DNA of 64,000 bases from an uncultured Thermoleophilia bacterium (GTDB lineage Bacteria > Actinomycetota > Thermoleophilia > UBA2241). This document shows, one piece after another, positions 1 through 64,000 of this stretch. Every line of letters starts with the position of its first letter. Within the stretch, counting starts at the first letter, position 1. The stretch is from contig CAWBRS010000021.1 of the NCBI GenBank assembly GCA_963791345.1, positions 208,225 to 272,224 on the forward strand, written 5' to 3'. The notes under the pieces are model-generated. The model saw nothing but the letters and a program-made list of their open reading frames with translations, was not told the origin of the DNA and searched no databases. A program made the translations under genes and the position numbers.

Positions 1-109
1 GCCAGCAGGTACGACCCGCCGTAGGGCATCTGCGGCAGGTACAGCGTGCGGCCCTGGAGGCCGAACGCCTCGACCAGCTTCTGGAGCTTCGGGTCTGTGG
101 CTCGTCGCC
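1..109 (-). CDS. Partial acyl-CoA dehydratase/activase-related segment; either a continuation of the activase or a separate downstream gene
   Basis: The minus-strand translation ..KLQKLVEAFGLQGRTLYLPQMPYGGSYLL runs off the window edge. No clean start codon follows the activase TGA at 110-112. Confidence 0.3.
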
Positions 110-3100
110 TCAGACACGGCCGAGCGGCACCTCCTCGGCGGCCGGCGCGCACGGCCGGCTCGTCGCCCTGCGACCACCAGCGCAGGAAGCCCTTGCTGTC
201 GAGATAGGCCTCGCAGCGGGTCATCGCCCCGGCGTCGTTCTGGTGCTCGTCGAACTGCAGCGTGAGGAACGGCTTGCCCGAGGCCTCGCGCACGTAGTGC
301 TTGATGTAGGAGTCGGGGCCGCACTTGAAGTTGGTCAGGTAGATCAGGTGCAGGTGCTCGCGGTCGTGCACGAAGCGCGCCGCCTGGAGGATCTTGCGCC
401 CGTAGTTCCAGTACATGTTGGGGACGATGTCGCTGACGTCGAGGCCCGCGAGCGGCAGGAAGTCGAGCGGGATCAGGTTGACCCCGTAGAACTTGCGCAG
501 CTTGCGCGGGATGTCCATGTTGACGCCCTTGTCGTACATGTTGTACGGCCGGCCCATGAGGACGATGCCGAGCTCGCCGGCCGCCTCGAGAGTGGCCAGC
601 GCCTCGGCGCCGGCGGCGGCGAGACGGTCACGGAAGGCGTCGTGGGCCGCGGTGGCGGCGTCGAGCGCCGCGGCCACCCGCGACTTGTCGACGCCGAGAG
701 GGCCGGTGAGCTCGGAGAGGTCGCGCAGGAGGCCCTCGCGCCCGTCGCGGAAGCGCACGCGAGGGCTCAGGATCTTCTCGATGTGGTCCTCGATGCGCGG
801 CGCCCGGCGGATGACGAAGGGCAGCGTCTGGCCCCAGGGGCAGGCGTGCGAGTTGAACTGCGGGAACTCGGTCTCCTCGTTGACCACGTTGGGCACGAAG
901 ACCCAGTCGACGCCCTCGCGCAGGAGCCACTCGACGTGCCCGTGGGCGACGCGGATCGGGAAGCAGGGCTCGGCGACGGTGAGGTCGACGCCCGCCTCGC
1001 GGATCGCCTTGTCGCTCTCCGGGGAGAGCACCGGGCGCAGCCCGAGGTGGGCGAAGAACGTCGCCCAGTACGGGCAGCCGGTCGTAGGTGTACATGGCGC
1101 GCGGCAGGCCGACCGTCGGGGCCGCCGCGCCGGCGCGCTCGACGGCGGCCCGGTACGGCTCGAGCATCGCCTCTTCGCGCAGCGCGATGAGGTCGGCGAT
1201 GACCGGCTCCTTGTCGACCTTGGCCGGCTTGCGGTAGCGGTCGGAGCATTTGTCGCCCCAGTACGTCTTCGTGCCCTCCACGGTGAACTGGCGCACGTCG
1301 CACTCGTTGGTGCAGCCCTTGCAGACGAAGTCGACGACCGTGTAGTCGACCTCGTCGAGATCCCAGCCGCGGAAGGTCGTCGGCTCGCCGGTGCGCTGGG
1401 CGCGCTCGCGGGCGAGCAGCGCCATGCCGAGCGCGCCCATGACGCCGTTGTAGGGCGGCACGACGATCTCCTTGCCGAGGATCTGCGAGAAGGCCGCGGC
1501 GACGGAGTCGTTGTAGGCCGTGCCGCCCTGGAAGAAGATGCCGTCGCCGACCGTGCGCTCGCGCACCAGCCGGTTCAGGTAGTTGTAGGCGATCGAGAAG
1601 GCGAGACCGGCGACGAGGTCCTCCTTGCGCGCGCCGCGCTGCTGGAAGGCCATGACGTCGCGCTCCATGAACACCGTGCAGCGCTCGCCGAGGCGGATCG
1701 GCGCCGCCGAGGAGAGGGCCAGCTCGGCGAACTCGCCGATGATCTGGATGCCGAGCTTCTCGGCCTGCTCCTCGAGGAACGAGCCCGTGCCGGCGGCGCA
1801 GGCCTCGTTCATGGCGAAGTCGACGACGATGCCGTCCTGCAGGGAGATGAACTTCGAGTCCTGGCCGCCGATCTCGAAGATCGTGTCGACCGTGCGGCCG
1901 ATCTGCCGGGCGATGAAGTCGGCGCCCGTCTTGTGGGCGGTGATCTCGTCGGTGACGAGGTCGGCCCCGCGTGAGCTCGCCGATCAGCTCGCGCCCGGAG
2001 CCGGTCGTGCCGACCCCGCGCAGGCGGATGCGGTCGCCGAGCTCGTCGCGGATCTCGGCGAGGCCCTTGTTGACGACCTCGACCGGGCGCGCGTCGGTCT
2101 TGGTGTAGATCTCCTTGAGCACGTCGACCCTGCTCGTCGGCGACGACGAGGTTGGTCGAGACCGAGCCGACGTCGATGCCCAGGTAGACGTCGACCGGCA
2201 GCGTCTCGGGCCACTCGTAGGGCGTCGCCATGTCGCGCAGCAGGCGCACGCGCTCCATCGACGAGCGGTTCGGCGACCGGGAACTCGGCGGCCGGCAGGC
2301 GCCCCTCGTCGAGGGCGACGGCGCCGCGCTCGCGGGCCTCGCTGCGCTCGGCCTCGAGCAGCGCGGCCCCGACGGCGCCCATGCGAGGAGTGGTACTCGG
2401 GCACGATCAGGCCGCCGTCGTCGAAGCCGAAGGCCTCGCGCAGGGCGCGCACGGCGCCCTCGTTGGCGGCGACCCCGCCGATGAACGCCACCGGCGGCTC
2501 GACCAGCTTGCCCTTGGTGATGGCGCCCTTGAAGTTGCGGATCACGGCGTCGCAGAGGCCGCGCAGCACCTCGGGCGGCTCGTAGCCCTTCTGCTGGGCG
2601 TGGATCATGTCGCTCTTGGCGAAGACGCTGCAGCGCCCGGCGATGCTGGCCGCCTTGCCGGCGCCGAGCACGATGTCGCCGACGTCCTCGATCTCGTAGA
2701 GCAGGCGGCTCGCCTGCTGGTCCATGAAGGAGCCGGTGCCGGCGGCGCAGTCGCCGTTGCTCTGGTAGTCGGCGATGCCGACCGAGCCGCCGTCGCAGGC
2801 CGCCTCGAGGCGGATGAACTTGGAGGTCTCGCCGCCCATCTCGAAGACGGTGACGACGTCGGGGTGCAGGGCGGCGACCCCGCGGGTGATGGCCTTGAAC
2901 TCGTTCTCGAAGTCGGCCTCGAGCGCCTCGCCCACGAGGCGGCCGCCGGAGCCCGTCACGCGCACGCCGGCGATGGCGCCGTCGGGCAGGGCGGGGCGCA
3001 GGTCGTCGAGGAGGCGCTGGACGGCCTCGCTCGGGCTCCCCTTGATGCGCCGGTAGGCGACGACGAGCAGCGGCCGGCCGTCGACCAGGGTGAGCCCGTC

Positions 3101-3226
3101 GGACGGGGCCTGGAAGAGGGCGGCGTGGTCGCGCAGCAGCCGCTCGTACAGCCCGACGTCGTCGGCACGGCCCACGAGGGCGGCCTTCAGACTGATGCAG
3201 CCGATATCGATACCGAGCCAGGTCAT
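110..3226 (-). CDS. CoA-substrate-specific enzyme activase with two BcrAD/BadFG-type ATPase modules and a dehydratase-like C-terminal region; frameshifted as sequenced
   Basis: Motifs MTWLGIDIGCISLKAA, NGDCAAGTGSFMDQQA, VYLGIDVGSVSTNLVV and MNEACAAGTGSFLEEQAEKLG are present. Downstream motifs include FVCKGCTNECD and, read from the DNA, NFKCGPDSY. The frame switches near 2390, 2135, 1965 and 1085; the 1085 break is an extra C in a C-run. Confidence 0.8.
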
Positions 3227-3596
3227 GGGGGTGACATCGAGCCTCCGCGAGGGGTCACTGCCGCCCGGTAGCGTACCCGCCCGCGGCGGCCCGTCGCAAC
3301 CGGGAAGCAGGACGGCGGCGGTCCGGCTTCTCGACCGGCCTCCGGGGCGCGCGGCGACCCGCGGCGAGCGGGCGAAGACGGCGGCGGCCGCTCCGGGGGC
3401 CGCGGAAGGTCGGGGGCCGCGCACCCTCGTAGAGGTGGCGCCGCTTCGGCCCGCCGCGGCGCGATCGTGCACCCCGGCGGACGCGTGACGTCATCCCCCC
3501 TACCCCATCGTCGACCTTCGCGGCCGGGCGGCGCGCCCGTAGCATCGGTGGCGCGCCGGCCGGCGTCATCGGCACTCACACGACAGGGGGTCACCC

Positions 3597-4391
3597 GTGG
3601 ACCAAGCCACCCCGCTCACCAACAGCGAGCGCCGCGACGACGTCGCCTACCTCGCCGAGTCCTTCGCCGCCGCCGCCCGCCGACCCACGCCCGTCCTCGA
3701 CGACGAGGCCTGCGCGCGGTTCGCCGAGGCCGACGCCGACGAGCAGGCGAGTCTCTTCTTCACGCTGCTCTGCTACGGCGCCCTCGCCGCCCAGCCGGCG
3801 CCCGAAGCCGTCGTCGACGCCGACTGGCGGCGCTTCGTCGACGCCGACGTCGTCGGGCGCGTCTTCGCCGGCGAGTTCGACCTGCGCGACTACGCCATCG
3901 ACCCGCCGGTCTCGCGCAGCGACAGCAAGGGCAAGATCATCGACTTCGTGCGCCTCGCCGAGACGCGCGACACCTGGTCGCGCCTGCTCCCGCAGCCGGC
4001 CGAGCCCGAGGTCGTCGTCGACGTCCTCTACGCCGCTTCCGGCGGCGCGCTCAAGTCGCGCGCCTTCTGGGTCGTGCGCGAGATGCGCCGCCTCGGCCTC
4101 TGGCATGAGGAGGCGCTCGACCGCTTCGCCTTCGTGCCCGACGGGCGCGTGCGCAAGCGCTCGGTGCGCATGGGGCTGATCGACCTCCCCGAGAAGGCCG
4201 ACACCTTCGCCGACATGAAGGCCGTCTCCCGCGCCCTGCACGCCGTCATGCGCCTCAACGGCGACGGCGCCGCGGGGTTCGACCTGCCGGTGAGCTGGGC
4301 GGCGCAGCGCTGCGAGCTCTGCGACGCCGCCCGCATGGCCTCGTGCCCCGTGCCGCACTGCCGCTGGCGGCGCAGCCACGCGGCGGCCTGA
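3597..4391 (+). CDS. Hypothetical protein, possibly HhH-GPD-like, with a C-terminal CX2CX7CX4C cluster
   Basis: Intact 264-aa ORF with a GTG start after AGGGGG. FVPDGRVRKRSVRMGLID resembles the PVDTHVxRVxxRLGL helix-hairpin-helix segment of EndoIII-type glycosylases. The C-terminus reads CELCDAARMASCPVPHC. Confidence 0.55.
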   Translation: MDQATPLTNSERRDDVAYLAESFAAAARRPTPVLDDEACARFAEADADEQASLFFTLLCYGALAAQPAPEAVVDADWRRFVDADVVGRVFAGEFDLRDYAIDPPVSRSDSKGKIIDFVRLAETRDTWSRLLPQPAEPEVVVDVLYAASGGALKSRAFWVVREMRRLGLWHEEALDRFAFVPDGRVRKRSVRMGLIDLPEKADTFADMKAVSRALHAVMRLNGDGAAGFDLPVSWAAQRCELCDAARMASCPVPHCRWRRSHAAA

Positions 4392-4473
4392 CGACGGGGC
4401 GGGCCGGTCGCGTCCACGCCGGCGCGATCGCCGCGTGAAGGCGGTGCGGCCGGTCGGGTCGCGGCGCACGAGC

Positions 4474-4511
4474 GAGGCCGGAGCGGGCGGGTATCCGCCC
4501 GCTCCGGCCTC
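4474..4511. terminator. GC-rich hairpin between convergent genes
   Basis: Perfect 17-bp stem gaggccggagcgggcgg / ccgcccgctccggcctc with a 4-nt loop. There is no U-tract. Confidence 0.5.
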
Positions 4512-4515
4512 GCCG

Positions 4516-7038
4516 TCACAGCACCGTGATCACGCACCTCTTGACTTCGTACTGCGGGTTGCCGGCCTGGTCGACCGCCTTGAAGGTGGCGATGTACTTG
4601 CGCCGCGCCGGCGGCGTCCAGGCGGCGACGTGCGTCACGCCGGTGGTCACCCAGCCGAGGTAGAGCATCTTCACCACGACGCCGTCGCTGGCCCGCGCGA
4701 TGGTCACCGTCACCTTGGCCGTCGGGCTCCAGGCGTCGGACACGCTGTAGCGCATGCGCACCGTCGAGCCCAGGGTCACCGCTGCGGTCAGCGGCGCCGT
4801 GATGCGCGGCTTGGTGCGGTCGAGCGTCACGTTCTTGGCGACCGTCGAGGCTCCGAGCGCGCCGACCGCCTCGACCCGGGCGCGGTACACCTCGCTGGCG
4901 AGGGCGAGGCCGGCGTCGTCGAGCCCGTCCCAGGTCACGCCGTGCACCCCGGCGGCGAGCTCGCCGAGCTCGAGCGTGCGCACGACGACACCGTCGAGCA
5001 GGATCAGGGCGCGCGTCGTCGCCGGGCGCGTGAGCGTGAACCCCAGCAGCGTCTCGTCCTTCACCGCGTCGCCGTTGGGCGAGAACGAGGGTGGCGCGGG
5101 CGTGAGGTAGCCGACCGTCAGGTCGAGCCGCACGGGCAAGACCGTCACGCCCGTGTTGCCCGCCGGGTCGCGCACCTCGAGCTTGACCTGGTAGGCCCCC
5201 TCCGGCGCGCGCTTGAGCACGTCGTCGACGGGGATCTTGCCGTCCCACGGCACGGTCACGCGCGTCGTGCCGACGCTCTTCCAGCCGACGAGCTTGATCA
5301 GGAGCGTGCCTGCCTCGTCGAGCACCGAGACCCGCATGACGACCGGCTCGGCGCACTTGAACTTGAGGCGGGCGGTGTCGATGAAGGCGTCCCCGTTCGG
5401 GCTGAAGAACTGGGACCCCATGGCGCACTCGACCGGCACGGGGGCGGCCGTGTCGACCACGACCTCCATCGTCGCGGCCCGCGCCGTCCCCTGCGGGCTC
5501 GTCGCCGAGACCACCATCCGGTACGGGCCGTCGGGCACCACCGTGCCGGCGTCCGACATCCCGCCCCAGTCGGTGGAGACGTACTGGCCGCGGCCGGTCT
5601 TGGTGCGCACCACGGTCCCGTCGGCGGCCTTGACCTGCAGCGTCCAGTCGAGCACTTCGGAGCCGACGAAGCTCAGGGTGAGCCCGTCGCGGAAGTCGTC
5701 GCCGTTGGGGCTGATCACCGTGCGGGTGACCTTCACGTTGTAGATCTTCGGCAGCCCCATGCCGCCCACGGTCTTGCGCACGGCGGGCAGCAGCGCGTAG
5801 AAGGCGTCTCCCGGGCAGGCCGTGTAGTTCGCGTTGCGGTGGCCGGAGATGACGTTGAAGGTCACGGTCGAACCCTCCGTGTACTTCTGCGTCGCATAGC
5901 AGACCATCTCGGCCTTCGCCACGGGGTTGATGTGGTGCACGTCGAGCTTCCACGCCAGGAGGCGCTTGAGCGAGGTCATGGCGGCGCTCGGCGGAGTCAC
6001 GGTGCCGAAGCTCCCGATGACCGAGATGCCGGTGCTCGAGGTGTTGAACCCGTACGTCTGGGCGCCGATCGGCGCGTTGGTGATCCCGCCGTAACGGCCC
6101 TCGTAGATGACCCCGTAGCGGTCGATCAGGAAGTTGTAGCCGATGTCGCTCCAGTCGAGCGCGTGCGTGTGGTAGTAGTAGATGCCGCGCACGATGGCCG
6201 GGGCGTCGGCGGCCGAGTACGAGTTGCTCCCGGCGGTGTGGTGCACGAAGGCCATCTTGAGGGGCGCGAAGTCGGGGCTGCCCGTGCGCCAGTCCTCGTT
6301 GGCCCCCCACTGGCTGCGCAGCATGATGGCCGGCTTCGTGGTCATCGCCTGCGCCTCGGGTGCCGGGGTGAGGCCGCCGAGCGTGCAGGCGACGCTCCGC
6401 GCCGCGTTCGTGAGCGTGTCCGCCAGCGTCGCGTCACCGCTCGTGTTGAGGAAGACGAGGCGCGGCCCCGGCACCCGGCGACGGGTCCCGTCCGCCGCCG
6501 TCACCGCGACCTGCACGAAGCGCGCCTCGCCCAGCCAGACCGGGTCGGTGAAGGCGCGCGGGGCCTGCCCGCCCTCCTCGGCGACGCGCTCGACGGGCGC
6601 CGCGACCCACTCGCCCCAGGAGCGGCCGTCGGCGCTGGCCCTGAAGTGCACGGTGAGCGCGTCGACGCCGGCGGCGTCGTCGCAGAGGAGGCCGACCATC
6701 TCGTAGCGCATGCCGGCGTCGATGCGACTCACGGCCGCGCCGGCGGGCGGCGCGTCCGTCACCGCCGCGGGGTCCGCCGCCGCGTCGGCCAGCTTCTCTG
6801 CCGTCGCACCGGCGGCCGCCTCGGCGGCCGTGCCGCCCGCCGCTTCAGCGGCGCGCGTGACGATGAGGGGGTCTTCGGGGGCGACGGTCTTCGCCCGCAC
6901 CGGCGGCGCCGTGAGCCACGCGGCCGCAGCGGCGCTGACGCGCGGCACCGACCACAGGGCGCCCAGGGCGAGGCCGGTGACGATCGTGACGGCCGCGAAA
7001 CGACGGGCGCGGCCGGAGATGGCGGACGTCGCTCTCAT
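4516..7038 (-). CDS. Secreted N-acetylmuramoyl-L-alanine amidase (Amidase_2/PGRP fold) with several FlgD-Ig-like repeats
   Basis: Intact 840-aa ORF with a GGGGGAG RBS and signal-like N-terminus RRFAAVTIVTGLALGALW. Amidase core motifs are FVHHTAGSN, GYNFLIDRYG and ISGHRNANYTACPG. Repeated ISPNGDDFRDG / FSPNGDAFIDT / FSPNGDAVKDE modules follow. Confidence 0.85.
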   Translation of the reverse strand: MRATSAISGRARRFAAVTIVTGLALGALWSVPRVSAAAAAWLTAPPVRAKTVAPEDPLIVTRAAEAAGGTAAEAAAGATAEKLADAAADPAAVTDAPPAGAAVSRIDAGMRYEMVGLLCDDAAGVDALTVHFRASADGRSWGEWVAAPVERVAEEGGQAPRAFTDPVWLGEARFVQVAVTAADGTRRRVPGPRLVFLNTSGDATLADTLTNAARSVACTLGGLTPAPEAQAMTTKPAIMLRSQWGANEDWRTGSPDFAPLKMAFVHHTAGSNSYSAADAPAIVRGIYYYHTHALDWSDIGYNFLIDRYGVIYEGRYGGITNAPIGAQTYGFNTSSTGISVIGSFGTVTPPSAAMTSLKRLLAWKLDVHHINPVAKAEMVCYATQKYTEGSTVTFNVISGHRNANYTACPGDAFYALLPAVRKTVGGMGLPKIYNVKVTRTVISPNGDDFRDGLTLSFVGSEVLDWTLQVKAADGTVVRTKTGRGQYVSTDWGGMSDAGTVVPDGPYRMVVSATSPQGTARAATMEVVVDTAAPVPVECAMGSQFFSPNGDAFIDTARLKFKCAEPVVMRVSVLDEAGTLLIKLVGWKSVGTTRVTVPWDGKIPVDDVLKRAPEGAYQVKLEVRDPAGNTGVTVLPVRLDLTVGYLTPAPPSFSPNGDAVKDETLLGFTLTRPATTRALILLDGVVVRTLELGELAAGVHGVTWDGLDDAGLALASEVYRARVEAVGALGASTVAKNVTLDRTKPRITAPLTAAVTLGSTVRMRYSVSDAWSPTAKVTVTIARASDGVVVKMLYLGWVTTGVTHVAAWTPPARRKYIATFKAVDQAGNPQYEVKRCVITVL

Positions 7039-7163
7039 GACTCCCCCTCAGTGTCGACAGCTGCGGCGGCTTGCCTTAGCCGCTCTTCGGCCCCGGAGAG
7101 CGCGATTCCTCCGTGCGGGCGCGGACCTCCGCCGGCGGGCGGGCGCGCGGACCTCCGCGTAAC

Positions 7164-7202
7164 GGGCGGGGGCGCCGGCGCTGCGCGCCGGCGCCCCCGC
7201 CC
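7164..7202 (-). terminator. GC-rich hairpin downstream of the radical SAM gene
   Basis: 17-bp stem gggcgggggcgccggcg / cgccggcgcccccgccc, located about 10 nt after the stop at 7212. Confidence 0.45.
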
Positions 7203-7211
7203 CAGGCCGCG

Positions 7212-8648
7212 TCAGTGGACGCCGACCGTCTCGTCATCCATCGTCTCGGCCCCGAGCGCACTGCGGCTCGCCACCGGGCCGTGCCCGTTGCCGCCGGCCT
7301 CGCGCCCGGCGACGTAGCAGTCCCAGACCGGGGCGTAGACCCGGTCGACCTCGGTCGAGTACTCGTCGATGTCGCGGCTCAGCTCGGTGAAGAGGCTCTC
7401 CGCCCCGGGGTGCGTCGGCCGGGCTCCGGTGAGCGCCATGATCTCCCGCGACTGGTGGGGGTTGTCGATGAGCATGCACGGCTTGAACAGGTTGTGGCTG
7501 AACGGCTGCCGGCTGCGGATCTCGCGGAAGAAGGGCGAGTTGAAGGCGTCGGCGAGACTCGTGTCGCGGATGTTGTCGGTGGCGAAGTGGGTGAAGATGC
7601 AGGGCTCGACCCAGCCCTCGCTGTCGATGTGCATGTAGTGCTTGCCGGCGATGCAGCCCTGGACGTACGGCGCGTCGCCCCAGAAGTCGACCGTGAAGAT
7701 GGGCTTCGTGTCGCGGAGGCGCCAGATGCCCTCGCGGAAGGCGTTGCGCTCCTCCGCCGTCAGCATCGGCGCCACGCTCGGGTCGCGGCCGATCGGCATG
7801 TAGAGGAAGTTCCAGCTGAGCACGGCCCCGCGGGCGACGAGCGGGTCGACCCACTCGTCGCTGACCAGCATGCGCCAGTTGTCGCGCGTCACCGTGGCCG
7901 AGTAGCCGTAGAGCACGCCGCGCTCGCCGAGCAGGTCCATCATCGCGAGGAGGTGGCGGTAGACGCCCTTGCCGCGGCGCGCGTCGGTCGACGCCTCGTC
8001 GCCCTCGAGGCTGAGCATGGGGGCGACGTTGCCGAGCCCGGCGAGCTCGTCGACCAGGCGCTCGTCGAGCAGCGTGCCGTTCGTGTACACCTGGAAGTAG
8101 CACTCCTGGTTCGCCGCCGCGAGATCGAGCAGCCCGTCGTACATGAACGGTTCGCCGCCGAGGATGGTGAAGAAGTAGACGCCCATCTCGTTGGCCTGCT
8201 CGACGATGCTCTGCAGCAGCTCGGGCTCGAGGTCCTGGTCGGGGGAGTACTCACCGGCGAAGCAGCCCGCGCAGCTCAGGTTGCAGCGCATGGTCGGGCT
8301 GATGAGGATCGTCGTCGGCGCCCAGAGACCCGGGGCCTGGGCCATGAACTCCTTCCGCTTGGCGACGCCGCGAAGAAGCGTGTTGATGATAAGGCACTCG
8401 ATGAAACGCTCGCGGCACTTCGGACTGAGGTCCCGGCTCACGTGGCGGGCGATGCCCAGGGCGGGGTGATCCGCCTCGATCTGGCCCTTGACGTGACGAA
8501 CGACGCCCTTGTACTCGTCGGGGGTGACCTTCTCGGCCAGCTGCATCGTACGCAGGATCTTCTTCTTGTCGCCGCTGCCGGCCATCTTCAGCATCTCGTT
8601 GATGATGCGTCGCTGCACGCTGCTGTAGAGGCCCGATGTGCGGCTCAT
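7212..8648 (-). CDS. Radical SAM enzyme with a C-terminal auxiliary-cluster (SPASM/twitch-like) region
   Basis: Intact ORF. The CNLSCAGC (CX3CX2C) motif follows ISPTMR. Later cysteines lie in GCIAGKHYMHIDSEGWVEPCIF..KPCM. The ATG at 8648 is preceded by GGAGGG. Confidence 0.85.
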   Translation of the reverse strand: MSRTSGLYSSVQRRIINEMLKMAGSGDKKKILRTMQLAEKVTPDEYKGVVRHVKGQIEADHPALGIARHVSRDLSPKCRERFIECLIINTLLRGVAKRKEFMAQAPGLWAPTTILISPTMRCNLSCAGCFAGEYSPDQDLEPELLQSIVEQANEMGVYFFTILGGEPFMYDGLLDLAAANQECYFQVYTNGTLLDERLVDELAGLGNVAPMLSLEGDEASTDARRGKGVYRHLLAMMDLLGERGVLYGYSATVTRDNWRMLVSDEWVDPLVARGAVLSWNFLYMPIGRDPSVAPMLTAEERNAFREGIWRLRDTKPIFTVDFWGDAPYVQGCIAGKHYMHIDSEGWVEPCIFTHFATDNIRDTSLADAFNSPFFREIRSRQPFSHNLFKPCMLIDNPHQSREIMALTGARPTHPGAESLFTELSRDIDEYSTEVDRVYAPVWDCYVAGREAGGNGHGPVASRSALGAETMDDETVGVH

Positions 8649-9037
8649 CGCACCCTCCCTCCCCTCCGCGCGGCCGCGCCCTACGGTCGCGCGGTGACGT
8701 CGTCGGCGGTGCACGGGCACGACCAGGGGCGCCGCCGCGGCCCGGACCGCGCCCTCGGCCCGCCGGTGCCCTCGGCCCGCCCGTGCAGGCGGCCGGTGTG
8801 CAAAGAGTCTACCACCCGAAGGGCCGCCCGAGCCTGTTGCGTGCCCGCCGTCGCACCGAACGGGTGCCGGCGGCCTCGAGGCGGCGGTACGGCGAGTGTC
8901 GCAGCGGGCGTGCCGGCGGGTGCCGGCGGGCGCTCAGGCGTACGCCGGCGGGCGCCGCAGCCGGGCCCGTCGCCCGGGCGGCTACACGTACCCTGCCAAT
9001 TCGTCTAAGGAGTCAGGCACGCGCGCCGATACAGACA

Positions 9038-9124
9038 CAGAGCGAGAAGGGCAAACCTGTCGTGAGGCAGGGACGCAAAGCCAGAGGTCTTGGATGCTCA
9101 AGATAGCTCGGTTGCCGAATTCAG
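9038..9124 (+). promoter_or_regulatory. Candidate c-di-GMP-I (GEMM-I) riboswitch aptamer
   Basis: GGGCAAACC (9049-9057), a 6-bp stem CCUGUC/GGCAGG closed by the GNRA loop GUGA, GGGACGCAAAGCC (9070-9082) and a 3' strand AUAGCUCGGUUGCCGAAU. This matches the Vc2-type signature as I remember it. It lies 127 nt upstream of the ATG at 9251. Confidence 0.7.
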
Positions 9125-9250
9125 ACACCGTGGTCTTCTGCCTCCACCCCTTGCCGCGCACTCCCGCCTCCCGGGCATCCTGAGACCGGTCGCCCGCTCG
9201 GCGCCCGGACGCGGGCGACGAGAGGAGCCCCCCGAGTGGAGGCGAGTGAG

Positions 9251-10946
9251 ATGAGAAGGCACATCCTTACCCTTGCGGTCCTGGCGCTGCTGTGCGCCGC
9301 CGTCTGGCCGGCGGCCGCGGCGGCCGGCGACCAGGGGCTCGGCGCCGCCGTCGACGAGAGCGTCGTCGTGGCGCTCGACGCCGCCGAGGGCGAGGCGGTG
9401 CCCGTCATCGTGTTCGCCCCCGGCCACCTCGGCGACGTCGGCGCGCAGCTGCCGAAGGGCGTCGAGGTGACGGAGCTCGCCGCCGTCGACGCCGTCGCCG
9501 TGTGGCTGAGCGCGCGGCGAGATCGCCGAGCTCGGCGACGAGCCGTGGGTCGAGTACATCGTCGCCGACAACCCCGTCTACGGGATCGGCGTCGCCGCGA
9601 TGGACGTGACCAACCTCGCCATCGGGCTCGGCGACCTCGCCGCGCTCGGGGCCGACGCCCCCGCCGGGCGCGGCGTCACCGTCGCCGTGATCGACAGCGG
9701 CGTCACCGTGCACGACGACCTCGGCGACGAGCGCCTGGTCGGCTGGCGCGACTTCGTGAAGCGCCGGAAGGAGCCGTACGACGACGCCGGCCACGGCACC
9801 TTCGTCGCCGGCCTCATCGCCGGCGACGGCAGCGCCTCGCTGCCGCTCGACGAGGGCGGCTTCGCCACCGTGCAGTTCCGCGGCGTCGCACCGGCCGCCG
9901 ACATCGTCGCCGTCAAGGTCCTCGACAAGTTCGGCCGCGGCCGCGCCTCGAGCCTGATCGCCGGCATCCTCTGGGCGGTCGAGCAGCGCGACGCCCTCGG
10001 CATCGACGTCATGAACATCTCGGTCGCCGGCACGCCGGCCGGCCCGGTCGAGGTGGACCCTGTGGCGCAGGCCGTGCGGACCGCCTGGGAGGCCGGGATC
10101 ACGGTCGTCTGCGCGGCCGGCAACGAGGGCGAGTTCGGCCTCGGCGGCATCCTCAGCCCCGGCAACGAACCGCACGTGATCACCGTCGGGGCCACCGACA
10201 CCAAGGAGACACCCGAGGTGGCCGACGACCGCGTCGCCGCCTACAGCTCCTACGGCCCGACCCTGTACGACGAGTACGCCAAGCCCGACCTCGTCGCCCC
10301 GGGCAACCGCAACATCTCGCTGCGCACGCCGGGCAGCTACATCGACAAGACCTTCCCCGAGAACGTCATCCCCGTGGAGGACTACTGGGACGCGGACGCC
10401 CTGGCGGCGGTGTCGCCCGCGCCGGAGTCCGACTACCTCATGCTCTCCGGCACCAGCACGTCGGCACCGGTGGTCGCCGGCGCCGCCGCCCTGATGCTCG
10501 AGGACGACCCCGAGCTCACGCCCGACGACGTCAAGGTGCGCCTCATGGCGAGCGCCGACCCGGTGCCCGGTGACGGCGGGCGACGCCTACACGCCAGCAG
10601 GGCGCCGGCACGATCGACGTGCCCGAGGCGCTGTCGCTCGACGACCTGTACGCCGACGGCCCGGCGCTCTCGGCCGACCTCGGCGACGGCGACGACGATC
10701 CTGCCGACCGACGTGTACCTGAGCTGGGCGAAGTACGCCTGGACGAAGTACGCGTGGACGAAGTACGCGTGGAGCAAGTACGCCTGGACCAAGTACGCGT
10801 GGACGAAGTACGCCTGGACCAAGTACGCGTGGACGAAGTACGCCTGGACCAAGTACGCGTGGACGAAGTACGCCTGGACGAAGTACGCCTGGACCAAATA
10901 CGCGTGGACCAAGTACGCGTGGACGGTGCTGATCGAGGGGCAGTGA
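9251..10946 (+). CDS. Secreted subtilisin-like serine protease (peptidase S8) with a C-terminal (KYAWT)n repeat; frameshifted as sequenced
   Basis: Signal peptide MRRHILTLAVLALLCAAVWPAAAAAG and an I9-like propeptide are present. The catalytic triad motifs are VAVIDSGV, HGTFVAG and SGTSTSAPVVAG. The frame switches near 9515, 10575-10620 and 10690. Confidence 0.85.
10725..10926 (+). repeat. 15-bp tandem repeat, about 13.5 copies, with an underlying 30-bp alternation, encoding (KYAWT)n
   Basis: tgg-acg/acc-aag-tac-gcc/gcg is repeated in frame. Variation is almost entirely at synonymous third positions, with one Thr-to-Ser change. Confidence 0.95.
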
Positions 10947-12479
10947 CCGGGGTCGCTCAGAGCGAGCGTCCCGGCGAGACGGCCGCGCGCACGCACGCGG
11001 CCGTCTCGCTCTACGTCGCCCTCATCGCGACGGCCGCCGTCGCCGCGGGGCTGCTGGCGGTGCTCCGCGACCCGTCGCCGCTGCCTCTCGACCTGCGTCG
11101 CCTTCGTCGCCCTCGCGACGGTGACCGACCTGCGGGAGGTCCGCTTGCCGGTCGTCGGCGTCGTCACGCTCTCCTTCGTGCCGGTGCTCGCGGCGCTCAT
11201 CGTCTTCGGCCTCTGGCCGGCCCTGCTCGTCGCCGCCGTCTCCGGCCTCGCCACCGCGTGGTTCACCCGCGACCCGGTGAAGATCCTCTTCAACGCCGCC
11301 AACTACGCCCTGTCGACGTTCCTCGCCGGGCTCGTCTACCTGGCTCTCGTCCCGGCCGGCGAGCAGCTCCTCGACAAGGTCCTGCCGACCTTCGCCGCGA
11401 CCGCCGTGGACTTCTTCGCCAGCACCGTCATGCTCGCCGGCGTCGTCGCCATGGCCAGCGGCGAGCGCGCCCTGCGCATCTGGCGGCAGAACTACCAGTG
11501 GGGCCTGCCGAGCTACCTGACGGGCTCGACCATCGCCCTGCTCGTCGCCTGGCTCTACCTCGCCTTCGGCATCGCCGGCCTGATCCTCGTCCTGCCGCCG
11601 CTCTACCTCATCTACTACTCGTACGACATCTACGTGAAGCGCGTGCGCGACACGGCCGCCTTCGGCGCCGAGATCGCCTCCTTCAAGGAGGAGCTCGTCG
11701 CCTCGACCGCCCTCCACGACGAGCTCCGCGCCACGCAGACCAAGGTCGCCGCCGAGATCGAGCGCGCGCGCCGCATCCAGCACGACCTGCTGCCCGCGGC
11801 GGCCCCCGACGTGCCGGGCCTCGCCCTCGAGCAGCGGATCGAGTTCCTCGGCGAGATGGGCGGCGACTACTACGACTACCTCGACTTCGGCGACGGCCGC
11901 CTCGGGGTGGTCTGCGGCGACGTCATGGGCAAGGGCCTCGCCGCCGCCCTGATCATGGCGATGGCGCGCTCGCTCCTGCACGACGCCGTCGCCCCGGGGC
12001 GCTCGCCGGGCGACGTGCTGCACGACGTCAACGAGTCGCTCTCCCGCGACCTCGAGGGGCAGAGCCTCCCCTACTTCCTCACCCTCACCCTCCTCGCCTA
12101 CGACCCGGACGTCCGCACCGCCACGGTGGCGAGCGCGGGTCACAACCCCGTGCTGGTGCTGGGCGAGGACGGCGCGCGGCGCCTGCCGGCGCAGGGCGCC
12201 GTCCTCGGCGTGCGCGCCGGACTCGACTTCCCCGAGGACGTCATCGCCCTCGGCCCCGGGGACCGGCTGGCGCTCTACACCGACGGCCTGACCGAGGCGC
12301 GGGCGCCGGGCGGCGAGCTCTTCGGCGTCGACCGGCTGGAGGAGTCGCTGGCACGCTGCCGTGGCCGCAGCCTCGGCGACGCGCTCGGGGCGACCTGGGC
12401 TGAGGTCGCCGCCTTCCGCGGCGAGACGCCTGCCTCCGACGACGCCACCCTCCTGCTGCTGGAGGTGGCGGCGCGATGA
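10943..12479 (+). CDS. Membrane-anchored PP2C-family (SpoIIE/RsbU-like) serine phosphatase
   Basis: The part 11121-12479 is an intact 452-aa ORF with multiple TM helices, then RRIQHDLLP, GGDYYDY, VVCGDVMGKG, LYTDGLTEA and ASDDATLLLLEV. A likely N-terminal extension starts at the GTG at 10943, which overlaps the protease stop (GTGA), with one frame break near 11090. Confidence 0.75.
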
Positions 12480-13295
12480 AGACCATCGACGAGATCCGCC
12501 CCGACGAGCGCGAGGTGCAGGTGACGCCCGAGGACGGACCGCTGCCCTGCTCCCTGCACGTCTACCGCTACCGCCGCGCCGGCGGCCGCATCGAGGCGGT
12601 GGTCGGCGCCTACGACGCCGGGCTGCCCGAGGAGGACCTGATCGCCCAGGCCGACGAAGCGCTCGAGCGGGCGACCTTCATGTGTTACGCGGTCGCCCAG
12701 GCCGGGGACTTCGTCGAGGACGAGCTCTGCTTCGTCCCCTGCGGCGAGCACTGCGAGATCCTCAGCATCCACACCAACGGCTGGCAGCGTCACTACGGCG
12801 ACCACCGCCGCAGCCTGATCGAGATCCTCAGCGATCTCGCGGCGGCCGTCGCCTGCGGCCGCCTCCGGCTCCTCGACACCGACCAGCTCGCGGCCGAGGC
12901 CGCGGCCGGCGACGAGCTGCTGCACATGGCGATCGACGAGCCGCGCGCGCTGAGCAAGGCGCGGCGCGCGGTCGACGCCCGCCTCACTGCCGAGGGGCTC
13001 GACCCCGCCCTGCGGCGCACCACCCTCCTCCCCATCTCCGAGGCCGTCACCAACATGCTCCTCCACGGGGGCGGCTCGGGTGAGCTCACGTTGCGCCGCC
13101 TGCCCGACCGCCTGCGCGCCGTGGTCAGCGACCGCGGCCCCGGGCCTCAACTTCCTCAACTGGATCGAACCGCCCGACGTGAGCGGGCAGGCGTCCATGG
13201 GCTACGGCTTCAAGATCATCACCGAGAACCTCGACGTCGTCGGGCTGCACACGCGGCCCGCCGGCACCACTCTGCTCCTTGACCGTATCGTCTGA
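12476..13295 (+). CDS. RsbW/SpoIIAB-like anti-sigma-type serine kinase (HATPase_c_2) with an extra Cys-containing N-terminal domain; one frameshift
   Basis: The start overlaps the upstream stop (ATGA). The C-terminal half reads ISEAVTNMLLHGGGSGELTLRR..VSDRGPG | LNFLNWIEPPDVSGQASMGYGFKIITENLD..LLLDRIV, with a frame break near 13145. The N-terminal ~130 aa contain CFVPCGEHC. Confidence 0.7.
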
Positions 13296-13319
13296 CGAGG
13301 TAGGAAATCATGTTGCAGA
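13274..13319 (+). repeat. Copy A of a 46-nt imperfect direct repeat (kinase 3' end / RBS / STAS start)
   Basis: The core gaccgtatcgtctgacgaggtagg (13281-13304) is identical to 16334-16357. Confidence 0.9.
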
Positions 13320-13624
13320 CATCGATAGTCCCCGGTCCCGCCCCCACCATCTTCCTCGCCGGCGAGATGGACCTCGACTGCGCCGACGGGCTGCGCTCCG
13401 CCGTCGCGGGCGCCGCCCGCGGCGCCCAGGCCGTGACGCTCGACTTCAGCGGCGTCGAGTTCATCGACTCGTCGGGCACGGGCATCTTCGTGCGCCTCTG
13501 TCTCGATCTGAAGAGCCAGGGCGTGCCGGTGGTGGCCCGCAACCTGACCGCGCCCGTGCACGGCGTCTTCGAGATGCTGCGCGTGCGCGAGCTGGTCGGC
13601 GAGGACGTGCTGCCGGTCGCCTGA
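13310..13624 (+). CDS. STAS-domain anti-sigma-factor antagonist (RsbV/SpoIIAA-like)
   Basis: Intact 104-aa ORF. TLDFSGVEFIDSSGTGIFV carries the conserved phosphorylatable DSSG serine. A GAGGTAGG RBS precedes the start. Confidence 0.85.
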   Translation: MLQTSIVPGPAPTIFLAGEMDLDCADGLRSAVAGAARGAQAVTLDFSGVEFIDSSGTGIFVRLCLDLKSQGVPVVARNLTAPVHGVFEMLRVRELVGEDVLPVA

Positions 13625-13706
13625 GCGAGCGGACCGCCGAGCTGACGGGCCGCTCGAGACGACACCGGGGCGGGCCTCCGGGCCCGCCGCCTCCCGTGGG
13701 TGGCGA

Positions 13707-13748
13707 GACGGGCGGGGCGGCGAGCGTACGCTCGCCGCCCCGCCCGTC
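13707..13748. terminator. GC-rich hairpin between convergent genes
   Basis: Perfect 20-bp stem gacgggcggggcggcgagcg / cgctcgccgccccgcccgtc. Confidence 0.5.
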
Positions 13749-13766
13749 AGCGTCGCCGAGGCTCCC

Positions 13767-15005
13767 CTACTGACAGAAGGCCACCAGGAACTCGTCCCAG
13801 TTGGTCTGGGCACCGAAGGCCAGCGTCGTGCGGTAATCGGTCAGATTGTCGGCCGTGTAGCCCTTGAGCTGGGTCGCGGTGCTCGGCCACCAGATGGCGA
13901 CGCCCTTCGCCTTCGCGACCTTGCTCGAGCCGTTCGTCCAGTTGAGCGTGACATCGCTGGTCACGGCCGCCATCACCGCGTCGCACTTGGCCTTGATGAG
14001 CGCGTCGGCCACCTTGAGCTTGATCTGGTAGGCGGCGTCGTAGAGGTCCTTCTCGGTCTTGTCGGTGAACATCTGCGTGTTCTTCCACGCCGTGAGGTAG
14101 GCGCTCTTGTAGACCGGCAGTCCGGCCGTGAGGGCGATCGCCCACTGATCGACGGCCGTCTTCAAGGTGGTGAAGCGCGTGTCGAGCGCCAGCGACGAGT
14201 ACGTGATGCTGTCACCCAGGGCGGTCGCGGCGATCTTGTCGCTGACCTGCTGGGCGGTCATCGTCGGCGTGGCGCGGATCGCGCTGATGACCTGGTCGTA
14301 CTGGATGCCCTCCCAGTTGGTGTACTGCTCGGAGCCGGCCATCGCCTGGGCGTAGGGCTGCCAGTTCGCGGCGATCTCGATCATCTGGCGCTGGCAGCAG
14401 TCCCAAGCGACGGTATCGACGGCGCCGGCCGTCTGCATGGCGGTCACTTGCTCACCGTCGTCGAGGCTGTCGGCGCTGGTGTCGTCGCGCATGTTCCAGT
14501 ACTTGGGGAACCACATGTAGCCGTGGTCCCAGAAGACGAGCAGGTACCTGCTGGCCGGGCAGTTGGCCTTCGTCCAGCTGACGAAATCGCTGAGCGTCTG
14601 AGGGTCGCCCATGTTGCGCTCGCCCCAGTCGGCGACGGCGCTGGGCGCGTCGGGCAGCATGCCCTGGGTGCAGTAGAAGAGCTTGGTCGTCTGCCAGTCG
14701 CCGTACGTCGTGTCGTAGCCGGGCCCGCGGTCGGCGAGGGCGACGACATTGACATCCGCGTTGGAGCCCAGGGCGCTCAGCTCGTCCCTGAGGTCGAGGG
14801 TGACGTAGTTCTCAAGGTTGTTGTCGCCGACGATGTAGACCATCACCGTCCAGGCCTTGGAGGGCTGGGGGAACGTGGTGCTCGCCATCGCCCTGTCCGT
14901 CGTGACGGCGGCTGCGACGACCGTGGCGATCAAGGCGATCGCCGCCACCAGGACGATCGCCGTGGTGGTGGAGCCTCGGTTCGACTGAAGCCTTCTTCCG
15001 AACAT
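13767..15005 (-). CDS. Membrane-anchored clostripain-family cysteine peptidase (peptidase C11-like)
   Basis: Intact ORF. The start is taken at MFGRRLQ after GGAGGAGG. A TM anchor AIVLVAAIALIATVVAAAV is present. Family motifs are WTVMVYIVGDNNLE, LLVFWDHGY and VAWDCCQRQM (His/Cys dyad context). Confidence 0.75.
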   Translation of the reverse strand: MFGRRLQSNRGSTTTAIVLVAAIALIATVVAAAVTTDRAMASTTFPQPSKAWTVMVYIVGDNNLENYVTLDLRDELSALGSNADVNVVALADRGPGYDTTYGDWQTTKLFYCTQGMLPDAPSAVADWGERNMGDPQTLSDFVSWTKANCPASRYLLVFWDHGYMWFPKYWNMRDDTSADSLDDGEQVTAMQTAGAVDTVAWDCCQRQMIEIAANWQPYAQAMAGSEQYTNWEGIQYDQVISAIRATPTMTAQQVSDKIAATALGDSITYSSLALDTRFTTLKTAVDQWAIALTAGLPVYKSAYLTAWKNTQMFTDKTEKDLYDAAYQIKLKVADALIKAKCDAVMAAVTSDVTLNWTNGSSKVAKAKGVAIWWPSTATQLKGYTADNLTDYRTTLAFGAQTNWDEFLVAFCQ

Positions 15006-15191
15006 GGAATAGCCTCCTCCGTTGGACTGTCCACGACTCACACCCGCGTCGTCTCGTGACGACCTGGATCACTGGGGCAGTGTGATGATTCACCGGAGCG
15101 AGGAGCGCCGCAAGCACAGACTGACGCCGGTGTACGTATGAATGGTATCTTGGCGAAGGTTGCGTGAATGTAGGTACGGCAGGGGGGGATC

Positions 15192-16253
15192 GTGACCGTC
15201 ACGCACGAGTCAGAAGTAGCCGCGGGTGCCCGCTCCCCGAGCGACGACGAGTGCCTCGAGTGGCTGTGGCGGCGGCGATACTCGACCAACGGCCGAGACG
15301 CAGAGTGCCCACAGTGCGAGCGTCTGCGGCACCACCACCGCATTCGCAGCCGCCGCTCCTATGCCTGCGACCACTGTGGCCACCAGTTCTTCCCCACAGC
15401 GGGCACGCCGTTCGGCCGGTCGAGCACACCGCTGTCGACCTGGCTCGAGATCGCGCACCTGTTCATGACCGAGGCCGATGACGTCACCGCGAGAGAGATC
15501 CAGCGACGCTTTCGCCTCGAGTATCGCACCGCGCTGCGCGTCAAGGCGCGGCTGCGTGACGCGCTGGCCGATGCGACGGAGGCTCCACTCGTCACACACG
15601 CAGTCAACGACTTGTTCGGGCGTGCCGGAGCCAGACGACGAGCCTCTCGCGTGGACCCGCGTACGCGCGCCCGCGTGAACAACATCCGCGCCGTCGCCGC
15701 TCGTGTCTTCGCCCAGCGGGGCTTCGCCCACACGTGCGTGGCCGACATCGCCGCCCTGTGCGGTGAGTCCAGCGCCGTCATCCGACATCATTTCGGCAGC
15801 AAGGACGAGCTGCTCCACGCCGCCATGCTGTGGACCCAGGAGCAGGGTGCGACACGCCTGCGCGAGCTCATGCGCCGCGAGCGGGACCCCCGCCGGCGCC
15901 TTGAGGCCCTTCTTGAGATCGCGCTGCCCACCACCGACGAGATCAGAGACGAGTACCTGCTCTGGCTCGACGCGTGGGCGCGGTCACGCGGCGAGCGTCG
16001 CTTCGACCAAGAGGCGATCTTCTCGGTATGGCACAAGACCGTCGTCGCGGTGGTGCGAGAAGGTGAGGCCGCGGGTGTCTTTCGCCTCTCGCACCCGCCG
16101 GAGGACTTCGGCGACGCCTTCGTCGCGTTCGTCGACGGGCTGTCGTTCAAGGTGGTCGAGCACTATGCCGAGATGCCGCTCGATCGCGCGCAGCATCTGC
16201 TTCGGCAGTGGGTCGGCGATCAGTTGGGCCTGGTATCACCGCCCTCCGGGTAG
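15192..16253 (+). CDS. Fusion regulator: IS1595-type transposase zinc-ribbon/HTH N-terminus joined to a TetR/AcrR-family regulator
   Basis: Intact 353-aa ORF. The N-terminus ECLEWLWRRRY..CPQCE..YACDHCGHQFFPTAGTPFGRSSTPLSTWL..REIQRRFRLEYRTALRVKARLRDAL matches the N-terminal module of IS1595 transposases. No DDE domain is present. The C-terminal half carries the TetR HTH FAQRGFAHTCVADIAALCGESSAVIRHHFGSKDELL. Confidence 0.75.
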   Translation: MTVTHESEVAAGARSPSDDECLEWLWRRRYSTNGRDAECPQCERLRHHHRIRSRRSYACDHCGHQFFPTAGTPFGRSSTPLSTWLEIAHLFMTEADDVTAREIQRRFRLEYRTALRVKARLRDALADATEAPLVTHAVNDLFGRAGARRRASRVDPRTRARVNNIRAVAARVFAQRGFAHTCVADIAALCGESSAVIRHHFGSKDELLHAAMLWTQEQGATRLRELMRRERDPRRRLEALLEIALPTTDEIRDEYLLWLDAWARSRGERRFDQEAIFSVWHKTVVAVVREGEAAGVFRLSHPPEDFGDAFVAFVDGLSFKVVEHYAEMPLDRAQHLLRQWVGDQLGLVSPPSG

Positions 16254-16326
16254 TCGACGTGATCGGCTGAGCCGCGCCTCGGGCTCGGTGGTCGCCCGGC
16301 GGTGCGCACGCGGAGGGCGCCGCCTC

Positions 16327-16372
16327 GCTCCTCGACCGTATCGTCTGACGAGGTAGGGAACTATGTCTGCGA
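16327..16372 (+). repeat. Copy B of the 46-nt imperfect direct repeat; a remnant of a kinase 3' end, RBS and ATG
   Basis: It reads ..EGAASLLDRIV* then gaggtaggg..atg. About 39 of 46 nt are identical to 13274-13319. No STAS-like ORF follows. Confidence 0.85.
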
Positions 16373-16427
16373 CCCCGCCGCCCGCGCGTCAGGGCGGCGG
16401 CGCGGCCTCGTGCCGCCGCCCGGGGCC

Positions 16428-16841
16428 TCAGAGCGTGAAGGAGAGGCTCCCGGCGCCACCCGAGGTGTCGCCCGCCGCGTCGGCGGCCGGCTCCGCCGGG
16501 TCGGGCGTCGGCGTCGGCGACGCCGTAGGGGTCGGCGACGGGGAAGGCTCCACCTCTTCGAGGTAGAGCACGCCGGGGTAGTCCGCGAACTGCCTCGACC
16601 CGGCTTCGGGGTCCTGCCCGAGGACGACGGCATCGGGCACGGTCGCGGGGTCCAGGTCGCCGGGCATGACCTTCGGGACCAGCAGGAAGCCCGCGTCGGC
16701 CCACGCCTGGACCGCCTCGGCCACCGTCATGCCGACGACGTCAGGCGTGATGATGCCGCCCGGCTTGGCCTGGGCGTTGATCGTCGCGAAGAGCGCGGCC
16801 GCGGCCGCCCAGACGACGATCACGGTGATCCAGCGTCTCAT
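16428..16841 (-). CDS. Small secreted PASTA-like domain protein with a Pro/Thr-rich tail
   Basis: Intact 137-aa ORF with a GGGGGAGAGG RBS and signal/TM segment WITVIVVWAAAAALFA. PDVVGMTVAEAVQAWADAGF is PASTA-like. Confidence 0.6.
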   Translation of the reverse strand: MRRWITVIVVWAAAAALFATINAQAKPGGIITPDVVGMTVAEAVQAWADAGFLLVPKVMPGDLDPATVPDAVVLGQDPEAGSRQFADYPGVLYLEEVEPSPSPTPTASPTPTPDPAEPAADAAGDTSGGAGSLSFTL

Positions 16842-17008
16842 CCTCTCCCCCGATGCGCTCGCTCGCAGAGCTCATCCTGCCGCCCTCAGGCGTCGTCTTC
16901 AAGCGTCGACGTCCGAGAGAGGCGAAGGCACGCGGCGATCGCCGGGGGGCGGGGTCAAGTCCCGATGTGTCGTGTACGTCCTGAAGAAGCAATCCCGGCA
17001 GAAGAGCT

Positions 17009-17094
17009 TCCGGGAGTGTCACACGGCTACCGGAGCCACTGTCGCAGAGGAGCCGAAGCCGCGTCCGGGAGTGGAACACACCTGCCGGAGCCAC
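17009..17094. repeat. Two copies of a 31-nt motif spaced 55 nt apart, in the spacer beside tRNA-Phe
   Basis: tccgggagtgtcacacggctaccggagccac (17009-17039) versus tccgggagtggaacacacctgccggagccac (17064-17094), 26 of 31 identical. Confidence 0.8.
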
Positions 17095-17142
17095 GGTGGA
17101 AAGGATGTACCGGAACCGCACACGGGCGGCGGAGAGGGAAGC

Positions 17143-17218
17143 TGGTGGCGAGGCCCAGAGTCGAACTGGGGACACCATGATTTTCAGTCATGTGCTCTAC
17201 CAGCTGAGCTACCTCGCC
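17143..17218 (-). tRNA. tRNA-Phe (anticodon GAA) with encoded CCA
   Basis: The reverse complement is GGCGAGGTAGCTCAGCTGGTAGAGCACATGACTGAAAATCATGGTGTCCCCAGTTCGACTCTGGGCCTCGCCACCA. It forms a 7-bp acceptor stem, a D-arm GCTC/GAGC, an anticodon loop CTGAAAA and a T-loop TTCGACT. Confidence 0.95.
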
Positions 17219-17418
17219 ACCGAATGAATGAGGGCTCGATAGAGCCCGACCATGCTACCCGCGAGCCCCTGAGGGGGTCAACCGACGACGGAGGCTGACG
17301 AGACTGTCCGTGAGCGCAGACGGAAGACGGCGAAGGGGCGGCGGCTGCCTGCGCAGCCGCCGCCGCGCTTCGCCGTCCATCGTCAGTCGATCGCGGTCGA
17401 CCCGGCCCCGGCGCCGCC

Positions 17419-18129
17419 TCACCCCTCCGAGGTGTCGAGCTCGGACTGCTCCTGCACGACCTCGGCCTGCTCGTCGGGCAGGAAGACGTGGATCAGCTCG
17501 CGCTCCTTGCCCGGCTGCAGCACGCAGAGCACGTAGTCGCCGGGCAGGATCTCGGTGGTGCCGCGGGCCAGCATCGCGTGCCCGGCGCGGATGATCGCCG
17601 CCAGCAGCACGCCCTCGGGCAGGGCGATGTCCTGCACGTAGGTGTTGGCGAAGGCCGAGTTCTCGCTCACCTCGAGCTCGACCAGCTCGACGTTCTCGCG
17701 CTTCAGCGACAGCAGGTGGACGAACTTGTGCACCGGCAGGTGCCGGATGATGAGCGACAGCATCGCGGTCGTCGCGCAGATCGTGTTCTCGAGGCCGAGC
17801 AGGTCGAAGGTCGGCTGGTTGAACGGGTTGTTGACCCGGGCCACGACCTTGGGCACGCCGAACTTCATGTCGGCGACCTGCGCGATGATGATGTTGTCCT
17901 CGTCGTCGCCGGTCACGGCCACGACCATGTCGGCGCGGGCGATGCCGGCGCGCTCGAGCACCCAGACCTCGGTGCCGTCGCCGAAGACGAGCGACTCCGC
18001 GAGCTCCTCGGCGATCAGGTCGTAGCGCGACTTGCGCTGCTCGATGAGGGCGATCTCGTGACCGAGCCGGCGCAGCTGACGGGCGGTGTTGAGGCCGACC
18101 TTGCCTCCGCCCACGATGAGCACGAACAC
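17419..18129 (-). CDS. RCK protein with TrkA_N and TrkA_C domains (KtrA/CeoB-like), copy 1
   Basis: Intact 236-aa ORF. The Rossmann motif is MFVLIVGGGKVGLNTA. It is a paralog of 26373-27083. Confidence 0.85.
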   Translation of the reverse strand: MFVLIVGGGKVGLNTARQLRRLGHEIALIEQRKSRYDLIAEELAESLVFGDGTEVWVLERAGIARADMVVAVTGDDEDNIIIAQVADMKFGVPKVVARVNNPFNQPTFDLLGLENTICATTAMLSLIIRHLPVHKFVHLLSLKRENVELVELEVSENSAFANTYVQDIALPEGVLLAAIIRAGHAMLARGTTEILPGDYVLCVLQPGKERELIHVFLPDEQAEVVQEQSELDTSEG

Positions 18130-18132
18130 GGC

Positions 18133-18549
18133 TCAGCCCTCCCTGATCCCGCACGCCATGACGGCGTCGAACAAGGCCTGGCGCACGTCGCTCGTCGGGC
18201 AGAAGGTGCGCACCCCGGCCTTGGCGTACAGCTCGGCCCGGTGCGGGTCGTACACCCGGGCCACCGAGCAGCGCACGCCGAACTTCTTCTGCGCGATCTG
18301 CACGCAGACGAGGTTGGTGTTGTCGCCGTCGGTGCAGGCGACGAACGCGTCGGCACGGGCGATGCCGGCCTGCCGCAGCACGTCCCAGTCGAGCGCCCGG
18401 CCCTGCACGAAGTCGCCGGGGAAGTCGTCGCCGAGCAGGTAGAAGGACTCGGCGTCCTCATCGATGATGGCGACCTCGTGGCCCAGGGCCACGAGGTCAC
18501 GCGCCAGCCCGGAGCCGACGCGACCGCATCCTGCGATCACCACGTGCAT
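18133..18549 (-). CDS. TrkA_N-only RCK protein (CeoC-like), copy 1
   Basis: Motif MHVVIAGCGRVGSGLARDL. A GAGAGGTG RBS precedes the second ATG. It ends 3 nt before the next gene. It is a paralog of 27087-27509. Confidence 0.8.
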   Translation of the reverse strand: MHVVIAGCGRVGSGLARDLVALGHEVAIIDEDAESFYLLGDDFPGDFVQGRALDWDVLRQAGIARADAFVACTDGDNTNLVCVQIAQKKFGVRCSVARVYDPHRAELYAKAGVRTFCPTSDVRQALFDAVMACGIREG

Positions 18550-18628
18550 GTTCACCTCTCACCGTCGAGGGCGCCGGCGTGTCTGGCCGGCCGAGGGCGA
18601 TCTGCGCCCGCGGCCGCGCCGCCGCGCC

Positions 18629-20878
18629 CTACTCTTCGCTTCTGTTCGCGTTCTCGACGTCCGGCGCCGTCGGGGCGTTGAGCGCGCTCTCGCCACCGTC
18701 CGTGACGGTCGTCGCGCCGGCCCCGGTCACCGCGACGCCCTCGGCGGGCGCCGCCGTGTACGACCGGCGTCTTCGCTCGTCGGCGCCGCCGAGCCCTCCA
18801 TCGGGTAGAACCGCGGCACGAGGTTCACGATGACCTCGCATGGGGCGTGCTGCAACACGTAGTCCACGGTGCGCCCGAAGACGCGGTCGGCGACGCGCCG
18901 CTTCTTGACGCTGCCGAGGATGATCACCTCGGAGCGCCGTGTCGTCGCCTCGTCGACGATCGCCCGCCCCGCCTGCCGCGCGGTGATCACGATGGGCGTG
19001 AACCTGACCTTGAACTGGCTGGCGATGAGGCCGGCCGCCGCCAGCACCTTGCCGGCCTTCTCGCGCTCGTCGACCAGCCGTGCGTCCAGAGGCAGGTTGA
19101 GCGGCACCTCGAGCACGTAGAGGCCGTCGATCGCCGACTTCTTCTCGGTGGCGAGCTGGCAGGCGAGCACCATCATCTCGTCGGTGATGCGCGAGCCGAC
19201 GATCGGCACGAGGATCTGGTCGTAGTCGATGTCGGCCTGCATCGTGATGGGGATCGACGTGCGCGCCACGGTGCCGGTCAGCGAGTAGCCCTTGGCCCGG
19301 CGGTAGACCACGTACGTCACGAGGCCCACGCCGATCCAGCCGAAGGCGATGATGCGGCTCAGGCTCGCCTGATAGGCCACGATGACGAGCCAGACGGCGA
19401 ACGTGCCCAGGCCGCCGATGACGGCGGTGAGCGGCAGCGAGCCGCCGCGCAGCCGGAGGTTGAGCGGCGCGCGCCAGGGCCGCTCGAGCGCCGGCTCCCT
19501 GAAGCGCAGCACGATGACCGACAGGTGCGCCGCCGTGAACGAGATCATGGAGCCGAAGATGTAGAGGTCGGCGAGCAGCTCCGTGCTGCCGGGCAGCATG
19601 AGGACGCAGGCGGCGACGCCGAACACGATGATCGAGACGTAGGGCGTGAGCCGCCTCGGGTGGACGTGACCGAGGACGGGCGGGAGCTGACGGTGCTGAC
19701 CCAGCGAGTAGGTCAGCCGCGACACACCGATGAGGCCGGCGTTGGTGCGCGATGACGAGGATCGTCGCCGCAAGGATGCCGACCCAGGGGGCGAGGATGG
19801 CCCGCATCCAGCCGACGCTGTCGGGCATGAAGCGCACCATCCCGAGCACCGGGTCTTCGAGGTAGTTGCTGCCCAGCTGGGTCCCGTAGAGGCGCGTCAC
19901 CTCTTCGCCGTCGATCACCTCCACCTCGCCGGTCGGCTCCTGCTCGGGGATGACGGTCGCGTCGCCGACCTCCTCGACCGGCACGTACACGGTGACCTCG
20001 GGATCGCTCGCCAGCACCCACGTGCCCTCCGGCTCGCCGGGCGCCACCTCGACCGGCTGGGTCAGGCCGCTGACCGGGTCGACGGGGACGACGTTCGAGC
20101 CCACGCGCATCACCGAGAGACCGGCGAGCGGCATGCCGATGTAGACGACGAGGACGACGACGATCACGTAGTTGATGGCACGCGGCACGTCGCGCCCCGG
20201 GTTCGTCGCCTCCTCGGCCATGTTGGAGACGGTCTCGATGCCCGTGTAGGCGACCGTGCCGATGGCGAGACCGTAGAGGAACTGCTCCCAGGTCGGCGCG
20301 ACGCCCCAGTGGATCTGCTCGAGCAGGATCCGGGGCTCGAGCAGCAGCACGAGGGCGATGGCCACGATGAGGAGCTGGGTGGCCAGGTCGAGCACGGCGA
20401 GGACGATGTTGAGCCGCGCCGCCTCCTTGATGCCGACCACGTTGACGACGATCAGGGCGGCGGCGACGAGGATGCCGCCGATGGCGTTGTAGGGGAACTC
20501 CTTGAGGACGGGCACGAAGACCGACAGGTAGTGCGGCACGAAGAGGGCGGAGATGGCGATCGTGGCCGTGTAGACGAGCATCTGGCCCCAGCCGATGCCG
20601 AAGCTCACGAACTCGTTGAAGGCGCGCCGTGCGAAGCTGGACGCGCCGCCCGCCTCCGGCATCGCCGCGGTGGCCTCGGCGTAGCTCCACGCCGTGCACA
20701 TGAAGAGCAGGCCGGTGATGATGAAGACCAGAGGCGTCGCGCCCATGGCGGACACGGCCACGACGCCGAGGGCGTAGTAGATCGACGAGCCCACGTTGCC
20801 GTAGGCCGTGCTGAAGAGCGCCGGGACGCCCAGGACCTTGTGGAGGCTCTCGCCCTCTCTGTGTTTGCGTCGCGCCAC
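18629..20878 (-). CDS. APC-superfamily permease fused to a C-terminal universal stress protein domain, copy 1; frameshifted as sequenced
   Basis: The N-terminus is MARRKHREGESLHKVLGVPALFSTAYGNVGSSIYYALG, followed by multiple TM segments. The Usp part is ILVPIVGSRITDEMMVLACQLA..EVIILGSVKKR. The middle section (about 18760-19745) lies in another frame, which implies two indels. Confidence 0.8.
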   Translation of the reverse strand: MARRKHREGESLHKVLGVPALFSTAYGNVGSSIYYALGVVAVSAMGATPLVFIITGLLFMCTAWSYAEATAAMPEAGGASSFARRAFNEFVSFGIGWGQMLVYTATIAISALFVPHYLSVFVPVLKEFPYNAIGGILVAAALIVVNVVGIKEAARLNIVLAVLDLATQLLIVAIALVLLLEPRILLEQIHWGVAPTWEQFLYGLAIGTVAYTGIETVSNMAEEATNPGRDVPRAINYVIVVVLVVYIGMPLAGLSVMRVGSNVVPVDPVSGLTQPVEVAPGEPEGTWVLASDPEVTVYVPVEEVGDATVIPEQEPTGEVEVIDGEEVTRLYGTQLGSNYLEDPVLGMVRFMPDSVGWMRAILAPWVGILAATILVIAHQRRPHRCVAADLLAGSAPSAPARPRSRPPEAAHALRLDHRVRRRRLRPHAARQHGAARRPLHLRLHDLVHGGAPVGHRAALQGAGARAALARAAQPPAARRLAAAHRRHRRPGHVRRLARHRGLSGEPEPHHRLRLDRRGPRDVRGLPPGQGLLADRHRGAHVDPHHDAGRHRLRPDPRADRRLAHHRRDDGARLPARHREEVGDRRPLRARGAAQPASGRTAGRRAREGRQGAGGGRPHRQPVQGQVHAHRDHRAAGGAGDRRRGDDTALRGDHPRQRQEAARRRPRLRAHRGLRVAARPMRGHREPRAAVLPDGGLGGADERRRRSYTAAPAEGVAVTGAGATTVTDGGESALNAPTAPDVENANRSEE

Positions 20879-20970
20879 TCAGGTCACGTCGGGGGCGCGA
20901 CGTCACCGTCGGCTCCCGGGGCATGCGTCCGCGCCCACGGGCCCGGCGCCCGCCCCTCCATGAGGCGCGA

Positions 20971-23140
20971 CTATAGCAGGCTCGGAGCCGGGAGGCACGG
21001 CGCCGGGAGGCACGGCGCCGGCCCGCCGGCGTCGCCTCCCCGATGCTCGCCCCGTCGGTGCGGTAGTCGCGCGGCACGAGGTTGAGCAGCACCTCGCAGG
21101 GCGCGTAGTCGATCACGTGGTCGACCGTGCTGCCGAAGGCGCGTTCGGCGATGCGCCGCTTCTTGACCGTGCCGAGGATGATGACCTCGGAGCGGCGCTG
21201 CGTCGGCCTCCTCGACGATCGCCCGCCCGGCGTGGCGCGCCGTGACGATGATCGGGGCGAAGTGCACCTTGAACTGCTCGGCGATGAGGCCGGCCGCGCC
21301 GAGCACGCGCTCGGCGCGCGCGCGCTGCTCGCGGAGCTCGGCGTCGAGCGGCAGGTTCAGCGGCACCTCGATCACGTAGAGCGCGTCGATCGCCGAGCCC
21401 TTCTCGGTGGCGAGCTGACAGGCGAGGACCATCATCTCGTCGGTGATGCGGGTGCCGACGATGGGCACGAGGATGCGGTCGTAGTCGATGTCGGCCTGCA
21501 TCGAGGCCGGCACGACGACGCGGGCGATGGTGCGCGTCAGCGAGTACCCCTTGAGCTTGCGGTAGACGACGTAGGTGACGATGCCGACGCCCATCCAGAG
21601 GAAGCCGATGAGGCGGCCCTCGGCGTGCGTGGCCACGACCACGCACCACACGGTGAAGGTGCCCGGCGCCGCCGATGATCGACAGCAGCGGCAGGGAGTA
21701 CCCGCGCACGCGCACGTTGAGCGGGCTGCGGAACGGCCGCGGGGTGTCGGGCTCCTTGATGCGCAGGGCGACGACGGCGACGTGCGCCGTGGTGAACGAG
21801 ATCATCGCCCCGAAGGCGTAGAGGTCGGCGAGCAAGCTCGTGCTGCCGGGGATGATGAGGAGGCAGGCGATGAGGCCGAACACGATGATCGCCACGTACG
21901 GCGTGAGCCGCCGCGGGTGGATGCGACCGAGCAGCGGCGGCACCTGCCGGTGGACGCCGAGCGAGTACGCCAGGCGTGACACGCCGATCAGCCCCGCGTT
22001 GGTGGCGATCACGAGGATCGTCGCCGCGAGGATGCCGACCCACGGGGCGAGGATCGCCGCGCAGCCACGCCAGCTCCTCGGGCATGAACTTGACGATGCC
22101 GAGGACCGGGTCCTCGACGTACGCGCTGCCGAGCTGGGTGCCGTGGAGCTCCGTGACCCAGCCGTCGCCCTCCTGGACGACCTCGCCGGTCGGCTCCTGC
22201 GCTGAGGTATCACGTAGTCGTCGCCCTGTCGCTCGACCGGCACGTAGACCGGCTGTCCGGGGTCGGCGGCGAGCACGTACGTGCCCTCGGGCTCGCCGGG
22301 CACGACCTCGGTCGCCACCGTTCTGTGCGTCGCCGGGTCGACGGCCACGGTGTTCGAGCCGACGGGCATGGCGGAGAGCGCGACGAGCGCCATGCCGATG
22401 TACACGACGAGCACGGTGGCGAGCACCATGTTGATCGCCCGCGGCACGTCGCGGTCGGGGTTGGCGGCCTCCTCGGCCATGTTCGAGATGGTCTCGATGC
22501 CGGTGTAGGCGATCGGTGCCGATGGAGATGCCGTAGAGGAGCTGGCTCCAGGTCGGCGCCGTGCCGAGGTCGATCTGCTCGATCAGGATGCGGCGGCTCG
22601 AGCAGCAGGATCACGCCGATCACCATGACCAGCACCTGGGTGGCGAGGTCGAGGGCGGCGAGCAGGACGTTGAGTCGCGCCGCCTCCTTGATGCCGATCA
22701 CGTTGACGACGACGAGCGACGAGGATCACGGCGATGCCGACGATCGTGTCGTAGGGGTACGTCCTGAGGGCCGGCCAGAAGACGGCCATGTAGTGCGGCA
22801 CGAAGAAGGCCGAGATGGCGATGGTGACGATGTAGTCGAGCATGAGCGCCCAGCCGGCGCCGAAGCTGACGAACTCGTTGAAGGCGCGGCGGGCGAAGCT
22901 CGACGAGCCGCCCGCCTCGGGCACCATCGCCGTCGCCTCGGCGTACGACCAGGCGGTCGTGATGAAGAGCAGCCCGGTGAGGGCGAAGACGATCGGCGTC
23001 GCGCCCATCGCGTACAGCGCGACGACGCCGAGGGCGTAGTAGATCGACGAGCCGACGTTGCCGTAGGCGGTGCTGAACAGCGCGGGGACGCCGAGCACCT
23101 TCTTGAGGCTCTCCCCTTCTCTGTGCTTGCGTCTGGCCAT
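20971..23140 (-). CDS. APC permease-Usp fusion, copy 2; at least 6 frame breaks as sequenced
   Basis: The N-terminus is MARRKHREGESLKKVLGVPALFSTAYGNVGSSIYYALG. Pieces are found in ORFs 22583-23140, 22210-22701, 21113-22480 and 20971-21651. The Usp part is ILVPIVGTRITDEMMVLACQLATEKGSAIDALYVIEVPLN. Confidence 0.7.
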
Positions 23141-23200
23141 GGTCTACCTCTGGAGGACGTACGGGTGTGGTCGCGCGATGGGCGAGGAGGCGGCGCGCGC

Positions 23201-23359
23201 TAGAGCGTGCGCCAGCGGAACGCGGCGTAGACCAGGAGCAGGATGCCGGCGACGAGCTGCATCGAGATCGGGCCAGAGACCGCCGGACGCGCCGTAGACG
23301 ACGAGGGCGACGCCCAGCACGGCGGCCACGATGGTGAAGATCTGTCGGGTCAGGCGCAT
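23201..23359 (-). CDS. Possible tiny 2-TM membrane protein (about 52 aa) with one frame break
   Basis: Read from the DNA as MRLTRQIFTIVAAVLGVALVVYGASGGLWP | ISMQLVAGILLLVYAAFRWRTL*. It has no recognisable family. Confidence 0.3.
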
Positions 23360-23452
23360 GTCCAAAGAAGAGCCGGCGCCGTGGGCGCCGGCCTTGGACA
23401 TCGAATGTAGCACCGCGCCATGGCCCTTACAAGCGGCGGATGGCCCCGCGCG

Positions 23453-24955
23453 CTACCGCCGCCAGAACACCGGCGAGAAGAGCAGAATGAGCGTGAAGAG
23501 CTCCAGGCGCCCGGCCAGCATGCAGAACGAGAGGATCAGCTTCGCGGCGGGGTGCATCCAGGCGAAGTTGTCGAAGGGGCCGATGTCGGCCAGCCCGGGG
23601 CCCACGCCCCCCATGGTCGTGGCGACGGCGGACATGGCGGTCGCGAAGTCGGCCCCCGTGAGCGACACCCCGGCCACGGCGATCACGTAGGTGATCAGGT
23701 ACATCCCGATGAACGCCGAGACCGACTGCAGCATGCCGGCCGTCACCGCCTTGCCGCCGAGGCGCGGCGGCGCGAGGGCATGGGGGTGCACGGTGCTGAA
23801 CAGCGCGCGCAGCGCCGCCTTGGAGAAGATGAGCACCCGGATCGCCTTCATCGCTCCGGCCGTCGAGCCGGCGCAGCCGCCCATGAACAGCAACATGAAG
23901 AGGATGTACTGGGTCAGCTCCGGCCACTTCTCGTAGTCGGCCGTCGCGAAGCCGGTGGTCGTGCCGGTCGAGACCACCTCGAAGAAGGCGTCCCGCACGG
24001 CGCGCGTCGCGGACACGTCCGAGGTGGCCCACACGAGCAGAGCGATGATGAGACTGCTGCCGATCAGCACGAGCGTGAAGAAGCGCCATTCCGGGTCCTT
24101 CAGCAGGGTGCGCGGCCGCCGGTTCAGGACCGCCCAGTGCAGCGAGAAGTTGGTCGCCGACAGCCACAGGAAGAGCACGATGACCCAGTCGATGTAGGCG
24201 CTGTCGAAGTAGGCGATGCTGGTGTTCTTGGTCGAGAAGCCCGCCGGTGCCGATGGCGCCGAACATGTGACAGAGGGCGTCGAAGAGGTTCATCCCGCCG
24301 AGAAGCAGGAGGACGGTGAGCACGGCCGACAGACCGAGGTAGATGAGCCAGAGGATGCGCGCCGTGCTGCGGATCCGCGGCGCGCAGGCGGTCGACCTCG
24401 AGACCGGGGGCCTCGGCGCGGTAGAGCTGCATGGCGCCCACGCCGAGCAGGGGGAACAGGGCGATGTAGAGCACCACGAAACCCATCCCCCCGAGCCAGT
24501 GGGTGAAGCTGCGCCAGAAGAGGAGACCCTTCGGCAGCGCCTCGACGTCGGCGATCACGCTCGATCCGGTCCCCGAGAAGCCGCTGACGCACTCGAACCA
24601 GGCGTCGACGGGGCCGAGGACGTCGGCGAAGACGAAGGGCAGCGTCCCCACGAAGCAGACGAGGAGCCAGCCCAGGCCGACGACGGCGAAGCCCTCGCGA
24701 CGCGAGAGGCGGAGGTGCGCGGTGCGCAGGAGGAAGAAGCCGGGCGCGCCGACCGCCACGCCGATGAGGATCGTCGAGGTGAAGGCCTCGACGGTCGCCG
24801 TCTCGCCGTAGTAGGCGGCCACGGCGAGCGGGATGGCCAGGGTGGCGGAGGCGCACAGGACCAGGCTGCAGAGCAGGAAGCCGACGCGCCGGGCCGGCCC
24901 GAGCGAGGCCGGCGACCGCGCCCGTGCTCCCTGGTGACGACGGCGACGTGGGCAT
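23453..24955 (-). CDS. trkH: Trk-type K+ uptake membrane subunit TrkH; frameshifted as sequenced
   Basis: Four pore-loop-like motifs are present: [18 protein letters not shown] (in an alternate frame), [10 protein letters not shown] and TTMGGVGPG. Frame breaks lie near 24915, 24400 and 24200-24260. Confidence 0.8.
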
Positions 24956-24971
24956 GGCGCGAGGAGCGGCG

Positions 24972-26321
24972 TCAGTCCGCGGCCAGCAGGCGCTGCAGGC
25001 GCGGTATCAGGGCCGGACGGGCGAAGAGCACGACGCGGTCGTCCTCCTGGATGACGGTGGCGCTGTCGGGGATGATGACCTCGTCGCCGCGCACGATGGC
25101 GCCGACCAGCGACCCGTGCGGCATGTGCAGGAGGGCGAGCGGCAACCCGACGATGCCGGAGCCCTTGGCGGCGACGAACTCGATGCCCTCCACGAGGTCC
25201 TCGCGGAGGGTGCGCACGGCGAGCACGCGTCCCCGGCGCGCGAGCTGCAGGATCGGGCTCAGGGCCGAGAGCAGGGGACTGACGACGACGTCGACGCCGA
25301 TCGCCGAGGCGAACGGCATGTAGTCGGGCGTGTCGACGAGAGCGACGACGCGGCGCGCCCCGAGCCGCTTGGCGAGCAGGGCCGTGAAGACGTTGTCGGT
25401 CTCGTCCCCCAGCGCGGCGACGAACATGTCGGCGCGCGCCACGCCCTCGTCCTCGAGCAACCTCTGATCCATGCCGTCCCCGTGAAGCACGAGAGTGTCG
25501 CCCAAGGCCCGCGTGAGCTCCTCGCAGCGGGCGGCGTCGCGCTCGACGATCTTGGTGTGGATCCCCGCCGCCGCGAGCCGGCGGGCGATGGCGACGCCCT
25601 CGCGCCCGCCGCCCGAGACGATGACGCGGCGCGTGCGCACCCAGCGCTTGCCGAGGCGCGTCATCGCCCTGCGCACCGCGTCGTGGGCGGCGACGAGGAA
25701 GAGGGTGTCGCCGGCCTCCAGCCGCAGGTCGGCGGACGGCGGGTTCACCACCTCGTCCCGGTACACGCCGGCGACCATGACCTTCTCGTTGGGGCGGCGG
25801 CCGAGATCGGTGACCGGCTTGCCCAGCATGGGCGAATCGGCGTCGACCTCGACGCCGACCGCCTTGACGCGTCCCTCGACGAACTCGAGGATGTCGCTCG
25901 CCCCCGGCGTGCCGGCGAGGGCCGCGACGGTCCACGCGACCTCCTCCTCGGGGCTGATGACGAGGTCGATGCTGAGCGAGCTCTTGTCGATGATGCCGGC
26001 GGCGCCCAGGTAGGCCGGGTCGTGAAGGCGCGCCACGCGCACGATCTTCGACGACAGCGTCTCGGCGATCAGGCAGGCGACGATGTTGGTCTCGTCGCTG
26101 GCCGTGACGGCGACGAGGACGTCGGCCGTGGCCAGCCCGGCCTCGAGCAGCACCGACGGGGTGCTCCCCTTGCCGACGAGGGCGCCCACGTCGAGCGAGT
26201 CCTGGAGGCGCCGCAACGCCTCCTCGTCCTGGCCGACGACCACCACGTCGTGACCCTCCTCCGAGAGCTTGCGGGCCACGTAGAAGCCGAGCACCCCGGA
26301 GCCCGTGACGACGATCTTCAC
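24972..26321 (-). CDS. trkA: Trk system regulatory protein TrkA (double N-C-N-C architecture)
   Basis: Intact 449-aa ORF with two Rossmann motifs, MKIVVTGSGVLGFYVA and VIVSGGGREGVAIA. Confidence 0.9.
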   Translation of the reverse strand: MKIVVTGSGVLGFYVARKLSEEGHDVVVVGQDEEALRRLQDSLDVGALVGKGSTPSVLLEAGLATADVLVAVTASDETNIVACLIAETLSSKIVRVARLHDPAYLGAAGIIDKSSLSIDLVISPEEEVAWTVAALAGTPGASDILEFVEGRVKAVGVEVDADSPMLGKPVTDLGRRPNEKVMVAGVYRDEVVNPPSADLRLEAGDTLFLVAAHDAVRRAMTRLGKRWVRTRRVIVSGGGREGVAIARRLAAAGIHTKIVERDAARCEELTRALGDTLVLHGDGMDQRLLEDEGVARADMFVAALGDETDNVFTALLAKRLGARRVVALVDTPDYMPFASAIGVDVVVSPLLSALSPILQLARRGRVLAVRTLREDLVEGIEFVAAKGSGIVGLPLALLHMPHGSLVGAIVRGDEVIIPDSATVIQEDDRVVLFARPALIPRLQRLLAAD

Positions 26322-26372
26322 CTCTGCCCTCCCGGCTGCCGCCGTTCGCTGCGCGTCATCACCGCACGACCC

Positions 26373-27083
26373 TCAGGTGCCCAGTGCGTCGGAGCTCGCC
26401 TCGGCCTGTACATCCTCGGGCTTGCGACTGGGGAGGAAGCTGCGGATCAGCTCCTTCTCCTTGCCGGGCTGGAGCAGGCAGAGGACCTGGTCGCCGGGCA
26501 GCAGGACCTCGTCGCCGTGGGCGAGGACCGCCGTGCCCCGGCGCAGGATCGCGGCCACGAGCACGCCGGACGGCAGGCGGATGTCCTTGACCGCGGTGTG
26601 GGCCGAGGGCGTCTCCTCGGTGACGGCGATCTCGACGAGCTCGACGTTCTCGCGCTTGAGCGAGAGGAGCGGCACGAACTGATGGACCGGCAGCTCGTGC
26701 ATGATCATCGACATCAGCATCGTCGCCGCGCAGACCGTCGCGTCGACGTCGAGGAGGTCGAAGGTCGCCTGGTTGCGCGGGTTGTTGACCCTGGCGACGA
26801 CCTTCGGCACCTTGTGCTTGAGCTTGGCGATCTGCGAGATCACGACGTTGTCCTCGTCGTCCCCCGTGACCGCGACGACCAGGTCGGCGCGGGCGATGCC
26901 GGCCTTCTCGAGGACCCAGATCTCGGTACCGTCGCCGAAGAGCATGCGCTCGCCGAGCTCGGGGAGCAGCAGGTCGTAGCGCGAGCGGCGCTGCTCGACG
27001 ACGATGACCTCGTGCTCGAGACGCGTGAGGCTGCGGGCGACGTTGAGCCCGACCTTACCGGCGCCGACGATGAGGACGAACAT
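26373..27083 (-). CDS. RCK protein with TrkA_N and TrkA_C domains (KtrA/CeoB-like), copy 2
   Basis: Intact 236-aa ORF starting MFVLIVGAGKVGLNVA. It is roughly two-thirds identical by eye to 17419-18129. Confidence 0.85.
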   Translation of the reverse strand: MFVLIVGAGKVGLNVARSLTRLEHEVIVVEQRRSRYDLLLPELGERMLFGDGTEIWVLEKAGIARADLVVAVTGDDEDNVVISQIAKLKHKVPKVVARVNNPRNQATFDLLDVDATVCAATMLMSMIMHELPVHQFVPLLSLKRENVELVEIAVTEETPSAHTAVKDIRLPSGVLVAAILRRGTAVLAHGDEVLLPGDQVLCLLQPGKEKELIRSFLPSRKPEDVQAEASSDALGT

Positions 27084-27086
27084 CGC

Positions 27087-27509
27087 TCACTCCCCCTTCC
27101 CGTCGACCCGGCAGGAGCGCACGACGTCGACCATCATCGTCCGCGCCTCCATGGTCGGGCACACCGTGCGGATCCCCGTCGTCTCGAAGAGCTGCGCCCG
27201 CAGCGGGTCGTAGACGCGGGCGATGGCGCAGGGGACCTCGAACTCGCGCGCCGCGATCAGGGCGCAGACGATGTTCGTGTTGTCGCCGTCGGTCGCCGCG
27301 GCGAAGGCGTCGGCGCCCTCGATGCCCGCCTTGCGCAGCACGTCCCAGTCGATGGCCGGGCCGACCACGTACTGGCCGTGGAAGTCGTCGCCCAGCAGGT
27401 CGAAGGCGTCGGCGTCCTCGTCGATGACGGCCACGTCGTGGCCCTCGGCGGCCAGCTGCCTCGCCATGCTCGACCCGACCCGGCCGCAGCCGGCTACGAT
27501 GATGTACAT
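27087..27509 (-). CDS. TrkA_N-only RCK protein (CeoC-like), copy 2
   Basis: MYIIVAGCGRVGSSMARQLAAEGHDVAVIDED.. is the tail of ORF 27087-29765. The start is 8 nt after the permease stop. Confidence 0.8.
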   Translation of the reverse strand: MYIIVAGCGRVGSSMARQLAAEGHDVAVIDEDADAFDLLGDDFHGQYVVGPAIDWDVLRKAGIEGADAFAAATDGDNTNIVCALIAAREFEVPCAIARVYDPLRAQLFETTGIRTVCPTMEARTMMVDVVRSCRVDGKGE

Positions 27510-27517
27510 CTCCTGCC

Positions 27518-29671
27518 TCACTCTCTCGCCGGTCCGTTGCCCGCCGGAGCTTGCGGTGCCCGCTCCGCCGGGTCGGATCCGAGTTCTGCCGCCGACCCGT
27601 CCATCGGGTAGTCCGACGGGACGAGGTTGACGAGGACCTCGTCGGGGGCGTTGCGCAGCACGAAGGTCAGCGTGTCGCCGAAGAGGCGCTCGCCGGAGGG
27701 TCGTCGCTTCACGGCCCCCATGATGATCACGTCGGCGTGCCACTCCTGGGCCGTCTCCACGATGGCCCGGCCCGGCTGGCGCGCCACGACGAGGTGCGGC
27801 CACGCCTCGACGCCGAAGTCGTCGGCGACCGCCATGGCCGAATCGAGGATCTGCTGTCCGCGCCGCTTCTCCGCGTCGAGCGGCGCGTCGAGAGGCTGCT
27901 CCATGGGGACCTCGACGACGTACACCGCGTCGATGGTCGCCCCCTTCTCGGCCGCGAGCTGGCAGCCCAGCACCATCATCTCGTCGGTCAGCCGCGTGCC
28001 CAGCACGGGCACGAGGATGTGCTGGTAGTCGACGTCGGAGACGGCCGTCGACGGCAGCTTCGTCTCCTCGGGCTGCCGCAGCAGCGGCCGCCGCGACCGG
28101 CGCCGGTAGATCACGTACATCGCGAGGCCTCCGGCGAGCCAGGCGAAGCCGACGAGGCGACCCGTGGAGTGGGTCGCCACCATCAGGACCCAGATCAGCG
28201 CCGTGGCCGCGCCGCCGACCACCGAGGGCAGCGGCAGGGCGGCGCCGCGGAACCTCACGCTGAAGGGCACGACGAAGGGTCGCGGCATCCCGCGCTCGCG
28301 ATAGCGCAGCACGATGACCGAGAGGTGCGTCAGGGTGAACGCCAGCATGGCCCCGAACCCGAAGAGCCCGAGGAGCGACCGCGAGTCGGTCAGCACGACG
28401 ACCGCCGCGGTGACGAGGCCGAAGAGCACGATGCCCGCGGCCGGCGTCATGCGCGCGGCGTACAGGCGACCCAGGGCGACCGGGACCTGGTGGTGCCGGG
28501 CGAGGGAGTACACGATGCGGGCCGAGCCTCCCACGATGGCGTGCGCGGCGAGGAAGAGCGCGAGGGCCGCGACCAGCGCGACCCACGGCGTGGCCACGTC
28601 CTTGAACCAGTCGAGCTCGTCGGGCAGACCGTCGACGAGACCGATCAGGGGATCTTCGAGGTAGGCGCTGCCGAGCTCGCTGCCGTACAGCCGCGTCACC
28701 GGCTGCCCGGCCTCGTCGTAGACGTCGCCGGTCGGCTCCTGCGCGGGGATCACGTACCCGGAGCCGTCGTCTTCGACGGGCACCACGACCGTGGTCTCCG
28801 GGTCGTCGGCGAGCACGAAGGTCCCCGGCCGCTCGCCCGGCGTGACGGGGACCGGCTGGGTCAGCCCGGTCTGCGCATCGACGGGGACGACGTTGGACCC
28901 CACGGGCAGCGCGGCGAGCGCGGCGACGCTGAGGCCCACGGCCAGGATGACGATCACCGGCAGCACGACGTTGATGGTCAGCGGGATGTCGCGCCCCGGG
29001 TGCGACGCGCTCTCGGCGCGGCTCGAGATCGCGTCCAGCCCCGTGAACGCCGCCGCCGCCAGCGGCACGGCGTACAGCAGATTCCCCCAGGTCGGAGCGA
29101 CGCCGAGGTCGATCTGGTCGAGGGCCAAGCCGACCCGGAACTGGGTCACGAGGCCGAGCACGAGGAGGACGGTGAGCGTGGCCAGCCCGAGGACGGCCGT
29201 CAGCGTGCTCAGACGCACGGACTCCTGAAGCCCGAGGACGTTCAGCACCACGAGCACCACCACGACCGCGACGCCGATCAGCATGTCGTACGGCGCCTCG
29301 CGCAGCGAAGGCCACACCGCGCCCAGGTAGTACGGGATGAACCAGCTCGCGATGGCCACCAGGATGACGCAGTCGAGGAGCAGCGCCCACGCGGCGACGA
29401 ACCCGGTCAGGGGGTCGAAGGCGCGGCGCGCGAAGCTGGTGACGCCGCTGGCCTCGGGCATCGCCGCCGACGCCTCGGCGTACGACCAGGCGGTGAGGAG
29501 AAAGACGAGGCCGACCACGGCGATGACGATCGGCGCCGCGCCGAGCGCGTACAGCGCGATCCCCCCGAGCACGACGTAGATCGACGAGCCCACGTAGCCG
29601 AAACCGGTGCCGAAGAGCCCGCCGATGCCGACCACGCCGCCGGCCGGGTAGCGATACCTCCTCCGCGTCAC
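27518..29671 (-). CDS. APC permease-Usp fusion, copy 3 (intact)
   Basis: The 735-aa ORF starts at 29725. I prefer the GTG at 29671 (VTRRRYRYPAGGVVGIGGLFGTGFGYVGSSIY) by alignment with copies 1 and 2. The Usp part is ILVPVLGTRLTDEMMVLGCQLA..DVIIMGAVKRR. Confidence 0.85.
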   Translation of the reverse strand: MTRRRYRYPAGGVVGIGGLFGTGFGYVGSSIYVVLGGIALYALGAAPIVIAVVGLVFLLTAWSYAEASAAMPEASGVTSFARRAFDPLTGFVAAWALLLDCVILVAIASWFIPYYLGAVWPSLREAPYDMLIGVAVVVVLVVLNVLGLQESVRLSTLTAVLGLATLTVLLVLGLVTQFRVGLALDQIDLGVAPTWGNLLYAVPLAAAAFTGLDAISSRAESASHPGRDIPLTINVVLPVIVILAVGLSVAALAALPVGSNVVPVDAQTGLTQPVPVTPGERPGTFVLADDPETTVVVPVEDDGSGYVIPAQEPTGDVYDEAGQPVTRLYGSELGSAYLEDPLIGLVDGLPDELDWFKDVATPWVALVAALALFLAAHAIVGGSARIVYSLARHHQVPVALGRLYAARMTPAAGIVLFGLVTAAVVVLTDSRSLLGLFGFGAMLAFTLTHLSVIVLRYRERGMPRPFVVPFSVRFRGAALPLPSVVGGAATALIWVLMVATHSTGRLVGFAWLAGGLAMYVIYRRRSRRPLLRQPEETKLPSTAVSDVDYQHILVPVLGTRLTDEMMVLGCQLAAEKGATIDAVYVVEVPMEQPLDAPLDAEKRRGQQILDSAMAVADDFGVEAWPHLVVARQPGRAIVETAQEWHADVIIMGAVKRRPSGERLFGDTLTFVLRNAPDEVLVNLVPSDYPMDGSAAELGSDPAERAPQAPAGNGPARE

Positions 29672-30134
29672 GCCGCCACCGCTCCGGCCGCGCGACGCCC
29701 GGCCCGCCGCCCGGCCGACGGGCACCGGCAGACGGACCGTGACACGCAGCAGCGCGGCCCCGCACCGCTCAGAGCGGTGCGGGCAGCCTCGCCGCGTGCG
29801 GCATCAGACAGACGTACGACCTGTCGCGTCTCGTGCATAGCCATCCAAGGAACAGCCGGCGCCGCGGCGCCGGCCCGCAAGCCGAATCGACCGGCGGGCC
29901 AGGCCCCCTGCGATCGGCCCGGAAGCCGCGCCGCGGCGCGGCGCGGTCTCCCGGGCCAAGGGCCTGCTCGCATCGTCGTCACTACGTGAACAAGACATCA
30001 AGATAGGGCAAGCGACATAAAGAAGTCGTAAAGGCGACGCGCTCGCCGAAGCGCAGCGGCTCGCAGAGCGGCGAGCCGCTTCCTCCGGCGCACGGCGCGA
30101 GCTCGGCCTCGCGTGACCCTCGCCGACCGCGGAC

Positions 30135-30178
30135 GCGACGGGGGCGGGGGCGCCTGCCGGCGCCCCCGCCCCCGTCGC
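30135..30178 (-). terminator. GC-rich hairpin downstream of hppA
   Basis: Perfect 20-bp stem gcgacgggggcgggggcgcc / ggcgcccccgcccccgtcgc with loop tgcc. Confidence 0.5.
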
Positions 30179-30204
30179 GCTTCGCCCGCGCGCTGCTCCC
30201 GCCG

Positions 30205-32312
30205 CTACTGGACCAGGAACGGGATCACGAGCAGGGCGACGATGTTGATGACCTTGATCATCGGGTTGATGGCCGGGCCGGCGGTGTCCTTGTAGGGGTC
30301 GCCGACCGTGTCGCCGGTGACCGCCGCGGCGTGGGCCTCGGAGCCCTTGCCGCCGTAGGCGCCGTCCTCGATGAGCTTCTTGGCGTTGTCCCACGCCCCG
30401 CCGCCCGAGGTCATCGAGATGGCGAGGAAGATGCCGGTGATGATCGTGCCCATGAGCACGCCGCCGAGCACCAGGTAGGCCTTGTCCCAGAAGACGAGCG
30501 CGACGATGATGGGCGTGAGCACCGGGATCGCGGCCGGCAGCATCATCTCGCGGATCGCCGACTTGGTGACGATGTCGACGGCCTTGCGCGTAGTCCGGCT
30601 TGCCCGTGCCGTCCATGATGCCGGGGATCTCGCGGAACTGACGCCGCACCTCTTCGACCACCTGCCCGCCGGCCTTGCCGACGGCCTTCATGCAGAGCGA
30701 GGCGAAGAGGTAGGGCAGCAGGCCCCCGAGCAGCAGGCCGATGAGGACCCACGGCTCGTTCACGCGGAACATCTCGATCACGCCCTCGCCGAAACTCTCC
30801 TTCAGGTCGTTCGTGTACGAGACGAAGAGGATGAGGGCGGCGAAGCCGGCCGAGCCGATCGCGTAGCCCTTGGTGATGGCCTTGGTGGTGTTGCCGACCG
30901 CGTCGAGCGGGTCGGTGGTGTTGCGCACCTCTTCGGGCAGGTCGGCCATCTCGGCGATGCCGCCGGCGTTGTCGGTGATGGGGCCGTAGGCGTCGATGGC
31001 GACGATGATCCCGGTCATCGAGAGCATGGCCATGACGGCCACGGCGATGCCGTACAGCCCGGCCTCGCCGCCGCCGGCGACCTCGTAGCTCACGAGGATG
31101 CCGGCGCCGATGGCGACCACGGGCAGGGCCGTCGACTGCATCGAGACGGCGAGGCCCTGGATGATGTTGGTCGCGTGCCCGGTGACGCTCGCCTTGGCGA
31201 TGCTCTTGACCGGGTTGTAGCGCGTCGCCGTGAAGTACTCGGTGATGATGACGATCAGGGCGGTCACGACGATGCCGCTGACGGCACACCAGAACATGCG
31301 GTTCACGCTCGGCATGCCGGCGGCCTTGACGGCGTCGTTGTCCAGCATCCAGTAGGTGACCGGGTAGAAGAGCGCGATCGCGATGACGGCCGCCGCGGCG
31401 AGCCCCTTGTAGAGCGCGTTCATGATGTTCTGGCTGCTGCCGAGGCGCACGAAGAAGGTGCCGATGACGCTGGCGATGATCGACACGCCGCCGAGGACCA
31501 GCGGGTAGGTGACGGCGACGCCGACCTCGGGCCAGAAGAGGAAGGCGAGCAGCATCGCCGCCACGGCGGTGACGGCGTAGGTCTCGAACAGGTCGGCCGC
31601 CATGCCGGCGCAGTCGCCGACGTTGTCGCCGACGTTGTCGGCGATGACGCCGGGGTTGCGCGGGTCGTCCTCGGGGATGCCGGCCTCGACCTTGCCGACC
31701 AGGTCGGCGCCGACGTCGGCGGCCTTGGTGAAGATGCCGCCGCCGACGCGGGCGAAGACCGAGATGAGGCTGCCGCCGAAGCCCAGGCCGACGAGCGCGT
31801 AGACCGCGTAGTCGCCCCAGAACTTCGTGCCCAGCCAGTAGTACACGGCCACGCCGAACAGCGCCAGACCGACGACCAGCAGACCGGTCACGGAGCCCCC
31901 GCGGAAGGCGACCTTGAGCGCCGGGCCGAGACCCTGCTTGGCCGACTCGGCGGTGCGCACGTTGACGCGCACGCTGACCATCATGCCGATGTAGCCCGCG
32001 GCGGCCGACAGGCAGGCGCCGACCACGAAGCCGACGGCGGTCACGACGCCGTACGTCCAGCCGCGCTCGGTCAGCCCCAGAGCCACCAGCAGGATGACGA
32101 ACACGACCGACGCCGACCATGGCGATGGTCCTGTACTGCCGGTTCAGGTAGGCCTTGGCGCCCTCCTGCACGGCGCCGGCGACCTCCTGCATCTTGGCGT
32201 CGCCTGCCGGCAGGGCCATCAGCCAGCGGATCAGCACCACGCCGTACGCGACGGCGACGATGGCGCAGATCACGGCGACGAGCATCGCGTTGTCAGACAC
32301 CCAGCTTCCCAC
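30205..32312 (-). CDS. hppA: Membrane-bound ion-translocating pyrophosphatase; two frame breaks
   Basis: Motifs [54 protein letters not shown] and [22 protein letters not shown]. An AAAGGAG RBS precedes the GTG at 32312. Frame breaks lie near 32100 and 30590. Confidence 0.9.
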
Positions 32313-32423
32313 TTCCTGCTCCTTTCGCGGCCGGCACGGGCCGGCGCCCGCACAGCGCCGCGCGGCGAGGACCGCGCGGCGGTTGGCGTCATGACCGGGT
32401 GAGGCGAGCGCCCCGCGCGGATC

Positions 32424-33293
32424 TCAGCCCAGGTACTTGCCGATCAGCAGGTCGAGCTTGACCCTGGTCGCGGCCGGGATCAGCTCGGCCGGGGTGTTGA
32501 TCGCGTGCTCGACGGCGTGGTGGCACGAGCAGTCGCGCGCGACGTCGAGGGCCGGCACGACGGCGCGCACGATGGCCTGCGCCGTCTCGACGTTGCGGCG
32601 CACGTTGGCGAGGACCTGCTCGAGCGAGACGTCCTCCTCGCCCTCGTACCAGACGTCGTAGTCGGTGACCAGGGCCATCGTCGCGTAGCAGAGCTCGGCC
32701 TCGCGGGCCAGCTTGGCCTCCTGCAGGTTGGTCATGCCGATGATGTCGAAGCCCTGGCGCCGGTACACGTTGGACTCGGCGCGGGTCGAGAACTGCGGGC
32801 CCTCGATGCACACGTAGGTGCCGCCCTGGTGCACGGTGGCGCCGACGGCGCGGCCCTGCTCGACGACGACCTCGGAGACGTACGGGCAGAAGGGGTCGGC
32901 GAAGCCCATGTGCACGACGACGCCCTCGCCGAAGAAGGTGCTGGGCCGCGCCTTGGTGCGGTCGTAGAGCTGGTCGGGCACGACGATGTGCAGCGGCTCG
33001 AGCTCTTCGCGCAGGCTGCCCACGGCGCTGGCCGAGAGGATCGTGCGCACGCCGAGCTTCTTCATGCCCCAGATGTTGGCCCGGTAGTTGACCTCGGAGG
33101 GCAGGATGCGGTGGCCGCGCGCGTGGCGTGGCAGGAAGGCGACCGGCACGCCGCCGATCTCGCCGAGGAAGTAGCTGTCGCTCGGGGCACCGAACGGGGT
33201 GTCGAGATCGACCTCGCGGGCTCCCTCGAGCAACTCGTAGAAGCCGGAACCGCCGATCACGCCGACGACGGCTGCGTCCTTGACGCCCGCCAC
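32424..33293 (-). CDS. mtnP: S-methyl-5'-thioadenosine phosphorylase
   Basis: Motifs VVGVIGGSGFYEL, FLPRHARGHRILPSEVNYRANIWGMK and IIGMTNLQEAKLAREAELCYATMALVTDYD. The GTG at 33293 follows GGGGAGGG. An alternative upstream ATG lies at 33344. Confidence 0.85.
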   Translation of the reverse strand: MAGVKDAAVVGVIGGSGFYELLEGAREVDLDTPFGAPSDSYFLGEIGGVPVAFLPRHARGHRILPSEVNYRANIWGMKKLGVRTILSASAVGSLREELEPLHIVVPDQLYDRTKARPSTFFGEGVVVHMGFADPFCPYVSEVVVEQGRAVGATVHQGGTYVCIEGPQFSTRAESNVYRRQGFDIIGMTNLQEAKLAREAELCYATMALVTDYDVWYEGEEDVSLEQVLANVRRNVETAQAIVRAVVPALDVARDCSCHHAVEHAINTPAELIPAATRVKLDLLIGKYLG

Positions 33294-33479
33294 CTCACCC
33301 TCCCCTTCGGACCTTGGGCCGTCGGGAGTATACAAGGTGGCCATCGGGCGGCAAACTTCGTTGCGGACGGCGACCGCCGCGCCCTAGAATCGCCAGCGAC
33401 CGGCGCGGCGCGCGTCGGTCGCCGCGGCGTCGGCCCGCGCCCCGGACCGCCGCATCCGCCTGCCGAAAGGAGACGTCAC

Positions 33480-35468
33480 ATGGCCGAGGCACCCGAAGCC
33501 GCCGACCACATCATCTGGGAGCCGTACGGGGACTACCTCGAGAAGAGCAACGTCCGCCGCTTCATGGACGCCCACGGCATCGCCACGCTACGACGAGCTC
33601 ATCGAGCGCTCGACGAGCGACGTCGCCTGGTTCTGGGAGGCCGCCCTCGAAGACCTCGGCGTCGTCTGGGACGAGCCGTACGACACCGTGCTCGACGAGT
33701 CCGACGGCTTCCCCTGGGCGCGCTGGTTCGTGGGGGGCAAGCTCAACATCGTGCGCAACTGCGTCGACCGGCACGCCGCCGGCGAGCGCGCCGACCACGT
33801 CGCCGTCGAGTGGGCCTCCGAGGGCGGCGAGCGCCGCTCGGTGACCTACGCCGAGCTCGACCGCGAGGTGTGCCGCGCCGCCAACGCGATGCGCGCCGCG
33901 GGCGTCTCGCCCGGCGACACGATCGGGCTCTACATGCCGATGGTCCCCGAGCTGGTCACCGTGTTCTACGCGGCGCTCAAGATCGGCGCCGTCGTCATCC
34001 CCGTGTTCTCCGGCTTCGGCGCCCAGGCCCTCGCCACGCGGCTCGAGGACGGCGGCCTGCCGGCTCGCTCTTCACCGCCGACGGCTCGGTCCGCCGCGGC
34101 AAGCGCATCGCGACCAAGCCGGAGGCCGACCGCGCGCTCGAGTCCGCCGCCTGCGTCGAGAAGGTCGTCGTCGTCGACCGCCTCGGCGCCGAGGCGCGCG
34201 CGGCGAGCGGCCTCGAGATCGTGATGAAGCCCGGCCGCGACGTCTGGTGGAGCGACTTCCTCGCCGGGCAGGCCGAGACCTGCCCCACGGAGAGCCTCGA
34301 CGCCGAGCACCGGTCGCTCGATCATCTTCACGTCCGGCACGACGGGGCGCCCGAAGGGCACGGTCCACACCCACGTCGGCTGCCTCGCGCAGATGGCCAA
34401 GGAGCTCGGCTACGCCTTCGACGTCAAGCCCGACGACGTCTTCTTCTGGGTCACCGACATCGGCTGGATGATGGGCCCCTGGGAGCTGATCGGGGTCCAC
34501 TTCTTCGGCGCCACCGTCGTCCTCTTCGAGGGCGCGCCGAACTGGCCGCACCCGGGTCGCGCCTGGGAGGTCTGCGCCGAGCTGCAAGACCACGCACCTC
34601 GGCATCTCGCCCACGCTCATCCGCCTGCTCATGAGAGAGAGCCTCGAGCACGTCACCCGTTTCGACCTCTCGAGCCTCAAGTACCTGGGCTCGACCGGCG
34701 AGCCTTGGGACCCCGACTCCTACACCTGGTTCTTCGAGCACGTCGGCGGCGGCCGCATCCCGATCATCAACATCTCGGGCGGCACCGAGATCGTCGGCTG
34801 CTTCCTGCTGCCCTTGCCGATCACCGCCCTCAAGCCGACGACCCTGCGCGGCCCGTCGCCGGGCATGGCGATCGACTGCGTCGACGACGACGGCGAGCCC
34901 GTGCGCGAGCAGCTCGGCTACCTGGTCTGCCGGCGTCCGGCGCCGTCGATGACGAAGGGGTTCCTCAACGACCCCGAGCGCTACCTCGTGACCTACTTCA
35001 GCCGCTTCGGCGAGGACGTCTGGTTCCACGGCGACTGGGCCTACGTCGACGCCGACGGCTTCTGGTTCCTGCGCGGCCGCGCCGACGACACGATCAAGGT
35101 GAGCGGCCGGCGCACCGGCCCCGCCGAGATCGAGGCGGCGCTGCTCGAGCACCCGGCGGTCTCGGAGGCCGCGGCCGTCGGCGTGCCGCACGAGATCAAG
35201 GGCGAAGGCGTCGTCTGCTTCGTCGTGCCGCAGCGCGACGTCGAGGAGTCGGAGGAGCTTCGCCACGCCCTCGAGCAGCAGGTGGTCGACGTCATGGGCA
35301 AGACGATGCGCCCCGAGCAGGTGCGCTTCGTCGAGCGCCCTGCCCAAGACGCGCTCGGCCAAGATCGTGCGCGGCGTCATCCGTCGCGTGCATCTCGGCG
35401 AGGACCCCGGCGACCTGTCGAGCGTCGAGGACCCCTCGATGCTGAACGGGATCAGGGACTCGCGCTGA
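33480..35468 (+). CDS. AMP-forming acetyl/acyl-CoA synthetase; about 5 frame breaks
   Basis: AAAGGAG RBS. Read across frames: WFVGGKLNIVRNCVDRH, IIFTSGTTGRPKG, WVTDIGWMMGPW, GSTGEPW, GDWAYVDADGFWFLRGRADDTIKVSGRRTGPAEIE and LPKTRSAKIVR. Breaks lie near 33590, 34060, 34320, 34590 and 35340. Confidence 0.8.
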
Positions 35469-35793
35469 GCGCCGGCGGCGCCGGGCCGGCGACAGCCGGC
35501 CCGGCGCCGCCCCCGCGCCCCGGGGCGCGAGCCCCCGAGCCGCGCGACCCCGGCCGCGCTCCGGGCCGCGGCCCACGAGCCGCGACCCCGGGACGACAGC
35601 CTACTCGCGCGATGATAGGCTTTGATACATCCGACGATCGGCCGATCGGGATGTGAGTCGGGGCTCCCTTCGGCGCCCGCAGGCAGGTCGTCGCCGGCCC
35701 TTCGCTCCTCACCTGTGCCGGCGCGCGACCGCGGCGCCGCATCCGTCCCGTCCGCATCCTTGCCGAGCGCTCAGCGCGACGAAGGAGTGGAAC

Positions 35794-36492
35794 GTGCCCA
35801 AGAACAAGGTCCTCCCCATCGCCGAGGCGATGTCGCACATCAGGTCCGGCATGAGCATCGCCGTCGGGGGGTTCATCGGTCAGGGCGACCCCCTGACGCT
35901 CATCGACTACCTGAAGACGATGGACGTCAAGGATCTGACGATCTACGAGAACGACGCCGGCTTCCGCGAGCGCGGCATCGTCGAGCTCGTGCGCCTGGGC
36001 AAGATCAAGAAGGTCGTCGCCAGCCACGTCGGCACGACTCCCTACATCGGTCAGGCGATGAACGAGGGCCTGCTCGAGGTCGAGGTCGTGCCGCAGGGCA
36101 CGCTCGCCGAGCGCATGCGCTGCGGCGGCGCCGGTCTGGGCGGGTTCCTGACGCCGACGGGCGTGGGCACGATGTACGGCGACACGCGCGACAACGTCGA
36201 GCTCGACGGGCGCACGTACCTGCTCGAACGCGGGCTCAAGTGCGACGTGGCCATCATCCGCGCCCACGCCGGCGACACCTGGGGCAATCTCACCTACCGC
36301 GGCACCTCGCGCAACTTCAACGTGCCCGCGGCGACGTGCGCCGACTACGTGATCGCCGAGGTCGAGAACCTCTACGTGCTCGGCGAGATCGACCCCAACG
36401 CCATCCACACCCCGGGGATCTTCGTCGACGCCGTGGTGCGCGCCAACATCGACTACTGCGTCATGCGCGAGGAGGCGCTGGGCAATGACTGA
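35794..36492 (+). CDS. CoA-transferase subunit A (3-oxoacid/acetate CoA-transferase family)
   Basis: GTG start after GAAGGAG. Motifs GMSIAVGGFIGQGDPLTLI and VVPQGTLAERMRCGGAGLGGFLTPTGVGT. Confidence 0.85.
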   Translation: MPKNKVLPIAEAMSHIRSGMSIAVGGFIGQGDPLTLIDYLKTMDVKDLTIYENDAGFRERGIVELVRLGKIKKVVASHVGTTPYIGQAMNEGLLEVEVVPQGTLAERMRCGGAGLGGFLTPTGVGTMYGDTRDNVELDGRTYLLERGLKCDVAIIRAHAGDTWGNLTYRGTSRNFNVPAATCADYVIAEVENLYVLGEIDPNAIHTPGIFVDAVVRANIDYCVMREEALGND

Positions 36493-37153
36493 GGACCGCA
36501 AGCAGATCATCGCGTCCCGTGCCGCGCACGACCTCCGGGACGGGCAGATCATCAACCTGGGCATCGGTCTTCCGACCCTGATCGCCAACTACGTCCCCGA
36601 GGACGTCGACGTGGTCATCCAGACCGAGAACGGCGCCGTCGGCGTCGGCCCCCGGCCCGACCCCGGCTGCGAGGACCGCGACCGCGCCAACGCCGGCAAC
36701 GGTCCCATCACCATCGTCGCCGGCGGGTCCTACTTCGACTCCTGCACGTCCTTCGGCATGATCCGCGGCGGGCACCTCGACGCCACCTTCCTCGGCACCC
36801 TGCAGGTCGACGAAGAGGGCAACATCGCCAACTACTGGATCCCCGGCAAGATGCTCGCCGGCATGGGCGGGGCGATGGACCTCGTGACCGGCGCCAAGAC
36901 GGTCTACATCGTGACCGAGCACTGCGCCAGGGACGGCAGCCCGAAGCTCACGAAGCGCTGCACCTTCCCGCTGACCGGCGCCAAGGAGTGCGACGTCATC
37001 ATCACCGAGCGAGCCCTCTTCCGCCGCTACCCCGACAAGGGGTTCGTGCTCGAGGAGGTCGCGAAGGGCTACACCCTCGACGACATCGCCGCCTGCACCG
37101 ACATGGGCTATACGGTGGCCGACGACGTGAAGCTGGACGCCTACGGCGGGTGA
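36485..37153 (+). CDS. CoA-transferase subunit B
   Basis: Intact 222-aa ORF overlapping subunit A by 8 nt. Motifs INLGIGLPTLIANYVP and IQTENGAVGVGP (catalytic Glu context). Confidence 0.85.
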   Translation: MTEDRKQIIASRAAHDLRDGQIINLGIGLPTLIANYVPEDVDVVIQTENGAVGVGPRPDPGCEDRDRANAGNGPITIVAGGSYFDSCTSFGMIRGGHLDATFLGTLQVDEEGNIANYWIPGKMLAGMGGAMDLVTGAKTVYIVTEHCARDGSPKLTKRCTFPLTGAKECDVIITERALFRRYPDKGFVLEEVAKGYTLDDIAACTDMGYTVADDVKLDAYGG

Positions 37154-37233
37154 CCCGCTCCGGCGGCGACGGTTGAGGCGCGGCGCGGCGCGGGTATCTC
37201 CTGCCCACGACTCAGCCGCCCCCGGACCAAGGA

Positions 37234-37506
37234 GTGCACATGCCGGCGGAGCTCAGGGAGCGTTTCAGCCGCAAGGAGTGGAAGAACTGCTGCGGCAAGG
37301 GCTGCAAGAAGTGCGACATCGCCCAGGCCTACATCGGCGAGTACGGCAAGAAGGACGGCCTCGACCGCCTCAACGACGACCGCGCGGCGGTCAAGGCCGG
37401 CAAGGCCTCGGCCAAACCCGGCAAGAAGGCGGGCGCAGGCAAGAAGGCCGCCAAGGGCAAGAAGGGCAAGCACGGCGGCAAGAAGAAGGCCTCCGCCAAG
37501 GCCTGA
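37234..37506 (+). CDS. Small basic protein: an N-terminal CCxxGCxxC motif (Oxidored-like-type) and a Lys/Ala/Gly-rich histone-H1-like tail
   Basis: Intact 90-aa ORF. The N-terminal motif region is FSRKEWKNCCGKGCKKCDIAQAY. The tail is KAGKASAKPGKKAGAGKKAAKGKKGKHGGKKKASAKA. Confidence 0.6.
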   Translation: MHMPAELRERFSRKEWKNCCGKGCKKCDIAQAYIGEYGKKDGLDRLNDDRAAVKAGKASAKPGKKAGAGKKAAKGKKGKHGGKKKASAKA

Positions 37507-37521
37507 CGAGCCCGATCACTT

Positions 37522-37579
37522 GTGTGTGAACGGCCGCGGCCGCCCGAGAGACCTCGGGCGGCCGCGGCCGTTCACACAC
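37522..37579. terminator. Very long perfect hairpin between convergent genes
   Basis: 27-bp stem gtgtgtgaacggccgcggccgcccgag / ctcgggcggccgcggccgttcacacac with loop agac. Confidence 0.55.
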
Positions 37580-37615
37580 CCTCCGCCGCTCGACCCCAGT
37601 CGGGCGGCCGCGATC

Positions 37616-39458
37616 TCAGAGGCGGGCGAGAGCGCGCGCCAGCCGCCCGCCGAACTCCTCGCCGGCGATCGTCGGCCAGACCGCCGGGAAGCCGGCGATG
37701 AGCTCCTCCATCTCCTGCTGCCGCGCCGCGAGGTAGCGGGCCGCGCCGGCGTCGACGACGATGGTGTTCGGCGCCGGCGCCCCGTCGCCGGGGGCCTGCC
37801 AGCGGCCGTGGGTCAGGTAGTCGCGCACGAGACCGCTGGCGACGACCGCGTCCTGCAGGTCGCCGAGGTGGTCCTGGAGGCCCTTCATGGTGGCGATCAG
37901 GGGCAGCGCGCCGCGCCCCAGCGGCGCCGCGAAGAACTCGAGCGTGTAGCGCAGCGCCTTGCCGGCGATGCGCAGCTCGTGGAAGCGCGTGAGCGGCGCC
38001 CCCGGCCCGACCAGGGCCCCGGCGCCGAGCACGTCGGCGACGTCGCGGTGCAGCAGCATGGGCAGCACCTGGGCGACGGTGCCTTGGCCGCCCGGTGCAG
38101 ACAGTCGCTCGGGCGGCTCCTCGAGCAGCTCCGCCATGCGTTCGACGAAGCGACGATACCGCCGGCCGTCGAGGTAGGCGATGAGCTCGGCGCGACGCGC
38201 GGCGTACTCGAGGTCCCACGCCGCGAGCAGGCCGTCGAGCTCACCGCGACGGCGCTGCGGCAGCCGCTCGACGTACTTGACGGCCTTGCCCTTGAAGACG
38301 TCGAGGTCGCGCACCACGCCGAGGCGGCGCCCGGTGCGGCGCATGCCCTTCAGCGCGGGGTGCACCTCCTGCGTGTCGAGATACGGGGCGAAGATGCGCA
38401 GCGCCATGCGCATGCGCCGTGTGGCGACGCGCATGTCGTGCAGTTCCTCGGGATCGTCGCCGAGGCGGGTCCCCTTCTCGTGCGCGAGCATCTTGTTGAA
38501 GTGCAGGCGCAGCACCTTGACGGCGGCGAGCGCCATCGTGTCGTCGCGCTCGATCGGCGGCCGTTTGCGGCGCACCTGAGCGCGGTCCGGGGCTCGGGGA
38601 CGACGGCATCGCGGCCTCGGCGGCGGCGGCGTCGACGACCGCCGTGGCCACGGCTCCCGCCGCCGCTTCGGGCACGGCCGCCTCGGGCGCGGCAGGTGCG
38701 GCCGCCCCCGCCGCCGCGGAGGGGTCGTCGGCGGTCGCGACGACAGACTCGGCGTCGGTGGCCGCCGTGACGGCCCCGCGGTCGGGCGTTGGGCCGGGCG
38801 TTGAGCCGGGCGGGTCGGCCGTCGGCGCCGCCGTGCCGGTCGGCACGGCGGCGCCGAGGCACTCGAGCGCGCGGGCGAACTTGGCCCGGCTCTCGGGCTT
38901 GAGGCGGAAGCGGCGACGCAGGGCCCTGGTCAGCGTGGCCAGGTCATCCTCATCGCCGTCACCGCGCAGCTCGAGCTCGAGCTCGAGCCAGCCGCGCTCC
39001 CCGGCGTCGCCGACGACCTCGACCTCGTCGAGGCTCAGCTCGCCGACCTCGCGCTCGCCGTCGGAGACGACACGCGTGCGGCGCCGCTGACGGAGCTCGA
39101 CGAGCGGCGCCAGCGACGCCCCTCGAGCCACCGACTCGACGCGCTTGCGCAGCTCACCCTGGGGCCACTCCTTGACCGGCACGTCCACGGCGACGAGGGC
39201 CTCGAGCTCCTCGCGGCGCAGCACGCCGTCGGCGGCCGTCGCCAGCCCCTTGAGCGTGAGGCGCACACCGTCGCCCGTCTCCCGCCGGCGCAGGTAGTAG
39301 CCGGCCGTGAGGAAGCGGCGGTCCGCCGTGTCGAGGAAGACGTCGCCGTCGCGCCGGTCGGCGACCGCGCCGAGCGCGTAGCCGGCGAGCCGGCGGGCGC
39401 GGGCGAGCCGCTCCAGCGTGTCGTCGTCGGGTACCGCGAACTTGGCCTCGATCTCCAT
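37616..39458 (-). CDS. CYTH (triphosphate tunnel) - CHAD fusion protein; one frame break
   Basis: The N-terminus MEIEAKFAVPDD..RLTLKG..RREELE.. is CYTH. An Ala/Pro-rich linker follows. The CHAD region contains HDMRVATRRMRMALRIF..HELRIAGKALRYTLEFF. The break lies near 38590. I prefer the ATG at 39458, 9 nt after GGGGGAGG. Confidence 0.8.
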
Positions 39459-39463
39459 GCCGC

Positions 39464-39952
39464 TCAACCTCCCCCGAGCTGCGAGGGCGGCAGGAGCCAG
39501 GCGAGCTCGGCCGCCTTGAGGTCACCGTCGGCGGCGTCGACGCGCGCCAGGCCGCCCTTCTTGCACACGACGCGCCCGCCGCCGATGAGAGCGCCGATGA
39601 CGCTGCTGAAGTCGGGCTCGTGCCCGACCAGCATCAGCGCCTTCGGCGTGCCGTGCCCGGCGACGACGGCGCGCAGCGCCCTGACGTCGAGCCCGCCGGC
39701 CAGGCGCTCGTCCTCGACCACGCCGACTCCCGGGCCGGCGGCCTCGGCGACGATCTCGGCCGTGCGCCGCGCACGTACCAGGGGGCTGGTCACGATGACC
39801 TTGAGCCCGAGGCTCATGGCGGCGATGGTCCGCGCTTCGCGCGCCATCGCCGCTTCGCCCTCGGGCGTCAGCGGCCGCAGATCGTCGTCCCCGCTCCAGT
39901 CGGCGCGCGCCATCGCCCGCCCGTGGCGCAGGAAGTACAGCTTGACGGCCAC
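39464..39952 (-). CDS. SixA-type phosphohistidine phosphatase (histidine phosphatase superfamily)
   Basis: Motifs VKLYFLRHGRA (RHG motif) and LMLVGHEPDFS. The GTG start lies 2 nt after the ppk stop. Confidence 0.75.
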   Translation of the reverse strand: MAVKLYFLRHGRAMARADWSGDDDLRPLTPEGEAAMAREARTIAAMSLGLKVIVTSPLVRARRTAEIVAEAAGPGVGVVEDERLAGGLDVRALRAVVAGHGTPKALMLVGHEPDFSSVIGALIGGGRVVCKKGGLARVDAADGDLKAAELAWLLPPSQLGGG

Positions 39953-39954
39953 GC

Positions 39955-42252
39955 CTACTCCCCTCGCTCCCACGCCGCCTCGCGGGCGCGGGCGACGTAG
40001 TGCTCCTGGGCGTCGAGCGGCGTCTCGTCGGGCCCCGGGCTGAGACGCTCCCAGCTGCCGTCCGGGTGGAGCACACGGCCCTTCACGTTGTCGGCGAGGT
40101 AGGTGGCGAGGATGTCGTCCCTGATCTGGCGCACGATGCCGCGGTCGAGCACCGGGAAGAGGATCTCGACGCGACGGTTCAGGTTGCGCGGCATGAGGTC
40201 GGCGCTGCCCAGCAGCACCTCCTCGTCGCCGCCGTTGCGGAACCAGTAGATGCGGCTGTGCTCGAGGAAGCGGCCGACGATGCTCTTCTCGGTGATGTTC
40301 TCGCTGACCCCCGGGATGCCGGGTCGCAGGCAGCACATCCCGCGCACGATGAGCTCGACCTTCACGCCGGCCTGCGAGGCCCGGTAGAGCCTGCGGATCA
40401 TCGGCTTGTCGACGAGGGAGTTCATCTTGAAGACGAGGTGCGCCTCCTCCCCGCGCCGCGCGTGCTCGATCTCGCGGTCGATGCGCTCGGCGACCTGGCG
40501 GCGCATGTGCTGCGGGGCGACGAGGAAGCGCCGGTACTGCACCTCGGCGGCGTAGCCGGTGAGGGCGTTGAAGACGGCGGACGCGTCGGCGCCCATGTCC
40601 TCGTCGCAGGTGAGGTAGCCGAGGTCGGTGTACTGGCGCGTGGTGACGCTGTTGTAGTTGCCGGTCCCGAGGTGGACGTAGCGCCGCACGCGGCCGCCCT
40701 CGCGACGCACGATGAGCATGATCTTGGAGTGCGTCTTGAGGCCGAGGAGGCCGTAGACGACGTGCACGCCCTCGTGCTCGAGCGCCCGCGCCCAGCCGAT
40801 GTTGCTCTCCTCGTCGAAGCGCGCCTTGAGCTCGAGCAGGACGGCGACCTGCTTGCCGTTGCGCGCCGCCTCCATGAGCTGCTCGACGACCGGCGCGTTG
40901 CGGCCCACGCGGTAGAGCGTCGTCTTGATGGCCAGCACGTCGGGGTCGTCGGCCGCGGCGCGCAGCAGCTCGACGACGGGGTCGAACGAGTCGTACGGGT
41001 GATGGAGCAGCACGTCGCGCTGACGGATGGCGGCGAAGAGGTCGGTGCCCTCGACGCCCTCGAAGGCCGCCGGCAGCGATTGCACGAGCGGCGCGTACTT
41101 GAGGTCGGGGCGGTCGACGTCGGCCGCGCCCCAGAGGCTGCTCAGGCCGAGCGGCGCCGCCACCGGGTAGAGCTCGTCCTCGGTGAGCTCGAGGTTCTCG
41201 CGCAGGATGTGACGCACGTGCTCGGGCATCGTGTCGTCGATGGTCACGCGGATGACCGAGCCGAAGCGGCGCCGCTGGACGAAGGCCTCGATCGTCTCGA
41301 GGAGGTCGTCGGCCTCGAGCTCCTGGATCGCGAGCTCGGCGTCGCGCGTCACCCGGAAGGGGTGCGCCTCGAGCACCTCGAGCCCCGGGAAGAGGGCGTC
41401 GAGGTTGGCGGCGATGACCTCCTCGAGCCAGGTGAACCAGCGCTCGCCCTCGGCGGCCGGTGCCTCGGGGCGCCGGCCGGCGGCGGGCGCCGGCGCCGGC
41501 ACCAGCCGCGGCAGCGACCGCGGCACCTTGACGCGCGCGAAGCGCGTCTCGCCCTGCGGGTCGCGGATCAGCACGGCGAGGTTGAGGCTCATGTTGGAGA
41601 TGTGCGGGAACGGCCGCCCGGGGTCGAAGGCGAGCGGCGTGAGGACCGGGTAGACCTGCTCGTCGAAGTAGGCGCGGAGCGCCACGCGCTGCCCCTCGTC
41701 GAGGGCGTCGTGGCCGACGATGTGGATGCCGGCCGCCTCGAGCTCGGGCAGCAGCTCGCTGAAACAGTGGCGCGCGTCCTTCATGAGCTGCCAGGCGCGC
41801 TCGCGCACGAGCGGCAGCAGCCGCTGCGGCGTGTAGCCGTCGGCGGACTCCTCGGTCACGCCGGCCTCGACCTGCTGGCGCAGGCCGGCGATGCGCACCA
41901 TGAAGAACTCGCCCAGGATCGAGCCGATGATGCCGACGAACTTGACGCGCTCGAGCAGCGGGTTGCCGGGGTCGCGCGCCTCGTCGAGCACGCGCTCGAA
42001 GAAGTCGAGCATGCTGAGCTCGCGGTTGGTGTAGAGCTCGGGGCGCCGCAGATCGGCGTCGGGGTCGGTCTCGGGTGCGACCGCGGTCTCGGCGGACGCC
42101 GTGACGTCGCCGTCACTCGCCGCCGCTGCTGCCTCGGTGGCCTCGACCGCGGCAGCCGGGGCTCCCGTCGAGTCCGTCGTCGCGCCCGCGGCGGCCTCCG
42201 TCGCCGGCGCCGCCGTCATCTTCTCCTCCACGAGTGCCTCCCCGTCCGGCAC
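39955..42252 (-). CDS. ppk: Polyphosphate kinase 1
   Basis: Intact 765-aa ORF. Motifs YTNRELSMLDFFERVL, FFMVRIAGL, HSKIMLIVRREGGRVRRYVHLGTGNYN and GSADLMPRNLNRRVE. Confidence 0.92.
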   Translation of the reverse strand: MPDGEALVEEKMTAAPATEAAAGATTDSTGAPAAAVEATEAAAAASDGDVTASAETAVAPETDPDADLRRPELYTNRELSMLDFFERVLDEARDPGNPLLERVKFVGIIGSILGEFFMVRIAGLRQQVEAGVTEESADGYTPQRLLPLVRERAWQLMKDARHCFSELLPELEAAGIHIVGHDALDEGQRVALRAYFDEQVYPVLTPLAFDPGRPFPHISNMSLNLAVLIRDPQGETRFARVKVPRSLPRLVPAPAPAAGRRPEAPAAEGERWFTWLEEVIAANLDALFPGLEVLEAHPFRVTRDAELAIQELEADDLLETIEAFVQRRRFGSVIRVTIDDTMPEHVRHILRENLELTEDELYPVAAPLGLSSLWGAADVDRPDLKYAPLVQSLPAAFEGVEGTDLFAAIRQRDVLLHHPYDSFDPVVELLRAAADDPDVLAIKTTLYRVGRNAPVVEQLMEAARNGKQVAVLLELKARFDEESNIGWARALEHEGVHVVYGLLGLKTHSKIMLIVRREGGRVRRYVHLGTGNYNSVTTRQYTDLGYLTCDEDMGADASAVFNALTGYAAEVQYRRFLVAPQHMRRQVAERIDREIEHARRGEEAHLVFKMNSLVDKPMIRRLYRASQAGVKVELIVRGMCCLRPGIPGVSENITEKSIVGRFLEHSRIYWFRNGGDEEVLLGSADLMPRNLNRRVEILFPVLDRGIVRQIRDDILATYLADNVKGRVLHPDGSWERLSPGPDETPLDAQEHYVARAREAAWERGE

Positions 42253-42401
42253 GCGGCGCCCGCCGGTGACCGCGTCGCCGCCGGTCGCGCGGGTCGCCCG
42301 GGTGCTCGGTCGAACGTCGCCCCTCAGAGCCCGGACCGCAACCTCGCCGCAGAGCGAGGACCGCCAAGTATATGCCCCGTGTGTGAGCGCGCAACGCGAG
42401 C

Positions 42402-42437
42402 GGCGGGCGGCCGGGTCGTCAGACCCGGCCGCCCGCC
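42402..42437 (-). terminator. GC-rich hairpin downstream of the NifU-like gene
   Basis: 16-bp stem ggcgggcggccgggtc / gacccggccgcccgcc with loop gtca. Confidence 0.45.
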
Positions 42438-42463
42438 GCGACGTCGAGGCGCGCGGTGCGCCG

Positions 42464-42697
42464 TCAGAAGCCCATGTTCTCGACGCGGTCCACGCCGGGG
42501 ACCACGTTCTTGAGGTGGCGCTCCACCCCGTTGGTCAGCGTGAGCTGCGACATCGGGCAGCCTGCACAGGCGCCCTGGAGGCGTACCTGGACGACACCGT
42601 CCACCACGTCGACGAGCTCGATGTCGCCGCCGTCGGCCTGGAGAGCCGGGCGGACGTCGGCGAGAGCCTTCTCGACCTGCTCTTTGATCTCGGTCAT
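42464..42697 (-). CDS. NifU-like (Nfu C-terminal type) Fe-S scaffold/carrier
   Basis: Intact 77-aa ORF. Motifs ADGGDIELVDV and LQGACAGCPMSQLT. Confidence 0.85.
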   Translation of the reverse strand: MTEIKEQVEKALADVRPALQADGGDIELVDVVDGVVQVRLQGACAGCPMSQLTLTNGVERHLKNVVPGVDRVENMGF

Positions 42698-43149
42698 TGC
42701 TGGTTCACCTCCTCGTCGCGCTGCGGGCGGCTGCCGCGGAGGGGGTCGCCCTGCCGTGCGGTCAAGGCCGCGAACGTCGTCTGTTCGAGCTCCCCCTTGA
42801 GGAGGGCTTCGACAGAAGTCCAGAAGTCATGCGTGTCGCACGGGGTCTCGGCGCACGGCTCGAGGTTGGCCCGGCAGCGGCACAGCGTGATGGGTCCCTC
42901 GACCGCCTCGTAGACCTCGCGCACGGTGACCTCAGCGGCCGGCCGTGCGAGCACGACGCCGCCGCGATTGCCGCGCTGGGTGCGGACCACCTCGGCACGC
43001 GCCAGCTCGCGGATCACCTTGGCCAGCCCGCTGCTGGGGATGCGCTGCGCGGCGGCGATCTCGTCGGTGTGCACCACGTGACCGGGCCCGCGCTTCGCGA
43101 GCTCGAACACGGCGCGCACCGCGTAGTCTGCCTGGGTCGAGAGTTTCAC
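42694..43149 (-). CDS. Rrf2-family transcriptional regulator (IscR/NsrR-like, Cys-containing)
   Basis: Intact 151-aa ORF. The N-terminus MKLSTQADYAVRAVFELAK carries the wHTH. Cysteines lie in ITLCRCRANLEPCAETPC. It overlaps the downstream gene by 4 nt. Confidence 0.85.
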   Translation of the reverse strand: MKLSTQADYAVRAVFELAKRGPGHVVHTDEIAAAQRIPSSGLAKVIRELARAEVVRTQRGNRGGVVLARPAAEVTVREVYEAVEGPITLCRCRANLEPCAETPCDTHDFWTSVEALLKGELEQTTFAALTARQGDPLRGSRPQRDEEVNQQ

Positions 43150-43327
43150 AGTCCCTTTGTATCAAAAAAGGAGGGATTTGTCTACTTTGACCCTCGTCAA
43201 GGCCGCGGGGCGGGACGCGGCGCGGACCGCGTGGCGGAACGCGAGGCGGAGCGCGGCCACCCGCGGCGGCGCTCCGGAGCGCAGCGCCCCGCGCCCCGCG
43301 CCCCGCGTCCGGCGCCGCCTGAGGATG

Positions 43328-44575
43328 TCAGGCGCCGAGCGGGAGCTCGACGGGCGCCTCGGGCGCGCGCGTGAGCGCGCGCAGGCCGTCGCGCTCGACG
43401 ACGAACGTGTTCTCGACGCCGACGGCGCCCACGCCGGGCAGCACGAACTTGGGCTCGAGGGCGAACACCATGCCCTCCTCGAGCGGCGCGTCGCTCGTCG
43501 TCAGCACGGGCAGCTCGTCGAGCTCGAGCCCCACGCCGTGCCCGATGAAGCGCACCTGCTCGGGGCCGAAGCCCATGAAGTTGGCGCCGAGGCCGCGGCG
43601 CTCCGCCGCCGTCACGGCGGCGTCGTACACGGCCCGGCAGGTCACCCCGGGCCGCGCCGCGGCCACCACCGCGGCCTGCACCTCGAGGGCCACCGCGTAG
43701 GCGTCGCGCACGGGGGCGGGCAGCGGCCCCAGCGAGAGCATCCGCGTGAAGTCGGCCGTGTAGCCCTCGCGGACGGCGACGAAGTCGAAGACGATCGGCT
43801 CGCCGGGCCCGATCGGTCTGAAGCTGACCCCCTGGGCGACGGCGGGGCTCAGACCGGTGCCGGCCAGGGGCGTGTCGAGGAAGCTCGGCGCCGTCGCGCT
43901 CGGCCCGCTCAGGAGCTGCCCGTAGAACATCTCCTGGTTGAAGCCGCGCATGCGGATCACGCCCTGGTGCCCGAGCCGGCGGGCCTCGGCCTCGACCAGC
44001 CCGGCGAACTCGGCCTCGGTGAGGCCGGCGCGCAGCACCCGGGGAGCGAAGGCCCAGACCGCGTCGGCGAGCGCCGCCGCCGCGGCGATGCGCTCGATCT
44101 CGTAGGGCGACTTGACGGCGCGCTGGCGCACGACGGCGCGGCCGACGTCCTCGGCCGCGGCGCCGGGCAGGAGGGCGAGCAGCCGCTCGTAGACGGCGAC
44201 GGGCAGCACGTCGAGCTCGAGGCCGACGCGCCGCGGCAGGCCGCCGGCCATCGCCCGCAGCGCGTCGGTCAAGCCCCGCGGGCCGTCGAGCGCGACGACG
44301 CGAGGCAGCGGCGACTCGCGCCGCGCCCGCTCGACGCTGCGGCGCACGAAGAGCGTCGCCTCCCCCTCGGCCGGCACGTGCAGGTACGACTGCTGCACCG
44401 TGCCGCTGAAGTAGAAGAGGTCGGCGTTCTGAAGGATGAGCGCGGCGTCGAGCTGGCGCTCGCGCAGCGTGAGCTGGAGGCGCGCGAGTCGGCGCTCGAC
44501 CTCGGCCGCCGGGGTCGGCGTCGCGCCGGGCTCGACGAACGGCGGCCCCGCCGCTGCGGGCGGTCGCGCGGCCAT
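43328..44575 (-). CDS. M24-family Xaa-Pro aminopeptidase
   Basis: The start is taken at MAARPP (44575). A creatinase-like N-terminal domain is followed by a pita-bread fold: DFVAVREGYTADFTRM, IGHGVGLELDELP, VFALEP and GVENTFVV. Confidence 0.8.
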   Translation of the reverse strand: MAARPPAAAGPPFVEPGATPTPAAEVERRLARLQLTLRERQLDAALILQNADLFYFSGTVQQSYLHVPAEGEATLFVRRSVERARRESPLPRVVALDGPRGLTDALRAMAGGLPRRVGLELDVLPVAVYERLLALLPGAAAEDVGRAVVRQRAVKSPYEIERIAAAAALADAVWAFAPRVLRAGLTEAEFAGLVEAEARRLGHQGVIRMRGFNQEMFYGQLLSGPSATAPSFLDTPLAGTGLSPAVAQGVSFRPIGPGEPIVFDFVAVREGYTADFTRMLSLGPLPAPVRDAYAVALEVQAAVVAAARPGVTCRAVYDAAVTAAERRGLGANFMGFGPEQVRFIGHGVGLELDELPVLTTSDAPLEEGMVFALEPKFVLPGVGAVGVENTFVVERDGLRALTRAPEAPVELPLGA

Positions 44576-44583
44576 CCCGCGGC

Positions 44584-45588
44584 TCACACGGGCAGGGTCG
44601 TGACCCGCGCCACGACCAGCCCGATGAGCACCGCGGCAGCGATGGCGAAGACCCAGATCTCGCGCGGGCCGAGCGGCCCGCGCAGGCCGCGGTCGCCGAA
44701 GCGCATGAGGGCGGTGATCAGCGCGGCCCCGCCGATGAGGCCGCCGACGTGCCCCTGCCAGGAGATGTTGGGGATCGTGAACGTGATCACGAGGTTGAGG
44801 ACGATGACGAACCCGAGGCTGCGCACGAGCTGCTGCGCCATCAGGTCGCGGCCGCGGTTCATGTAGGCGTAGGCGAAGAGCGCCCCGAAGAGGCCGAAGA
44901 TGGCCCCCGACGCGCCCACCGTCGCCGTCGTCGGCGGCGAGGCGGAGAGCACCAGCACCGAGCCGGCGAACCCGGAGAGGACGTACAGAAGGCTGAAGCG
45001 CACCGAGCCGACGACGCGCTCGAGGTACCCGCCGGCGATGTACAGCGCCCACATGTTGAACAGCAGGTGGAAGACGCCGGCGTGGAGGAACATCGCCGTG
45101 AACAGGCGCCAGTACTCGTCGTTGAGCACGACCAGCGCGGGCACGAGGGCGCCGAACCCGCTCAGCGTGCCGTAGCGCGGCAGCGGCGACCCCAGCGCCT
45201 CGAGCAGGAAGTCGAGCACGAAGACGACGACGTTGGCGGCCAGCAGGGCGCGCGTCACCGGGGCGCCGACGACCGCGCGCCCGCCCGTCGCCCAGCGCGA
45301 GCGCATCTGGTCGCGCGTGATCACGCGCGCCCTTGTCGACCCGGTCGACCCGGTCGACCCGGCCTGCTGCTCTCTCATGCACTCGGGGCAGCGGAACCCG
45401 ACCGCGGCCGGGATCATGCACTCGTAGCAGATCGGCCGGCCGCAGTTGGCGCACGACACGCCGGTCTCACGGTCGTGGTGCCGGTAGCAGTAGCTGACCT
45501 CGAGGTCGTCGGGCATGGCGATCTCGAAGTCGGGGGGCAGCTCGGAGGGCGGCGGCGCGGGCGGGGTCGGGAGCTCGGGGTCCGCCAT
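44584..45588 (-). CDS. Rhomboid-family intramembrane serine protease with an N-terminal zinc ribbon
   Basis: The start is at MADPELP. The zinc ribbon is CYRHHDRETGVSCANCGRPICYECM..RCPEC. Rhomboid motifs are FLHAGVFHLLFNM and GASGAIFG. Confidence 0.8.
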   Translation of the reverse strand: MADPELPTPPAPPPSELPPDFEIAMPDDLEVSYCYRHHDRETGVSCANCGRPICYECMIPAAVGFRCPECMREQQAGSTGSTGSTRARVITRDQMRSRWATGGRAVVGAPVTRALLAANVVVFVLDFLLEALGSPLPRYGTLSGFGALVPALVVLNDEYWRLFTAMFLHAGVFHLLFNMWALYIAGGYLERVVGSVRFSLLYVLSGFAGSVLVLSASPPTTATVGASGAIFGLFGALFAYAYMNRGRDLMAQQLVRSLGFVIVLNLVITFTIPNISWQGHVGGLIGGAALITALMRFGDRGLRGPLGPREIWVFAIAAAVLIGLVVARVTTLPV

Positions 45589-46022
45589 CAGCCCTCCCGG
45601 GTCGCGACCGGGAGGCGCCCGAAGAGCTCGAGGAGCCAGTCGGGCAGGGCGACGGCGCGCCCGCTGCCGGCGTCGACGCAGGCCAGCCGCGTCCAGCCGG
45701 TGGTGACCAGCTCGCCGTCGCGCGTCACCTCGTAGTCGAAGTCGAAGGACGCCGGCCCGACGCGCCCCCTGAGGAGCGTGACGTCGAGGAGGTCGTCGAG
45801 GTGTGCCGGTCGCCGGTAGCGCACGCGCGCCTCGATCACCGGCAGGTGGAACCCGCGGGCCTCGACCTCGGTGATCGGGCAGCCGAGCGCGCGCAGCAGC
45901 TCGACGCGCGCGACCTCGAAGTAGACGAGGTAGTTGGCGTAGTAGGCGACGCCGGCGGCGTCGGTGTCGGCGTAGCGCACGCGCACCTGGGTCGTGAAGC
46001 GCGGCGCCTCGAGGGCATCCAT
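45588..46022 (-). CDS. YbgC/4HBT-type acyl-CoA thioesterase (hotdog fold)
   Basis: The N-terminus is MDALEAPRFTTQVRVRYADTDAAGVAYYANYLVYFEVAR. Its stop overlaps the rhomboid start (TGATG). Confidence 0.8.
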   Translation of the reverse strand: MDALEAPRFTTQVRVRYADTDAAGVAYYANYLVYFEVARVELLRALGCPITEVEARGFHLPVIEARVRYRRPAHLDDLLDVTLLRGRVGPASFDFDYEVTRDGELVTTGWTRLACVDAGSGRAVALPDWLLELFGRLPVATREG

Positions 46023-46122
46023 GGATTCGAGTGTAGCACAGGGTCGTCCGCGGCCCGGACCGGCCTCGACGGCGGCCGGCGACGCCCGGCGCGGCGCCGG
46101 CCCGGAGCAGGGCCGCGAAAGA

Positions 46123-46159
46123 GGGCGGGCGCGGCGCCGTGATGGCGCCGCGCCCGCCC
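46123..46159 (-). terminator. GC-rich hairpin downstream of the aminotransferase gene
   Basis: 16-bp stem gggcgggcgcggcgcc / ggcgccgcgcccgccc. Confidence 0.45.
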
Positions 46160-46201
46160 GCGCTCGTCCGCCGGCGCGCTCGCGCCGGCTCGCCGCCTCG
46201 C

Positions 46202-47476
46202 TCAGGCGAACACGACCTTGGCGGCCTCGTCGAAGATGCCGATCGCGAGGTCCATCTCGGCGTCGCTGATGCTGAGCGGCGGCAGGAAGCGCACGCCGTT
46301 GCCCTGCGAGCAGGCGCCCATGAGGATGACCTTGTGCTTCTGGCACTCGGCGATGAACGCCTTGGCGACCGCGGCGTTGGGCTCCTTGGTGCCGGGCTGC
46401 ACGCACTCGATGGCGAGCATGAGACCCTTGCCGCGCGCCTCGCCGATGACGGGGTACTGGGCCTGCTTGTCCTTCCAGAACTTGAGCAGCTTCTCGCCCT
46501 GCTTCGCCGCGTTGGCGAGCATGCCGTCCTCGACCATCGCGTCCATGGTCGCGACACCGGCGGCGCAGGCCACGGCGTTGCCGCCGTAGGTGCCGCCCAT
46601 CGAGCCGGGCAGGCACTTGTCCCAGAGCTCGTGGCTCGCGGCGATGGCGCCGAGCGGGTAGCCGCTGGCGATGCCCTTGGCCATCGTGAGGATGTCGGGC
46701 TTGATGCCGTAGTGCTCGTGGCAGAACCAGGTGCCCGTGCGGCCCATGCCGGCCTGGATCTCGTCGACGATCAGGCAGGCGCCGATCTCGTCGGCGATGC
46801 CGCGGAGCTGCTGCATGAACTCGGGCGTCGGCACGATGAAGCCGCCCTCGCCCTGGATGGGCTCGACGATGATGGCGGCCACGTCGTCGCCGTAGATCTC
46901 GGCGCGCAGCACGCGGCGCACGTCCTCGATGGCGTAGGCCGTCGGGTCCTCGCTGGCCGGCGTGCGGAACGGATAGCAGTAGCGGGCGTGGTAGATGCAC
47001 GGCACGAGCGGCTCGTGATGGCCGCGGTAGTGCACGGCGGAGTCGGTGAGCGCCATGGTGAGGTGCGTGCGGCCGTGGAAGGCGCCCTGGAAGGCGATGA
47101 TGCCGGGGCGCCGCGTGGCCTGCTTGGCCAGCTTGACCGCGTTCTCGACCGCCTCGGCGCCCGAGTTGGCGAACATGATCTCGTCCATGCCGTCGGGCAG
47201 GATGCCGACGAGCTTCTCGGCCAGCTCGAGCATGGGGCCGTGGCGGTAGATGTTCATCTGCGCGTGCGGGAGCTTGGCGGCCTGCTCCTGCACCGCCTTG
47301 ACGACCTTGGGGTGGCAGTGGCCGGTGTTGACCACGGCGATACCGACGACGAAGTCGAGCCACTTGCCCCCGTCGGTGTCGTAGACCCAGCTGCCCTCGG
47401 CGTGGTCGAGCGTGATCGGCGCCACCGGCCCGAGGAAGTGGGGCATGTGCTTCATGTGAGCGGGCTTGTCTGCCAT
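46202..47476 (-). CDS. Class-III PLP aminotransferase (4-aminobutyrate aminotransferase-like)
   Basis: Intact 424-aa ORF with a GGAGG RBS. Motifs FANSGAEAVENAVKLA, IVDEIQAGMGRTG and TMAKGIASGYPLG. Confidence 0.85.
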   Translation of the reverse strand: MADKPAHMKHMPHFLGPVAPITLDHAEGSWVYDTDGGKWLDFVVGIAVVNTGHCHPKVVKAVQEQAAKLPHAQMNIYRHGPMLELAEKLVGILPDGMDEIMFANSGAEAVENAVKLAKQATRRPGIIAFQGAFHGRTHLTMALTDSAVHYRGHHEPLVPCIYHARYCYPFRTPASEDPTAYAIEDVRRVLRAEIYGDDVAAIIVEPIQGEGGFIVPTPEFMQQLRGIADEIGACLIVDEIQAGMGRTGTWFCHEHYGIKPDILTMAKGIASGYPLGAIAASHELWDKCLPGSMGGTYGGNAVACAAGVATMDAMVEDGMLANAAKQGEKLLKFWKDKQAQYPVIGEARGKGLMLAIECVQPGTKEPNAAVAKAFIAECQKHKVILMGACSQGNGVRFLPPLSISDAEMDLAIGIFDEAAKVVFA

Positions 47477-47696
47477 GGACGGAACCTCCGTAGAGAGCCT
47501 TCTGCCGGGACGACGCGCATGGACGACCTCGGGGCCGCTCCCGCGGGCGGGCGACGGCGCCGCGAGCCCTGCTCGCAGCGGACGAGCAGGGGTCGAGCGG
47601 TACTCTAGCAGACGCTCCCCTCCGCCTCAGTACAAGGCCGCGCGTGCAGGCCACTATTCGACGTCCGCGTTTGGACATTCCGTACAGTGCGGCGCG

Positions 47697-47725
47697 TTGA
47701 CAGGCCAGGTCGCGTGCGGTAGATT
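47697..47725 (+). promoter_or_regulatory. Sigma-70-type promoter of rex
   Basis: TTGACA (47697-47702), a 17-nt spacer, then TAGATT (47720-47725), about 70 nt upstream of the start at 47793. Confidence 0.6.
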
Positions 47726-47741
47726 GTGAATCGGTTCACAG
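47724..47741 (+). promoter_or_regulatory. Rex operator (ROP box) overlapping the -10 element
   Basis: TTGTGAATCGGTTCACAG fits the Rex consensus TTGTGAA-N4-TTCACAA. The Streptomyces ROP is TGTGAACGCGTTCACA. Confidence 0.75.
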
Positions 47742-47792
47742 CGTTCGCTCTGTCACGAATCCAGGGCGGCCCGCGGACGAACGGGAGAGCAG

Positions 47793-48495
47793 GTGGTCTC
47801 ACGCAAGACGGTCGCGCGCATGAGCAGGTATCGCCGCCTGCTCACGGCCCTGCACGCGGCCGGCACCGAGAGCATCTACTCGCATCAGCTCGCGCGCCAC
47901 GCCGTGGTCAGTGCCCCGCAGGTGCGCCGCGACCTCATGGCGATCGGCTACTCGGGCAGCCCCAACAAGGGGTACGACGTCGCCGCCTGCATCGCGAGCA
48001 TCGCGGCCTTCCTCGACGGCGACGCCCGGCAGGACGTGTGCCTGGTCGGGGTCGGCAACCTCGGCCGCGCCGTCCTCGCCCACTTCGCCGAGGCGAGCCC
48101 TTCGGTCGCGATCGTCGCCGCCTTCGACAGCGACCCGGCCCTGCGCGACGCGGTCGTCCACGGCTGCCGCTGCTTCGGCGCCGAGCGCATGGAGCAGCTG
48201 GTGCGCGACCTCGGCATCGACATCGCCGTGCTCACGGTCCCCGGCGAGGCCGCGCAGCAGGTGGCCGACACCCTCGTGCGCGCGGGCGTGAAGAGCCTGA
48301 TCTCCTTCGCCCCCACGCCCCTGCAGCTCCCGCACGAGATCTTCGTCGAGTACATGGACATCACCGCGGCGCTCGAGTCGGCGGCCTATTTCGCCCGGCT
48401 CGGCGCCCGTACGAACGGCAACGGCGAGGCCGGCGAGGCCGAGCTCGCACCGATGGTGCGGCAGCTCGGCTCGCTGCTGGCGAGGAAGAGGATGA
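47793..48495 (+). CDS. rex: Redox-sensing transcriptional repressor Rex; the 3' end is uncertain
   Basis: Motifs RMSRYRRLL, SHQLA....SAPQVRRDLMAIGYSGSPNKGYDV and VCLVGVGNLGRAVL (Rossmann). As sequenced the frame runs on without a stop. A TGA at 48493-48495 in the +1 frame overlaps the next ATG. Confidence 0.8.
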
Positions 48496-48919
48496 GACTC
48501 GAAGAGCTCGCAAAGGACATCGGGGCCCGCGTCGTCACGCCGGGCCGCCCGGGTGGCACCGAGGTCACCCGCATCTACGCCGGCGATCGCGTCAGCGACC
48601 TCCTCAACGAGGCCTCCGACACGACGCTGCTCGTGAGCAACCTGGCCAGCGTCCAGATGCTCCGCGTGGCCGAGCTGATGGACGTGCCCGGCATCTGCTT
48701 CGTCGGCGGCATCGAGCCCGACGACGATGTCATCGAGCTGGCGCGCGCCAACGGCACCCTGCTCATGGTCTCGCCCGTCGGGGTCTTCGAGACCTGCGGC
48801 CTGATCTACCGCTACCTCGGCGGCGAGCGGGAGCAGGGCGCGAACGGCGCCGCCGCGAACGGCGGCGCGGCGCGCCGCAGCGCGAGACCGGCGGGCGCGG
48901 CGCCCGGGACGGAGGCTGA
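48492..48919 (+). CDS. DRTGG-domain protein, copy 1; the 3' end is uncertain
   Basis: MRLEELAKDIGARVV..RIYAGDRVSDLLNEASDTTLLVSNLASVQMLRVAELMDVPGICFVGGIEPDDDVIELARANGTLLMVSP matches the small DRTGG proteins I recall from hydrogenase loci. The end is assumed to be the frame-2 TGA at 48917-48919. Confidence 0.55.
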
Positions 48920-48927
48920 CCGGCGGC

Positions 48928-50624
48928 GTGCAGTACCTCACCTACACGATCCGCGGCAACGACTACAACGAGGCGGGCGCCGCCTCGCGCCTGGTGAAGC
49001 ATCACCTGAAGCGCGTCGGCGCCGACCCCGAGGCGATCCGGCGCACGATGATCGCCGCCTACGAGGCCGAGATGAACGTCGTCATCCACGCCCACCGCGG
49101 GGTGCTCGAGGCGCGGCTCGGCGACTGCCGGGTCGACGTCGACGTCGTCGACGAGGGCCCCGGCATCCCCGACGTCGAGCAGGCGCTGCGCGAGGGGTTC
49201 TCGACGGCCTCGTCCGAGGCCCGCGCCCTGGGTTTCGGGGCCGGCATGGGCCTGCCCAACATCCGGCGCAACAGCGACACCCTCGAGATCGACACGACCC
49301 CGGGCAAGGGGACGCGCGTGAGCTTCAGCGTCAGCCTGAGGCCCGCCTGCCCGACCGACGTCGAGCGCCCGCGCTCGGTGGCCGTCGCCCCGGGGCGCTG
49401 CCGCCAGTGCCTGCACTGCCTCACCGCCTGCCCGACGGCCGCCCTGCGCGTGCGCGACGGCGAGCCCCTGCTGCTCGAGCACCTCTGCATCGACTGCACC
49501 GCCTGCGTCGCCGTCTGCGAGCCCGCCGCCCTGACGATCGACGAGACCGGCGGCGAGCCCGAGCGCGCGACCGAGCTCGTGGCCCTGCCGCCGGCCTTCC
49601 TCGCCGGCTTCGGCGGCGAGGCGCCGCCGGCCGTCGTGGCCCGCGCCGTCGAGACCGGCGGCTTCGCCCGCGTCGTCGCCGCCGACGGCTACGAGCACGC
49701 CCTGCACGACGCCGTGCTCGCCATGGCTCGCGAGGCGGCGGGCGGCGGCGCGACCGGCGGCGAGACCGAGAGCGCGGCGGGCGCGACCGCCGACACGACG
49801 CCCGACGAGACGGCCGCCGCGACGCGCCCCGGCCGGCGGCCGCTGCCGCTGATCTCGCCGGTCTGCCCCGCCGTCGTCAATCTCGTCGAGCTGCGCTTCC
49901 CCTCGCTGCTGCCGCACCTGGCGCCGTTCGCCTCGCCCTGGGAGGCGCTGCAGGACGACGCCGGCGGCGCCTCGGCGACCTTCGTCGTCTCGTGCCCGAG
50001 CCAGCGCACCGCGCTGCTCGAGCGGCGCGCCAGCGGCCTGCGCGGCATCATGACCCCGGCGCGCCTGCGCGAGCGTGTGGCGCCGCTGCTCGCCGGCCAC
50101 GAGGCCGTCGCCGGGCCGGCCCACGGCGCGTCGGCGGCCGCTGCAGCCGAGGTCGACGGACCGGGCGACGCGACGGCTCGCGGCGACCGCGAGACGCTGG
50201 TCGTCAACGGGTTGTCGCACGTCCTGCGCGTGCTCGAGGAGCTCGAGGACGGCCTCCTCGACGACGTGCTCGCCGTGCGAGCCCTACGTCTGCGACGGCG
50301 GCTGCTTCGGCTCGCCGCTGCTCGCCGAGGACGCCGCCGTCGCCGCTCACCGCTGGCGCGGCGGCGCCGCTGCGCCGCGGCCCCGGGGTCGCCCGCCCGC
50401 CGCACCGCGCGCCGGCGGCGCGCCCCGGCATCCGCCTCGACGCCGACATGTCGCGCGCCATCGCCAAGCTCGCCCGTCTCGACGAGCTGACCCGCTCGCT
50501 GCCCGGGCGCGACTGCGGCGCCTGCGGCGCCCCGACCTGCGCGGCGCTCGCCGAGGACATCGTCCTCGAGCGCGCCGCGCGCGCGCTCTGCCCGTACGTG
50601 ACCGAGGAGGAGGCACAGTCATGA
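48928..50624 (+). CDS. RsbW-type serine-kinase-like HATPase fused to a 2x[4Fe-4S] ferredoxin, an [FeFe]-hydrogenase-large-subunit-like domain and a C-terminal Fe-S (DCGACG) domain; two frame breaks
   Basis: HATPase part: EAEMNVVIHA..VDEGPGIPD..GFGAGMGLPNIRR..GKGTRVSF. Ferredoxin part: CRQCLHCLTACP..CIDCTACVAVCEP. Hydrogenase-like part: ISPVCPAVVNLVE and, read from the DNA, VEPYVCDGGCFGSP. The tail is LPGRDCGACGAPTCAALAEDIV. Breaks lie near 50270 and 50390. Confidence 0.7.
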
Positions 50625-50973
50625 CGCTCGACGACATCGCCCGCGAGCTCGAGCTGGTCGAGCTCGTACGCCCAACGAGGTGGAGCGCGCCGCCGAGATG
50701 ACGCGCGGCTACGCCTCGGACCTGCTCAGCGACGTGCTCGCGCACGCCCCGGCCGACGGCGTGCTGGTCACGCTGCAGGTCCACCTGAACGTGGTCGCCG
50801 TGGCCGGACACGCCGACCTCGCCGCGGTGATCTTCGCCGGCGGCCGCCGGCCCGAGGACGACGTCGTCGCCAGGGCGGCCGAGGAGGGCCTTGCCCTCTA
50901 CGGCTGCGAGGCCGACACCTTCGAGATCGTCGGCCGCCTGTACGCCCTCGGGGTCAAGGGGAGCCATGCGTGA
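50621..50973 (+). CDS. DRTGG-domain protein, copy 2; one frame break
   Basis: ATGA overlap with the upstream gene. The sequence reads MTLDDIARELELVELV | ..EVERAAEMTRGYASDLLSDVLAHAPADGVLVTLQVHLNVVAVAGHADLAAVIFAGGRRPEDDVVARAAEEGLALYGCE. The break lies near 50670. Confidence 0.6.
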
Positions 50974-51753
50974 AGCTCTGCACCGCAGACCTGCACGTCC
51001 ACACGGCGCTCTCGCCCTGCGCGGACGACGAGATGACGCCGCCGCGCATCGTGCGAGCGGCGCTCGCGGAGGGGCTCGCGATGATCGCCGTCTGTGACCA
51101 CAACACGACCGGCAACACGGCGGCCGTGCAGGCGGCTGCGGCGGCGACCGCCGTGCAGGCGGCCGCCCTCGACGCGGCCGCCGGCGACGGGCTCGCCGTC
51201 ATCGCCGGCATGGAGATGACGAGCGTCGAGGAGTGCCACGTGGTCGGCCTCTTCCCCGACGCCGAGGCCGCCGCCGGCGCCGGCGCCGAGGTCACGGCCC
51301 TGCTGCCCGCGGCCGACGAGGGCTACGCCGACTTCTTCGGCGAGCAGCGCCTGCTCGCCGCCGACGGCACGCGGCGCGGCGCCGAGCCGGCCGCGCTGGC
51401 GACGGCGACGCCGCTCGACGTCGACGCGGTCGTCGCGCTGATCCATCGCCACGGCGGCGTCGCCGTCGCCGCGCACGTCGACCGGCGCTCGTTCGGCGTC
51501 ATCGGCCAGCTCGGCTTCTTCCCCGCCGGAGGCCGGCTTCGACGCGGTCGAGGTCTCGCGGCACGTGACGGCCGACTCGCCCAAGCTGCGCCGAGTTCGC
51601 CGTCTACGGCCTGCCGCTCCTGCGCTCGTCCGACGCCCACACCCTCGACGCGATCGGGGCGGCGCGCACCGCGCTGCGCGTCGCCGCGCCGACCTTCGCC
51701 GAGCTCGTGCTCGCCCTGCGCGGCCTCGACGGCAGGAGCGTGGCCTTGCATGA
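50970..51753 (+). CDS. PHP-domain (polymerase/histidinol-phosphatase-like) metal-dependent phosphoesterase; two frame breaks and an uncertain 3' end
   Basis: GTGA overlap with the upstream gene. Motifs ADLHVHTALSPCADDEM, IAVCDHNT, AAHVDRRSFG and, read from the DNA, LLRSSDAHTLD. Breaks lie near 51525 and 51590. Confidence 0.65.
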
Positions 51754-52234
51754 CCTCTCGCTCTACCTGCTCGACCTCCTCGAGAACTCCGTGCGCGCCG
51801 GCGCGACGGTGGTCGCGACGCAGATCGTCGCCGACCGCGACGCCGACGAGCTCACGATCCGCGTCGAGGACGACGGGTGCGGGCTGCCGGTCGAGCCCGA
51901 GCAGGCGCTCGACCCCTTCTTCACGACCAAGACGAACAAGAAGACCGGCCTCGGCCTGAGCCTCTTCCGCCAGGCGGCCGAGGCCGCCGGCGGCGGCCTC
52001 AGGTGGGCCCGTCCGACCTCGGCGGCGACGGCGGTGACGGTGCGGATGGGCTACGCGAACGTCGACCGGCCGCCCCTGGGCGACCTGGCGACCAGCCTGC
52101 TGGTCATGGTGGCGACCAACCCGGAGGTCGAGTTCCGGGTCGACCTGCGCGACGGCGACGCGAGCCTTCGCCTGCGCGGCGCCGAGCTGCCCACAGCGGC
52201 TCGGACGCACTGGTCGCCTTCCAGGAGGCAGTGA
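51746..52234 (+). CDS. Small stand-alone HATPase_c-like ATP-binding protein
   Basis: (L/M)HDLSLYLLDLLENSVRAGA..IRVEDDGCGLP..DPFFTTKTNKKTGLGLSLF. A TTG start at 51746 is assumed. As sequenced it is in the same frame as the PHP tail. Confidence 0.55.
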   Translation: MHDLSLYLLDLLENSVRAGATVVATQIVADRDADELTIRVEDDGCGLPVEPEQALDPFFTTKTNKKTGLGLSLFRQAAEAAGGGLRWARPTSAATAVTVRMGYANVDRPPLGDLATSLLVMVATNPEVEFRVDLRDGDASLRLRGAELPTAARTHWSPSRRQ

Positions 52235-52293
52235 CATGACCGACGACCTCCCTGCGAAGCAGATCGCAGCGGAACGACGACGAAGGAGAACGA

Positions 52294-52834
52294 ATGAGCG
52301 ACCAGGCGAAGTCGTGCACCTGCTGCACCGAGGAGCCGACCGAGGAGGAGCTCCTCGAGCGCCTCGACGCGGTCATCGCCGAGTACAAGGGCAAGCCCGG
52401 CGCCCTGATCCCGGTGCTGCAGCTCGCCCAGGGCATCTTCGGCTACCTGCCCGAGGTCGCCCTCAAGCACATCGCGCGCGAACTGCGCAAGCCGTACAGC
52501 GAGGTCGCCGGCGTGGTCGGCTTCTACTCGTTCTTCACGACCGTGCCGCGCGGCAAGCACCTCGTCCGCATCTGCCTCGGCACCGCCTGCTACGTGCGCG
52601 GCGGCGTCCAGGTCCGTGATGGACGCGTTCAAGAAGCAGCTCGGGATCGACATCGGCGGCACCACCGAGGACCGCCAGTTCTCGCTCGAGATCGGCCGCT
52701 GCTTCGGCGCCTGCGGCCTCGCCCCCGTGATCATGATCGACGACGACGTCCATCACCGCGTCAAGCCCAAGCGCGTCGACGAGATCCTCGCCCAGTACGC
52801 CGACGAGCCCGTCCTCGCCGAGAGGAGCGCCTGA
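52294..52834 (+). CDS. hydC: NuoE-like [2Fe-2S] subunit of an electron-bifurcating-type [FeFe]-hydrogenase (HydC/HndA-like); one frame break
   Basis: AAGGAG RBS. Motifs LIPVLQLAQ, RICLGTACYVRGG and GRCFGACGLAPVIMID. The break lies near 52610. Confidence 0.8.
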
Positions 52835-52835
52835 C

Positions 52836-53209
52836 ATGGCGGACAGGATCACCAGCCCCGACCAGCTCAAGGCGCTGGCCGAGAAGGCCAAGGCCGACAT
52901 CGACCTGCGCGACGGCCGCAAGGAGACGCAGGTGACCGTGCACATGGGCACCTGCGGCATCGCCGCCGGCGCGCGCGAGATCGTCGCCGCCTTCATGACC
53001 GAGCTGACCGCCACCGGCGTCACCTCGGCCAGCCTGCACCAGACCGGCTGCGCCGGCCTCTGCGAAGAGGAGCCGATGGCGACCATCACCCAGGCCGACG
53101 GCACCCTGTACCGCTACGGCCTGCTCGACAAGGCCAAGGTGCACACGATCGTCGTCGAACACACCTCGTCGGCGGCACCCCCGTCGAGGCGTACCTCATC
53201 AAGACCTGA
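52836..53209 (+). CDS. Thioredoxin-like [2Fe-2S] ferredoxin (HndB-like); one frame break
   Basis: Motifs VHMGTCGIAAGA and QTGCAGLCEEEP. The tail, read from the DNA, is EHLVGGTPVEAYLIKT*. The break lies near 53160. Confidence 0.7.
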
Positions 53210-53225
53210 GAGCGAGTGAACGACT

Positions 53226-56200
53226 ATGGCTGACGTGAGAAGTCACTTCCTGATCTGCACCGGCGGCGGCTGCATCGCCTCCGGCGCCCTCGACGTGAGC
53301 GAGGCCGTGCGCGCCGAGCTCAAGGCGCGCGAGCTCGCCGGCGAGGTCGACGTCGTCGAGACCGGCTGCCTCGGCCCCTGCGTGCAGGGCCCCGTGGCGC
53401 TCGTCTACCCCGACGGCGTCTTCTACCAGAACATCAAGGTCGACGACGTGCCCGAGATCGTCGAGGAGCACCTGCTCAAGGGCCGCGTCGTCGAGCGCCT
53501 CGTGAGTCACGCGCCCGGCACCGACCGGACCCAGGCGGAGATGGACGACATCCCGTTCTTCAACCGCCAGGTCAAGATCGTGCTGCGCAACTCGCGGCAT
53601 CATCGACCCGCTCAACATCGACGAGTACATCGCCCGCGACGGCTACCAGGCCCTCGCCAAGGTGCTCACCGAGATGACCCCCGAGCAGGTCGTCGACGAG
53701 GTCCTCGCCTCCGGCCTGCGCGGCCGCGGCGGCGCCGGCTTCCCCACCGGGATGAAGTGGCGCTTCGCCCAGCAGCAGGACAACGACACCAAGTACATCC
53801 TCTGCAACGCCGACGAGGGCGACCCCGGCGCGTTCATGGACCGCTCGGTGCTCGAGGGCGACCCGCACTCGCTCATCGAGGGCATGGTCATCGGCGCCTT
53901 CGCCATCGGCGCGCACCAGGGCTACGTGTACGTGCGCGCCGAGTACCCGCTCGCCGTCGAGCGCCTCGAGCACGCGCTCGGGCAGGCGCGCGAGTACGGC
54001 CTGCTCGGCAACGACATCATGGGCAGCGGCTTCGACTTCGACCTCGAGATCCGCATGGGCTCCGGCGCCTTCGTCTGCGGCGAGGAGACCGCGCTCATGA
54101 CCTCGATCGAGGGTCACCGCGGCGAGCCGCGCCCGCGCCCGCCGTTCCCGGCGGTCTCGGGCCTCTGGGGCAAGCCCAGCGTGCTCAACAACGTCGAGAC
54201 CTTCGCCAACATCGCGCCGATCATCCTCAAGGGCGCCGAGTGGTACGCGAGCACCGGTACCGAGAGCAGCAAGGGCACCAAGGTGTTCGCGCTCGGCGGC
54301 AACGTGCAGCACACCGGCCTCGTCGAGGTCCCGATCGGCATGCAGCTCGGCGAGCTCATCTACGAGGTCGGCGGCGGCATCCCGAACGGCAAGGCGTACA
54401 AGGCCGCCCAGCTCGGCGGCCCCTCGGGCGGCTGCATCCCCAAGGAGCACCTCAACGTGCCCGTCGACTACGCCACCCTGCAGGAGCTCGGCGCGATCAT
54501 GGGCTCCGGCGGCGTCATCGTCATGGACGAGGACACCTGCATGGTCGACATCGCCCGCTTCTTCCTCGAGTTCACGCAGGAGGAGAGCTGCGGCAAGTGC
54601 CCGCCGTGCCGCGTCGGCACCAAGCGGATGCTCGAGATCGTCGAGCGCATCTGCCACGGCGAGGGCGAGGAGGGCGACATCGAGCGCCTCATCGCCCTCG
54701 GCGAGTCGATCAGCCAGACCGCGCTCTGCGGCCTCGGCCAGACGGCGCCCAACCCGGTGCTCTCGACGATCCGCCACTTCCGCCACGAGTACGAGGCCCA
54801 CATCAAGGACAAGTACTGCGAGGCCGGCGTCTGCTCGACGCTGTTCAAGGCGCGCTGCTCCAACGCGTGCCCGGCGAGCGTCAACATCCCCGGCTTCGTG
54901 AGCCTCGTCGGCGAGGAGCGCTACGACGACGCGCTCAAGCTGCACCGCGAGCGCAACCCGCTGGCCAGCATCTGCGCCCGCGTCTGCTTCCACCCCTGCG
55001 AGAGCAAGTGCATGCGCTCGAGCCTCGACGGCGCCCTCGCGATCCGCCACGTCAAGCGCTTCATGGTCGAGCAGGAGAAGGACGCCGCAGCTGCCGGAGA
55101 TCCTGGAGAACGCCGAGAACGCGGCCCGCAAGGTCGCCGTCGTCGGCTCCGGGCCCGCCGGCCTCTCCGCCGCCTACTTCCTCGCCCGGCTCGGCTACAA
55201 GCCGGTCGTGTTCGAGGCCGAGCCCAAGGCCGGCGGCATGCTCGTCCAGGCCATCCCGGCCTACCGCCTGCCGCGTCCCGAGCTCGAGCGCGAGATCGAG
55301 ATGATCGAGGCCATGGGCGCGCGCTTCGAGTACGGCAAGGCGCTCGGCCGCGACTTCACGCTCCAGAGCCTCAAGGACGAGGGCTACGAGGCCGTGTTCG
55401 TCGGCGTCGGCGCCCCCGCAGGGCATGGGCATCGGCGTCCCCGGCGAGGACGGCCCCGGCGTGTACGACGGGCTCTCCTTCCTCAAGCAGTACAACGTCC
55501 ACGGCACCGGCGAGGTCGGCAAGAACGTCGCCGTGATCGGCGGCGGCAACGCGGCCATCGACGCCGCCCGCACCGCCCTGCGCCTCGGCGCCGAGTCGGT
55601 CAAGATCCTCTACCGCCGCACCCGGGCGCAGATGCCGGCGTGGGGCGAGGAGATCGACGCCGCCGACCTCGAGGGCATCGACATCATGACGCTCGTCGCC
55701 CCGGAGGAGATCCTCCGCGACGCGAGCGGCAAGGTCACCGGCGTGCGCTGCAAGGAGATGGCGCTGGGCGACTACGACCGCAGCGGCCGTCGCCGTCCGG
55801 TGGCCGGCCACAACCCCGACTTCGTGGTCGAGGCCGACACCGTCATCGCCGCCATCGGCCAGAAGCTCGACGCCGCCGCCGTCCTGGACGGCACCGCCGT
55901 CGAGCTCAACCGCTGGGGCTACCTCGCCGGCCGACCCGAACACCGGCCAGACCTCGGTCGACTGGGTGTTCACCGGCGGCGACGCCGCCACCGGCCCGTC
56001 GTCGGTCGTCGAGGCCATCGGCGCCGGCGAGCGGGCCGCGGCCGGCATGGACGAGCTCCTGACCGGCGCCAACCACGCCTTCTGGCGCCGCGACATCGAG
56101 CCGCCGACCTTCTTCGACCCCGACGCCGACCCCGAGCTGGTCGATCGTCACGAGGTCGAGGAGCTGGCCGGTCGCGGCCCGCGTCACCAACTTCGACGAG

Positions 56201-56284
56201 GTCGAGCTGGGCTGGGCCGCACAGGTGGCCCTCGCTGAGGCGAGGCGCTGCCTGCGTTGCGACTACGGCAAGTACGGCTCGTGA
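53226..56284 (+). CDS. hydB: NuoF-like flavoprotein subunit (HydB/HndC-like) fused to a GltD/NfnB-like NAD(P)H:FAD oxidoreductase module; about 5 frame breaks
   Basis: The N-terminal 2Fe-2S Trx-like part is [14 protein letters not shown]. The NuoF core carries [27 protein letters not shown] and [10 protein letters not shown]. The GltD-like part carries [55 protein letters not shown] and a C-terminal [13 protein letters not shown]. Breaks lie near 53600, 55085, 55420, 55935 and 56165. Confidence 0.8.
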
Positions 56285-56301
56285 GCAAGGAGAGCAAGAG
56301 G

Positions 56302-58074
56302 ATGCCAACCCTGACCATTGACGAGATCAAGGTCGAGGTGCCGGAGGGCACCACGGTCCTTCAGGCGGCCCGCCAGGCCGGCGTGAAGATCCCCACCCTC
56401 TGCTTCCTCGACGACGTCCAGTCCATCGGCGCCTGCCGCGTGTGCCTCGTCGAAGTCGAGGGCGCCCGCACGCTGGTCGCCTCGTGCAGCCAGCCGGCGA
56501 CCGACGGCATGGTCGTCAAGACCAACACCGGCAAGGTGCGCGACGGCCGCAAGATGGTCGTCGAGCTGCTCCTCTCGGAGCACGACGGCGACTGCCAGGT
56601 CTGCGGCCGGTCCGCCGACTGCGAGCTGCGCACGCTCGCCGACGAGCTCGGCATCGGCGACCTGCGCTACGAGGGCGAGAAGACCTTCCGGATGATCGAC
56701 GAGAGCACCCCGGCGCTCATCCGCGACACCGGCAAGTGCATCTCCTGCCGCCGCTGCGTGACGGTGTGCAACGAGGTCCAGGAAGTGGGCGGCCTGTTCG
56801 CCCAGGGCCGCGGCTTCGCCACCCTCATCGGCCCGGCCTTCTCGCAGAACCTGAGCGACGTCGTCTGCGTGCAGTGCGGCCAGTGCGCCGCCGTGTGCCC
56901 CGTGGGCGCCATCCAGGAGCGCAACCAGATCGACGAGGTCTGGGACGCGCTCGAGGACCCCACCAAGACCGTCATCGTGCAGACCGCGCCGGCGATCCGC
57001 GCCGCGCTCGGCGAGTGCTTCGACTACCCGGCCGGCACCCTGGTGACCGGCAAGATGGTCGCCGCCCTGCGCCGGCTCGGCTTCGACGCCGTCTTCGACA
57101 CCGACTTCACCGCCGACCTCACGATCATGGAGGAAGGCACCGAGCTGCTCGTGCGCCTCAAGAAGGCGCTCGTCGACGGCGAGCAGGTCGCTCTGCCGCA
57201 GTTCTCCAGCTGCTCCCCGGGCTGGATCAACTACATGGAGCACTTCAACCCCGACATGCTCGCCAACCTGAGCACCTGCAAGAGCCCGCAGCAGATGTTC
57301 GGGGCGATCGCCAAGACCTACTACGCCGAGAAGATCGGCGTGAAGCCGGAGGACATGGTCGTCGTCTCGGTCATGCCCTGCACCGCCAAGAAGTACGAGG
57401 CGGCGCGCCCGGAGATGAACGACAGCGGCGTGCAGGACGTCGACATCGTGCTCACCACGCGTGAGCTCGGCGCGTTCATCAAGCAGGCCGGCATCGACTT
57501 CCGCAGCCTGCCCGACGAGGAGATGGACGCGCCGCTGGGCATCAGCACCGGCGCCGCCGACATCTTCGCCAACACCGGCGGCGTCATGGAGGCGGCCCTG
57601 CGCACGGCGTGGGAGATCGTCACCGAGACGCCGTTCCCCTTCCCCAACCTGCACGTCGAGCCCATCGAGGGTCTCGAGGGCGTGAAGGTCGCCACCGTCA
57701 AGGTCGAGGGGGCCAAGGGCGACTGGGCGTTCCTCGAAGGCGCCGACCTCAAGGTCGCCGTGGCCCACGGCCTCGGCAACGCGCAGAAGGTCATCGACCA
57801 GGTCAAGAGCGGCGAGGCCGAGTACCACTTCGTCGAGGTCATGACCTGCCCCGGCGGCTGCATCGGCGGCGGCGGGCAGCCGCGCTTCACGACCAACGAG
57901 GTGCGCATGAAGCGCATCGAGGCCATCTACCGCGAGGACGAGGGCCGCGAGCTGCGCAAGTCGCACGAGAACCCCGCCGTCTGCGCCCTGTACGAGGAGT
58001 ACCTCGGGGCGCCGTGCGGCGAGATCTCGCACCACCTCCTGCACACCCACTACTTCGAGCACGACCGCGTCTGA
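56302..58074 (+). CDS. hydA: [FeFe]-hydrogenase catalytic subunit (M3 architecture: 2Fe-2S, a His-ligated 4Fe-4S, two 4Fe-4S clusters and an H-cluster domain)
   Basis: Intact ORF. The start is taken at MPTLTIDE. N-terminal cluster motifs are CFLDDVQSIGACRVC, HDGDCQVCGRSADCEL, CISCRRCVTVC and CVQCGQCAAVCP. H-cluster motifs are P2 VMPCTAKKYE, P3 EVMTCPGGCIGGGGQP and an atypical P1 SSCSPGW. Confidence 0.9.
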   Translation: MPTLTIDEIKVEVPEGTTVLQAARQAGVKIPTLCFLDDVQSIGACRVCLVEVEGARTLVASCSQPATDGMVVKTNTGKVRDGRKMVVELLLSEHDGDCQVCGRSADCELRTLADELGIGDLRYEGEKTFRMIDESTPALIRDTGKCISCRRCVTVCNEVQEVGGLFAQGRGFATLIGPAFSQNLSDVVCVQCGQCAAVCPVGAIQERNQIDEVWDALEDPTKTVIVQTAPAIRAALGECFDYPAGTLVTGKMVAALRRLGFDAVFDTDFTADLTIMEEGTELLVRLKKALVDGEQVALPQFSSCSPGWINYMEHFNPDMLANLSTCKSPQQMFGAIAKTYYAEKIGVKPEDMVVVSVMPCTAKKYEAARPEMNDSGVQDVDIVLTTRELGAFIKQAGIDFRSLPDEEMDAPLGISTGAADIFANTGGVMEAALRTAWEIVTETPFPFPNLHVEPIEGLEGVKVATVKVEGAKGDWAFLEGADLKVAVAHGLGNAQKVIDQVKSGEAEYHFVEVMTCPGGCIGGGGQPRFTTNEVRMKRIEAIYREDEGRELRKSHENPAVCALYEEYLGAPCGEISHHLLHTHYFEHDRV

Positions 58075-58125
58075 GACGCGGCGCACGGAAGACGGCGGCC
58101 GGGCGCGTGGGCGGCGCGCCCGCGA

Positions 58126-58151
58126 GGCGGCCCCGGGAGACCGGGGCCGCC
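58126..58151 (+). terminator. GC-rich hairpin downstream of hydA
   Basis: 11-bp stem ggcggccccgg / ccggggccgcc with loop gaga. Confidence 0.45.
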
Positions 58152-58237
58152 TCCGGGGCCGCCGCGAGCCGGCCGAGCCATAGTCGCCGCAGCGACTACT
58201 GGGGGCCCGAAGGCCACGCTATACTGAAGGCGGAACA

Positions 58238-58646
58238 TGAGCGCAGAGCACAGGCACTGATACTCATCGTCGACGACGACTTCGACTTCCTCGAGATCAA
58301 CCGCATCATCCTCGAGGGGGCCGGCTACCGCGTGGTCACCGCCACCAACCCCGCCGAGGCGCAGACGCGCATCGACGCCGAGGCGCCCGACCTCGTCATC
58401 ACCGACCTGATGATGACGAGCATCGACGCCGGCTTCGCCTTCGCCGCCCGGCTCAAGGGCGACCCGCGCACCGCCGGCGTGCCGATCATCATCAGCACGT
58501 CGGTGAGCAGCGCGCTCGGCCTGAACTTCCGCCCCGACTCGGCCGAGGACCTCGCCAAGATGAACGTCGACGCCTACTTCGACAAGCCCATCGACGCGCA
58601 GGCGCTGCTCGCCAAGGTCGGCGAGCTGCTCGCCGCCCGCGGCTGA
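58238..58646 (+). CDS. Single-domain response regulator (CheY-like receiver); one frame break near the start
   Basis: Motifs [28 protein letters not shown] and YFDKP. The ATG at 58238 follows a TATACT -10-like hexamer and is out of frame with the receiver body. The break lies near 58255. Confidence 0.7.
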
Positions 58647-58667
58647 TGCGCCGCCGGGTGCCGGCCG

Positions 58668-60740
58668 ATGAACGAAGACAGAGTCCCCTACCTCCAGCTC
58701 GTCACGACCATCCGGCGAGAAGTGCCGCCGGTGCTACACCTGCGTGCGCGAGTGCCCGGCCAAGGCCATCCAGATCGAGGACGGCCAGGCGAGCGTCATC
58801 CAGACGCGCTGCATCGGCTGCGGCAACTGCGTCACCGTCTGCAGCCAGAACGCCAAGCAGGTGCTCAGCGGCATCGAGGCCACCGAGGACCTGCTCGCCG
58901 GCGACGCGCCCGTCGCGGCGATCGTGGCGCCGAGCTACCCGGCCGAGTTCACGGAGTGCAGCACGGCCGGCCTGGTCGGCGCCCTCCGCGAGCTCGGGTT
59001 CGCCGAGCGTCCACGAGGTGAGCTTCGGCGCCGACCTCGTCGCCGCGCGAGTACGCCCGCCTGCTCGAGCGAGGACGACGGGCGCCACATCGCCACCACC
59101 TGCCCGGCGGTGGTCAGCTACGTGCGCAAGTACCACCCCGACATCCTCGACCGCCTCGCGCCCATCGTCTCGCCGATGCTGGCGATCGCGCGCGTGCTGC
59201 ACAAGAAGTACGGGCCCGAGCTCAAGATCGTCTTCGTCGGGCCCTGCATCGCCAAGAAGGGCGAGGCGCGCTACGAGCAGTTCGAGGGCGAGGTCGCACG
59301 CGGCGCTCACCTACGTGCGAGCTCCGCGCCCTGCTCGCCGCGCGCGGCGTCGAGCCTCGACCGTCGCGCGACGCGCCGGCGACGACTTCGACCCGCCGCA
59401 CGGCAGCCTCGGCGCCCTCTTCCCCATCACCCGCGGGCATGCTGCAGGCGGCCGACCTCGACGAGGACCTGCTGAGCGGCGACATCGTGAGCGCCGACGG
59501 GCGCGCAGAACCTGGTCGAGGCGATCACCGACTTCGAGCACGGCGACACCGAGGCGCGCCTGCTGGACATCCTCTGCTGCGAGGGCTGCATCATGGGCGC
59601 CGGCTTCAGCTGCGAGGAGCCGGTCTTCAAGCGCCGCTCGGACGTCAGCGCCGAGACCCGCGCCCGCCAGGCCGGCTTCGACCAGGCGGCCTGGGAGGCC
59701 GCGGTCGCGCGAGTACGCCGACATCGACCTCTCGCGCACCTTCGCGCCCTTCGACCAGCGCTTCGACGACATGCCGACGCAGGAGGAGCTGCGGGAGATC
59801 CTCGCGCGCATGAACAAGTACGGCGACGAGGACGAGCTCGACTGCGGCGCCTGCGGCTACGACTCCTGCCGCGACCACGCGGTCGCCATCTGGCAGGGGC
59901 TCGCCGAGGTCGAGATGTGCCTGCCGTACTCGGTCGAGGAGCTGCGCAAGACCGTCGACGAGCTGCAGCAGTCCAACCTCTCCCTGGAGACGACCAAGGA
60001 GGCGCTGGTCAAGAGCGAGAAGCTCGCCAGCATGGGCCAGCTCGCGGCCGGCATCGCCCACGAGGTCAACAACCCGCTCGGCATCCTCCTGCTGCACGCC
60101 AACCTGCTGCTCGAGGACTGCGAGGACGACACCGCAGGACGGCCGAGGACGTCAAGCTCATCGTCGACCAGGCCAACCGCTGCAAGAAGATCATCTCCGG
60201 CCTGCTCAACTTCGCCCGCCAGAGCCGGGTGGTGCGCCAGCCGACGGACCTCACCAACCTGGTGGCCGAGGTCCTGCGCACGCATCCCCGTCGCCGAGGG
60301 CGTCTCGGTGGAGGTCGACGACCACCTCGAGGACCCCGATCGCCGAGCTCGACGGCGACCAGATCGTCCAGGTGCTCACCAACCTGCTCACCAACGCCCA
60401 GCACGCGATGCCCGACGGCGGCACGCATCACGGTCACGCTCGACGGCACCGAGGAGAACGTCATCGTCACCGTGCGGGACGAGGGCACGGGCATCCCCGA
60501 CGGAGAACCTCGACAAGCTGTTCAGCCCGTTCTTCACGACCAAGCAGGTCGGCAAGGGCACGGGCCTCGGCCTCGCCGTGACCCACGGCATCGTCAAGAT
60601 GCACCGCGGCCAGATCACCGTGGAGTCCAACGCCGACCCCGCCACGCGGCCCGACCGGCACCACGTTCAGCATCTCCCTGCCGAGGTACGAGGCGGAGAC
60701 GGACGTCCCGGCCAGCCTGCAGGAGATCACCGGGAGCTGA
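58668..60740 (+). CDS. Sensory [FeFe]-hydrogenase-like domain fused to a histidine kinase (2x[4Fe-4S] ferredoxin, H-cluster-like domain, DCGACG Fe-S domain, HisKA, HATPase_c); many frame breaks
   Basis: Read across frames: [25 protein letters not shown]-cluster-like motifs are [21 protein letters not shown] and [12 protein letters not shown]. The Fe-S domain is [19 protein letters not shown]. Kinase motifs are [33 protein letters not shown] and [15 protein letters not shown]. Confidence 0.75.
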
Positions 60741-60743
60741 GGC

Positions 60744-62044
60744 ATGAACCCCGACCCGACAGCCCGCGAGAGCCTCATGGACCCGCAGCAGGTCACGCTC
60801 AAGGTCGTCATGGTCGACGACGAGGAGGCGCTCTGCCTCGGCGTGCGCCGCATCATCCAGAAGTACAAGGTGCACGTCGCCGACGTGCTCGTCGACGCCG
60901 ACTACGAGTTCCGCTACTTCACCAGCGGCGAGGACTACCTCGCCTGGCTCGGCGAGGGCGGCGAGGTCGACCTCCTGCTGCTCGACCTCAAGCTGCCGGG
61001 CGTCGGCGGCATGGACGTCCTCGACGCCATGAGCGCCCAGGGCCGTGAGGTCCTCACCATCATGATCACGGCCTACGCGACCTTCGAGACGGCCGTCAAG
61101 GCGACCAAGCTCGGCGCCTACGACTTCCTCGCCAAGCCGTTCACCCCGGAGGAGCTCCGCTACGCGCTGCGCAAGGCGACGAGCCAGCTCATCCTGAGCA
61201 AGCAGGCGCGCAAGCTCGCCGAGGAGAAGCGCGAGATCCGCTTCAACTTCATCTCGGTGCTCGCGCACGAGCTCAAGGCGCCGCTCAACGCCGTCGAGGG
61301 CTACCTCAACATCCTGCGCACGACCGAGGCCGACCAGAACCTGCAGATGGTCGAGCGCAGCATCGTGCGCGTGGACGGCATGAAGAAGCTCATCATGGAC
61401 CTGCTCGACCTCACGCGCATCGAGTCCGGCCAGCGCGAGCGCGTCGATCAGGCGCCTCGACCTGCGCGAGCTGGCCAAGGCGTCGATGGAGCTGTTCGCC
61501 GTCGACGCCGAGCGCCGCGGCATCACCGTGAAGCTCGAGGACGCGCGACGACGTCGAGCTCCTGGCCGACCCCGGCGAGGTCGAGATCGTCTTCAACAAC
61601 CTCATCTCGAACGCCGTCAAGTACAACCGCGACGGCGGCGCGCGTGCAAGGTCAAGCTGAGCCGCAAGGGCGACGCCGTGACGCGTCACCGTCAGCGACA
61701 CCGGCATCGGCCTCAGCGCCGAGGAGGCCGGCAAGCTGTTCAACGAGTTCAAGCGCATCAAGAACGAGCAGACGGTCAAGATCCTCGGCAGCGGCCTCGG
61801 CCTCAGCACGGTGCGCAAGATCGCCAACATGTACGACGGCGAGGCGAGGGTCACGAGCGAGCCCGGCGTGGGCAGCACCTTCACGGTCACGCTGCACGAC
61901 GCGCCGCCGGCGGCCGCGGGCGAGACCGGCGAGCCGCGCGACGCCGCCGTCCGGCGGCGCCGCAGCTCTGATCGAGCGGCCCCGTCTTGGCTCGCGACTT
62001 CGCGCCTGTGCGAAGATGTGCGATACTACCAGCGACGCTCGTGA
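60744..62044 (+). CDS. Hybrid receiver-histidine kinase (REC, HisKA, HATPase_c); at least 4 frame breaks and an uncertain 3' end
   Basis: Motifs [63 protein letters not shown] and [12 protein letters not shown]. Breaks lie near 61445, 61545, 61650 and 61685. Confidence 0.75.
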
Positions 62045-62275
62045 CCCCTTGCACAAGCGGCCGCACGATGCGTTAGATACTGAGCGCAGCTGAGGCCAGT
62101 ACCGAACGTGGATCCTGTGGAGTGAGCGGCCAGCACTCGACGTCACTCTCGTCCGTCCCTGCCTCTTCGGCACCCGCCGTGGTCGTCCGCGACCGGCGCT
62201 CGTGTGCGCCTCGCGACGGTCGCGCGGCGGGCGACCCGCCTCGCCAGGGGGAACAGAAACGGACTGAAGGAGTGC

Positions 62276-62651
62276 GTGGTGCCCAAGATTCTCATCGTTG
62301 ACGACGACCCGGACATCGTCGATGCCGGCCGCCTGGTCCTCGAGCGTGAGGGCTACGAGGTCGTCGGCGCGCCCAACCGCGCCGAGGGCATGAAGAAGCT
62401 CGAGGAGATCAAGCCCGACCTCCTCATCCTCGACGTCATGATGGAGGAGCCGGACGACGGCCTCCGCATGGCGCGCGAGATCCGCAAGAACGGCAACGAC
62501 GGTGCCGATCATCATGCTCACCAGCGTCAACGCGGCCATGGGCCTCAACATCGACAAGGACGGCGAGATCGTCCCGGTCGACGAGTTCCAGCCCAAGCCG
62601 GTCGAGCCGCAGACGCTGGTCGCCAAGGTCAAGAAGCTCCTCGAGCAGTAG
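62276..62651 (+). CDS. Single-domain response regulator (receiver); one frame break
   Basis: A GAAGGAG RBS precedes the GTG start. Motifs KILIVDDDPDIV, PDLLILDVMMEEPDDG and, read from the DNA, PIIMLTSV...FQPKPV. The break lies near 62500. Confidence 0.7.
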
Positions 62652-62664
62652 GAGAGGACTCCAG

Positions 62665-63165
62665 ATGGCAACGACCACGACACCAAGACCAGCTCGCGCC
62701 GACGTCGCGGCCCTGGTCGAGAAGCTCGGCCCGGGCAGCAGCTCTCTCATCCCGATCCTCGCGGATGTCAAGAGGCGCTTCCACGAGGTCGACTCCGAGT
62801 CCATGCAGACCATCGCCGACGTGCTCGACATCCACCCCGTGGAGGTCTACAGCGTCGCCTCGTTCTACGCCTTCCTGCACGGCGCCCCCGAGGGCCAGTT
62901 CGTGATCCGGCTCTGCGGCACGCTCTCGTGCGACTTCGCCGGCAAGGACGCCGTCGCCGACGCCCTGCAGAACGAGCTCGGCGTCGGCTTCGACGAGTCC
63001 ACCGACGACGGTCTCTTCACGCTCGAGTGGGCGAGCTGCGTCGGCATGTGCGACCAGGGCCCCGCCCTGCTCGTCAACGACCGAGGTCCACACGCGGGTC
63101 ACGCCCGAGCAGGTGCGCGAGATCGTCGCCGCCTGCCGGGCCGCGCCGCGGCCGAGGAGGGCTGA
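62665..63165 (+). CDS. Second NuoE-like [2Fe-2S] subunit; one frame break
   Basis: Motifs LIPILADV, IRLCGTLSCDFAG and ASCVGMCDQGPALLVND. The break lies near 63085. Confidence 0.7.
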   Translation: MATTTTPRPARADVAALVEKLGPGSSSLIPILADVKRRFHEVDSESMQTIADVLDIHPVEVYSVASFYAFLHGAPEGQFVIRLCGTLSCDFAGKDAVADALQNELGVGFDESTDDGLFTLEWASCVGMCDQGPALLVNDRGPHAGHARAGARDRRRLPGRAAAEEG

Positions 63166-63168
63166 GCC

Positions 63169-64000
63169 GTGGCGACCACGATCGAGACCAGGGCAACGCC
63201 CTCACCTACGAGACCATCGAGCCCGAGGCCGGCCTCAAGGCGGCGCTCGCGATCAGCCGCGCCGACCTCGTCGACTTCGTCGCGCGACAGCGACCTCAAG
63301 GGTCGCGGCGGCGCCGGCTTCCCCACGGGCATGAAGTGGGACTTCTGCGCGGCGGAGAAGGCCGACCAGAAGTACATCATCTGCAACGCCGACGAGGGCG
63401 AGCCCGGCACCTTCAAGGACCGGGTCATCCTCACCCGAGTTCGCCGACCTCGTCTTCGAGGGCATGACCATCGGCGGCCGCGCCATCGGCGCGTCGCTCG
63501 GCATCGTCTACCTGCGCGCCGAGTACACGTACCTGCGCTCGCACCTCAACGAGGTCATCCAGCATCGTCGCGCCAAGGGCCTGCTCGGCCACGACATCAT
63601 GGGCGTCGAGGGCTTCGACTTCGACATCCTCGTCGCCATGGGCGCCGGCGCCTACGTGTGCGGCGAGGAGACCGCCCTCATCGAGAGCCTCGAGGGCTTC
63701 CGCGGCGAGCCGCGCAACCGCCCGCCGTTCCCGGTGGTCGCCGGCCTGCTCAACAACCCGACGGTGGTCAACAACGTGGAGACGCTCGCCTCGGTGGCCT
63801 GCGATCTTCGCCAAGGGCGCCGACTGGTTCAAGGGCTTCGGCACCGACAAGTCGACCGGCTACAAGCTGTTCAGCATCTGCGGCGACTGCGAGAAGCCGG
63901 GCGTCTACGAGTTCCCGTGGGGCATCACGGTCGCCGAGCCTGCTCGAGGAGGTCGGCGGCGACGGGCGCCAAGGCCGTGCAGATCGGCGGCGCCAGCGGC
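63169..64000 (+). CDS. Second NuoF-like flavoprotein subunit; partial at the window edge, with several frame breaks
   Basis: Read across frames: [44 protein letters not shown] and NNVETLA. Confidence 0.7.

Follow-up and report, generated by a model that had tools for sequence, protein, structure and literature searches.

A predicted class-I c-di-GMP aptamer conserved in the leader of a subtilase and partner-switching operon of uncultured Thermoleophilia

Introduction

Class-I c-di-GMP riboswitches are known both as ON and as OFF switches, as the Vc1, Vc2, Cd1 and Bc RNAs illustrate. Cd1, from the low-GC Firmicute Clostridioides difficile, lies upstream of the flagellar flgB operon and is a class-I OFF switch that acts by transcription termination. 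The c-AMP-GMP riboswitches (GEMM-Ib) carry an A in place of the G at position 20. This position-20 difference is alluded to in PMC9481103. In the Vc2 RNA, G20 contacts one guanine of the ligand, A47 intercalates between both guanines and C92 forms a Watson-Crick pair with the ligand (PMC3764141, PMC4744006).

A protein-based c-di-GMP switch has also been reported: WhiG and the c-di-GMP-dependent anti-sigma factor RsiG are encoded in Thermoleophilia, WhiG in cultured members, and the WhiG consensus consists of a -35 TAAA and a -10 GCCGATAA about 15 nt apart, with a tolerance of 2 mismatches (PMC8325347). In the literature searched, the RsiG-WhiG protein switch is the only c-di-GMP target described in Thermoleophilia, and no published report of a c-di-GMP riboswitch associated with subtilase or partner-switching genes was found. 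Here we describe such an association in a 64-kb stretch of DNA from an uncultured Thermoleophilia bacterium (hereafter the window), for which a first-pass annotation had proposed a c-di-GMP-I riboswitch in front of an S8-protease/partner-switching operon.

Results

Aptamer and ligand pocket

A cmscan search of the whole window returned a single riboswitch match, on the + strand at 9041-9120, with a score of 69.9 bits, an E-value of 1.7e-14 and full coverage of the model (positions 1-80 of 80); when the scan was restricted to 8900-9300, the E-value of the same aptamer was 1e-16. The match is far beyond chance. The top-scoring Rfam model was RF03167 (c-di-GMP-I-GGC; gathering score 59 bits) rather than its clan-mate RF01051, and a second member of the c-di-GMP-I clan (CL00126), most likely RF01051 (cut-off 35 bits), was also above its own gathering score at 9041-9120. 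A match to RF01051 had been the check put forward by the first-pass annotation: gathering scores within the clan were passed, and the best model was a different one. The strings quoted in that annotation were recovered at their places (the aptamer at 9042-9120, GAGGCAG at 9064-9070, CUGCCUCC at 9138-9145, GGAGGC at 9238-9243 and the ATG at 9251), and its remark on an AT-richer part of the spacer applies to 8980-9140, where the GC content is 0.55-0.61 against 0.73-0.89 on both flanks.

Numbered as Vc2, with the numbering checked against PMC3764141 (through the C22-G45 pair) and PMC4744006, the window RNA contains all of the ligand- and tertiary-contact nucleotides defined in these two papers. 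On the + strand, P1 is formed by 9043-9044 with 9116-9117, G9044-C9116 being the equivalent of G14-C93 and C9043-G9117 the other pair; P2 is formed by 9056-9061 with 9066-9071 and is capped by a GUGA loop at 9062-9065; and P3 extends over 9079-9113 with a bulged G at 9106. The equivalent of G20, in J1/2, is the G at 9050, directly 5' of the G21-C46 pair; A47-A49, in J2/3, correspond to the AAA at 9077-9079 that follows GACGC; and C92, in J3/1, is the C at 9115, which is followed by C9116, the C93 equivalent. The C22-G45 pair is present at the position defined for Vc2, C44 is found at 9074 and the bulged G at 9106 occupies the model position of G83; an interhelical C44-G83 pairing, here 9074-9106, would presumably be formed. 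The pairs of P2 are C-G, C-G, U-A, G-C, U-G and C-G, and across 118 family members this helix shows 5-6 pair types with 99-100% canonical pairing. The window P2 fits this strongly covarying helix and supports the identity of the aptamer; the 6-bp P2 with a GNRA cap that had been noticed earlier is borne out by the GUGA loop and by the covariation.

Conservation and assignment

The aptamer is conserved in uncultured Thermoleophilia (Actinomycetota). In 51 distinct orthologous leaders its core hardly varies, while the identity of the S8 protein drops to 63-70% and the flanking parts of the leader diverge. From the end of the aptamer to the S8 start codon, on the same strand, there are 130 nt, the same arrangement being found in the 51 leaders, and all loci examined continue with the same operon, its stop and start codons overlapping. 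One ortholog (L130) has no aptamer and keeps the promoter motif described below. The first-pass annotation had regarded such riboswitches as rarely described in high-GC actinobacteria, but they are not rare in this class of Actinomycetota: many were found among the matches listed, in Solirubrobacteraceae, Acidimicrobiales and other actinobacterial MAGs.

Because the covariance-model score is above threshold, all Vc2 contact nucleotides are present and the element is conserved before the same operon, we regard 9041-9120 as a class-I (GEMM-I) c-di-GMP aptamer with near certainty, and the central claim of the first-pass annotation stands, with a full-length clan match above threshold, the Vc2 pocket nucleotides and the conservation in 51 leaders behind it. 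By sequence, the window RNA is predicted to be an ordinary c-di-GMP binder, and it is reasonably likely that this aptamer, with its canonical pocket, is a functional riboswitch. Very probably, it controls the S8/PP2C/kinase/STAS operon in cis.

The Rfam label itself could invite another reading, in which the RNA would be a member of the c-di-GMP-I-GGC variant (RF03167), perhaps sensing a different ligand. RF03167 is indeed the best-scoring model and its gathering score is exceeded, and the model and the window RNA have a short P3 and a UGCC 3' junction in common. The name 'GGC', which we take to refer to positions 20/47/92, meets a difference at the second of these: the RF03167 consensus has a G where the window RNA has an A (position 47, 9077), and comparison of the consensus CGCGAAgCc with the window CGCAAAGCC places this mismatch at an upper-case, well-conserved position. 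An A stood at position 47 in all 121 genome matches to a pattern permitting A or G there. Moreover, RF03167 was the best model for 16 of the 19 aptamer matches in 18 control loci with A47 (61-78 bits), among them a Vc2-like RNA of Vibrio maritimus, and for 11 of 11 orthologs scanned. Since canonical A47 controls and orthologs also score best to RF03167, the label does not discriminate. Membership of the variant was rejected on account of the A at 9077 and of the same label being given to canonical control RNAs, which makes this reading hardly credible; competition between models has produced the 'GGC-variant' label as an artefact. This represents an annotation pitfall, as RF03167 outcompetes RF01051 on many canonical aptamers, which leads to their automatic mislabelling as variants of unknown ligand. 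A c-AMP-GMP riboswitch (GEMM-Ib) was ruled out by the G, instead of A, at position 20 (9050).

The downstream operon

The S8-protease and partner-switching proteins were found as the first-pass annotation had described them, all encoded on the + strand. The first gene (9251-10946) encodes a secreted subtilase (Peptidase_S8) with a signal peptide, a propeptide, the S8 domain and a C-terminal (KYAWT)n repeat. The start of the second gene (10943-12479), for a MASE9 + SpoIIE/PP2C phosphatase, overlaps the S8 stop codon, and it is followed by genes for a HATPase_c_2 kinase similar to RsbW/SpoIIAB (12476-13295) and for an anti-anti-sigma-like protein whose STAS domain was identified by a profile match (13310-13624). 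The partner-switching trio thus stands in order, with matches to PF07228, PF13581 and PF01740/PF13466. No sigma factor gene was found in or beside the operon in the window, nor at 10 orthologous loci. Among the 30 window ORFs scanned, which cover part of one 64-kb window, there were no whiG, GGDEF, EAL, HD-GYP or flagellar genes. In relatives, a GAF-GGDEF gene adjoins the operon (L128), a similar MerR-GAF gene is present (L124), and another aptamer is followed by an HD_5 (HD-GYP-type) gene (L027).

The reading frames of the operon are interrupted by frame shifts at ~9516, 10581 and 10697 in the protease gene, at 11095 in the phosphatase gene and at 13138 in the kinase gene. Five breaks in a 4.1-kb operon, with none in the three upstream genes, could indicate that the aptamer is a relic in front of a decaying, pseudogenised operon. 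However, frame breaks occur window-wide, with the genes for acetyl-CoA synthetase, H+-PPase, TrkH and a permease all split; of the five operon breaks, four are insertions of one base; split genes are also seen in sister long-read assemblies; and the aptamer is undamaged and agrees with the aptamers of relatives whose operons are intact. The pseudogene interpretation of the breaks was rejected because they are window-wide, mostly single-base insertions and paralleled in the sister assemblies, and a relic aptamer is very improbable. The five breaks are most likely long-read assembly errors.

Promoter-like motifs

Upstream of the aptamer, the + strand contains at 9006-9032 a match to the consensus of WhiG/sigma-28 (flagellar-type) promoters, TAAG-N15-GCCGATAC, which stops 8 nt short of the aptamer. 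It differs from TAAA-N15-GCCGATAA at 2 positions, and the window holds 2 such sites against 0.29 expected. The motif G[CT]CGATA is present in 51 of 51 orthologous leaders and the full consensus, with at most 2 mismatches, in 30 of 51; in 35 of 51, 7-8 nt separate the end of the -10 element from the aptamer. The -35 element is weak, and one subgroup carries GTCGATAG, with 4 mismatches. GCCGATA is unlikely to be part of an RNA structure, as no conserved complementary sequence of the TATCGGC type exists in the leaders and the motif persists in L130, where the aptamer is missing. A scan for sigma-70 promoters found no site. That a WhiG-type promoter drives the operon is suggested by this motif, and we hold it about equally likely to be so or not.

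Further upstream, at 8980-9007 on the + strand, GGCTAC-N16-CGTCTA looks like an ECF-sigma promoter or a protein-binding site of another kind, and may function as either. Of the 51 orthologous leaders, 33 carry G[GC]NAC...CGTCTA, and the window has a single AC-N16-CGTCTA site against an expectation of 0.81.

Expression platform and mode of control

It is proposed that transcription would start a few nucleotides upstream of P1, probably from the WhiG/sigma-28-type promoter TAAG-N15-GCCGATAC, which would place the aptamer at or near the 5' end of the four-gene operon mRNA. From promoters of this type, transcription begins 6-9 nt past the -10 element. The C-rich strands at 9138-9145 and 9162-9171 could each pair with GAGGCAGGGA, the P2-3'/J2-3 strand of the aptamer, or with GGAGGCGAG, the nearly identical Shine-Dalgarno (SD) region. 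With no ligand bound, a C-rich strand would invade the aptamer; once c-di-GMP is bound, the aptamer would be locked, every C-rich strand would become available for covering the SD, and the operon would be translated less. The most likely mechanism is translational, and the folding models point, tentatively, to an OFF switch of this kind. The explanation as a whole, with its class-I aptamer, WhiG-type start and translational OFF control, is the one that we favour, with some reserve.

On the + strand, the SD GGAGG (9238-9242) and the ATG of the S8 protease gene at 9251 together span 9238-9253, and the GGAGGCGA SD with its ATG is conserved in the orthologous leaders. The candidate switch element CUGCCUCC (9138-9145) is complementary to the P2 3' strand (9064-9070) and to the SD, and pairs with 9064-9071 in the MFE fold. 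It was found only in the 7 closest leaders, its pairing with the aptamer had a z of -0.46 (27% of dinucleotide shuffles were as good) and the best SD-pairing site that includes it a z of -1.2 (~10% as good); RNAalifold gave no compensatory pairs in the 7 closest leaders. The second element, UCCCGCCUCC (9162-9171), is an anti-SD that pairs with the SD in the MFE fold with and without a forced aptamer, and it is the homologue of the anti-aptamer block (GCGUCCC..CCUC) of other subgroups. These homologous blocks lie 46-64 nt downstream of the aptamer and, in eight related leaders, have z-scores of -2.8 to -4.7 relative to shuffles; in several subgroups a 15-16-nt complement of GUGAGGCAGGGACGC occupies a fixed place, with the same range of z (-2.8 to -4.7). 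The modelled duplex z-scores are significant only in some subgroups. The switch envisaged by the first-pass annotation is hence upheld in part: its specific CUGCCUCC helix is no better than shuffles, whereas the general notion of a C-rich strand that can pair with either partner, aptamer or SD, finds more support in the related leaders.

Folding with and without the aptamer constraint did not reveal the expected change in the window, where the SD is bound by the second C-rich element either way and its unpaired probability is nearly the same in the two cases (0.17 versus 0.16). When the aptamer is forced in the 51 orthologous leaders, the unpaired probability of the SD drops in about 25 and rises in 2, the mean going from 0.31 to 0.23. 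The MFE partners of the aptamer and of the SD overlap in only 5 of the 51 leaders, and over the whole set the aptamer is as costly in energy to force as in shuffled leaders (9.06 vs 8.94 kcal/mol). The two leaders that are predicted to open upon aptamer formation (L148 and L161) would fit the same aptamer acting as an ON switch, with c-di-GMP opening the SD and inducing the protease and the partner-switching operon; roughly 25 leaders go the opposite way, none of the close relatives of the window opens, and no anti-anti-SD element was found, making this direction of control improbable.

The closed SD in both modelled window states would also make sense if another step were controlled, and the same aptamer could act on transcription through Rho, possibly together with SD occlusion. 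The 80 nt that follow the aptamer (9121-9200, + strand) form a C-rich, G-poor tract (C 47.5%, G 22.5%) that holds both anti-SD-like elements, and the same bias is present in all 50 long orthologous leaders (C 44%, G 24%). This ~80-nt tract is a candidate Rho-loading region, whose accessibility would be set by its pairing with the aptamer, and in the MFE fold of the ligand-free state part of it is paired to the aptamer. The scan for intrinsic terminators found no terminator-like site; the G+C-rich hairpin UCGCCCGC / GCGGGCGA at 9190-9218 (+ strand) has no U tail and lies within the long-range helix that sequesters the SD. Nevertheless, the C-richness is equally well explained by anti-SD strands that pair with the G-rich, SD-proximal half of the leader, and one ortholog (L114) keeps the aptamer with a leader of only 50 nt from which the tract is absent. 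Control through Rho is considered rather unlikely, and translational control by SD occlusion is retained as the preferred reading.

Discussion

The element described here adds a member to a known riboswitch family and is no new kind of element; what is known of how this riboswitch class works is left unchanged by the finding. Its significance lies in giving Thermoleophilia, an early-branching and mostly uncultured class, a specific and conserved RNA on which c-di-GMP is predicted to act, and in linking the second messenger to a secreted subtilase and a partner-switching (PP2C/kinase/STAS) module.

Compared with Vc2 and class I in general (RF01051, CL00126), the window RNA has an identical three-helix junction, the same G20, A47-A49, C92, C22-G45 and C44, and a GNRA-capped 6-bp P2. 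The strand identity with Vc2 that had been noted in the first-pass annotation is found in the Vc2-like RNA of Vibrio maritimus (L034), in which GGGCAAACC and GGGACGCAAAGCC are identical to the strands of the window RNA. The differences from Vc2 are a short P3 with a 6-bp distal stem and a 6-nt loop, a GUGA instead of a GAAA tetraloop, and, next to C92 on its 5' side, a G in place of the A, as is common in many phyla. Moreover, the host is a high-GC member of the Thermoleophilia, the downstream genes are others, and the leader is long and C-rich without an intrinsic terminator. The likeness to Cd1 of C. difficile would be that of a class-I aptamer lowering an operon of a motile or planktonic programme, for which the window offers, by analogy, the flagellar-type (WhiG) promoter motif; unlike Cd1, the window has no terminator, and control is probably translational.

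The operon resembles the RsbU-RsbW-RsbV and SpoIIE-SpoIIAB-SpoIIAA modules in encoding a PP2C phosphatase of the SpoIIE family, a HATPase_c_2 kinase and a STAS protein in the same order. In contrast to these modules, it has no adjacent sigma factor gene, its phosphatase carries a MASE9 membrane domain, its kinase has an unassigned N-terminal region of ~150 aa, and a secreted S8 protease is predicted to be co-transcribed.

The RsiG-(c-di-GMP)-WhiG switch (PMC8325347) shares with this locus the control by c-di-GMP of genes with TAAA/GCCGATAA promoters, in the same deep-branching classes, including Thermoleophilia and Rubrobacter. It differs in being a protein anti-sigma factor that acts on transcription, while the window has an RNA sensor behind such a promoter motif. 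The motif suggests that c-di-GMP may act on the operon at two points. It is conceivable, though we consider it unlikely on balance, that double c-di-GMP control operates across this Thermoleophilia lineage, with a WhiG-type promoter whose sigma factor RsiG would withhold and a riboswitch in the leader, the output being a secreted protease and a partner-switching cascade that would relay to a sigma factor or other target. If true, the deepest-branching classes of actinobacteria would have a c-di-GMP circuit of two tiers, one of protein and one of RNA.

Aptamer identity and ligand pocket

A covariance-model scan (Rfam 15) returned a sole riboswitch in the 64-kb window, at 9041-9120 on the + strand, covering model positions 1-80 of 80 and scoring 69.9 bits against a gathering score of 59 (E 1.7e-14 over the whole window, E 1e-16 when the scan was confined to 8900-9300). 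This match is confirmed to lie far above chance and, being full-length and within the c-di-GMP-I clan, bears out the c-di-GMP-I aptamer claimed in the first-pass annotation, whose quoted sequence strings are all present in place and whose AT-richer stretch corresponds to an island at 8980-9140 in a spacer otherwise 73-89% G+C. The top model is RF03167, 'c-di-GMP-I-GGC', rather than its clan-mate RF01051 (c-di-GMP-I); one additional clan member also passes its own gathering threshold there. The c-di-GMP-I-GGC variant class is reportedly a bioinformatic proposal, possibly with a different ligand. In the printed alignment the RF03167 consensus GGGACGCGAAgCc faces GGGACGCAAAGCC in the window, so that an upper-case (well-conserved) base of the consensus is mismatched.

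In the Vibrio cholerae class-I riboswitch Vc2, the ligand is contacted by G20, A47 and C92, the pairs C22-G45, G14-C93 and C44-G83 are formed, and J2/3 consists of A47-A49 (PMC3764141, PMC4744006). When pocket positions were assigned on Vc2 numbering from these two studies, G20 fell at 9050, C22-G45 at 9052-9075, the GNRA loop (GUGA) at 9062-9065, C44 at 9074, A47-A49 at 9077-9079, a bulged G in place of G83 at 9106, C92 at 9115 and C93-G14 at 9116-9044, all on the + strand; because all of these are in place, the ligand pocket is canonical as judged from sequence. To evaluate the family label, one genome per species was searched with the pattern GGCAAACC..GGGACGC[A/G]AAGCC..TGCCGA. Among the matches listed, position 47 is an A in all of at least 121; these span many phyla and include an RNA of Vibrio maritimus with a clear relationship to Vc2. 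Rfam scanning of 18 of these A47 loci as controls gave RF03167 as the best model for 16 of 19 aptamer matches (61-78 bits), the Vibrio RNA included, and RF01051 for only three. As the A47 controls mostly match RF03167 best, the label is driven by features outside the pocket, and thus reflects a short P3 and the G immediately preceding C92. The c-di-GMP-I-GGC reading was rejected on the A at position 47 and on the same label being carried by A47 controls, Vibrio among them; the window element reads as an ordinary c-di-GMP-I aptamer and hence as a putative class-I c-di-GMP riboswitch. P2 covaries strongly: among 118 same-spacing family members, four of its positions show five or six pair types each, with canonical pairing at 99-100%, and the window strands CCUGUC/GGCAGG, previously interpreted as compensatory changes, fit this helix.

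Conservation of the leader

With an ortholog-specific P3 pattern, a metagenome scan added 46 loci, which together with the genome-derived ones make 51 distinct leaders. The aptamer is essentially invariant from GGCAAA to GCCGA, variation being confined to the P3 loop, one or two P2 wobble positions and the P1 flanks, in a set where protease identity falls to 63-70% and the leader outside the aptamer has diverged into several subgroups. An Rfam rescan of orthologs gave the same match in 11 of 11. In the orthologous locus L130, on a 1.37-Mb contig, the operon is present, the aptamer is absent and the leader measures only ~55 nt; its four-gene operon with a promoter-like CTCATCTTCC-N11-GTCGATAC motif (4800-5010) constitutes a natural riboswitch-less version. 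L130 also carries an nhaA-I (Na+) riboswitch match at 10021-10078 (-), of 44.9 bits (gathering score 37), near TrkA-domain genes; no nhaA-I match occurs in the window, despite several TrkA/TrkH genes at 17.4-27.1 kb.

In other Actinomycetota MAGs, class-I aptamers precede CAP-domain secreted proteins (three cases), glycoside hydrolases, a sulfatase and an HD_5 (HD-GYP-type) protein (loci L001, L008, L035, L027, L059, L032 and L102), and an Actinotalea locus, L026, has two aptamers ~600 nt apart. Such riboswitches had been called rarely described in high-GC actinobacteria; they are indeed little discussed in the literature searched, but given the varied genes that they precede the class is common in these genomes.

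Promoter-like motifs upstream of the aptamer

Two conserved blocks, GCCGATA and CGTCTA, lie upstream of the aptamer. All 51 leaders carry the former, as G[CT]CGATA, and in 35 of them its end is separated by 7-8 nt from the start of the aptamer. Combined with a T-A-rich tetramer located 15-16 nt farther upstream, it fits the flagellar/WhiG sigma consensus (-35 TAAA, -10 GCCGATAA) used for a WhiG promoter search in Rubrobacter (PMC8325347). The window site, TAAG-N15-GCCGATAC at 9006-9032 (+), has two mismatches, and 30/51 leaders have at most two. Within the window, two sites with no more than two mismatches were observed versus 0.29 expected; the second, matching TAAA-N15-GCCGATAA at 40398-40424 (-), falls within the coding sequence for polyphosphate kinase and is probably fortuitous. 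The GCCGATA-type motif is kept at equal spacing in the aptamer-less L130 and has no conserved complement in the 51 leaders, which argues for a DNA signal rather than a part of the RNA fold. A scan for sigma-70-like sites found none. The other block, G[GC]NAC-N16-CGTCTA (8980-9007, +; 33 of 51 leaders), resembles ECF-type promoters.

Thermoleophilia are reported to encode WhiG together with a single-motif RsiG, an anti-sigma factor which in its c-di-GMP-bound state sequesters WhiG (PMC8325347). From this and the WhiG-type motif we infer that the operon could be under c-di-GMP control twice, through the promoter and through the riboswitch. No whiG gene was seen among 30 ORFs of the window that were scanned.

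Expression platform

The leader scan revealed no terminator-like hairpin with a U tail. The 130 nt from aptamer to ATG are C-rich and G-poor over the first ~80 nt (C 47.5%, G 22.5%; 44%/24% across all 50 long leaders) and G-rich thereafter, ending in the conserved Shine-Dalgarno sequence (SD) GGAGGCGA. The C-rich tract could be the substrate of Rho-dependent attenuation, a less likely but live rival to the mechanism favoured below. It contains two CCUCC elements: CUGCCUCC (9138-9145, +), which the first-pass annotation had proposed to pair with either aptamer or SD and which occurs only in the seven closest leaders, and UCCCGCCUCC (9162-9171, +), homologous to a GCGUCCC..CCUC(AC)-type block 46-64 nt after the aptamer in other subgroups. 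Because the SD region GUGGAGGCGA nearly repeats the aptamer strand GUGAGGCAGG, one C-rich strand can serve both. A translational OFF switch is tentatively the single most likely mechanism on these modelled folds: without ligand the C-rich strand would be paired to the aptamer strand, and c-di-GMP binding would free this anti-SD, so that the SD would become occluded.

Tests of this model did not all point one way. When the aptamer was forced, the SD unpaired probability was lower in ~25 of the 51 leaders, higher in two, the direction of an ON switch, which is an unlikely but live rival, and unchanged in the rest; the mean went from 0.31 to 0.23, while the value for the window showed no shift (0.17 versus 0.16). 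In eight leaders the complement to the aptamer strand beats dinucleotide shuffles by a wide margin (z = -2.8 to -4.7). In the MFE fold of the window, 9138-9145 does pair with the P2 3' strand, disrupting the aptamer, but this complementarity is no better than in shuffles (z = -0.46, 27% of them as good). In the same fold 9162-9171 pairs with the SD within a long hairpin, and the best SD-pairing site reaches z = -1.2 against dinucleotide shuffles. The mean cost of forcing the aptamer equals that in shuffled leaders (9.06 vs 8.94 kcal/mol), and RNAalifold gave no compensatory pairs in the seven closest leaders.

Operon, neighbourhood and frame breaks

Pfam confirmed in the window the S8, PP2C, kinase and STAS domains described downstream. 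The closest relatives of the S8 domain are 84-90% identical proteins from Thermoleophilia MAGs, and gene order is identical in 10/10 orthologous loci: divergent radical-SAM/SPASM gene, spacer, S8 protease (519-563 aa), SpoIIE-family PP2C phosphatase (in all ten, MASE9 being on record in one), HATPase_c_2 kinase and STAS protein, overlapping stop/start codons being usual. In comparison with locus L121, which is 92% identical, the reading frames of protease, phosphatase and kinase are disrupted in the window by five insertions, four of a single base (9516, 10697, 11095 and 13138) and one of 11 nt (10581). A pseudogenised operon, the initial reading, was disfavoured because breaks are window-wide and recur in sister long-read assemblies: a codon-phase scan detected same-strand phase switches throughout, Pfam revealed further split genes (acetyl-CoA synthetase, H+-pyrophosphatase, TrkH, permease/Usp), breaks also lie in 18.6-22 kb, 29.8-35.7 kb and 50.4-53.5 kb, and the sister assemblies also contain split genes. 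Indel errors of long-read MAG assembly are the better explanation.

The S8 protease carries a C-terminal (KYAWT)n stretch, encoded at 10724-10925 by 13.5 tandem copies of a 15-nt unit and replaced in the orthologous locus L114 by WTKFRWTKDVD-type repeats; this Trp-rich region matches no Pfam family and possibly serves surface or cell-wall attachment. The spacer that separates the divergent radical-SAM gene from the riboswitch promoter (8736-8964) contains short tandem repeats of very high G+C content (periods 10, 17 and 22 nt); it shows little conservation, and its length is not that found in L121. Farther upstream, 3543-8648 is kept in most orthologous loci and encodes a 264-aa protein with no Pfam match, a cell-wall hydrolase-like protein of ~850 aa (Amidase_2 + FlgD_ig) and the radical-SAM/SPASM protein, divergent from the riboswitch. 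On the STAS side, L124 (9631-11340) and L128 (9824-11596) each carry a large MerR-GAF gene, 0.6-0.7 kb beyond the STAS gene, where the window has instead a C11 (clostripain-family) peptidase gene (13767-15041, -). The L128 gene has a GGDEF domain on record and is a putative diguanylate cyclase, thus making producer and RNA sensor of c-di-GMP candidate neighbours there. At 48.8-64 kb, a [FeFe]-hydrogenase-like and NuoF-like cluster, many genes of which are frame-broken, is interleaved with HATPase/PHP and response-regulator/HisKA genes and suggests an anaerobic, hydrogen-metabolising host.

Relation to known systems

The gene arrangement points to joint transcription of a secreted subtilase and a PP2C/kinase/STAS partner-switching module, and no report of this gene association was found in the literature searched. 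What merits an experiment is the possible two-tier c-di-GMP circuit, together with the tie to partner switching; the aptamer itself would not surprise a specialist. By sequence the window element is a class-I c-di-GMP riboswitch, and it is predicted to work like one; what is new is its setting, in an uncultured Thermoleophilia lineage, before a subtilase with a PP2C/kinase/STAS module, and with a WhiG-type promoter motif just upstream.

Follow-up and report, generated by a model that had tools for sequence, protein, structure and literature searches.

What does a partner-switching module control when it is encoded behind a secreted protease and a second-messenger riboswitch, with no sigma factor gene beside it? 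Partner switches have mostly been studied as controls of sigma factors, in Firmicutes. The question is raised here by a locus from an uncultured soil actinobacterium of the class Thermoleophilia, represented by a long-read metagenome-assembled genome (MAG) that is 77% complete, of which we analyzed a stretch of 64 kb (hereafter the window). From 5′ to 3′, the unit comprises a c-di-GMP-I aptamer and genes for an S8 subtilase, a MASE9-PP2C phosphatase, an RsbW-fold kinase, and a STAS protein (Table 1), with the Pfam domains Peptidase_S8, MASE9 plus SpoIIE, HATPase_c_2, and STAS/STAS_2. With moderate confidence, we interpret it as a c-di-GMP-I-gated unit in which a protease would be expressed together with a self-contained triad whose target is encoded elsewhere, and in which the frame breaks of this assembly are errors.

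Table 1. Features of the locus, in window coordinates.
Feature	Position	Strand	Basis
c-di-GMP-I class riboswitch aptamer	9041..9120	+	RF03167, RF01051 covariance matches
Leader with putative expression platform	9121..9250	+	Shine-Dalgarno GGAGG at 9238-9242
Secreted S8 subtilase (secretion predicted)	9251..10946	+	Peptidase_S8, E 9e-47 and 3e-45
Membrane phosphatase: multi-pass MASE9 N-terminal domain and PP2C (SpoIIE) domain	10943..12479	+	Pfam
RsbW/SpoIIAB-fold serine kinase with clade-restricted N-terminal domain of ~150 aa	12476..13295	+	HATPase_c_2, Foldseek
STAS-only protein, anti-sigma-antagonist type, intact in assembly	13310..13624	+	STAS_2, STAS
GC-rich hairpin, ~19-20 bp	13707..13748	.	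RNAfold of 13620-13780 and string search

The gene junctions are tight, as the initial annotation had described. The protease stop and phosphatase start share GTGA (10943-10946), the phosphatase stop and kinase start share ATGA (12476-12479), each a 4-nt overlap, and the kinase stop (TGA, 13293-13295) is separated from the STAS ATG at 13310 by a 14-nt gap. The range given in that annotation begins at 9038, a position that belongs to the riboswitch, not to the protease gene; the protease ATG lies at 9251. Both flanks of the operon carry unrelated genes on the opposite strand, and a hairpin in the space where the STAS and C11-peptidase genes converge is likely the transcript end, which a consensus terminator scan missed because it has no T-run. 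The overlaps, short gap, opposite-strand flanks, and terminal hairpin together suggest that the riboswitch and four genes form one transcription unit, a part of our interpretation that we hold with the same intermediate confidence as the whole. The synteny of S8, SpoIIE, HATPase_c_2, and STAS genes, proposed initially as a check, proved to be without exception: the order was kept in 64/64 species-level Thermoleophilia loci with enough context, down to 47% kinase identity, and the relatives' gene calls showed the same 4-nt S8/PP2C overlap and gaps of 11-47 nt.

The suspected second-messenger riboswitch ahead of the operon was confirmed by matches above the gathering thresholds of both RF03167 (69.9 bits versus 59) and RF01051 (72.6 bits versus 35). 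The aptamer sits in the 5′ leader, 130 nt ahead of the S8 start, is near-invariant across 22 aligned leaders, and, as nhmmer showed, precedes the S8 gene in 52 of the 64 related species-level loci. Relatives' leaders also share the motif GTGGAGGCGA with an ATG after it. A terminator scan found no intrinsic terminator in the leader between 9121 and 9250. We note that CCTCCAC (9141-9147) is complementary to GTGGAGG (9236-9242), so that an anti-Shine-Dalgarno pairing is possible; the 22 aligned leaders showed no covariation for this pairing or anywhere downstream of the aptamer. The genome contains at least 15 GGDEF genes, and c-di-GMP signalling is therefore present.

That the first cistron encodes a subtilase, annotated initially as secreted, is borne out by its Peptidase_S8 matches (PF00082, 155-160 bits) and by the motifs VIDSG, HGTFVAG, and SGTSTSAP of an Asp/His/Ser triad in the window's translation. 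The protein is composed of a signal peptide, a propeptide, the D/H/S catalytic domain, a linker, and a (KYAWT)x13 tail (10731-10925), ending in VLIEGQ before the stop. Its nearest solved structure is Tk-SP (3afg), an intact orthologue has 566 aa, and distant orthologues also bear tail arrays, of the form K[FY][KRA]WT. The first product of the operon would be a subtilase exported via Sec, whose pentapeptide-repeat tail is basic and aromatic and which probably acts at the cell surface.

The remaining three genes make up the complete partner-switching set that had been claimed. The phosphatase, which starts with GTG, matches PF07228 (SpoIIE) over profile positions 2-191 of 192 (E 1e-48), as expected of a PP2C enzyme, and MASE9 with E 6e-7 to 1e-6 (29-30 bits versus a cut-off of 24.3). 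A hydropathy scan placed several transmembrane segments in residues 17-227; the sensor part is made up almost wholly of transmembrane helices joined by short loops, and a large extracytoplasmic domain is absent. Its nearest solved PP2C domains are those of RssB (3eq2), 6k4e, and Rv1364c. The kinase matches HATPase_c_2 (PF13581) with E 4e-10 (40 bits versus 27.4), and Foldseek matched it to RsbW (6m37), SpoIIAB (1l0o/1til), and UsfX (8ih8), with probability 1.0 for 6m37, 1l0o, and 1til. The ATP-binding residues of its N, G1, and G2 boxes (N193, D219-x-G221-x-G223, G242), which mark a GHKL kinase, are invariant in 64 sequences. The STAS protein is a single domain that scored above the cut-offs of both PF13466 (STAS_2, E 2e-13) and PF01740 (STAS, E 4e-12) and under that of TIGR00377 (41 bits). 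Its phospho-acceptor motif, FIDSSG, with the Ser of DSSG, is invariant in 61 orthologues, and its sole PDB sequence match was RsbV (6m36_B).

The N-terminal domain of the kinase had no Pfam match, no PDB match (best E-value 4.6e-3), and only 23 matches among 1.84e9 representative proteins; judged by these searches, it is an undescribed, narrowly distributed domain. It has invariant Cys, His, and Arg residues, the invariant positions including C85, C93, W103, R105, and G108-S113, and it likely holds a metal or redox site. The best NCBIfam match of the kinase was the Streptomyces RsbA anti-sigma family (NF041045), actinobacterial RsbW-type kinases of ~300 aa that also carry an N-terminal extension. 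We rejected membership in this family, as the score was 48.3 bits versus a cut-off of 210, the alignment is confined to the C-terminal kinase part (family positions 185-298 of 303), and the N-domain is unrelated.

As initially claimed, the window holds no sigma factor gene: profiles for Sigma70_r2, r3, and SigBFG gave no match in its 64 kb, and relatives' operons likewise encode no sigma factor or other target alongside. Partner-switch loci without a sigma gene are normal in Actinobacteria. The lone SigB/F/G sigma factor of the genome lies 128 kb from the operon (C21:89598-90275), adjoining alaS, with a score of 294.7 bits versus a cut-off of 234 and no kinase or other anti-sigma gene adjacent. 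In four sister families, a small RsbW kinase gene directly follows this sigma gene, and in three of the four, a STAS gene lies 0.2-3.5 kb from it. The sister families' sigma-adjacent kinases best match C16:328926-329321 in our genome, a small RsbW that is present in 18/18 family genomes and has no adjacent STAS gene here, and their sigma-linked STAS proteins best match C21:390071 and C10:155750. None best-matches the operon genes, and orthology assigned by best match is weak evidence for STAS and RsbW proteins this short, which share 27-41% identity. Overall, the genome has ~12 HATPase_c_2, 5-7 STAS, and ~6 SpoIIE genes, mostly scattered. The SigB/F/G factor thus appears to have RsbW and RsbV counterparts of its own at other loci, and because the best matches of the sigma-linked proteins lie outside the operon, we read the operon triad as an extra, non-canonical partner switch, with the moderate confidence that attaches to our interpretation as a whole. 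The initial annotation had proposed a non-sigma output, for example, the protease pathway itself; these results lend support to the idea that the triad differs from a standard sigma switch and do not favor the protease pathway.

In the mechanism that we propose, the c-di-GMP-I riboswitch would gate the joint output of the subtilase and the triad. Following what is known of these families, the MASE9-PP2C phosphatase would dephosphorylate the STAS protein at the Ser of FIDSSG when cued from the membrane or envelope, the RsbW-fold kinase would rephosphorylate it, and unphosphorylated STAS would capture the kinase. Since the triad seems distinct from the canonical SigB/F/G switch, its output would be a partner encoded elsewhere, either held by the kinase, probably via the clade-specific Cys/His N-domain, or bound by STAS. 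This domain may also give the switch a second input, a metal or redox signal from the cytoplasm. The partner gene may itself be unassembled, given the 77% completeness of the MAG. That a dedicated sigma factor is sequestered directly seems to us less likely than an output that is non-sigma or indirect (cross-talk). The more specific version, in which c-di-GMP gates the partner switch, the output is non-sigma, and the Cys/His domain is a new sensor or docking domain, is less likely than not, and we offer it tentatively. In this version, a diguanylate cyclase or an envelope enzyme might, for instance, be under the control of the STAS protein or of the kinase, which would close a loop running from c-di-GMP by way of the riboswitch and phospho-switch to a surface-remodelling protease.

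The triad could still feed the SigB/F/G factor, since cross-talk among RsbW- and STAS-type proteins is common in Actinobacteria. The kinase would then be a second anti-sigma factor for this or a FliA/WhiG-like sigma factor, or the STAS protein would additionally antagonize the canonical small RsbW, and the output would be sigma-dependent transcription. We think this somewhat unlikely. It would suit the presence of the SigB/F/G gene in 16/18 family genomes (both exceptions are incomplete), the missing anti-sigma gene next to it, the lack of a STAS gene beside the small RsbW, and the likeness of the kinase fold to sigma-binding RsbW, SpoIIAB, and UsfX. Within the main clade, the STAS protein is also better conserved than the other three proteins (~86% versus ~62% for the kinase), as would befit several partners, and the genome's other c-di-GMP riboswitch adjoins a FliA/WhiG-like sigma gene inside a type IV pilus cluster. 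However, the sister families' sigma-adjacent kinases and STAS proteins point to other loci, SigB/F/G genes also exist in families that lack this operon, and sigma binding does not require the extra clade-specific domain of the kinase. That the switch acts on the protease's own pathway, by controlling how the subtilase is secreted, activated, or retained at the surface, or by sensing its products, strikes us as improbable. Across more than 50 species, the protease and regulator genes always occur together and show translational coupling, but co-transcription explains only co-regulation, not targeting; the PP2C sensor, nearly all transmembrane helices, offers no large extracytoplasmic domain, and we know of no partner switch that acts on a Sec substrate.

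Our preferred interpretation, a functional unit with its target elsewhere, also has to accommodate the state of the genes in this assembly, which the initial annotation took as intact. Three of the four reading frames (protease, phosphatase, and kinase) are not continuous: each has a single-base insertion of an extra G (9516, 11095, and 13142, respectively), and the protease is out of frame relative to its orthologues at 10567-10697, with loss of the conserved QQGAGTLDV motif. Given that its 4.4 kb carry five to six indels, which strike every large gene, the operon could be decaying in this genome, with real frameshifts and three pseudogenes among its four genes; we give this only a small chance. 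The extra-G insertions are absent from three relatives of 93-95% identity, one of which has all four open reading frames intact. Elsewhere in the window, 1-nt insertions unique to this MAG occur at 1-3 per kb, and eight fall within 21023-23437, among unrelated conserved genes, where they are as dense or denser. GC3 remains at 0.9-1.0 in the shifted frames, and the operon genes have no premature stops other than through indels. Sister MAGs have private indels of their own (one carries 12 in its S8 gene), and the relatives are long-read 'MFD' MAGs; private one-base indels are typical of unpolished long-read assemblies. Because the breaks are unique to this MAG, similar insertions occur across the window, and relatives are intact, they most likely arose as errors of assembly and not by gene decay. 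In practice, frame breaks in such long-read MAGs should not be taken as pseudogenes.

Compared with known systems, the operon contains the same three protein types as Bacillus RsbU/RsbV/RsbW-sigmaB and SpoIIE/SpoIIAA/SpoIIAB-sigmaF. Its kinase model superposes on RsbW and SpoIIAB (6m37, 1l0o, 1til), its STAS protein shares the DSSG phospho-site and has only RsbV as a PDB match, and its phosphatase is, like SpoIIE, a membrane protein. Unlike these switches, it has no sigma gene, runs in the order phosphatase, kinase, STAS, starts with a protease and riboswitch leader, and has a kinase with an extra 150-aa N-terminal domain; the canonical sigma switch is apparently encoded elsewhere. Pseudomonas aeruginosa SiaABCD (membrane PP2C SiaA, kinase SiaB, phosphoprotein SiaC, and diguanylate cyclase SiaD) likewise joins a membrane PP2C and RsbW-like kinase to c-di-GMP, with a non-sigma output. 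SiaA was the best NCBIfam match of the phosphatase, and 6k4e and 6kko were among the structure matches. We did not assign the operon to this system: NF038263 scored 41.8 bits versus a cut-off of 700, and no GGDEF match lay in or beside the operon. The two also differ in that here a true STAS protein serves as substrate and c-di-GMP would act upstream, via the riboswitch, rather than being the product.

Non-sigma outputs of STAS proteins are described for SypE/SypA in Vibrio fischeri, BtrU/V/W in Bordetella, and RbaV/W/Y in Rhodobacter (PMC8256260). There too, no sigma gene accompanies the partner-switch components, and the output lies in the phosphorylation state of the STAS protein; these systems differ from the operon in having no riboswitch or co-transcribed protease, and in sensor domains, gene contexts, and phyla. 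In Clostridioides difficile, class I c-di-GMP riboswitch control extends to the secreted protease PPEP-1/ZmpI, and a c-di-GMP riboswitch also controls the signalling operon CmrRST (PMC11477304). The operon described here would instead put protease and signalling module on one transcript, with a subtilase in place of a metalloprotease and a partner switch in place of a two-component system.

A full-text literature search found no prior paper on c-di-GMP acting on a partner switch through RNA. If the output is non-sigma, this would be the first case found in which c-di-GMP acts on a partner-switch module through RNA, and the operon would be added to a short list of modules of this kind (Sia, Syp, Btr, Rba, Hsb) that control something other than a sigma factor. 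Throughout this uncultured actinobacterial clade, a complete partner-switching triad has become fixed to a probable surface protease under a second-messenger riboswitch, beside what appears to be a separate canonical sigma switch.

The window (G000:C21:208225-272224; GC content about 71%) derives from a MAG of 3.13 Mb in 21 contigs that is 77% complete. Reading the operon from third-position GC plots and three-frame translation, we found a c-di-GMP-I class aptamer followed by genes for a secreted protease and three regulators, with the gene junctions of the initial annotation proving exact. The S8 subtilase opens with a signal peptide, MRRHILTLAVLALLCAAVWPAAAAAG, and a propeptide-like segment, and carries the motifs VIDSG, HGTFVAG, and SGTSTSAP. 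Because the upstream genes lie on the opposite strand and a C11 peptidase gene converges from downstream, the four genes form a bounded unit. A 46-nt direct repeat (13274-13319 and 16327-16372, 38/46 identical) copies the junction between the kinase end and the STAS start, and between the two copies lie STAS, the C11 peptidase, and an IS1595-zinc-ribbon/TetR fusion. The sister MAG G004 lacks 13617-16500, which marks the C11/TetR block as a local insertion.

Table. Features of the operon, its flanks, and related loci. Unprefixed positions refer to the window; G000 is its own genome and G022-G025 represent sister families.
Feature	Position	Strand	Basis or remark
Amidase_2/FlgD_ig protein gene	4519-7041	-	upstream flank of operon
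Radical SAM/SPASM gene	7215-8798	-	upstream flank of operon
c-di-GMP-I class aptamer	9041-9120	+	RF03167 69.9 bits, RF01051 72.6 bits, both above gathering
Leader, 130 nt, ending in GGAGG	between aptamer and ATG at 9251	+	sequence
S8 subtilase	ATG 9251, stop ending 10946 (VLIEGQ*)	+	profile match, motifs, translation
MASE9 + SpoIIE(PP2C) membrane phosphatase	start = GTG of GTGA at 10943	+	profile match, junction
Kinase	start = ATG of ATGA at 12476; stop 13293-13295	+	junction sequence
STAS gene	13310-13624	+	sequence
GC hairpin, ~19-20 bp	13707-13748		downstream of STAS gene
C11 peptidase gene	13776-14993	convergent with operon	downstream flank
Second c-di-GMP-I aptamer	G000:C21:78335-78409	-	61 bits RF03167, 60 bits RF01051; outside window
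Sister-family sigma + kinase pair	G022:C5:618148 and 618946
Sister-family sigma + kinase pair	G024:C1:2688440 and 2689337
Sister-family sigma + kinase pair	G023:C43:2547 and 3289
Sister-family sigma + kinase pair	G025:C23:452-1117 and 18-413
Sister-family SigB/F/G neighbourhoods	G022:C5:618148-620082; G024:C1:2687995-2689693

Reading frames in the operon were interrupted at several points that the initial annotation had passed over. Relative to orthologues, the frame changes at 9516 in the S8 gene, at 11095 in the phosphatase gene, and at 13142 in the kinase gene, and the S8 segment 10567-10697 is out of frame, with loss of the conserved QQGAGTLDV motif. At the start of this segment, bases are missing within 10567-10590. 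The shifts at 9516, 10697, 11095, and 13142 involve one surplus G apiece, and none occurs in the three relatives of 93-95% identity (L002-L004). In one of these, L004, all four ORFs are intact, with lengths of 571 (566 when counted from ATG), 574 (511 when counted from the overlapping ATG), 272, and 103 aa. Private insertions are as frequent or more frequent elsewhere in the window: compared with two relatives, there are eight one-base insertions in 21023-23437, and two insertions plus one deletion in 31538-33334. The eight insertions, within 2.4 kb, leave a conserved permease gene scattered over several frames. In the sister MAG G004 the S8 gene contains 12 private insertions, and GC3 in the shifted frames of the operon stays near 1.0. 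These patterns make long-read assembly errors the very probable source of the operon's frame breaks, and any frame break in this MAG is best taken for a probable error. Genuine pseudogenes, which the breaks in three of the four genes would otherwise suggest, are improbable, and programmed frameshifting was rejected: no insertion is shared between this genome and its relatives of 93-95% identity.

The operon was conserved well beyond the window's genome. When 30 relatives were searched at the DNA level, the entire locus turned up throughout the genus and family. Record titles of related loci name uncultured Thermoleophilia or Actinomycetota, and many of these records are 'MFD' long-read MAGs. 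Scanning species-representative genomes with a kinase profile gave 64 loci, nearly all labelled as Thermoleophilia or Actinomycetota MAGs (four were labelled otherwise). In all loci with sufficient context the order was amidase and radical SAM genes on the minus strand, then S8, PP2C, kinase, and STAS on the plus strand, kept down to 47-50% kinase identity. The initial annotation had proposed synteny of the protease and the three regulators in relatives as a test, and the association therefore held. An aptamer lay 5' of S8 in 52 loci by nhmmer, and loci lacking a match were mostly missing the upstream sequence. Gene calls in three distant genomes gave an S8/PP2C overlap of 4 nt and gaps of 42-47 nt and 11-12 nt.

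Judged by their conserved residues and folds, the three regulators look functional. The PP2C domain matched SpoIIE end to end, the C-terminal half of the kinase has the RsbW/SpoIIAB/UsfX fold (Foldseek E ~1e-6, probability 1.0), kinase residues N193, D219xG221xG223, and G242 were invariant across 64 sequences, and the STAS motif FIDSSG was invariant across 61 orthologues. The triad of phosphatase, kinase, and STAS protein has the components that define a partner-switching system, while a linked target is absent.

In the N-terminal domain of the kinase, residues ~25-155 had no match in Pfam or NCBIfam, and a separate AlphaFold model (pLDDT 76) gave an alpha/beta sandwich with no significant neighbour in the PDB (best E 4.6e-3) and only vague longin-, roadblock-, and LuxR-ligand-binding-domain-like matches (TM ~0.3). 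A profile of this domain found just 23 matches among 1.84 billion representative proteins, most of them in the length range to be expected of this kinase family's members or fragments, which led us to reject its use in other architectures. Its invariant residues include C85, C93, W103, R105, and G108-D-H-R-R-S113, while H106 and H107 come close to invariance; this pattern suggests a putative metal, redox, or ligand site.

The tail of the protease holds thirteen in-frame KYAWT pentapeptides (10731-10925), each specified by a 15-nt repeat unit. In distant orthologues the arrays are KFKWT or KFRWT and of variable length, and the ending [IV]L[IL][EQ]GQ* is shared. The final S8 codons, GAG GGG CAG TGA, hold the Shine-Dalgarno sequence and start of the phosphatase gene, and this overlap may explain why the ending is kept. 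The neighbouring radical SAM/SPASM protein has an N-terminal extension of ~100 aa and fell below every NCBIfam cut-off, its generic matches including Trp-Lys and KxxxW peptide maturases. At the operon-side position its conservation was 80-84% in most loci and 66-69% in the window's own genus. The family is much wider than the operon (1765 matches) and occurs in one related genome (L092) with no operon alongside. We therefore set aside a role for this protein as a Trp-Lys crosslinking modifier of the K/W-rich tail, and any link between the two is weak speculation.

The absence of a sigma factor, claimed in the initial annotation, was borne out by our search of the window, which found no sigma gene. 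A partner-switch locus without one is by itself no surprise in Actinobacteria. The genome has 13 sigma-type genes, of which one, at 294.7 bits, passes the curated cut-off for the SigB/F/G family. This gene (C21:89598-90275) lies 128 kb from the operon. Its neighbours are alaS and a DUF948 gene, and no HATPase_c_2 gene adjoins it. Of 18 family genomes, 16 have this sigma, the two exceptions being incomplete, and it also occurs in sister families lacking the operon, so its phyletic pattern is uninformative. In four sister families, a small RsbW-type kinase gene directly follows the SigB/F/G gene, and a STAS gene lies 0.2-3.5 kb from the pair in three of the four (G022, G024, and G025). The best G000 match of these kinases was a 141-aa RsbW (C16:328926-329321) present in all 18 family genomes, and the STAS proteins best matched C21:390071 and C10:155750; neither matched the operon kinase or STAS protein at E < 1e-4. 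The canonical sigma switch therefore appears separate from the operon, whose triad is, on these homologies, an additional module. It is the only G000 locus where PP2C, kinase, and STAS genes are adjacent. In the window's family the SigB/F/G gene sits beside alaS, with the matching kinase (C16) and STAS genes dispersed.

Two other loci contained related domains. Outside the window, C21:147860-148768 (-) carries an open frame with an N-terminal part that is STAS-like by eye, with no STAS profile match there, then a HATPase_c_2 kinase domain, and could be a single-chain antagonist/anti-sigma fusion. Within the window, 47781-50621 clusters a Rex-like regulator (Put_DNA-bind_N + CoA_binding), a HATPase_c_2 frame (~48970-49326), and an FeS-domain segment, in frames confounded by probable indels.

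Cyclic di-GMP signalling is present in this genome: GGDEF genes number at least 15, and c-di-GMP-I aptamers exactly two. The second aptamer has on one side the gene of a FliA-like sigma, at C21:78624-79289, and on the other an ABC ATPase gene (~570 nt downstream). The FliA-like gene is part of a type IV pilus cluster (T2SSE, T2SSF, and prepilin peptidase). We found no terminator in a scan of the operon leader and, by alifold of 22 leaders, no conserved platform beyond the Shine-Dalgarno region; the MFE fold had z = -0.7.

We give about an even chance to a riboswitch-gated transcript that couples an exported protease to a partner switch acting on a partner encoded elsewhere. In the sequence of steps we infer, the riboswitch would gate a single transcript, and the protease would be exported and possibly retained through its basic, aromatic tail. 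MASE9-PP2C would sense a membrane cue and dephosphorylate STAS-P, and the kinase would phosphorylate STAS anew. STAS lacking phosphate would sequester the kinase and so release the partner. Alternatively, STAS might act on a partner directly, like SypA, RbaV, and BtrV (PMC8256260). What the sequences show is the operon's anatomy and conservation, the motifs, the kinase fold, and the separate canonical module; each biochemical step and the kind of target are inferred. Trans-acting control of either the SigB/F/G sigma or the FliA-like one, or cross-talk, seems rather unlikely. In its favour, both genes are present in the genome; against it, the sister-family kinases and STAS proteins point to other loci for the canonical switch. 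The initial annotation had named the protease pathway itself as an example of a possible non-sigma output; the protease accompanies the triad throughout, and we hold this reading to be quite improbable.

As far as our literature searches show, several features of this system are undescribed: a riboswitch before such a module, an obligate protease partner, a clade-specific kinase domain, and coexistence with a separate canonical switch. These searches found no paper on this operon, and the triad fell short of the cut-offs for the known RsbA family (48 bits versus 210) and SiaA (42 bits versus 700). In C. difficile, c-di-GMP riboswitches govern the secreted protease PPEP-1 and the signalling operon CmrRST (PMC11477304). 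Given these precedents, the protease-first layout fits a possible role in surface remodelling under c-di-GMP.

Follow-up and report, generated by a model that had tools for sequence, protein, structure and literature searches.

The window analysed here, a stretch of 64,000 nucleotides from an uncultured Thermoleophilia bacterium, raises the question of which substrate is carried by permeases that end in a universal stress protein (Usp) domain and lie beside pairs of TrkA-type RCK proteins. All module genes are located on the minus strand and comprise three APC-permease/Usp genes, two RCK pairs, trkA, trkH and a small membrane ORF (Table 1). They form two operon-like units, namely, module A, with permease copy 3, RCKN, RCKNC, trkA and trkH, and module B, with the small ORF, permease copies 2 and 1, RCKN and RCKNC. 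RCKN3 starts 8 nt past the copy 3 stop codon, and a 3-nt gap separates RCKN from RCKNC in both triads; the RCK pairs of 140 and 236 residues described in an earlier note on this DNA, with this same spacing, are borne out by Pfam. The full-length trkA, the trkH and the tiny two-TM ORF that it placed between the triads are also present, trkH and the small ORF being frameshifted. A terminator-like hairpin is found at 23371-23393, just upstream of the small ORF (terminator scan), and a search for homologues of this ORF returned none. In two related loci (L010 and L011), the H+-pyrophosphatase (H+-PPase) gene is directly upstream of module B, as seen by tblastn with their upstream ORFs.

Table 1. 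Genes of the two modules and their borders, with positions in the window
Feature	Position (strand)	Evidence
Permease-Usp copy 3, module A, intact	27518..29725 (-)	Pfam AA_permease_2 96 bits, Usp 67.7 bits
RCKN3, 140 aa, TrkA_N only, CeoB-like	27087..27509 (-)	Pfam TrkA_N 93.6 bits
RCKNC3, 236 aa, TrkA_N+TrkA_C, CeoC-like	26373..27083 (-)	Pfam TrkA_N 95 bits, TrkA_C 41.4 bits
trkA, canonical full-length, N-C-N-C, 449 aa	24972..26321 (-)	Pfam; NCBIfam equivalog NF007039 414 bits (cutoff 293)
trkH, two frameshifts	23453..~24957 (-), start approximate	Pfam TrkH on two fragments
Small ORF, ~52 aa, two predicted TM segments, between trkH and copy 2	23200..23359 (-)	Three-frame translation, GC3 frame plot
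Permease-Usp copy 2, module B, first of tandem pair	~21027..23140 (-), 3' end uncertain	tblastn with copy 3 and intact L010/L011 orthologues
Permease-Usp copy 1, module B, second of tandem pair	18727..20878 (-)	Pfam, tblastn
RCKN1, 138-140 aa, TrkA_N only, CeoB-like	18133..18555 (-)	Pfam TrkA_N 89.4 bits
RCKNC1, 236 aa, TrkA_N+TrkA_C, CeoC-like	17419..18129 (-)	Pfam
tRNA-Phe (GAA), marks module B downstream end	17143..17218 (-)	ARAGORN, Rfam tRNA 71 bits
Membrane H+-pyrophosphatase, just upstream of module A	30208..32312 (-)	Pfam H_PPase 637 bits

Among the three permease-Usp genes, copy 3 alone is intact. Its likely start at 29671 gives a product of 717 residues, 100% identical to the database protein P0001, so that the database gene call has 717 and not 735 residues. 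Copy 1 carries one frameshift near 19746 (tblastn frame change at 19746-19748); Pfam places the N-terminal half of its permease domain in ORF 18629-20878, and the C-terminal half with the Usp domain in ORF 18727-19773, in a different frame. The 749-residue ORF is thus a wrong-frame read-through, and the corrected product would have about 716 residues. Of the claim of three paralogous proteins of about 720-750 residues, the paralogy stands, but two of the three genes lack an intact ORF here. Copy 2 shows about seven frame changes (near 22733, 22621, 22517, 22200, 22075, 21673 and 21220), the small ORF needs one near 23296, and trkH has frameshifts near 24381 and near 24240, the intact TrkH of L001 matching three frames by tblastn.

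Such damage might mean that copy 2 is a true pseudogene, perhaps along with copy 1 and trkH, and that the genome is losing module B and Trk, with only module A working. About seven frame changes fall within the 2.1 kb of copy 2, as against none in the 6.4 kb made up by copy 3, trkA and the four RCK genes, and the inspected junctions do not lie in long homopolymers. However, frame switches occur throughout the window and affect even the housekeeping H+-PPase, which carries two (tblastn). The fragments of copy 2 each retain a GC3 of 0.95-1.0 in the frame plot, no internal deletions were seen in it, and its fragments are 57-82% identical to orthologues (tblastn), no worse than copy 1. Related long-contig MAGs have frameshifts of their own (L010_pB, the TrkA of L003, the permease of L009), and read polishing could be misled by copies 1 and 2, whose nucleotide sequences are 78% identical over 2.09 kb. 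Since the frame switches are window-wide and codon bias is intact, the frameshifts of copies 1 and 2 most likely represent assembly indel errors rather than gene decay, and we consider pseudogenisation unlikely.

The resemblance between copies 1 and 2 indicates paralogy far beyond chance, and copy 3 shares 46-52% protein identity with both. Each module has orthologues elsewhere, and in related MAGs the two sit on separate contigs. The designation "amplified module" in the earlier note is therefore not retained: the copies are old paralogues in two distinct, old and conserved modules rather than products of a recent amplification.

The small RCK proteins point to a known relationship. RCKN shares 44-53% identity with CeoB and 48-50% with Streptomyces A1, RCKNC shares 32-38% with CeoC and Streptomyces A2, and the cross-pairs are weaker. 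Because this pattern is reciprocal, RCKN and RCKNC can be assigned, on sequence criteria, as orthologues of the actinobacterial CeoB and CeoC, in the same gene order. In module A, identity is 53% between RCKN3 and CeoB of Mycobacterium shimoidei and 37% (129 bits) between RCKNC3 and its CeoC; RCKN1 shares 60% identity with RCKN3 and 44% with CeoB, and RCKNC1 64% with RCKNC3 and 32% with CeoC. A GCGRVG motif is common to RCKN, CeoB and A1, and in RCKN3 the nucleotide-binding motif combines it with an acidic residue. The CeoB-like RCKN has lost the TrkA_C lobe in this lineage. In M. tuberculosis, ceoBC deletion is reported to disrupt K+ homeostasis (PMC11601456), and ceoB and Rv2690c mutants share a common Tn-seq phenotype (PMC12216072).

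The statement in the earlier note that ceoB and ceoC sit beside an APC-type protein proved right in M. shimoidei, where the neighbour is a full-length homologue (E 4.5e-110) of the K+/H+ symporter KimA. As this protein has only 22% identity to the window permease and no Usp domain, the mycobacterial analogy is with a different APC subfamily. In Streptomyces, the neighbour of the pair is a P-type ATPase, so the RCK pair alone does not specify the substrate.

Across other genomes, the RCK pair recurs in tight linkage with APC-fold permeases that end in a Usp domain. RCKN followed by RCKNC, on the same strand and within 260 nt of the last permease-Usp gene, was found in 42 of 80 permease-anchored GTDB loci. 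With RCKN as the anchor in metagenomes, a permease or Usp match is directly upstream in 62/80 loci; 61 of these matches are permease-Usp genes, among 77 loci that could be assessed. The co-occurrence postulated earlier thus extends beyond this genome in both anchoring directions, and the unit is a real, recurring one. Independent gene calls at L087 show the full string of permease-Usp (752 aa), TrkA_N (114 aa), TrkA_N+C (243 aa), TrkA and TrkH, separated by 14, 3, 11 and 12 nt. At the metagenome locus L125, a KimA homologue (E 2e-112) and a tandem-Usp protein stand in the place of permease-Usp, ahead of a TrkA_N-only RCKN and an RCKNC, and KimA homologues adjoin permease-Usp arrays at L059, L069, L123, L143 and L149. 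The linkage is not universal: many Solirubrobacterales permease-Usp genes have no RCK neighbour, and about ten RCK pairs have no adjacent transporter. A literature search found no paper characterising the permease-Usp plus two-RCK unit, in keeping with its description as experimentally uncharacterised.

These neighbourhoods also bear on whether the two small RCK proteins serve TrkH/TrkA, or another K+ system, as additional regulatory subunits and stand beside the permease through co-regulation, without acting on it. In favour of this, module A and its orthologues place the pair between the permease and trkA-trkH in a single compact run of genes, and RCK proteins can form mixed heteromeric rings, as recorded for KtrA/KtrC (PMC11067040). 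Nevertheless, module B and most RCK-linked loci lack a trkH within 10 kb, the gene found constantly upstream of the pair is permease-Usp (or KimA plus Usp) and not trkH, and in the tuberculosis papers the mycobacterial Trk system consists of CeoB/CeoC only, TrkH being unnamed. We regard such a role as quite improbable.

The permeases themselves, compared by sequence, do not fall within the KimA family. Their profile matches xCT (2.8e-30) and GkApcT (3e-29) better than KimA (8.3e-16), and KimA resembles them only over TM1-6 (phmmer E 3e-8, versus 1e-110 for true KimA homologues). The essential Asp36 of KimA is replaced by Pro or Gly in the family, never by an acidic residue, while the G-S-S/G segment in TM1 and the G-x-E motif in TM6, both typical of canonical APC transporters, are retained. 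In the AlphaFold model of copy 3 (pLDDT 86.6), 12 TM helices are followed by a C-terminal Usp domain, and residues 258-330 form a beta-rich insertion. Foldseek gives KimA as its top match, with 700 aligned columns including the cytoplasmic domain, and the best TM-domain superpositions are those of CAT/LAT-type transporters (GkApcT 5OQT, BasC 6F2G and ApcT 3GIA; TM-score normalised to target 0.80-0.85). The Usp domain, in which a canonical ATP-binding motif was looked for and is absent, has no sequence similarity to the KimA C-terminal domain (hhalign probability 0.3%).

The imported substrate could then be organic, for instance an amino acid (e.g., glutamate, with K+ as its counter-ion), a polyamine or a compatible solute, whose uptake the RCK pair would only couple to K+ or energy status. 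The closeness to amino-acid transporters, the retained TM1 and TM6 motifs and the missing Asp36 agree with this, and source annotations of relatives read "APA family basic amino acid/polyamine antiporter". TeaD, a Usp protein that regulates an ectoine transporter, is among the structural matches, and TrkA_C domains are also present on transporters that do not carry K+ (AAE family). Yet none of the curated NCBIfam amino-acid-transporter models comes near its cutoff (best 101 bits versus 557), so that the profile check proposed earlier favours amino-acid-type APC proteins over KimA/KUP without placing the permeases in a curated amino-acid family. Pocket residues whose roles in KimA are described in PMC6994465 are largely kept, with equivalents of Y43 in 119/121, T230 in 117/121 and E233 in 115/121 members, and those of Y118, S125 and Y377 also kept; four positions match KimA and not GkApcT or xCT. 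At Y43, S125, T230, E233 and Y377, the latter two have I, A, I/V, D and T/M. Copy 3 is an exception, most of its KimA-like hydroxyl residues being gone (F, C, L, A, D and F at the pocket positions). Moreover, a true KimA homologue substitutes for the permease at L125, and K+ genes dominate the neighbourhood, trkA-trkH being adjacent in no fewer than 11 genomic and 6 metagenomic loci. Organic solute import is thus a possible, though doubtful, function.

We propose instead, with a probability of about 0.5, that permease-Usp and the RCK pair constitute an RCK-regulated importer of a cation, probably K+, or of an osmolyte. RCKN and RCKNC would assemble into a heteromeric ring binding ATP/ADP or NAD(H), for which the known heteromeric RCK rings offer a precedent. 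This ring would dock, probably via the Usp domains, on the cytoplasmic side of a permease dimer and turn transport on or off with the energy or ionic state of the cell. Where permease genes are in tandem, their products may form a heterodimer. The substrate would most likely be a small cation, K+ or another, entering together with H+, in which case the system would be a functional analogue of KimA plus CeoB/CeoC and would belong, with TrkAH and the H+-PPase, to an island for K+/osmotic homeostasis. The association of an RCK pair like that of the tuberculosis Trk potassium system with an uncharacterised permease points to an unstudied form of regulated ion or osmolyte uptake.

Compared with CeoB/CeoC (Rv2691/Rv2692), the window system has two adjacent RCK genes in the same order with reciprocal similarity, GxGxxG plus acidic nucleotide-binding sites in both, and an adjoining APC-fold membrane protein, of the Rv2690c type in mycobacteria. 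There, however, the gene of the full-length, Usp-less KimA homologue is transcribed divergently from the RCK genes, and CeoB has the TrkA_C lobe that RCKN lacks; here the permease is Usp-fused, of another APC subfamily, and upstream on the same strand. KimA, the B. subtilis K+/H+ symporter of the KUP family (6S3K, 8B70), likewise joins an APC/LeuT-fold TM domain to a C-terminal cytoplasmic alpha/beta domain, and its Y43, Y118, T121/S125, T230, E233 and Y377 have largely conserved equivalents here, but the window family lacks Asp36 and carries a Usp domain unlike the corresponding KimA domain in sequence. Searches of the window system for a ydaO riboswitch, and of the RCK_C domain for a c-di-AMP signature, found neither. 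Trk/Ktr systems, in which a TrkA/KtrA RCK ring gates a TrkH/KtrB pore, share cytoplasmic RCK proteins with a nucleotide site, and a canonical trkA-trkH pair belongs to module A; the probable membrane partner here is, however, an APC-fold secondary transporter and not an SKT-type channel-like pore, and one of the two RCK subunits has the N lobe only. The CPA2 cation/proton antiporters KhtTU, CpeAB and Kef also place a secondary transporter under the control of an RCK protein from the same operon, either separate or fused to it (PMC10117811), but their fold is CPA2 instead of APC, and they use a single RCK protein, several with c-di-AMP. Lastly, CAT/LAT-type transporters (GkApcT, BasC and ApcT) are the best profile matches and share Pfam AA_permease_2, whereas they have neither the Usp fusion, RCK partners nor the extracellular beta insertion, and have other residues where the window family agrees with KimA in the pocket.

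Outside this genome, permease-Usp genes recur beside the same two RCK proteins. Sampling one genome per species, a permease-anchored scan found 80 loci, which belong without exception to uncultured Thermoleophilia, Gaiellales, Solirubrobacterales or unclassified Actinomycetes. In 42 of them, the last permease-Usp gene is followed within 260 nt, on the same strand, by a gene for a TrkA_N-only, CeoB-like protein (RCKN) and then one for a TrkA_N+TrkA_C, CeoC-like protein (RCKNC), and about 30 of these 42 carry tandem permease-Usp genes, as do copies 2 and 1 in the window. In the loci most closely related to copy 3 (L001, L002, L003, L009 and L087), the genes form the five-gene string permease-RCKN-RCKNC-trkA-trkH, with gaps of 14, 3, 11 and 12 nt in L087. 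Relatives of copies 1 and 2 (L004-L006, L008, L010-L014 and L016) harbour the permease(s) and the RCK pair without trkH, and in L010 and L011 the tandem permeases are immediately preceded by an H+-PPase gene. A TrkH-type pore gene is present in module A of the window (copy 3-RCKN-RCKNC-trkA-trkH), but not in module B (small ORF-copy 2-copy 1-RCKN-RCKNC) or in most related loci.

The reverse test was anchored on RCKN in metagenome contigs. Among 80 loci, a permease or Usp match lies directly upstream of RCKN in 62, of which 61 are permease-Usp genes; three further loci are cut at the contig edge. The exceptions comprise four loci with RCKN upstream of a permease, four CeoB/CeoC-type pairs without an adjacent transporter, and a few loci with unrelated neighbours. 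For several orphan RCK pairs, the long ORFs upstream gave no Pfam match or a wrong-strand artefact (e.g., NAD-GH). In L136, L140, L150 and L160, a TrkA_N-only gene of about 130 codons directly precedes the permease, which is followed by a separate ORF matching the C-terminal (Usp) part of the permease; farther downstream, these four loci yielded no RCKNC. Permease-Usp genes of the Solirubrobacterales type (about 36% identity, about 610-640 aa) usually have no RCK neighbours. The linkage is strong but lineage-dependent. Since coarse clustering of the permease N-halves did not cleanly separate RCK-linked from RCK-less members, a single clade for the RCK-linked permeases is not claimed. A tblastn search of the PLSDB plasmid collection with the permease gave no match.

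In the window, which has a G+C content of about 70%, all module genes lie on the minus strand, and Pfam recovered every domain that had been named from the sequence alone. In both RCK pairs, the stop of the TrkA_N-only gene lies 3 nt ahead of the start of the larger RCK gene. NCBIfam placed trkA in a curated family and none of the other module proteins in one. The earlier note had described three paralogous permease-Usp proteins, of which copy 3 alone comes from an uninterrupted ORF. Alignment by tblastn with copy 3 and intact orthologues located a frame change in copy 1 near 19746, and its 749-aa ORF is therefore a read-through in a non-coding frame, while copy 2 is broken by about seven frame changes (tblastn, GC3 frame plot). 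Elsewhere, two frameshifts were counted in trkH, one in the small 2-TM ORF and two in the H+-PPase gene upstream. The GC3-tracked coding frame switches about 110 times over the 64 kb, far above the expected gene number, and splits even the conserved H+-PPase and trkH genes; the fragments of copy 2 retain a GC3 of 0.95-1.0 and are 57-82% identical to orthologues, and related long-contig MAG loci have frame breaks of their own. Taken together, these features suggest that the frameshifts in the window are assembly indel errors; true decay of copy 2, under which its frame changes would be genuine, is a minority possibility. For annotation, this is a warning that the long ORFs of this GC-rich assembly, with its many indels, are in part read-through in a wrong frame. 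In another part of the window, a clostripain-family (Peptidase_C11) gene adjoins an ORF in which an IS1595-type zinc ribbon is joined to TetR_N and TetR_C_6 domains, an unusual combination that could be an indel artefact.

Copy 3 shares 46-52% identity with copies 1 and 2, which are 78% identical to each other at the nucleotide level; aligning these two as DNA at a low gap penalty, in order to place the indels, gave too noisy a result, and this identity is the only figure taken from it. In the MAG supplying L001 and L010, modules A and B are found on different contigs. Because the copies are divergent and each module has its own orthologues elsewhere, we regard them as two old modules side by side. 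Recent amplification is ruled out on the same grounds, and the description of the region as an amplified module is abandoned. A promoter and terminator scan yielded a single useful hairpin, terminator-like and located 3' of trkH, which is consistent with two predicted transcription units. The small ORF between trkH and copy 2 encodes two hydrophobic segments, requires one frame correction and gave no homologue. With regard to riboswitches (ydaO/c-di-AMP or other), none was found upstream of the permeases when the entire window was scanned with Rfam at gathering thresholds; the sole matches were a tRNA-Phe and a distant c-di-GMP riboswitch.

Coordinates of the features discussed, in the window or in the database locus named
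Feature	Sequence	Position	Strand	Basis or remark
c-di-GMP-I-GGC aptamer	Window	9041-9120	plus	RF03167, 69.9 bits vs gathering 59, E 1.7e-14; a plus-strand coding run begins shortly downstream, near 9217
Peptidase_C11 gene and adjoining zinc ribbon-TetR ORF	Window	13767-16253	minus (Peptidase_C11), plus (ORF)	
TrkA_N+TrkA_C protein, 236 aa (copy 1 pair)	Window	17419-18129	minus	Pfam
TrkA_N-only protein, 140 aa (copy 1 pair)	Window	18133-18555	minus	Pfam
Copy 1, permease second half + Usp (ORF)	Window	18727-19773	minus	Pfam
Small ORF	Window	23200-23359	minus	
Terminator-like hairpin	Window	23371-23393		Precedes the small ORF
trkH	Window, module A		minus	Pfam
Full-length trkA	Window	24972-26321	minus	Pfam; NCBIfam score above the TrkA equivalog cutoff
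TrkA_N+TrkA_C protein, 236 aa (copy 3 pair)	Window	26373-27083	minus	Pfam
TrkA_N-only protein, 140 aa (copy 3 pair)	Window	27087-27509	minus	Pfam
Copy 3, AA_permease_2 + Usp, intact	Window	27518-29725	minus	Pfam
Beta-rich insertion, copy 3 residues 258-330	Window	~28680-28900		AlphaFold model
Examples of frame switches	Window	33490-35585, 55064-56269, 58714-63938		GC3 frame plot
P-type ATPase-RCK pair	L007	11035-15142		
P-type ATPase-RCK pair	L084	5185-9313		
P-type ATPase-RCK pair	L088	2194-6313		
Permease beside CeoB/CeoC homologues	L086 (Mycobacterium shimoidei)	4926-8378		Position of M. tuberculosis Rv2690c
P-type ATPase fragment, Usp-containing ORF, KimA homologue (761 aa), tandem-Usp protein (298 aa), RCKN, RCKNC	L125	23-7103		
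TrkA_N-only gene, permease, Usp-region ORF	L136	3549-6300		

The permease belongs to Pfam AA_permease_2 (96 bits for copy 3 and 97 bits for the N-half of copy 1, with a cutoff of 27), and the AlphaFold model of copy 3 (pLDDT 86.6) displays 12 TM helices in a LeuT-type fold, together with the Usp domain. Foldseek TM-scores, normalised to the target, reach 0.80-0.85 against GkApcT, BasC and ApcT; KimA is ranked first, aligned over 700 columns, and LAT/CAT transporters score about equally. The family profile best matches amino-acid-type APC structures (xCT, 2.8e-30; GkApcT, 3e-29), with KimA at 8.3e-16, and all ten matches to NCBIfam amino-acid/polyamine equivalog or subfamily models fall far under their cutoffs (best TIGR00909, 100.8 vs 556.8). 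Full-length similarity to KimA was not found by phmmer, the match (E 3.2e-8) covering residues 26-252 only, compared with E-values of 4.5e-110 and 2.1e-112 for the true homologues in M. shimoidei and L125, respectively. In profile-profile comparison with KimA, the membrane domain is significant (99% probability) and the C-terminal domain is not; homology of the KimA C-terminal domain to Usp was rejected at the sequence level. The ATP-binding subclass of Usp domains is marked by the motif G-x2-G-x9-G-(S/T), in place of which the domain studied here has G-x2-[KR]-x9-G-x-T. A beta-rich insertion of about 75 residues between TM7 and TM8 of copy 3, confidently modelled, occurs only in the clade of about 700-750 aa to which all three window copies belong, and relatives of about 610-640 aa lack it; standard APC topology would place this loop on the extracellular side.

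The acidic TM1 residue required for K+ binding (D36 in KimA, D23 in Kup) is replaced throughout the family by Pro, Gly, Ser or Asn, with Asp or Glu in none of about 121 members onto which the KimA pocket was mapped. The pocket residues are those of the KimA structure, in which D36 is reported to be essential (PMC6994465). At the other positions, Y43, the gate residue, is Tyr in 119 of 121 members, T230 is Thr in 117 and E233, which couples protons, is Glu in 115, while Y118 and S125 correspond to Tyr and Ser, T121 to Thr or Val, and Y377 mostly to Tyr. At the positions of Y43, T121, S125, T230, E233 and Y377, GkApcT and xCT carry I, A, A, I/V, D and T/M. Copy 3 diverges from the rest of the family, its residues at Y43, Y118, T121, S125, E233 and Y377 being F, C, L, A, D and F. 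From this mapping, we read the pocket as KimA-like except for the very residue indispensable to KimA, a pattern that is suggestive rather than decisive. As a substrate, K+ or another small cation is a candidate to which we give somewhat less than even odds.

As regards the RCK proteins, probe sequences were used solely to retrieve real database proteins. In a BLASTP matrix, RCKN pairs reciprocally with CeoB and the first of two Streptomyces proteins (44-53% identity), and RCKNC with CeoC and the second (32-38%); the B-like gene comes first and the C-like gene second (BLASTP matrix, alignment A3). This reciprocal pattern identifies the window pair, by sequence, as orthologous to CeoB/CeoC, the CeoB-like member having lost its C lobe. 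All four RCK proteins retain GxGxxG and, where beta-2 ends, an acidic residue (GCGRVG...IDED and G[AG]GKVG...[IV]EQR). The c-di-AMP signature of RCK_C domains, (I/L)(I/L)x2DxRx5N(I/L)(I/L) (PMC10117811), was not matched by regular expression in the RCK proteins, and c-di-AMP regulation via RCK_C was rejected for this reason. Conserved Cys were noticed in the TrkA_N-only proteins (alignment A3) within GCGRVG, near column 96, in VCPT and in xC at the C-terminus. Those of VCPT and xC belong to the tail found in place of the TrkA_C lobe, and CeoB and the Streptomyces homologue lack them. The conserved cysteines may constitute a redox or metal site.

The same type of RCK pair has other partners. 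The position of mycobacterial ceoB/ceoC beside an APC-type membrane protein, mentioned in the earlier note, was borne out in M. shimoidei, where a 685-aa AA_permease_2 protein is divergent from two TrkA_N+TrkA_C proteins of 224 and 220 aa, with dut nearby. This permease lacks a Usp domain and is 22% identical to copy 3, but aligns along the full length of B. subtilis KimA, keeping the SSDALSSVAY motif and residues D36, Y43, E233 and Y377. In L125, a KimA homologue and a tandem-Usp protein occupy the permease-Usp position upstream of a TrkA_N-only RCKN and RCKNC; thus, KimA plus a separate Usp replaces the fusion. KimA homologues also adjoin permease-Usp arrays in L059, L069, L123, L143 and L149. 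A pair of this kind is also found directly behind a P-type cation ATPase of 936-938 aa, the stop codon of one gene overlapping the start codon of the next, in L007 and in two Streptomyces genomes. In Streptomyces, it has a dormancy-like neighbourhood of Usp, nitroreductase, GAF histidine kinase, Rv1733c-like, HSP20 and CBS genes. Neither a KimA nor a P-type ATPase gene is present within the window.

We predict that the RCK pair is functionally coupled to the permease, and hold this to be quite likely. RCKN and RCKNC would form a heteromeric ring, as do KtrA/KtrC and the Thermotoga RCK heteromers (PMC11067040); the ring would dock on a permease dimer through the Usp domains and gate transport in response to the nucleotide or ionic state. 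To the combined prediction, an RCK-regulated importer of a cation (probably K+) or an osmolyte, we assign a probability of about 0.5. Of the cation or osmolyte uptake system put forward in the earlier note, the conserved uncharacterised module stands and K+ is plausible as its substrate. A wider reading, to which we give clearly less than even odds, makes the CeoB/CeoC-type pair a portable gating module that senses nucleotides and has been attached in Actinomycetota to at least three unrelated cation-transporter classes, namely, KimA-type symporters, P-type ATPases and APC-Usp permeases. The latter would then be unrecognised RCK-gated importers of K+ or small cations, binding the ion by a KimA-like, hydroxyl-rich pocket without the TM1 aspartate, and, as a corollary, the KimA homologue Rv2690c would be the membrane subunit long missing from descriptions of 'Trk' (CeoBC) in M. 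tuberculosis.

The conserved RCK-associated transporter module is real, and no characterisation of it was found in the literature searched, which gave no paper on APC-Usp with TrkA or on KimA with CeoB, nor one stating that the permease neighbouring CeoB/CeoC is a full-length KimA homologue. KimA-like proteins and RCK_C proteins appear under adjacent locus numbers in a Streptomyces review, where no connection between them is drawn. In bacteria, K+ channels and antiporters are switched mainly by RCK proteins, and in the CPA2 family, with KhtTU and CpeAB, these are established regulators of secondary transporters (PMC10117811). If true, a linkage to the APC fold would widen the range of RCK-controlled proteins and endow abundant soil Actinomycetota (Thermoleophilia, Gaiellales) with a new regulated uptake system. 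[quoted passage not shown] The conserved neighbour of CeoB/CeoC in a mycobacterium, a homologue of the KimA-type K+/H+ symporter, offers a testable answer to this gap. Compared with that mycobacterial system, in which both CeoB and CeoC have N and C lobes, the CeoB-like proteins of the window, RCKN1 and RCKN3, consist of TrkA_N only.

Follow-up and report, generated by a model that had tools for sequence, protein, structure and literature searches.

The cassette and its place in the operon

We analysed a 64,000-nucleotide stretch of contig CAWBRS010000021.1 from an uncultured Thermoleophilia bacterium (hereafter the window), in which the interval from rex to a small HATPase gene encodes five proteins: a Rex-DRTGG protein, a kinase-HydS protein, a free DRTGG protein, a metal-dependent PHP phosphoesterase, and an orphan histidine-kinase-type ATPase domain (Table 1). 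Pfam matches in the interval comprised Rex (PF06971 and PF02629), HATPase_c_2, two copies of Fer4, Fe_hyd_lg_C, FeS (PF04060), PHP with PHP_C, and HATPase_c. These domain identities, as well as the conserved synteny, three gene fusions, operator and promoter, and losses of a lysine and a loop described below, were computed from sequence. The sole promoter-like site detected across 47400-61500 lies 5′ of rex, and its -10 element is overlapped by a predicted Rex operator. This operator, TTGTGAATCGGTTCACAG, differs from TTGTGAAnnnnTTCACAA by one mismatch, and the search is expected to return 0.13 matches per window at three or fewer mismatches. The same site was found 57-69 nt 5′ of rex in three further loci (L001-L003). 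The structural block driven from the cassette promoter spans 52294-58074 on the same strand. Taken jointly with the mechanism proposed below, and with slightly less than even confidence, we regard the interval as the 5′ regulatory half of one Rex-controlled HydABC-type (electron-bifurcating-type) [FeFe]-hydrogenase operon; the link between a regulatory cassette and a bifurcating-type hydrogenase operon, made in a preliminary description of this DNA, was supported.

Table 1. Positions of the cassette and operon features in the window
Feature	Position	Strand	Remarks
Sigma-70-like promoter	47697-47725	+	TTGACA, 17 nt spacer, TAGATT; 10/12 consensus matches
Rex operator (predicted)	47724-47741		Overlaps -10 element
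rex-DRTGG1 fusion gene	47793-48919	+	Rex ~47793-48401; DRTGG-1 domain ~48492-48840, with invariant motif GDRVSDLL 48582-48605; frame-breaking length difference near 48865 shifts the tail to another frame; stop codon 48917-48919
kinase-HydS fusion gene	48928-50624	+	Read over three frames: kinase, Fer4, and L1/L2 in frame 1 (48928-50277), L3 in frame 2 (50279-50357), FeS in frame 0 (50359-50624); extra bases ~50278 and ~50358; N-box 49063, G1 49150, G2 49231; 2x[4Fe-4S] 49399-49518; L1 SPVCPAVV 49855; L2 VSCPSQR 49987; L3 VCDGGCFGSP 50288; Cx2Cx4Cx16C 50511-50591, with DCGACG at 50511
DRTGG-2	50621-50973	+	117 aa in relatives; base missing near 50668; invariant motif SDLLSDVL 50716-50739
PHP phosphoesterase	50970-51748	+	HxH 50988, CDHNT 51093, SDAH 51626; extra bases ~51526 and ~51588; 1-nt deletion at 51746
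Orphan histidine-kinase-type ATPase (CA) domain	51746-52234	+	163 aa in relatives; N-box 51776, G1 51869, PFFTTK 51914, G2 51947; -1/+1 indel pair 52001/52027; stop codon is the interval end
HydC, NuoE-like	52294-52834	+	Structural gene, same promoter as cassette
2Fe-2S ferredoxin gene	52836-53219	+	Structural gene, same promoter
NuoF-GltD fusion gene	53226-56281	+	Five frameshifts; same promoter
Group A HydA gene	56302-58074	+	Intact; same promoter

A five-gene set between rex and the hydrogenase genes had been described, in which the fusion of DRTGG-1 to Rex was overlooked. DRTGG-1 is the C-terminal domain of Rex and not a separate gene. Since no stop codon separates it from rex and the relatives have a single protein, rex itself belongs to the cassette. 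The N-terminal 210 residues of Rex-DRTGG1 exceed the NCBIfam cutoffs (179 bits for the Rex model, whose cutoff is 126). Orthologues with an intact fusion have 376-383 aa, and the best 120 of 636 database matches all measure 336-392 aa. Database entries for these proteins carry the plain name "Rex". AF2 modelled Rex-DRTGG poorly (pLDDT 61). Whereas the other predicted domains (Fer4, Fe_hyd_lg_C, FeS, PHP, and HATPase) were recovered by the Pfam scan, both DRTGG domains matched under the gathering score (E = 0.023 and 5e-4), and their membership rests on a family profile compared with PDB DRTGG structures (2IOJ, E = 2.9e-5). The D and S of a D-[LM]-[LM]-S motif are the only positions invariant over both DRTGG types.

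The kinase-HydS protein consists of a SpoIIAB-like kinase, a 2x[4Fe-4S] region, an H-domain, and a C-terminal [4Fe-4S] motif, in this order. The kinase domain matched TIGR01925 (E = 2.9e-11) and superposed on SpoIIAB and RsbW at TM 0.82-0.88 (Foldseek), which agrees with the RsbW-type serine kinase proposed earlier, and its N, G1, and G2 boxes are invariant in the alignment. The motifs SPVCPAVV, VCDGGCFGSP, and DCGACG reported before were all present, and the hydrogenase-like domain was indeed found to keep its cluster cysteines with a degenerate L2/P2. The reading frame is split in three because the window has one extra base at each of two sites relative to intact relatives. Judged by these relatives, which are 529-553 aa long, the predicted kinase-HydS fusion is real. 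The single kinase-sensor polypeptide described earlier thus holds for the relatives, although the window sequence as it stands spans three frames; correcting that sequence restored the fusion, the opposite of the split into ordinary genes that had been envisaged.

Stop and start codons overlap at ATGA (50621-50624) and GTGA (50970-50973), as noted previously. These overlaps suggest translational coupling, short of demonstrating the co-translation that had been claimed. The deletion at 51746 erases the stop codon of the PHP gene, which then reads into the HATPase frame. No DHp/HisKA domain was found in the orphan ATPase.

State of this copy

Single-base indels are present in every cassette gene as deposited. 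Since nine indels fall in 3.4 kb and they are concentrated in 48.8-60.7 kb, directly downstream of four intact genes (43.3-47.5 kb), the cassette could be non-functional in this copy. The locus would then be a decaying pseudogene cluster, whatever the family does elsewhere, a reading that we consider possible but unlikely. At least 17 frame-breaking indels occur in 48.8-60.7 kb, while hydA and the response regulator are also intact, and the dN/dS values of NuoE and NuoF-GltD are higher (0.63-0.66), both of which fit such decay. However, amino-acid identity to relatives is still 75-92% in each shifted segment, large deletions are absent, and no premature stop was noticed inside the matched segments of the cassette genes. 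The dN/dS values of the cassette genes against L001 (0.19-0.44) are similar to that of the intact hydA (0.34), and the majority of the indels are single-base insertions, an error-like spectrum. In addition, an intact Rex-DRTGG protein of 377 aa (P0121), 99% identical to the window copy, occurs in other samples. The frameshifts are therefore most likely assembly errors, or else very recent lesions.

Conservation and gene fusions

The cassette was compared in 82 loci from about eight phyla, with neighbours counted where enough flanking sequence was available. In most of the loci, the order DRTGG, SpoIIAB-like kinase, HydS, DRTGG, PHP is found next to hydABC-type genes, and it is unchanged in intact orthologous loci. 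The upstream DRTGG was present in 67 of 79 loci, the downstream DRTGG in 69 of 75, and PHP in 70 of 72. Synteny with hydABC was borne out, with hydABC-type genes nearby in 30 of 34 loci. The company of bifurcating operons that had been stated for Thermoanaerobacterales and Thermotogae holds for the former, but the neighbouring sensor in Thermotoga is a PAS-containing group C (M2f) protein.

Neighbours within the cassette have been fused in three independent ways: Rex-DRTGG1 in Actinomycetota, DRTGG1-kinase (269-270 aa) directly 3′ of rex in two loci (L016 and L019), and kinase-HydS. The last two partners have separate genes in Firmicutes, whereas fused genes occur in Actinomycetota, Spirochaetota, Brocadiia, and Deltaproteobacteria. 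Kinase-HydS matched at least 955 database proteins, and nearly all of the best 120 have the kinase, hydrogenase-like, and FeS domains; the fusion is thus not special to the window. Since rex adjoins the cassette in only 10 of the 82 loci, and Spirochaete loci carry a histidine kinase and a response regulator in its place, Rex cannot be the universal output.

The gene set is conserved over many phyla, and its sensor belongs to a described yet poorly understood hydrogenase family. The earlier view of an undescribed system needs correction in this respect, because the unfused relatives of the sensor are group D (M2e) HydS, including the characterised TamHydS. Its other statement, that a defined mechanism is lacking, agrees with the literature, in which we found no published mechanism for this gene set.

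The sensor: redox or H2

By sequence comparison, the sensor resembles group D HydS. TamHydS, a putative sensory [FeFe]-hydrogenase of this group, has been characterised by spectroscopy and electrochemistry (PMC8163306, PMC10407848, PMC13104023), and the signalling route of group D HydS is called unknown in the literature. An unfused relative from the same type of cassette (L045) agrees with 26 of 27 published TamHydS residue positions. The window sensor shares only 29-34% identity with the unfused proteins. The fused clade retains every cluster cysteine and the C-terminal cluster motif, as well as a hydrophobic residue at the C299 position. The L2 lysine (Cys+3) is Gln or Glu in all 11 fused loci with readable L2, and all 14 fused loci have a variable low-complexity linker where TamHydS has the SGGE loop with Glu252, the residue proposed as its proton relay. 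Group A enzymes with this lysine replaced reportedly lose di-iron site occupancy. Because the lysine and loop that hold or serve the di-iron site are lost, a ferredoxin/Fe-S redox input is more probable for the fused clade, which may sense redox via its Fe-S clusters instead of H2.

The fused protein might still be a genuine H2 sensor that, like TamHydS, carries a full H-cluster and reports the H2 partial pressure to the kinase, the losses merely tuning its reactivity. This is consistent with the features retained, with the ability of group D HydS to bind the H-cluster and react with H2, and with the catalytic HydA in the same operon, which implies maturation machinery in the cell. The replaced lysine and loop, together with the effect ascribed to the lysine in group A enzymes, nevertheless make it improbable.

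A proposed phospho-switch and its alternatives

We tentatively propose, with confidence falling just short of even, a phospho-switch running from sensor through kinase and DRTGG to Rex in a Rex-controlled operon, of which we infer every biochemical step. The Fe-S/H-domain module would read the reducing state of the cell, the input plausibly being H2 in unfused relatives and more probably the ferredoxin/Fe-S redox state in the fused clade. The sensed state would determine how active the attached kinase is or how strongly it binds its partner. Its targets would be the DRTGG domains, where the invariant DxxS serine would most likely be phosphorylated. The PHP enzyme would reset the switch. As Rex contains one of the DRTGG domains, the switch would alter Rex occupancy of the operator overlapping the -10 element. 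The Rex-DRTGG fusion is the most informative feature for the mechanism; the three independent fusions, the invariant DxxS, and an operon promoter that carries a Rex operator together suggest a phospho-switch on Rex. If this is true, hydrogenase expression integrates NADH/NAD+ (via Rex) with a second redox signal (via HydS). The scan of the cassette proteins gave no STAS, PP2C, or sigma-factor match, and without a STAS or PP2C protein the analogy with partner switching leans on substitutes. The proposed switch does not account for the orphan ATPase.

SpoIIAB-type proteins work by binding as well as by catalysis, and SpoIIAB sequesters sigma F. DRTGG domains in CBS-pyrophosphatase and Pta are tied to nucleotide and allosteric regulation, so that DxxS could be a ligand site. 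A switch based on nucleotides without protein phosphorylation can thus be considered, in which GHKL domains serve as ATP/ADP-dependent binding modules, DRTGG binds a nucleotide, and PHP hydrolyses it. The DRTGG profile also matched the CBS-pyrophosphatase regulatory domain. Furthermore, the solved structures closest to the PHP protein (2YB1, 3E0F, and 7UG9, matched weakly) belong to nucleotide phosphoesterases or RNases (pAp phosphatases, 5′-3′ exoribonuclease) and not to protein phosphatases, and the NCBIfam models nearest to it describe nucleotide or nuclease enzymes. We nevertheless regard this switch as quite unlikely, since the ATP-binding and catalytic boxes of the kinase are complete and invariant, the sole invariant hydroxyl residue in both DRTGG types is phospho-acceptor-like, and a sigma factor gene is absent from the cassette.

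It is very unlikely that the cassette proteins serve the hydrogenase as accessory, maturation, or electron-transfer subunits. The Firmicutes orphan ATPase gene does sit within the structural block between NuoE and ferredoxin, and the sensor holds a full Fe-S electron-transfer chain, but the fusions to an anti-sigma-type kinase and to Rex, a repressor that binds DNA, point to signalling, and purified HydABC complexes and their solved structures are not known to include any of these proteins.

Comparison with known systems

Like TamHydS of Thermoanaerobacter mathranii, the sensor has an N-terminal 2x[4Fe-4S] region and no PAS. The H-domain of both contains the four cluster cysteines and has a hydrophobic residue at the C299 position, and in the C-terminal Cx2Cx4Cx16C motif of both the first Cys is preceded by a conserved Asp and the third is followed by Glu-Asp. 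Like the window sensor, TamHydS is encoded next to a kinase-like ATPase, with the genes of a trimeric bifurcating hydrogenase downstream. In contrast to TamHydS, the window sensor is fused to its kinase, has Gln for the L2 lysine, lacks the SGGE loop and thereby the Glu proposed as proton relay, has Tyr and not Leu at the M497 position, and does not conserve the Asp that precedes the final cysteine.

In the group C (M2f) HydS systems (Ruminococcus albus HydS, Thermoanaerobacterium HfsABCD, and Thermotoga maritima HydS), too, a sensor derived from a hydrogenase has a Ser/Thr kinase and a bifurcating hydrogenase as neighbours, and a connection of these systems with Rex has been discussed. Those systems signal via PAS and are paired with a PP2C-type phosphatase, whereas the window has DRTGG and PHP and neither PAS nor PP2C.

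The kinase domain fold and ATP-binding boxes are those of the SpoIIAB-SpoIIAA-SpoIIE and RsbW-RsbV-RsbU systems of Bacillus, and the proposed phospho-switch would follow the same logic, which combines a kinase and a phosphatase with a small alpha/beta partner that bears a conserved serine. It differs from Bacillus partner switching in its components, and its output is apparently the repressor Rex in place of a sigma factor. Eukaryotic Nar1/NARFL has a hydrogenase fold that keeps the Fe-S cysteines without the di-iron-site residues, and works in Fe-S protein assembly. A comparable degenerate state is suspected for the fused clade, a likeness that does not point to common descent, and Nar1 does not act in signalling. 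Finally, the window Rex resembles the redox-sensing repressor Rex in having a canonical operator on the promoter of its own gene, and it departs from the usual Rex by an additional C-terminal DRTGG domain of ~150 aa.

Organization of the locus

The G+C content of the window is ~71%. A Pfam scan of the three-frame translation of 47793-52300 confirmed the domain list of the preliminary description, with matches to Rex (PF06971 and PF02629), HATPase_c_2/HATPase_c, two Fer4, FeS (PF04060, E = 5.6e-12), PHP with PHP_C, a second HATPase_c and, as a weak match (E = 3e-6), Fe_hyd_lg_C. Both of the start/stop overlaps that it reported were real. Its three peptide motifs were also located, although they lie in three different frames of the sequence as given, so that the proposed single kinase-sensor polypeptide is not encoded there without correction. 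DRTGG-2 and PHP were each divided between frames as well. When the 520-aa ORF at the start of the kinase-sensor region was used as a protein query, the hits included the identical ORF of the deposited assembly (P0001, on a 743-kb contig) and intact relatives of 529-554 aa, which are 79-86% identical and annotated as Thermoleophilia. The contigs of two intact relatives, L001 and L002, contain the entire locus with uninterrupted genes. According to these relatives, correction of the sequence restores the fusion rather than splitting it. A separate DRTGG-1 gene after rex was not upheld, there being no stop codon between the two.

Features of the locus in the window and on the intact contigs L001 and L002, in gene order
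Feature	Window position	L001/L002	Remark
Rex-operator-like site	44775-44792		3 mismatches; inside rhomboid/peptidase region
Aminotransferase		first in order, opposite strand	
Sigma-70-like site	47697-47725		TTGACA-17-TAGATT; only one in 47400-61500
Predicted Rex operator	47724-47741		TTGTGAATCGGTTCACAG; one mismatch; overlaps -10 element
Rex+DRTGG		376-383 aa	
DRTGG-1 motif	48582		GDRVSDLL
Frame-breaking length difference	near 48865		versus L001
Kinase + 2xFer4 + Fe_hyd_lg_C + FeS		529-553 aa	
520-aa ORF	48928-50490		
Ferredoxin motifs	49399, 49486		CRQCLHCLTAC, CIDCTACVAVC
Peptide motifs of the preliminary description	49855, 50288, 50511		
Extra bases	near 50278, 50358		versus L001
C-terminal Cx2Cx4Cx16C motif	50511-50591		DCGACGAPTCAALAEDIVLERAARALC
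Start/stop overlaps	50621, 50970		ATGA, GTGA
117-aa protein		after kinase-sensor gene	
Missing base	near 50668		versus L001
DRTGG-2 motif	50716		SDLLSDVL
PHP		265-274 aa	
Extra bases	near 51526, 51588		versus L001
Missing base	near 51746	PHP and HATPase genes separate in L001, 8-nt overlap	1-nt deletion; PHP stop lost, PHP in frame with small HATPase (…GRSVALHDLSLY…; region 51725-51775)
-1/+1 indel pair	52001/52027		versus L001
HATPase_c		163 aa	
NuoE-like		182 aa	with NuoF-GltD, ~7 further frame changes versus L001
Ferredoxin		134 aa	
NuoF-GltD fusion	53226-56281	1017 aa	NuoF-like + GltD-like NAD(P)H/FAD
HydA		590 aa	
HydA L1 motif	57202-57225		FSSCSPGW, residues 301-308; textbook TSCCPxW
Response regulator	58251-58631	after HydA	stand-alone; 3' of hydA
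Histidine kinase	58714-60674	own hydrogenase-like domain; last in order	Fer4 + Fe_hyd_lg_C + FeS + HisKA + HATPase; L2 Lys kept (FVGPCIAKK); frameshifted; 3' of hydA
Rex-operator-like site	62039-62056		3 mismatches

Origin of the frame breaks

To map the frame breaks, L001 was compared with the window by both tblastn and blastn. Relative to intact relatives, at least 17 frame-breaking single-base indels lie in 48865-60700, clustered in the hydrogenase locus and including breaks in the downstream histidine kinase. Most are 1-nt insertions outside homopolymers. HydA, the response regulator and four upstream genes (43.3-47.5 kb) are intact; a GC3 frame-plot over the whole window was too noisy to count frameshifts outside the locus. 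Because the indels are concentrated in one locus, they could reflect its recent inactivation, in which case the locus would be dead in this strain. On the other hand, the shifted segments retain 75-92% identity to the relatives, and an intact Rex-DRTGG of 377 aa, 99% identical, is present in other samples. The dN/dS values against L001 were 0.19-0.44 for the cassette genes and 0.34 for the intact hydA; since they are compressed by extreme GC3 bias, all that they show is the lack of a difference between cassette genes and intact ones. For these three reasons we lean towards assembly error, perhaps in an unpolished stretch and perhaps in a repeated locus. A programmed frameshift in the kinase-sensor gene was rejected, because the indels are scattered over every gene of the locus and none occurs in the intact relatives.

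Distribution and gene order

One genome per species was scanned, and at least 576 genomes carried a relative, among them gut Clostridia, thermophilic biofuel organisms, spirochaetes and actinobacteria. Eighty loci were fetched, and their gene maps were drawn from six-frame ORFs with HMMs that started from the L001 proteins and were then iterated. The usual order in nearly all loci was DRTGG (~117 aa), kinase (~140), sensor (~425-470), DRTGG (~110) and PHP (~240), and this block adjoins or diverges from NuoE, HATPase (185 aa), ferredoxin, NuoF and HydA. Where the flanks sufficed, the upstream DRTGG was found at 67 of 79 loci, the downstream DRTGG at 69 of 75, PHP at 70 of 72 and hydABC-type genes at 30 of 34. 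The cassette is well supported as a regulatory module of the hydrogenase operon; the rival reading of its proteins as accessory subunits of the hydrogenase is the weakest one. The adjoining enzyme sets the balance of H2 and reduced fermentation products.

Kinase and sensor are separate in Clostridia (including the cultured Enterocloster citroniae, Clostridium transplantifaecale and Acutalibacter intestini), Thermoanaerobacteraceae, Synergistota, Bacteroidales and Caldatribacterium; Clostridium thermocellum (Cthe_0335 region) and Thermoanaerobacter also carry the split form. A single fused gene encodes both in Actinomycetota, Spirochaetota, one Brocadiia genome and Deltaproteobacteria/Myxococcales. 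In six loci (L007, L009, L010, L013, L014 and L032, from Spirochaetota and one Myxococcales), a histidine kinase together with a response regulator of ~466-555 aa precedes the cassette at the place taken by Rex in Actinomycetota, and in some of these both DRTGG genes follow the fused kinase-sensor. The NuoF-GltD fusion accompanies the fused kinase-sensor in all four fused lineages, while Firmicutes have a plain NuoF of ~596 aa; the fusion may indicate a different nucleotide specificity. Since a second hydrogenase-like sensor lies 3' of hydA, the operon in the window is flanked by two different hydrogenase-derived sensors. The catalytic HydA has an L1 motif that differs from the textbook form, and (T/S)SCSPGW was present in 41 of 42 HydA proteins adjoining the cassette.

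Relation of the sensor to group D

Group D (M2e) proteins have two N-terminal [4Fe-4S] motifs, an H-domain and a C-terminal Cx2Cx4Cx16C motif without PAS; at the positions of Cys299, M353 and M497 they have Ala, Ser and Leu, respectively. Their genes precede those of a trimeric bifurcating hydrogenase and adjoin a gene for a histidine-kinase-like ATPase. The window sensor has the same architecture, with the C-terminal motif and no PAS match by Pfam, but M2e proteins lack the kinase. All eight ferredoxin cysteines were invariant among 35 homologues. In the H-domain, the four H-cluster cysteines (L1, L2 and two in L3) were invariant, and Foldseek superposed the AF2 model of P0003, an intact kinase-HydS protein (pLDDT 73), on DdH, CpI and CbA5H over ~420 columns. 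When aligned to TSCCP of HDCR HydA2 and DdH, SPVCPAVV has Val at the Cys299 position, where the group D protein TamHydS has Ala137. In alignments to solved structures, the reconstructed protein matched [FeFe] hydrogenases, with LPLISPVCPAVV opposite LPMFTSCCPAWV; its C-terminus aligned to the [4Fe-4S] domains of RnfB and the corrinoid/Fe-S protein, and its N-terminus to SpoIIAB. The unfused sensor of L045 (Thermoanaerobacteraceae, 437 aa) matched 26 of 27 published TamHydS residue identities, used by residue number as a fingerprint in place of the full sequence, which ties the unfused cassette sensors to group D. Fused proteins are 29-34% identical to unfused M2e proteins and 41-57% identical to one another across phyla, a comparison of identities only.

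The label 'sensory' for groups C and D of [FeFe] hydrogenases is given by inference only. The signal-transduction route of group D has been stated as unknown (PMC8163306), and Land et al. regard it as an open question. Earlier comparative papers listed 'D M2e' genes beside kinases and bifurcating hydrogenases, and a paper on a Halanaerobium genome gives a gene-by-gene account of this operon. Both the gene set and the sensor family have been described before. For the kinase, DRTGG and PHP genes, full-text searches turned up only descriptive operon listings and no functional study, in agreement with the earlier claim that no member has a defined mechanism. The system was presented as the best candidate for an undescribed one; no description was found in the literature of the fused Lys-less sensor clade, the Rex-DRTGG and DRTGG-kinase fusions and the shared DxxS motif.

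Degenerate L2 motif and missing loop in the fused clade

Fused and unfused sensors were aligned with one group A HydA, and the motifs were tabulated for all loci. Unfused sensors have (S/T)PCxxK in L2, with the Lys present in nearly all loci with a readable L2, and most have a GWxxSGGE loop, which holds S249 and E252 of the proton relay proposed for TamHydS. L2 of the window sensor is VSCPSQR. The degeneracy noted in the preliminary description is correct and is a property of the whole fused clade: L2 was xxCP(S/A)(Q/E)x, with Gln or Glu at Cys+3, in the 11 loci readable of 14, and the SGGE loop was absent in 14 of 14, the window included, being replaced by a variable low-complexity linker rich in Ala, Gly and Pro. 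All eight cysteines of the ferredoxin motifs, all four of the H-cluster and the C-terminal cluster motif are invariant in this clade. So are an Arg-x-Arg in the N-terminal domain and a Glu-Asp that follows the third C-terminal Cys, residues which in TamHydS are predicted to bridge its two domains. Judged from these motifs, the fused clade may carry Fe-S clusters only and sense the redox state rather than H2. A rival reading is a true H2 sensor: the retained H-cluster cysteines are compatible with it, and the altered L2 and the missing loop speak for the Fe-S reading. If the fused clade truly has no di-iron site, it would be a bacterial case in which the hydrogenase fold has been taken over solely for Fe-S sensing. 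Three unfused sensors (L038, L051 and L075, from Enterenecus, Flavonifractor and Oscillospiraceae) apparently also lack the L2 Lys and have CTQGC in L3, and site degeneration may extend beyond the fused clade.

DRTGG proteins, Rex and gene fusions

HMMs of DRTGG-1 and DRTGG-2 converged on one set of ORFs, two per locus. Matches to Pfam DRTGG (PF07085) were under the gathering score (E = 0.023 for DRTGG-1 and 5e-4 for DRTGG-2). A profile of 35 cassette proteins matched the entire DRTGG structure 2IOJ (E = 2.9e-5) and also the CBS-pyrophosphatase DRTGG domain, 3L2B/3L31 (E = 9e-5). The name-giving motif of the family (TGGDR in AF_1212) was not conserved, the aligned cassette residues being TVMGN or TGLxN. 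Across both DRTGG types, only two residues were invariant, namely Asp and Ser in the motif D-[LM]-[LM]-S. In an AF2 model of Rex-DRTGG of low confidence (pLDDT 61, pTM 0.38), a strand is followed by a helix that begins with the invariant Ser, which is a weak hint.

The winged-helix and Rossmann domains of Rex scored 179 bits against NF003995 (cutoff 126), and the operator predicted at the promoter was also found 5' of rex in L001-L003. Few sites were found when Firmicute loci were scanned with the actinobacterial Rex operator consensus; as clostridial Rex boxes differ from actinobacterial ones, this says little. Rex and DRTGG-1 formed a single ORF in 8 of 8 actinobacterial loci. A database search with the Rex-DRTGG of the window gave 636 matches; the best 120 were all 336-392 aa long with 94-100% coverage and were annotated as plain 'Rex'. 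Hundreds of 'Rex' database entries have an extra, unannotated domain. DRTGG-1 is fused to the kinase, giving 269-270 aa, in one genome each of Thermosediminibacteraceae and Clostridia (L016, 9596-10405, 45% G+C, and L019, 9593-10405, 39% G+C), where a separate rex lies directly upstream and its stop overlaps the next start. Together with kinase-HydS, these are three independent fusions, which form a chain from HydS through the kinase and DRTGG-1 to Rex and provide a concrete, testable wiring diagram.

Proposed switch and comparison with known systems

The wiring suggests a mechanism in which the Fe-S/H-domain would act as sensor, the kinase would act on the DxxS serine of DRTGG, the occupancy of the operator by Rex would change, and PHP would reset the switch. 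Built on domain families, fusions and one invariant serine, this chain as a whole is a serious possibility that falls slightly short of being probable. A narrower version is unlikely: that the fused clade, without a di-iron site, is an Fe-S redox sensor whose kinase phosphorylates the DRTGG Ser, with PHP reversing this and Rex as the target in Actinomycetota. PHP passed its cutoffs (PF02811, 29.9 bits against 26.4; PHP_C, 27 against 21.3) and has the metal-binding motifs HVH, CDHN and SDAH. Its nearest solved or curated relatives are nucleotide phosphoesterases and RNases, with weak similarity, so that a protein-phosphatase role for it is a guess. The same relatives suit a rival in which the cassette is a nucleotide-ligand switch without protein phosphorylation; the invariant serine suits the phosphorylation chain. 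If the latter is correct, one promoter in Actinomycetota would integrate the redox states of NADH and ferredoxin, which are consumed together by the bifurcating hydrogenase.

The small HATPase corresponds to the catalytic domain of a histidine kinase and lacks DHp; KinB, ZraS and SrrB are its nearest solved relatives. The kinase domain of the sensor protein matched HATPase_c_2 over the cutoff (PF13581, E = 1.5e-10), and its N, G1 and G2 boxes were invariant. The N-terminal 140 residues of the P0003 model gave target-normalised TM scores of 0.82 to SpoIIAB and 0.83-0.88 to RsbW, whereas the TIGR01925 score (43) was far under its cutoff of 135. By Pfam, STAS and sigma-factor domains were absent from all cassette proteins scanned. 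The cassette kinase has the GHKL fold and the boxes in common with SpoIIAB/RsbW-type kinases, but the STAS antagonist and the cognate sigma factor of those systems were not found among the proteins scanned. If the narrower version above is correct, the cassette would be a partner switch of a new kind, in which DRTGG and PHP take the parts of STAS and PP2C.
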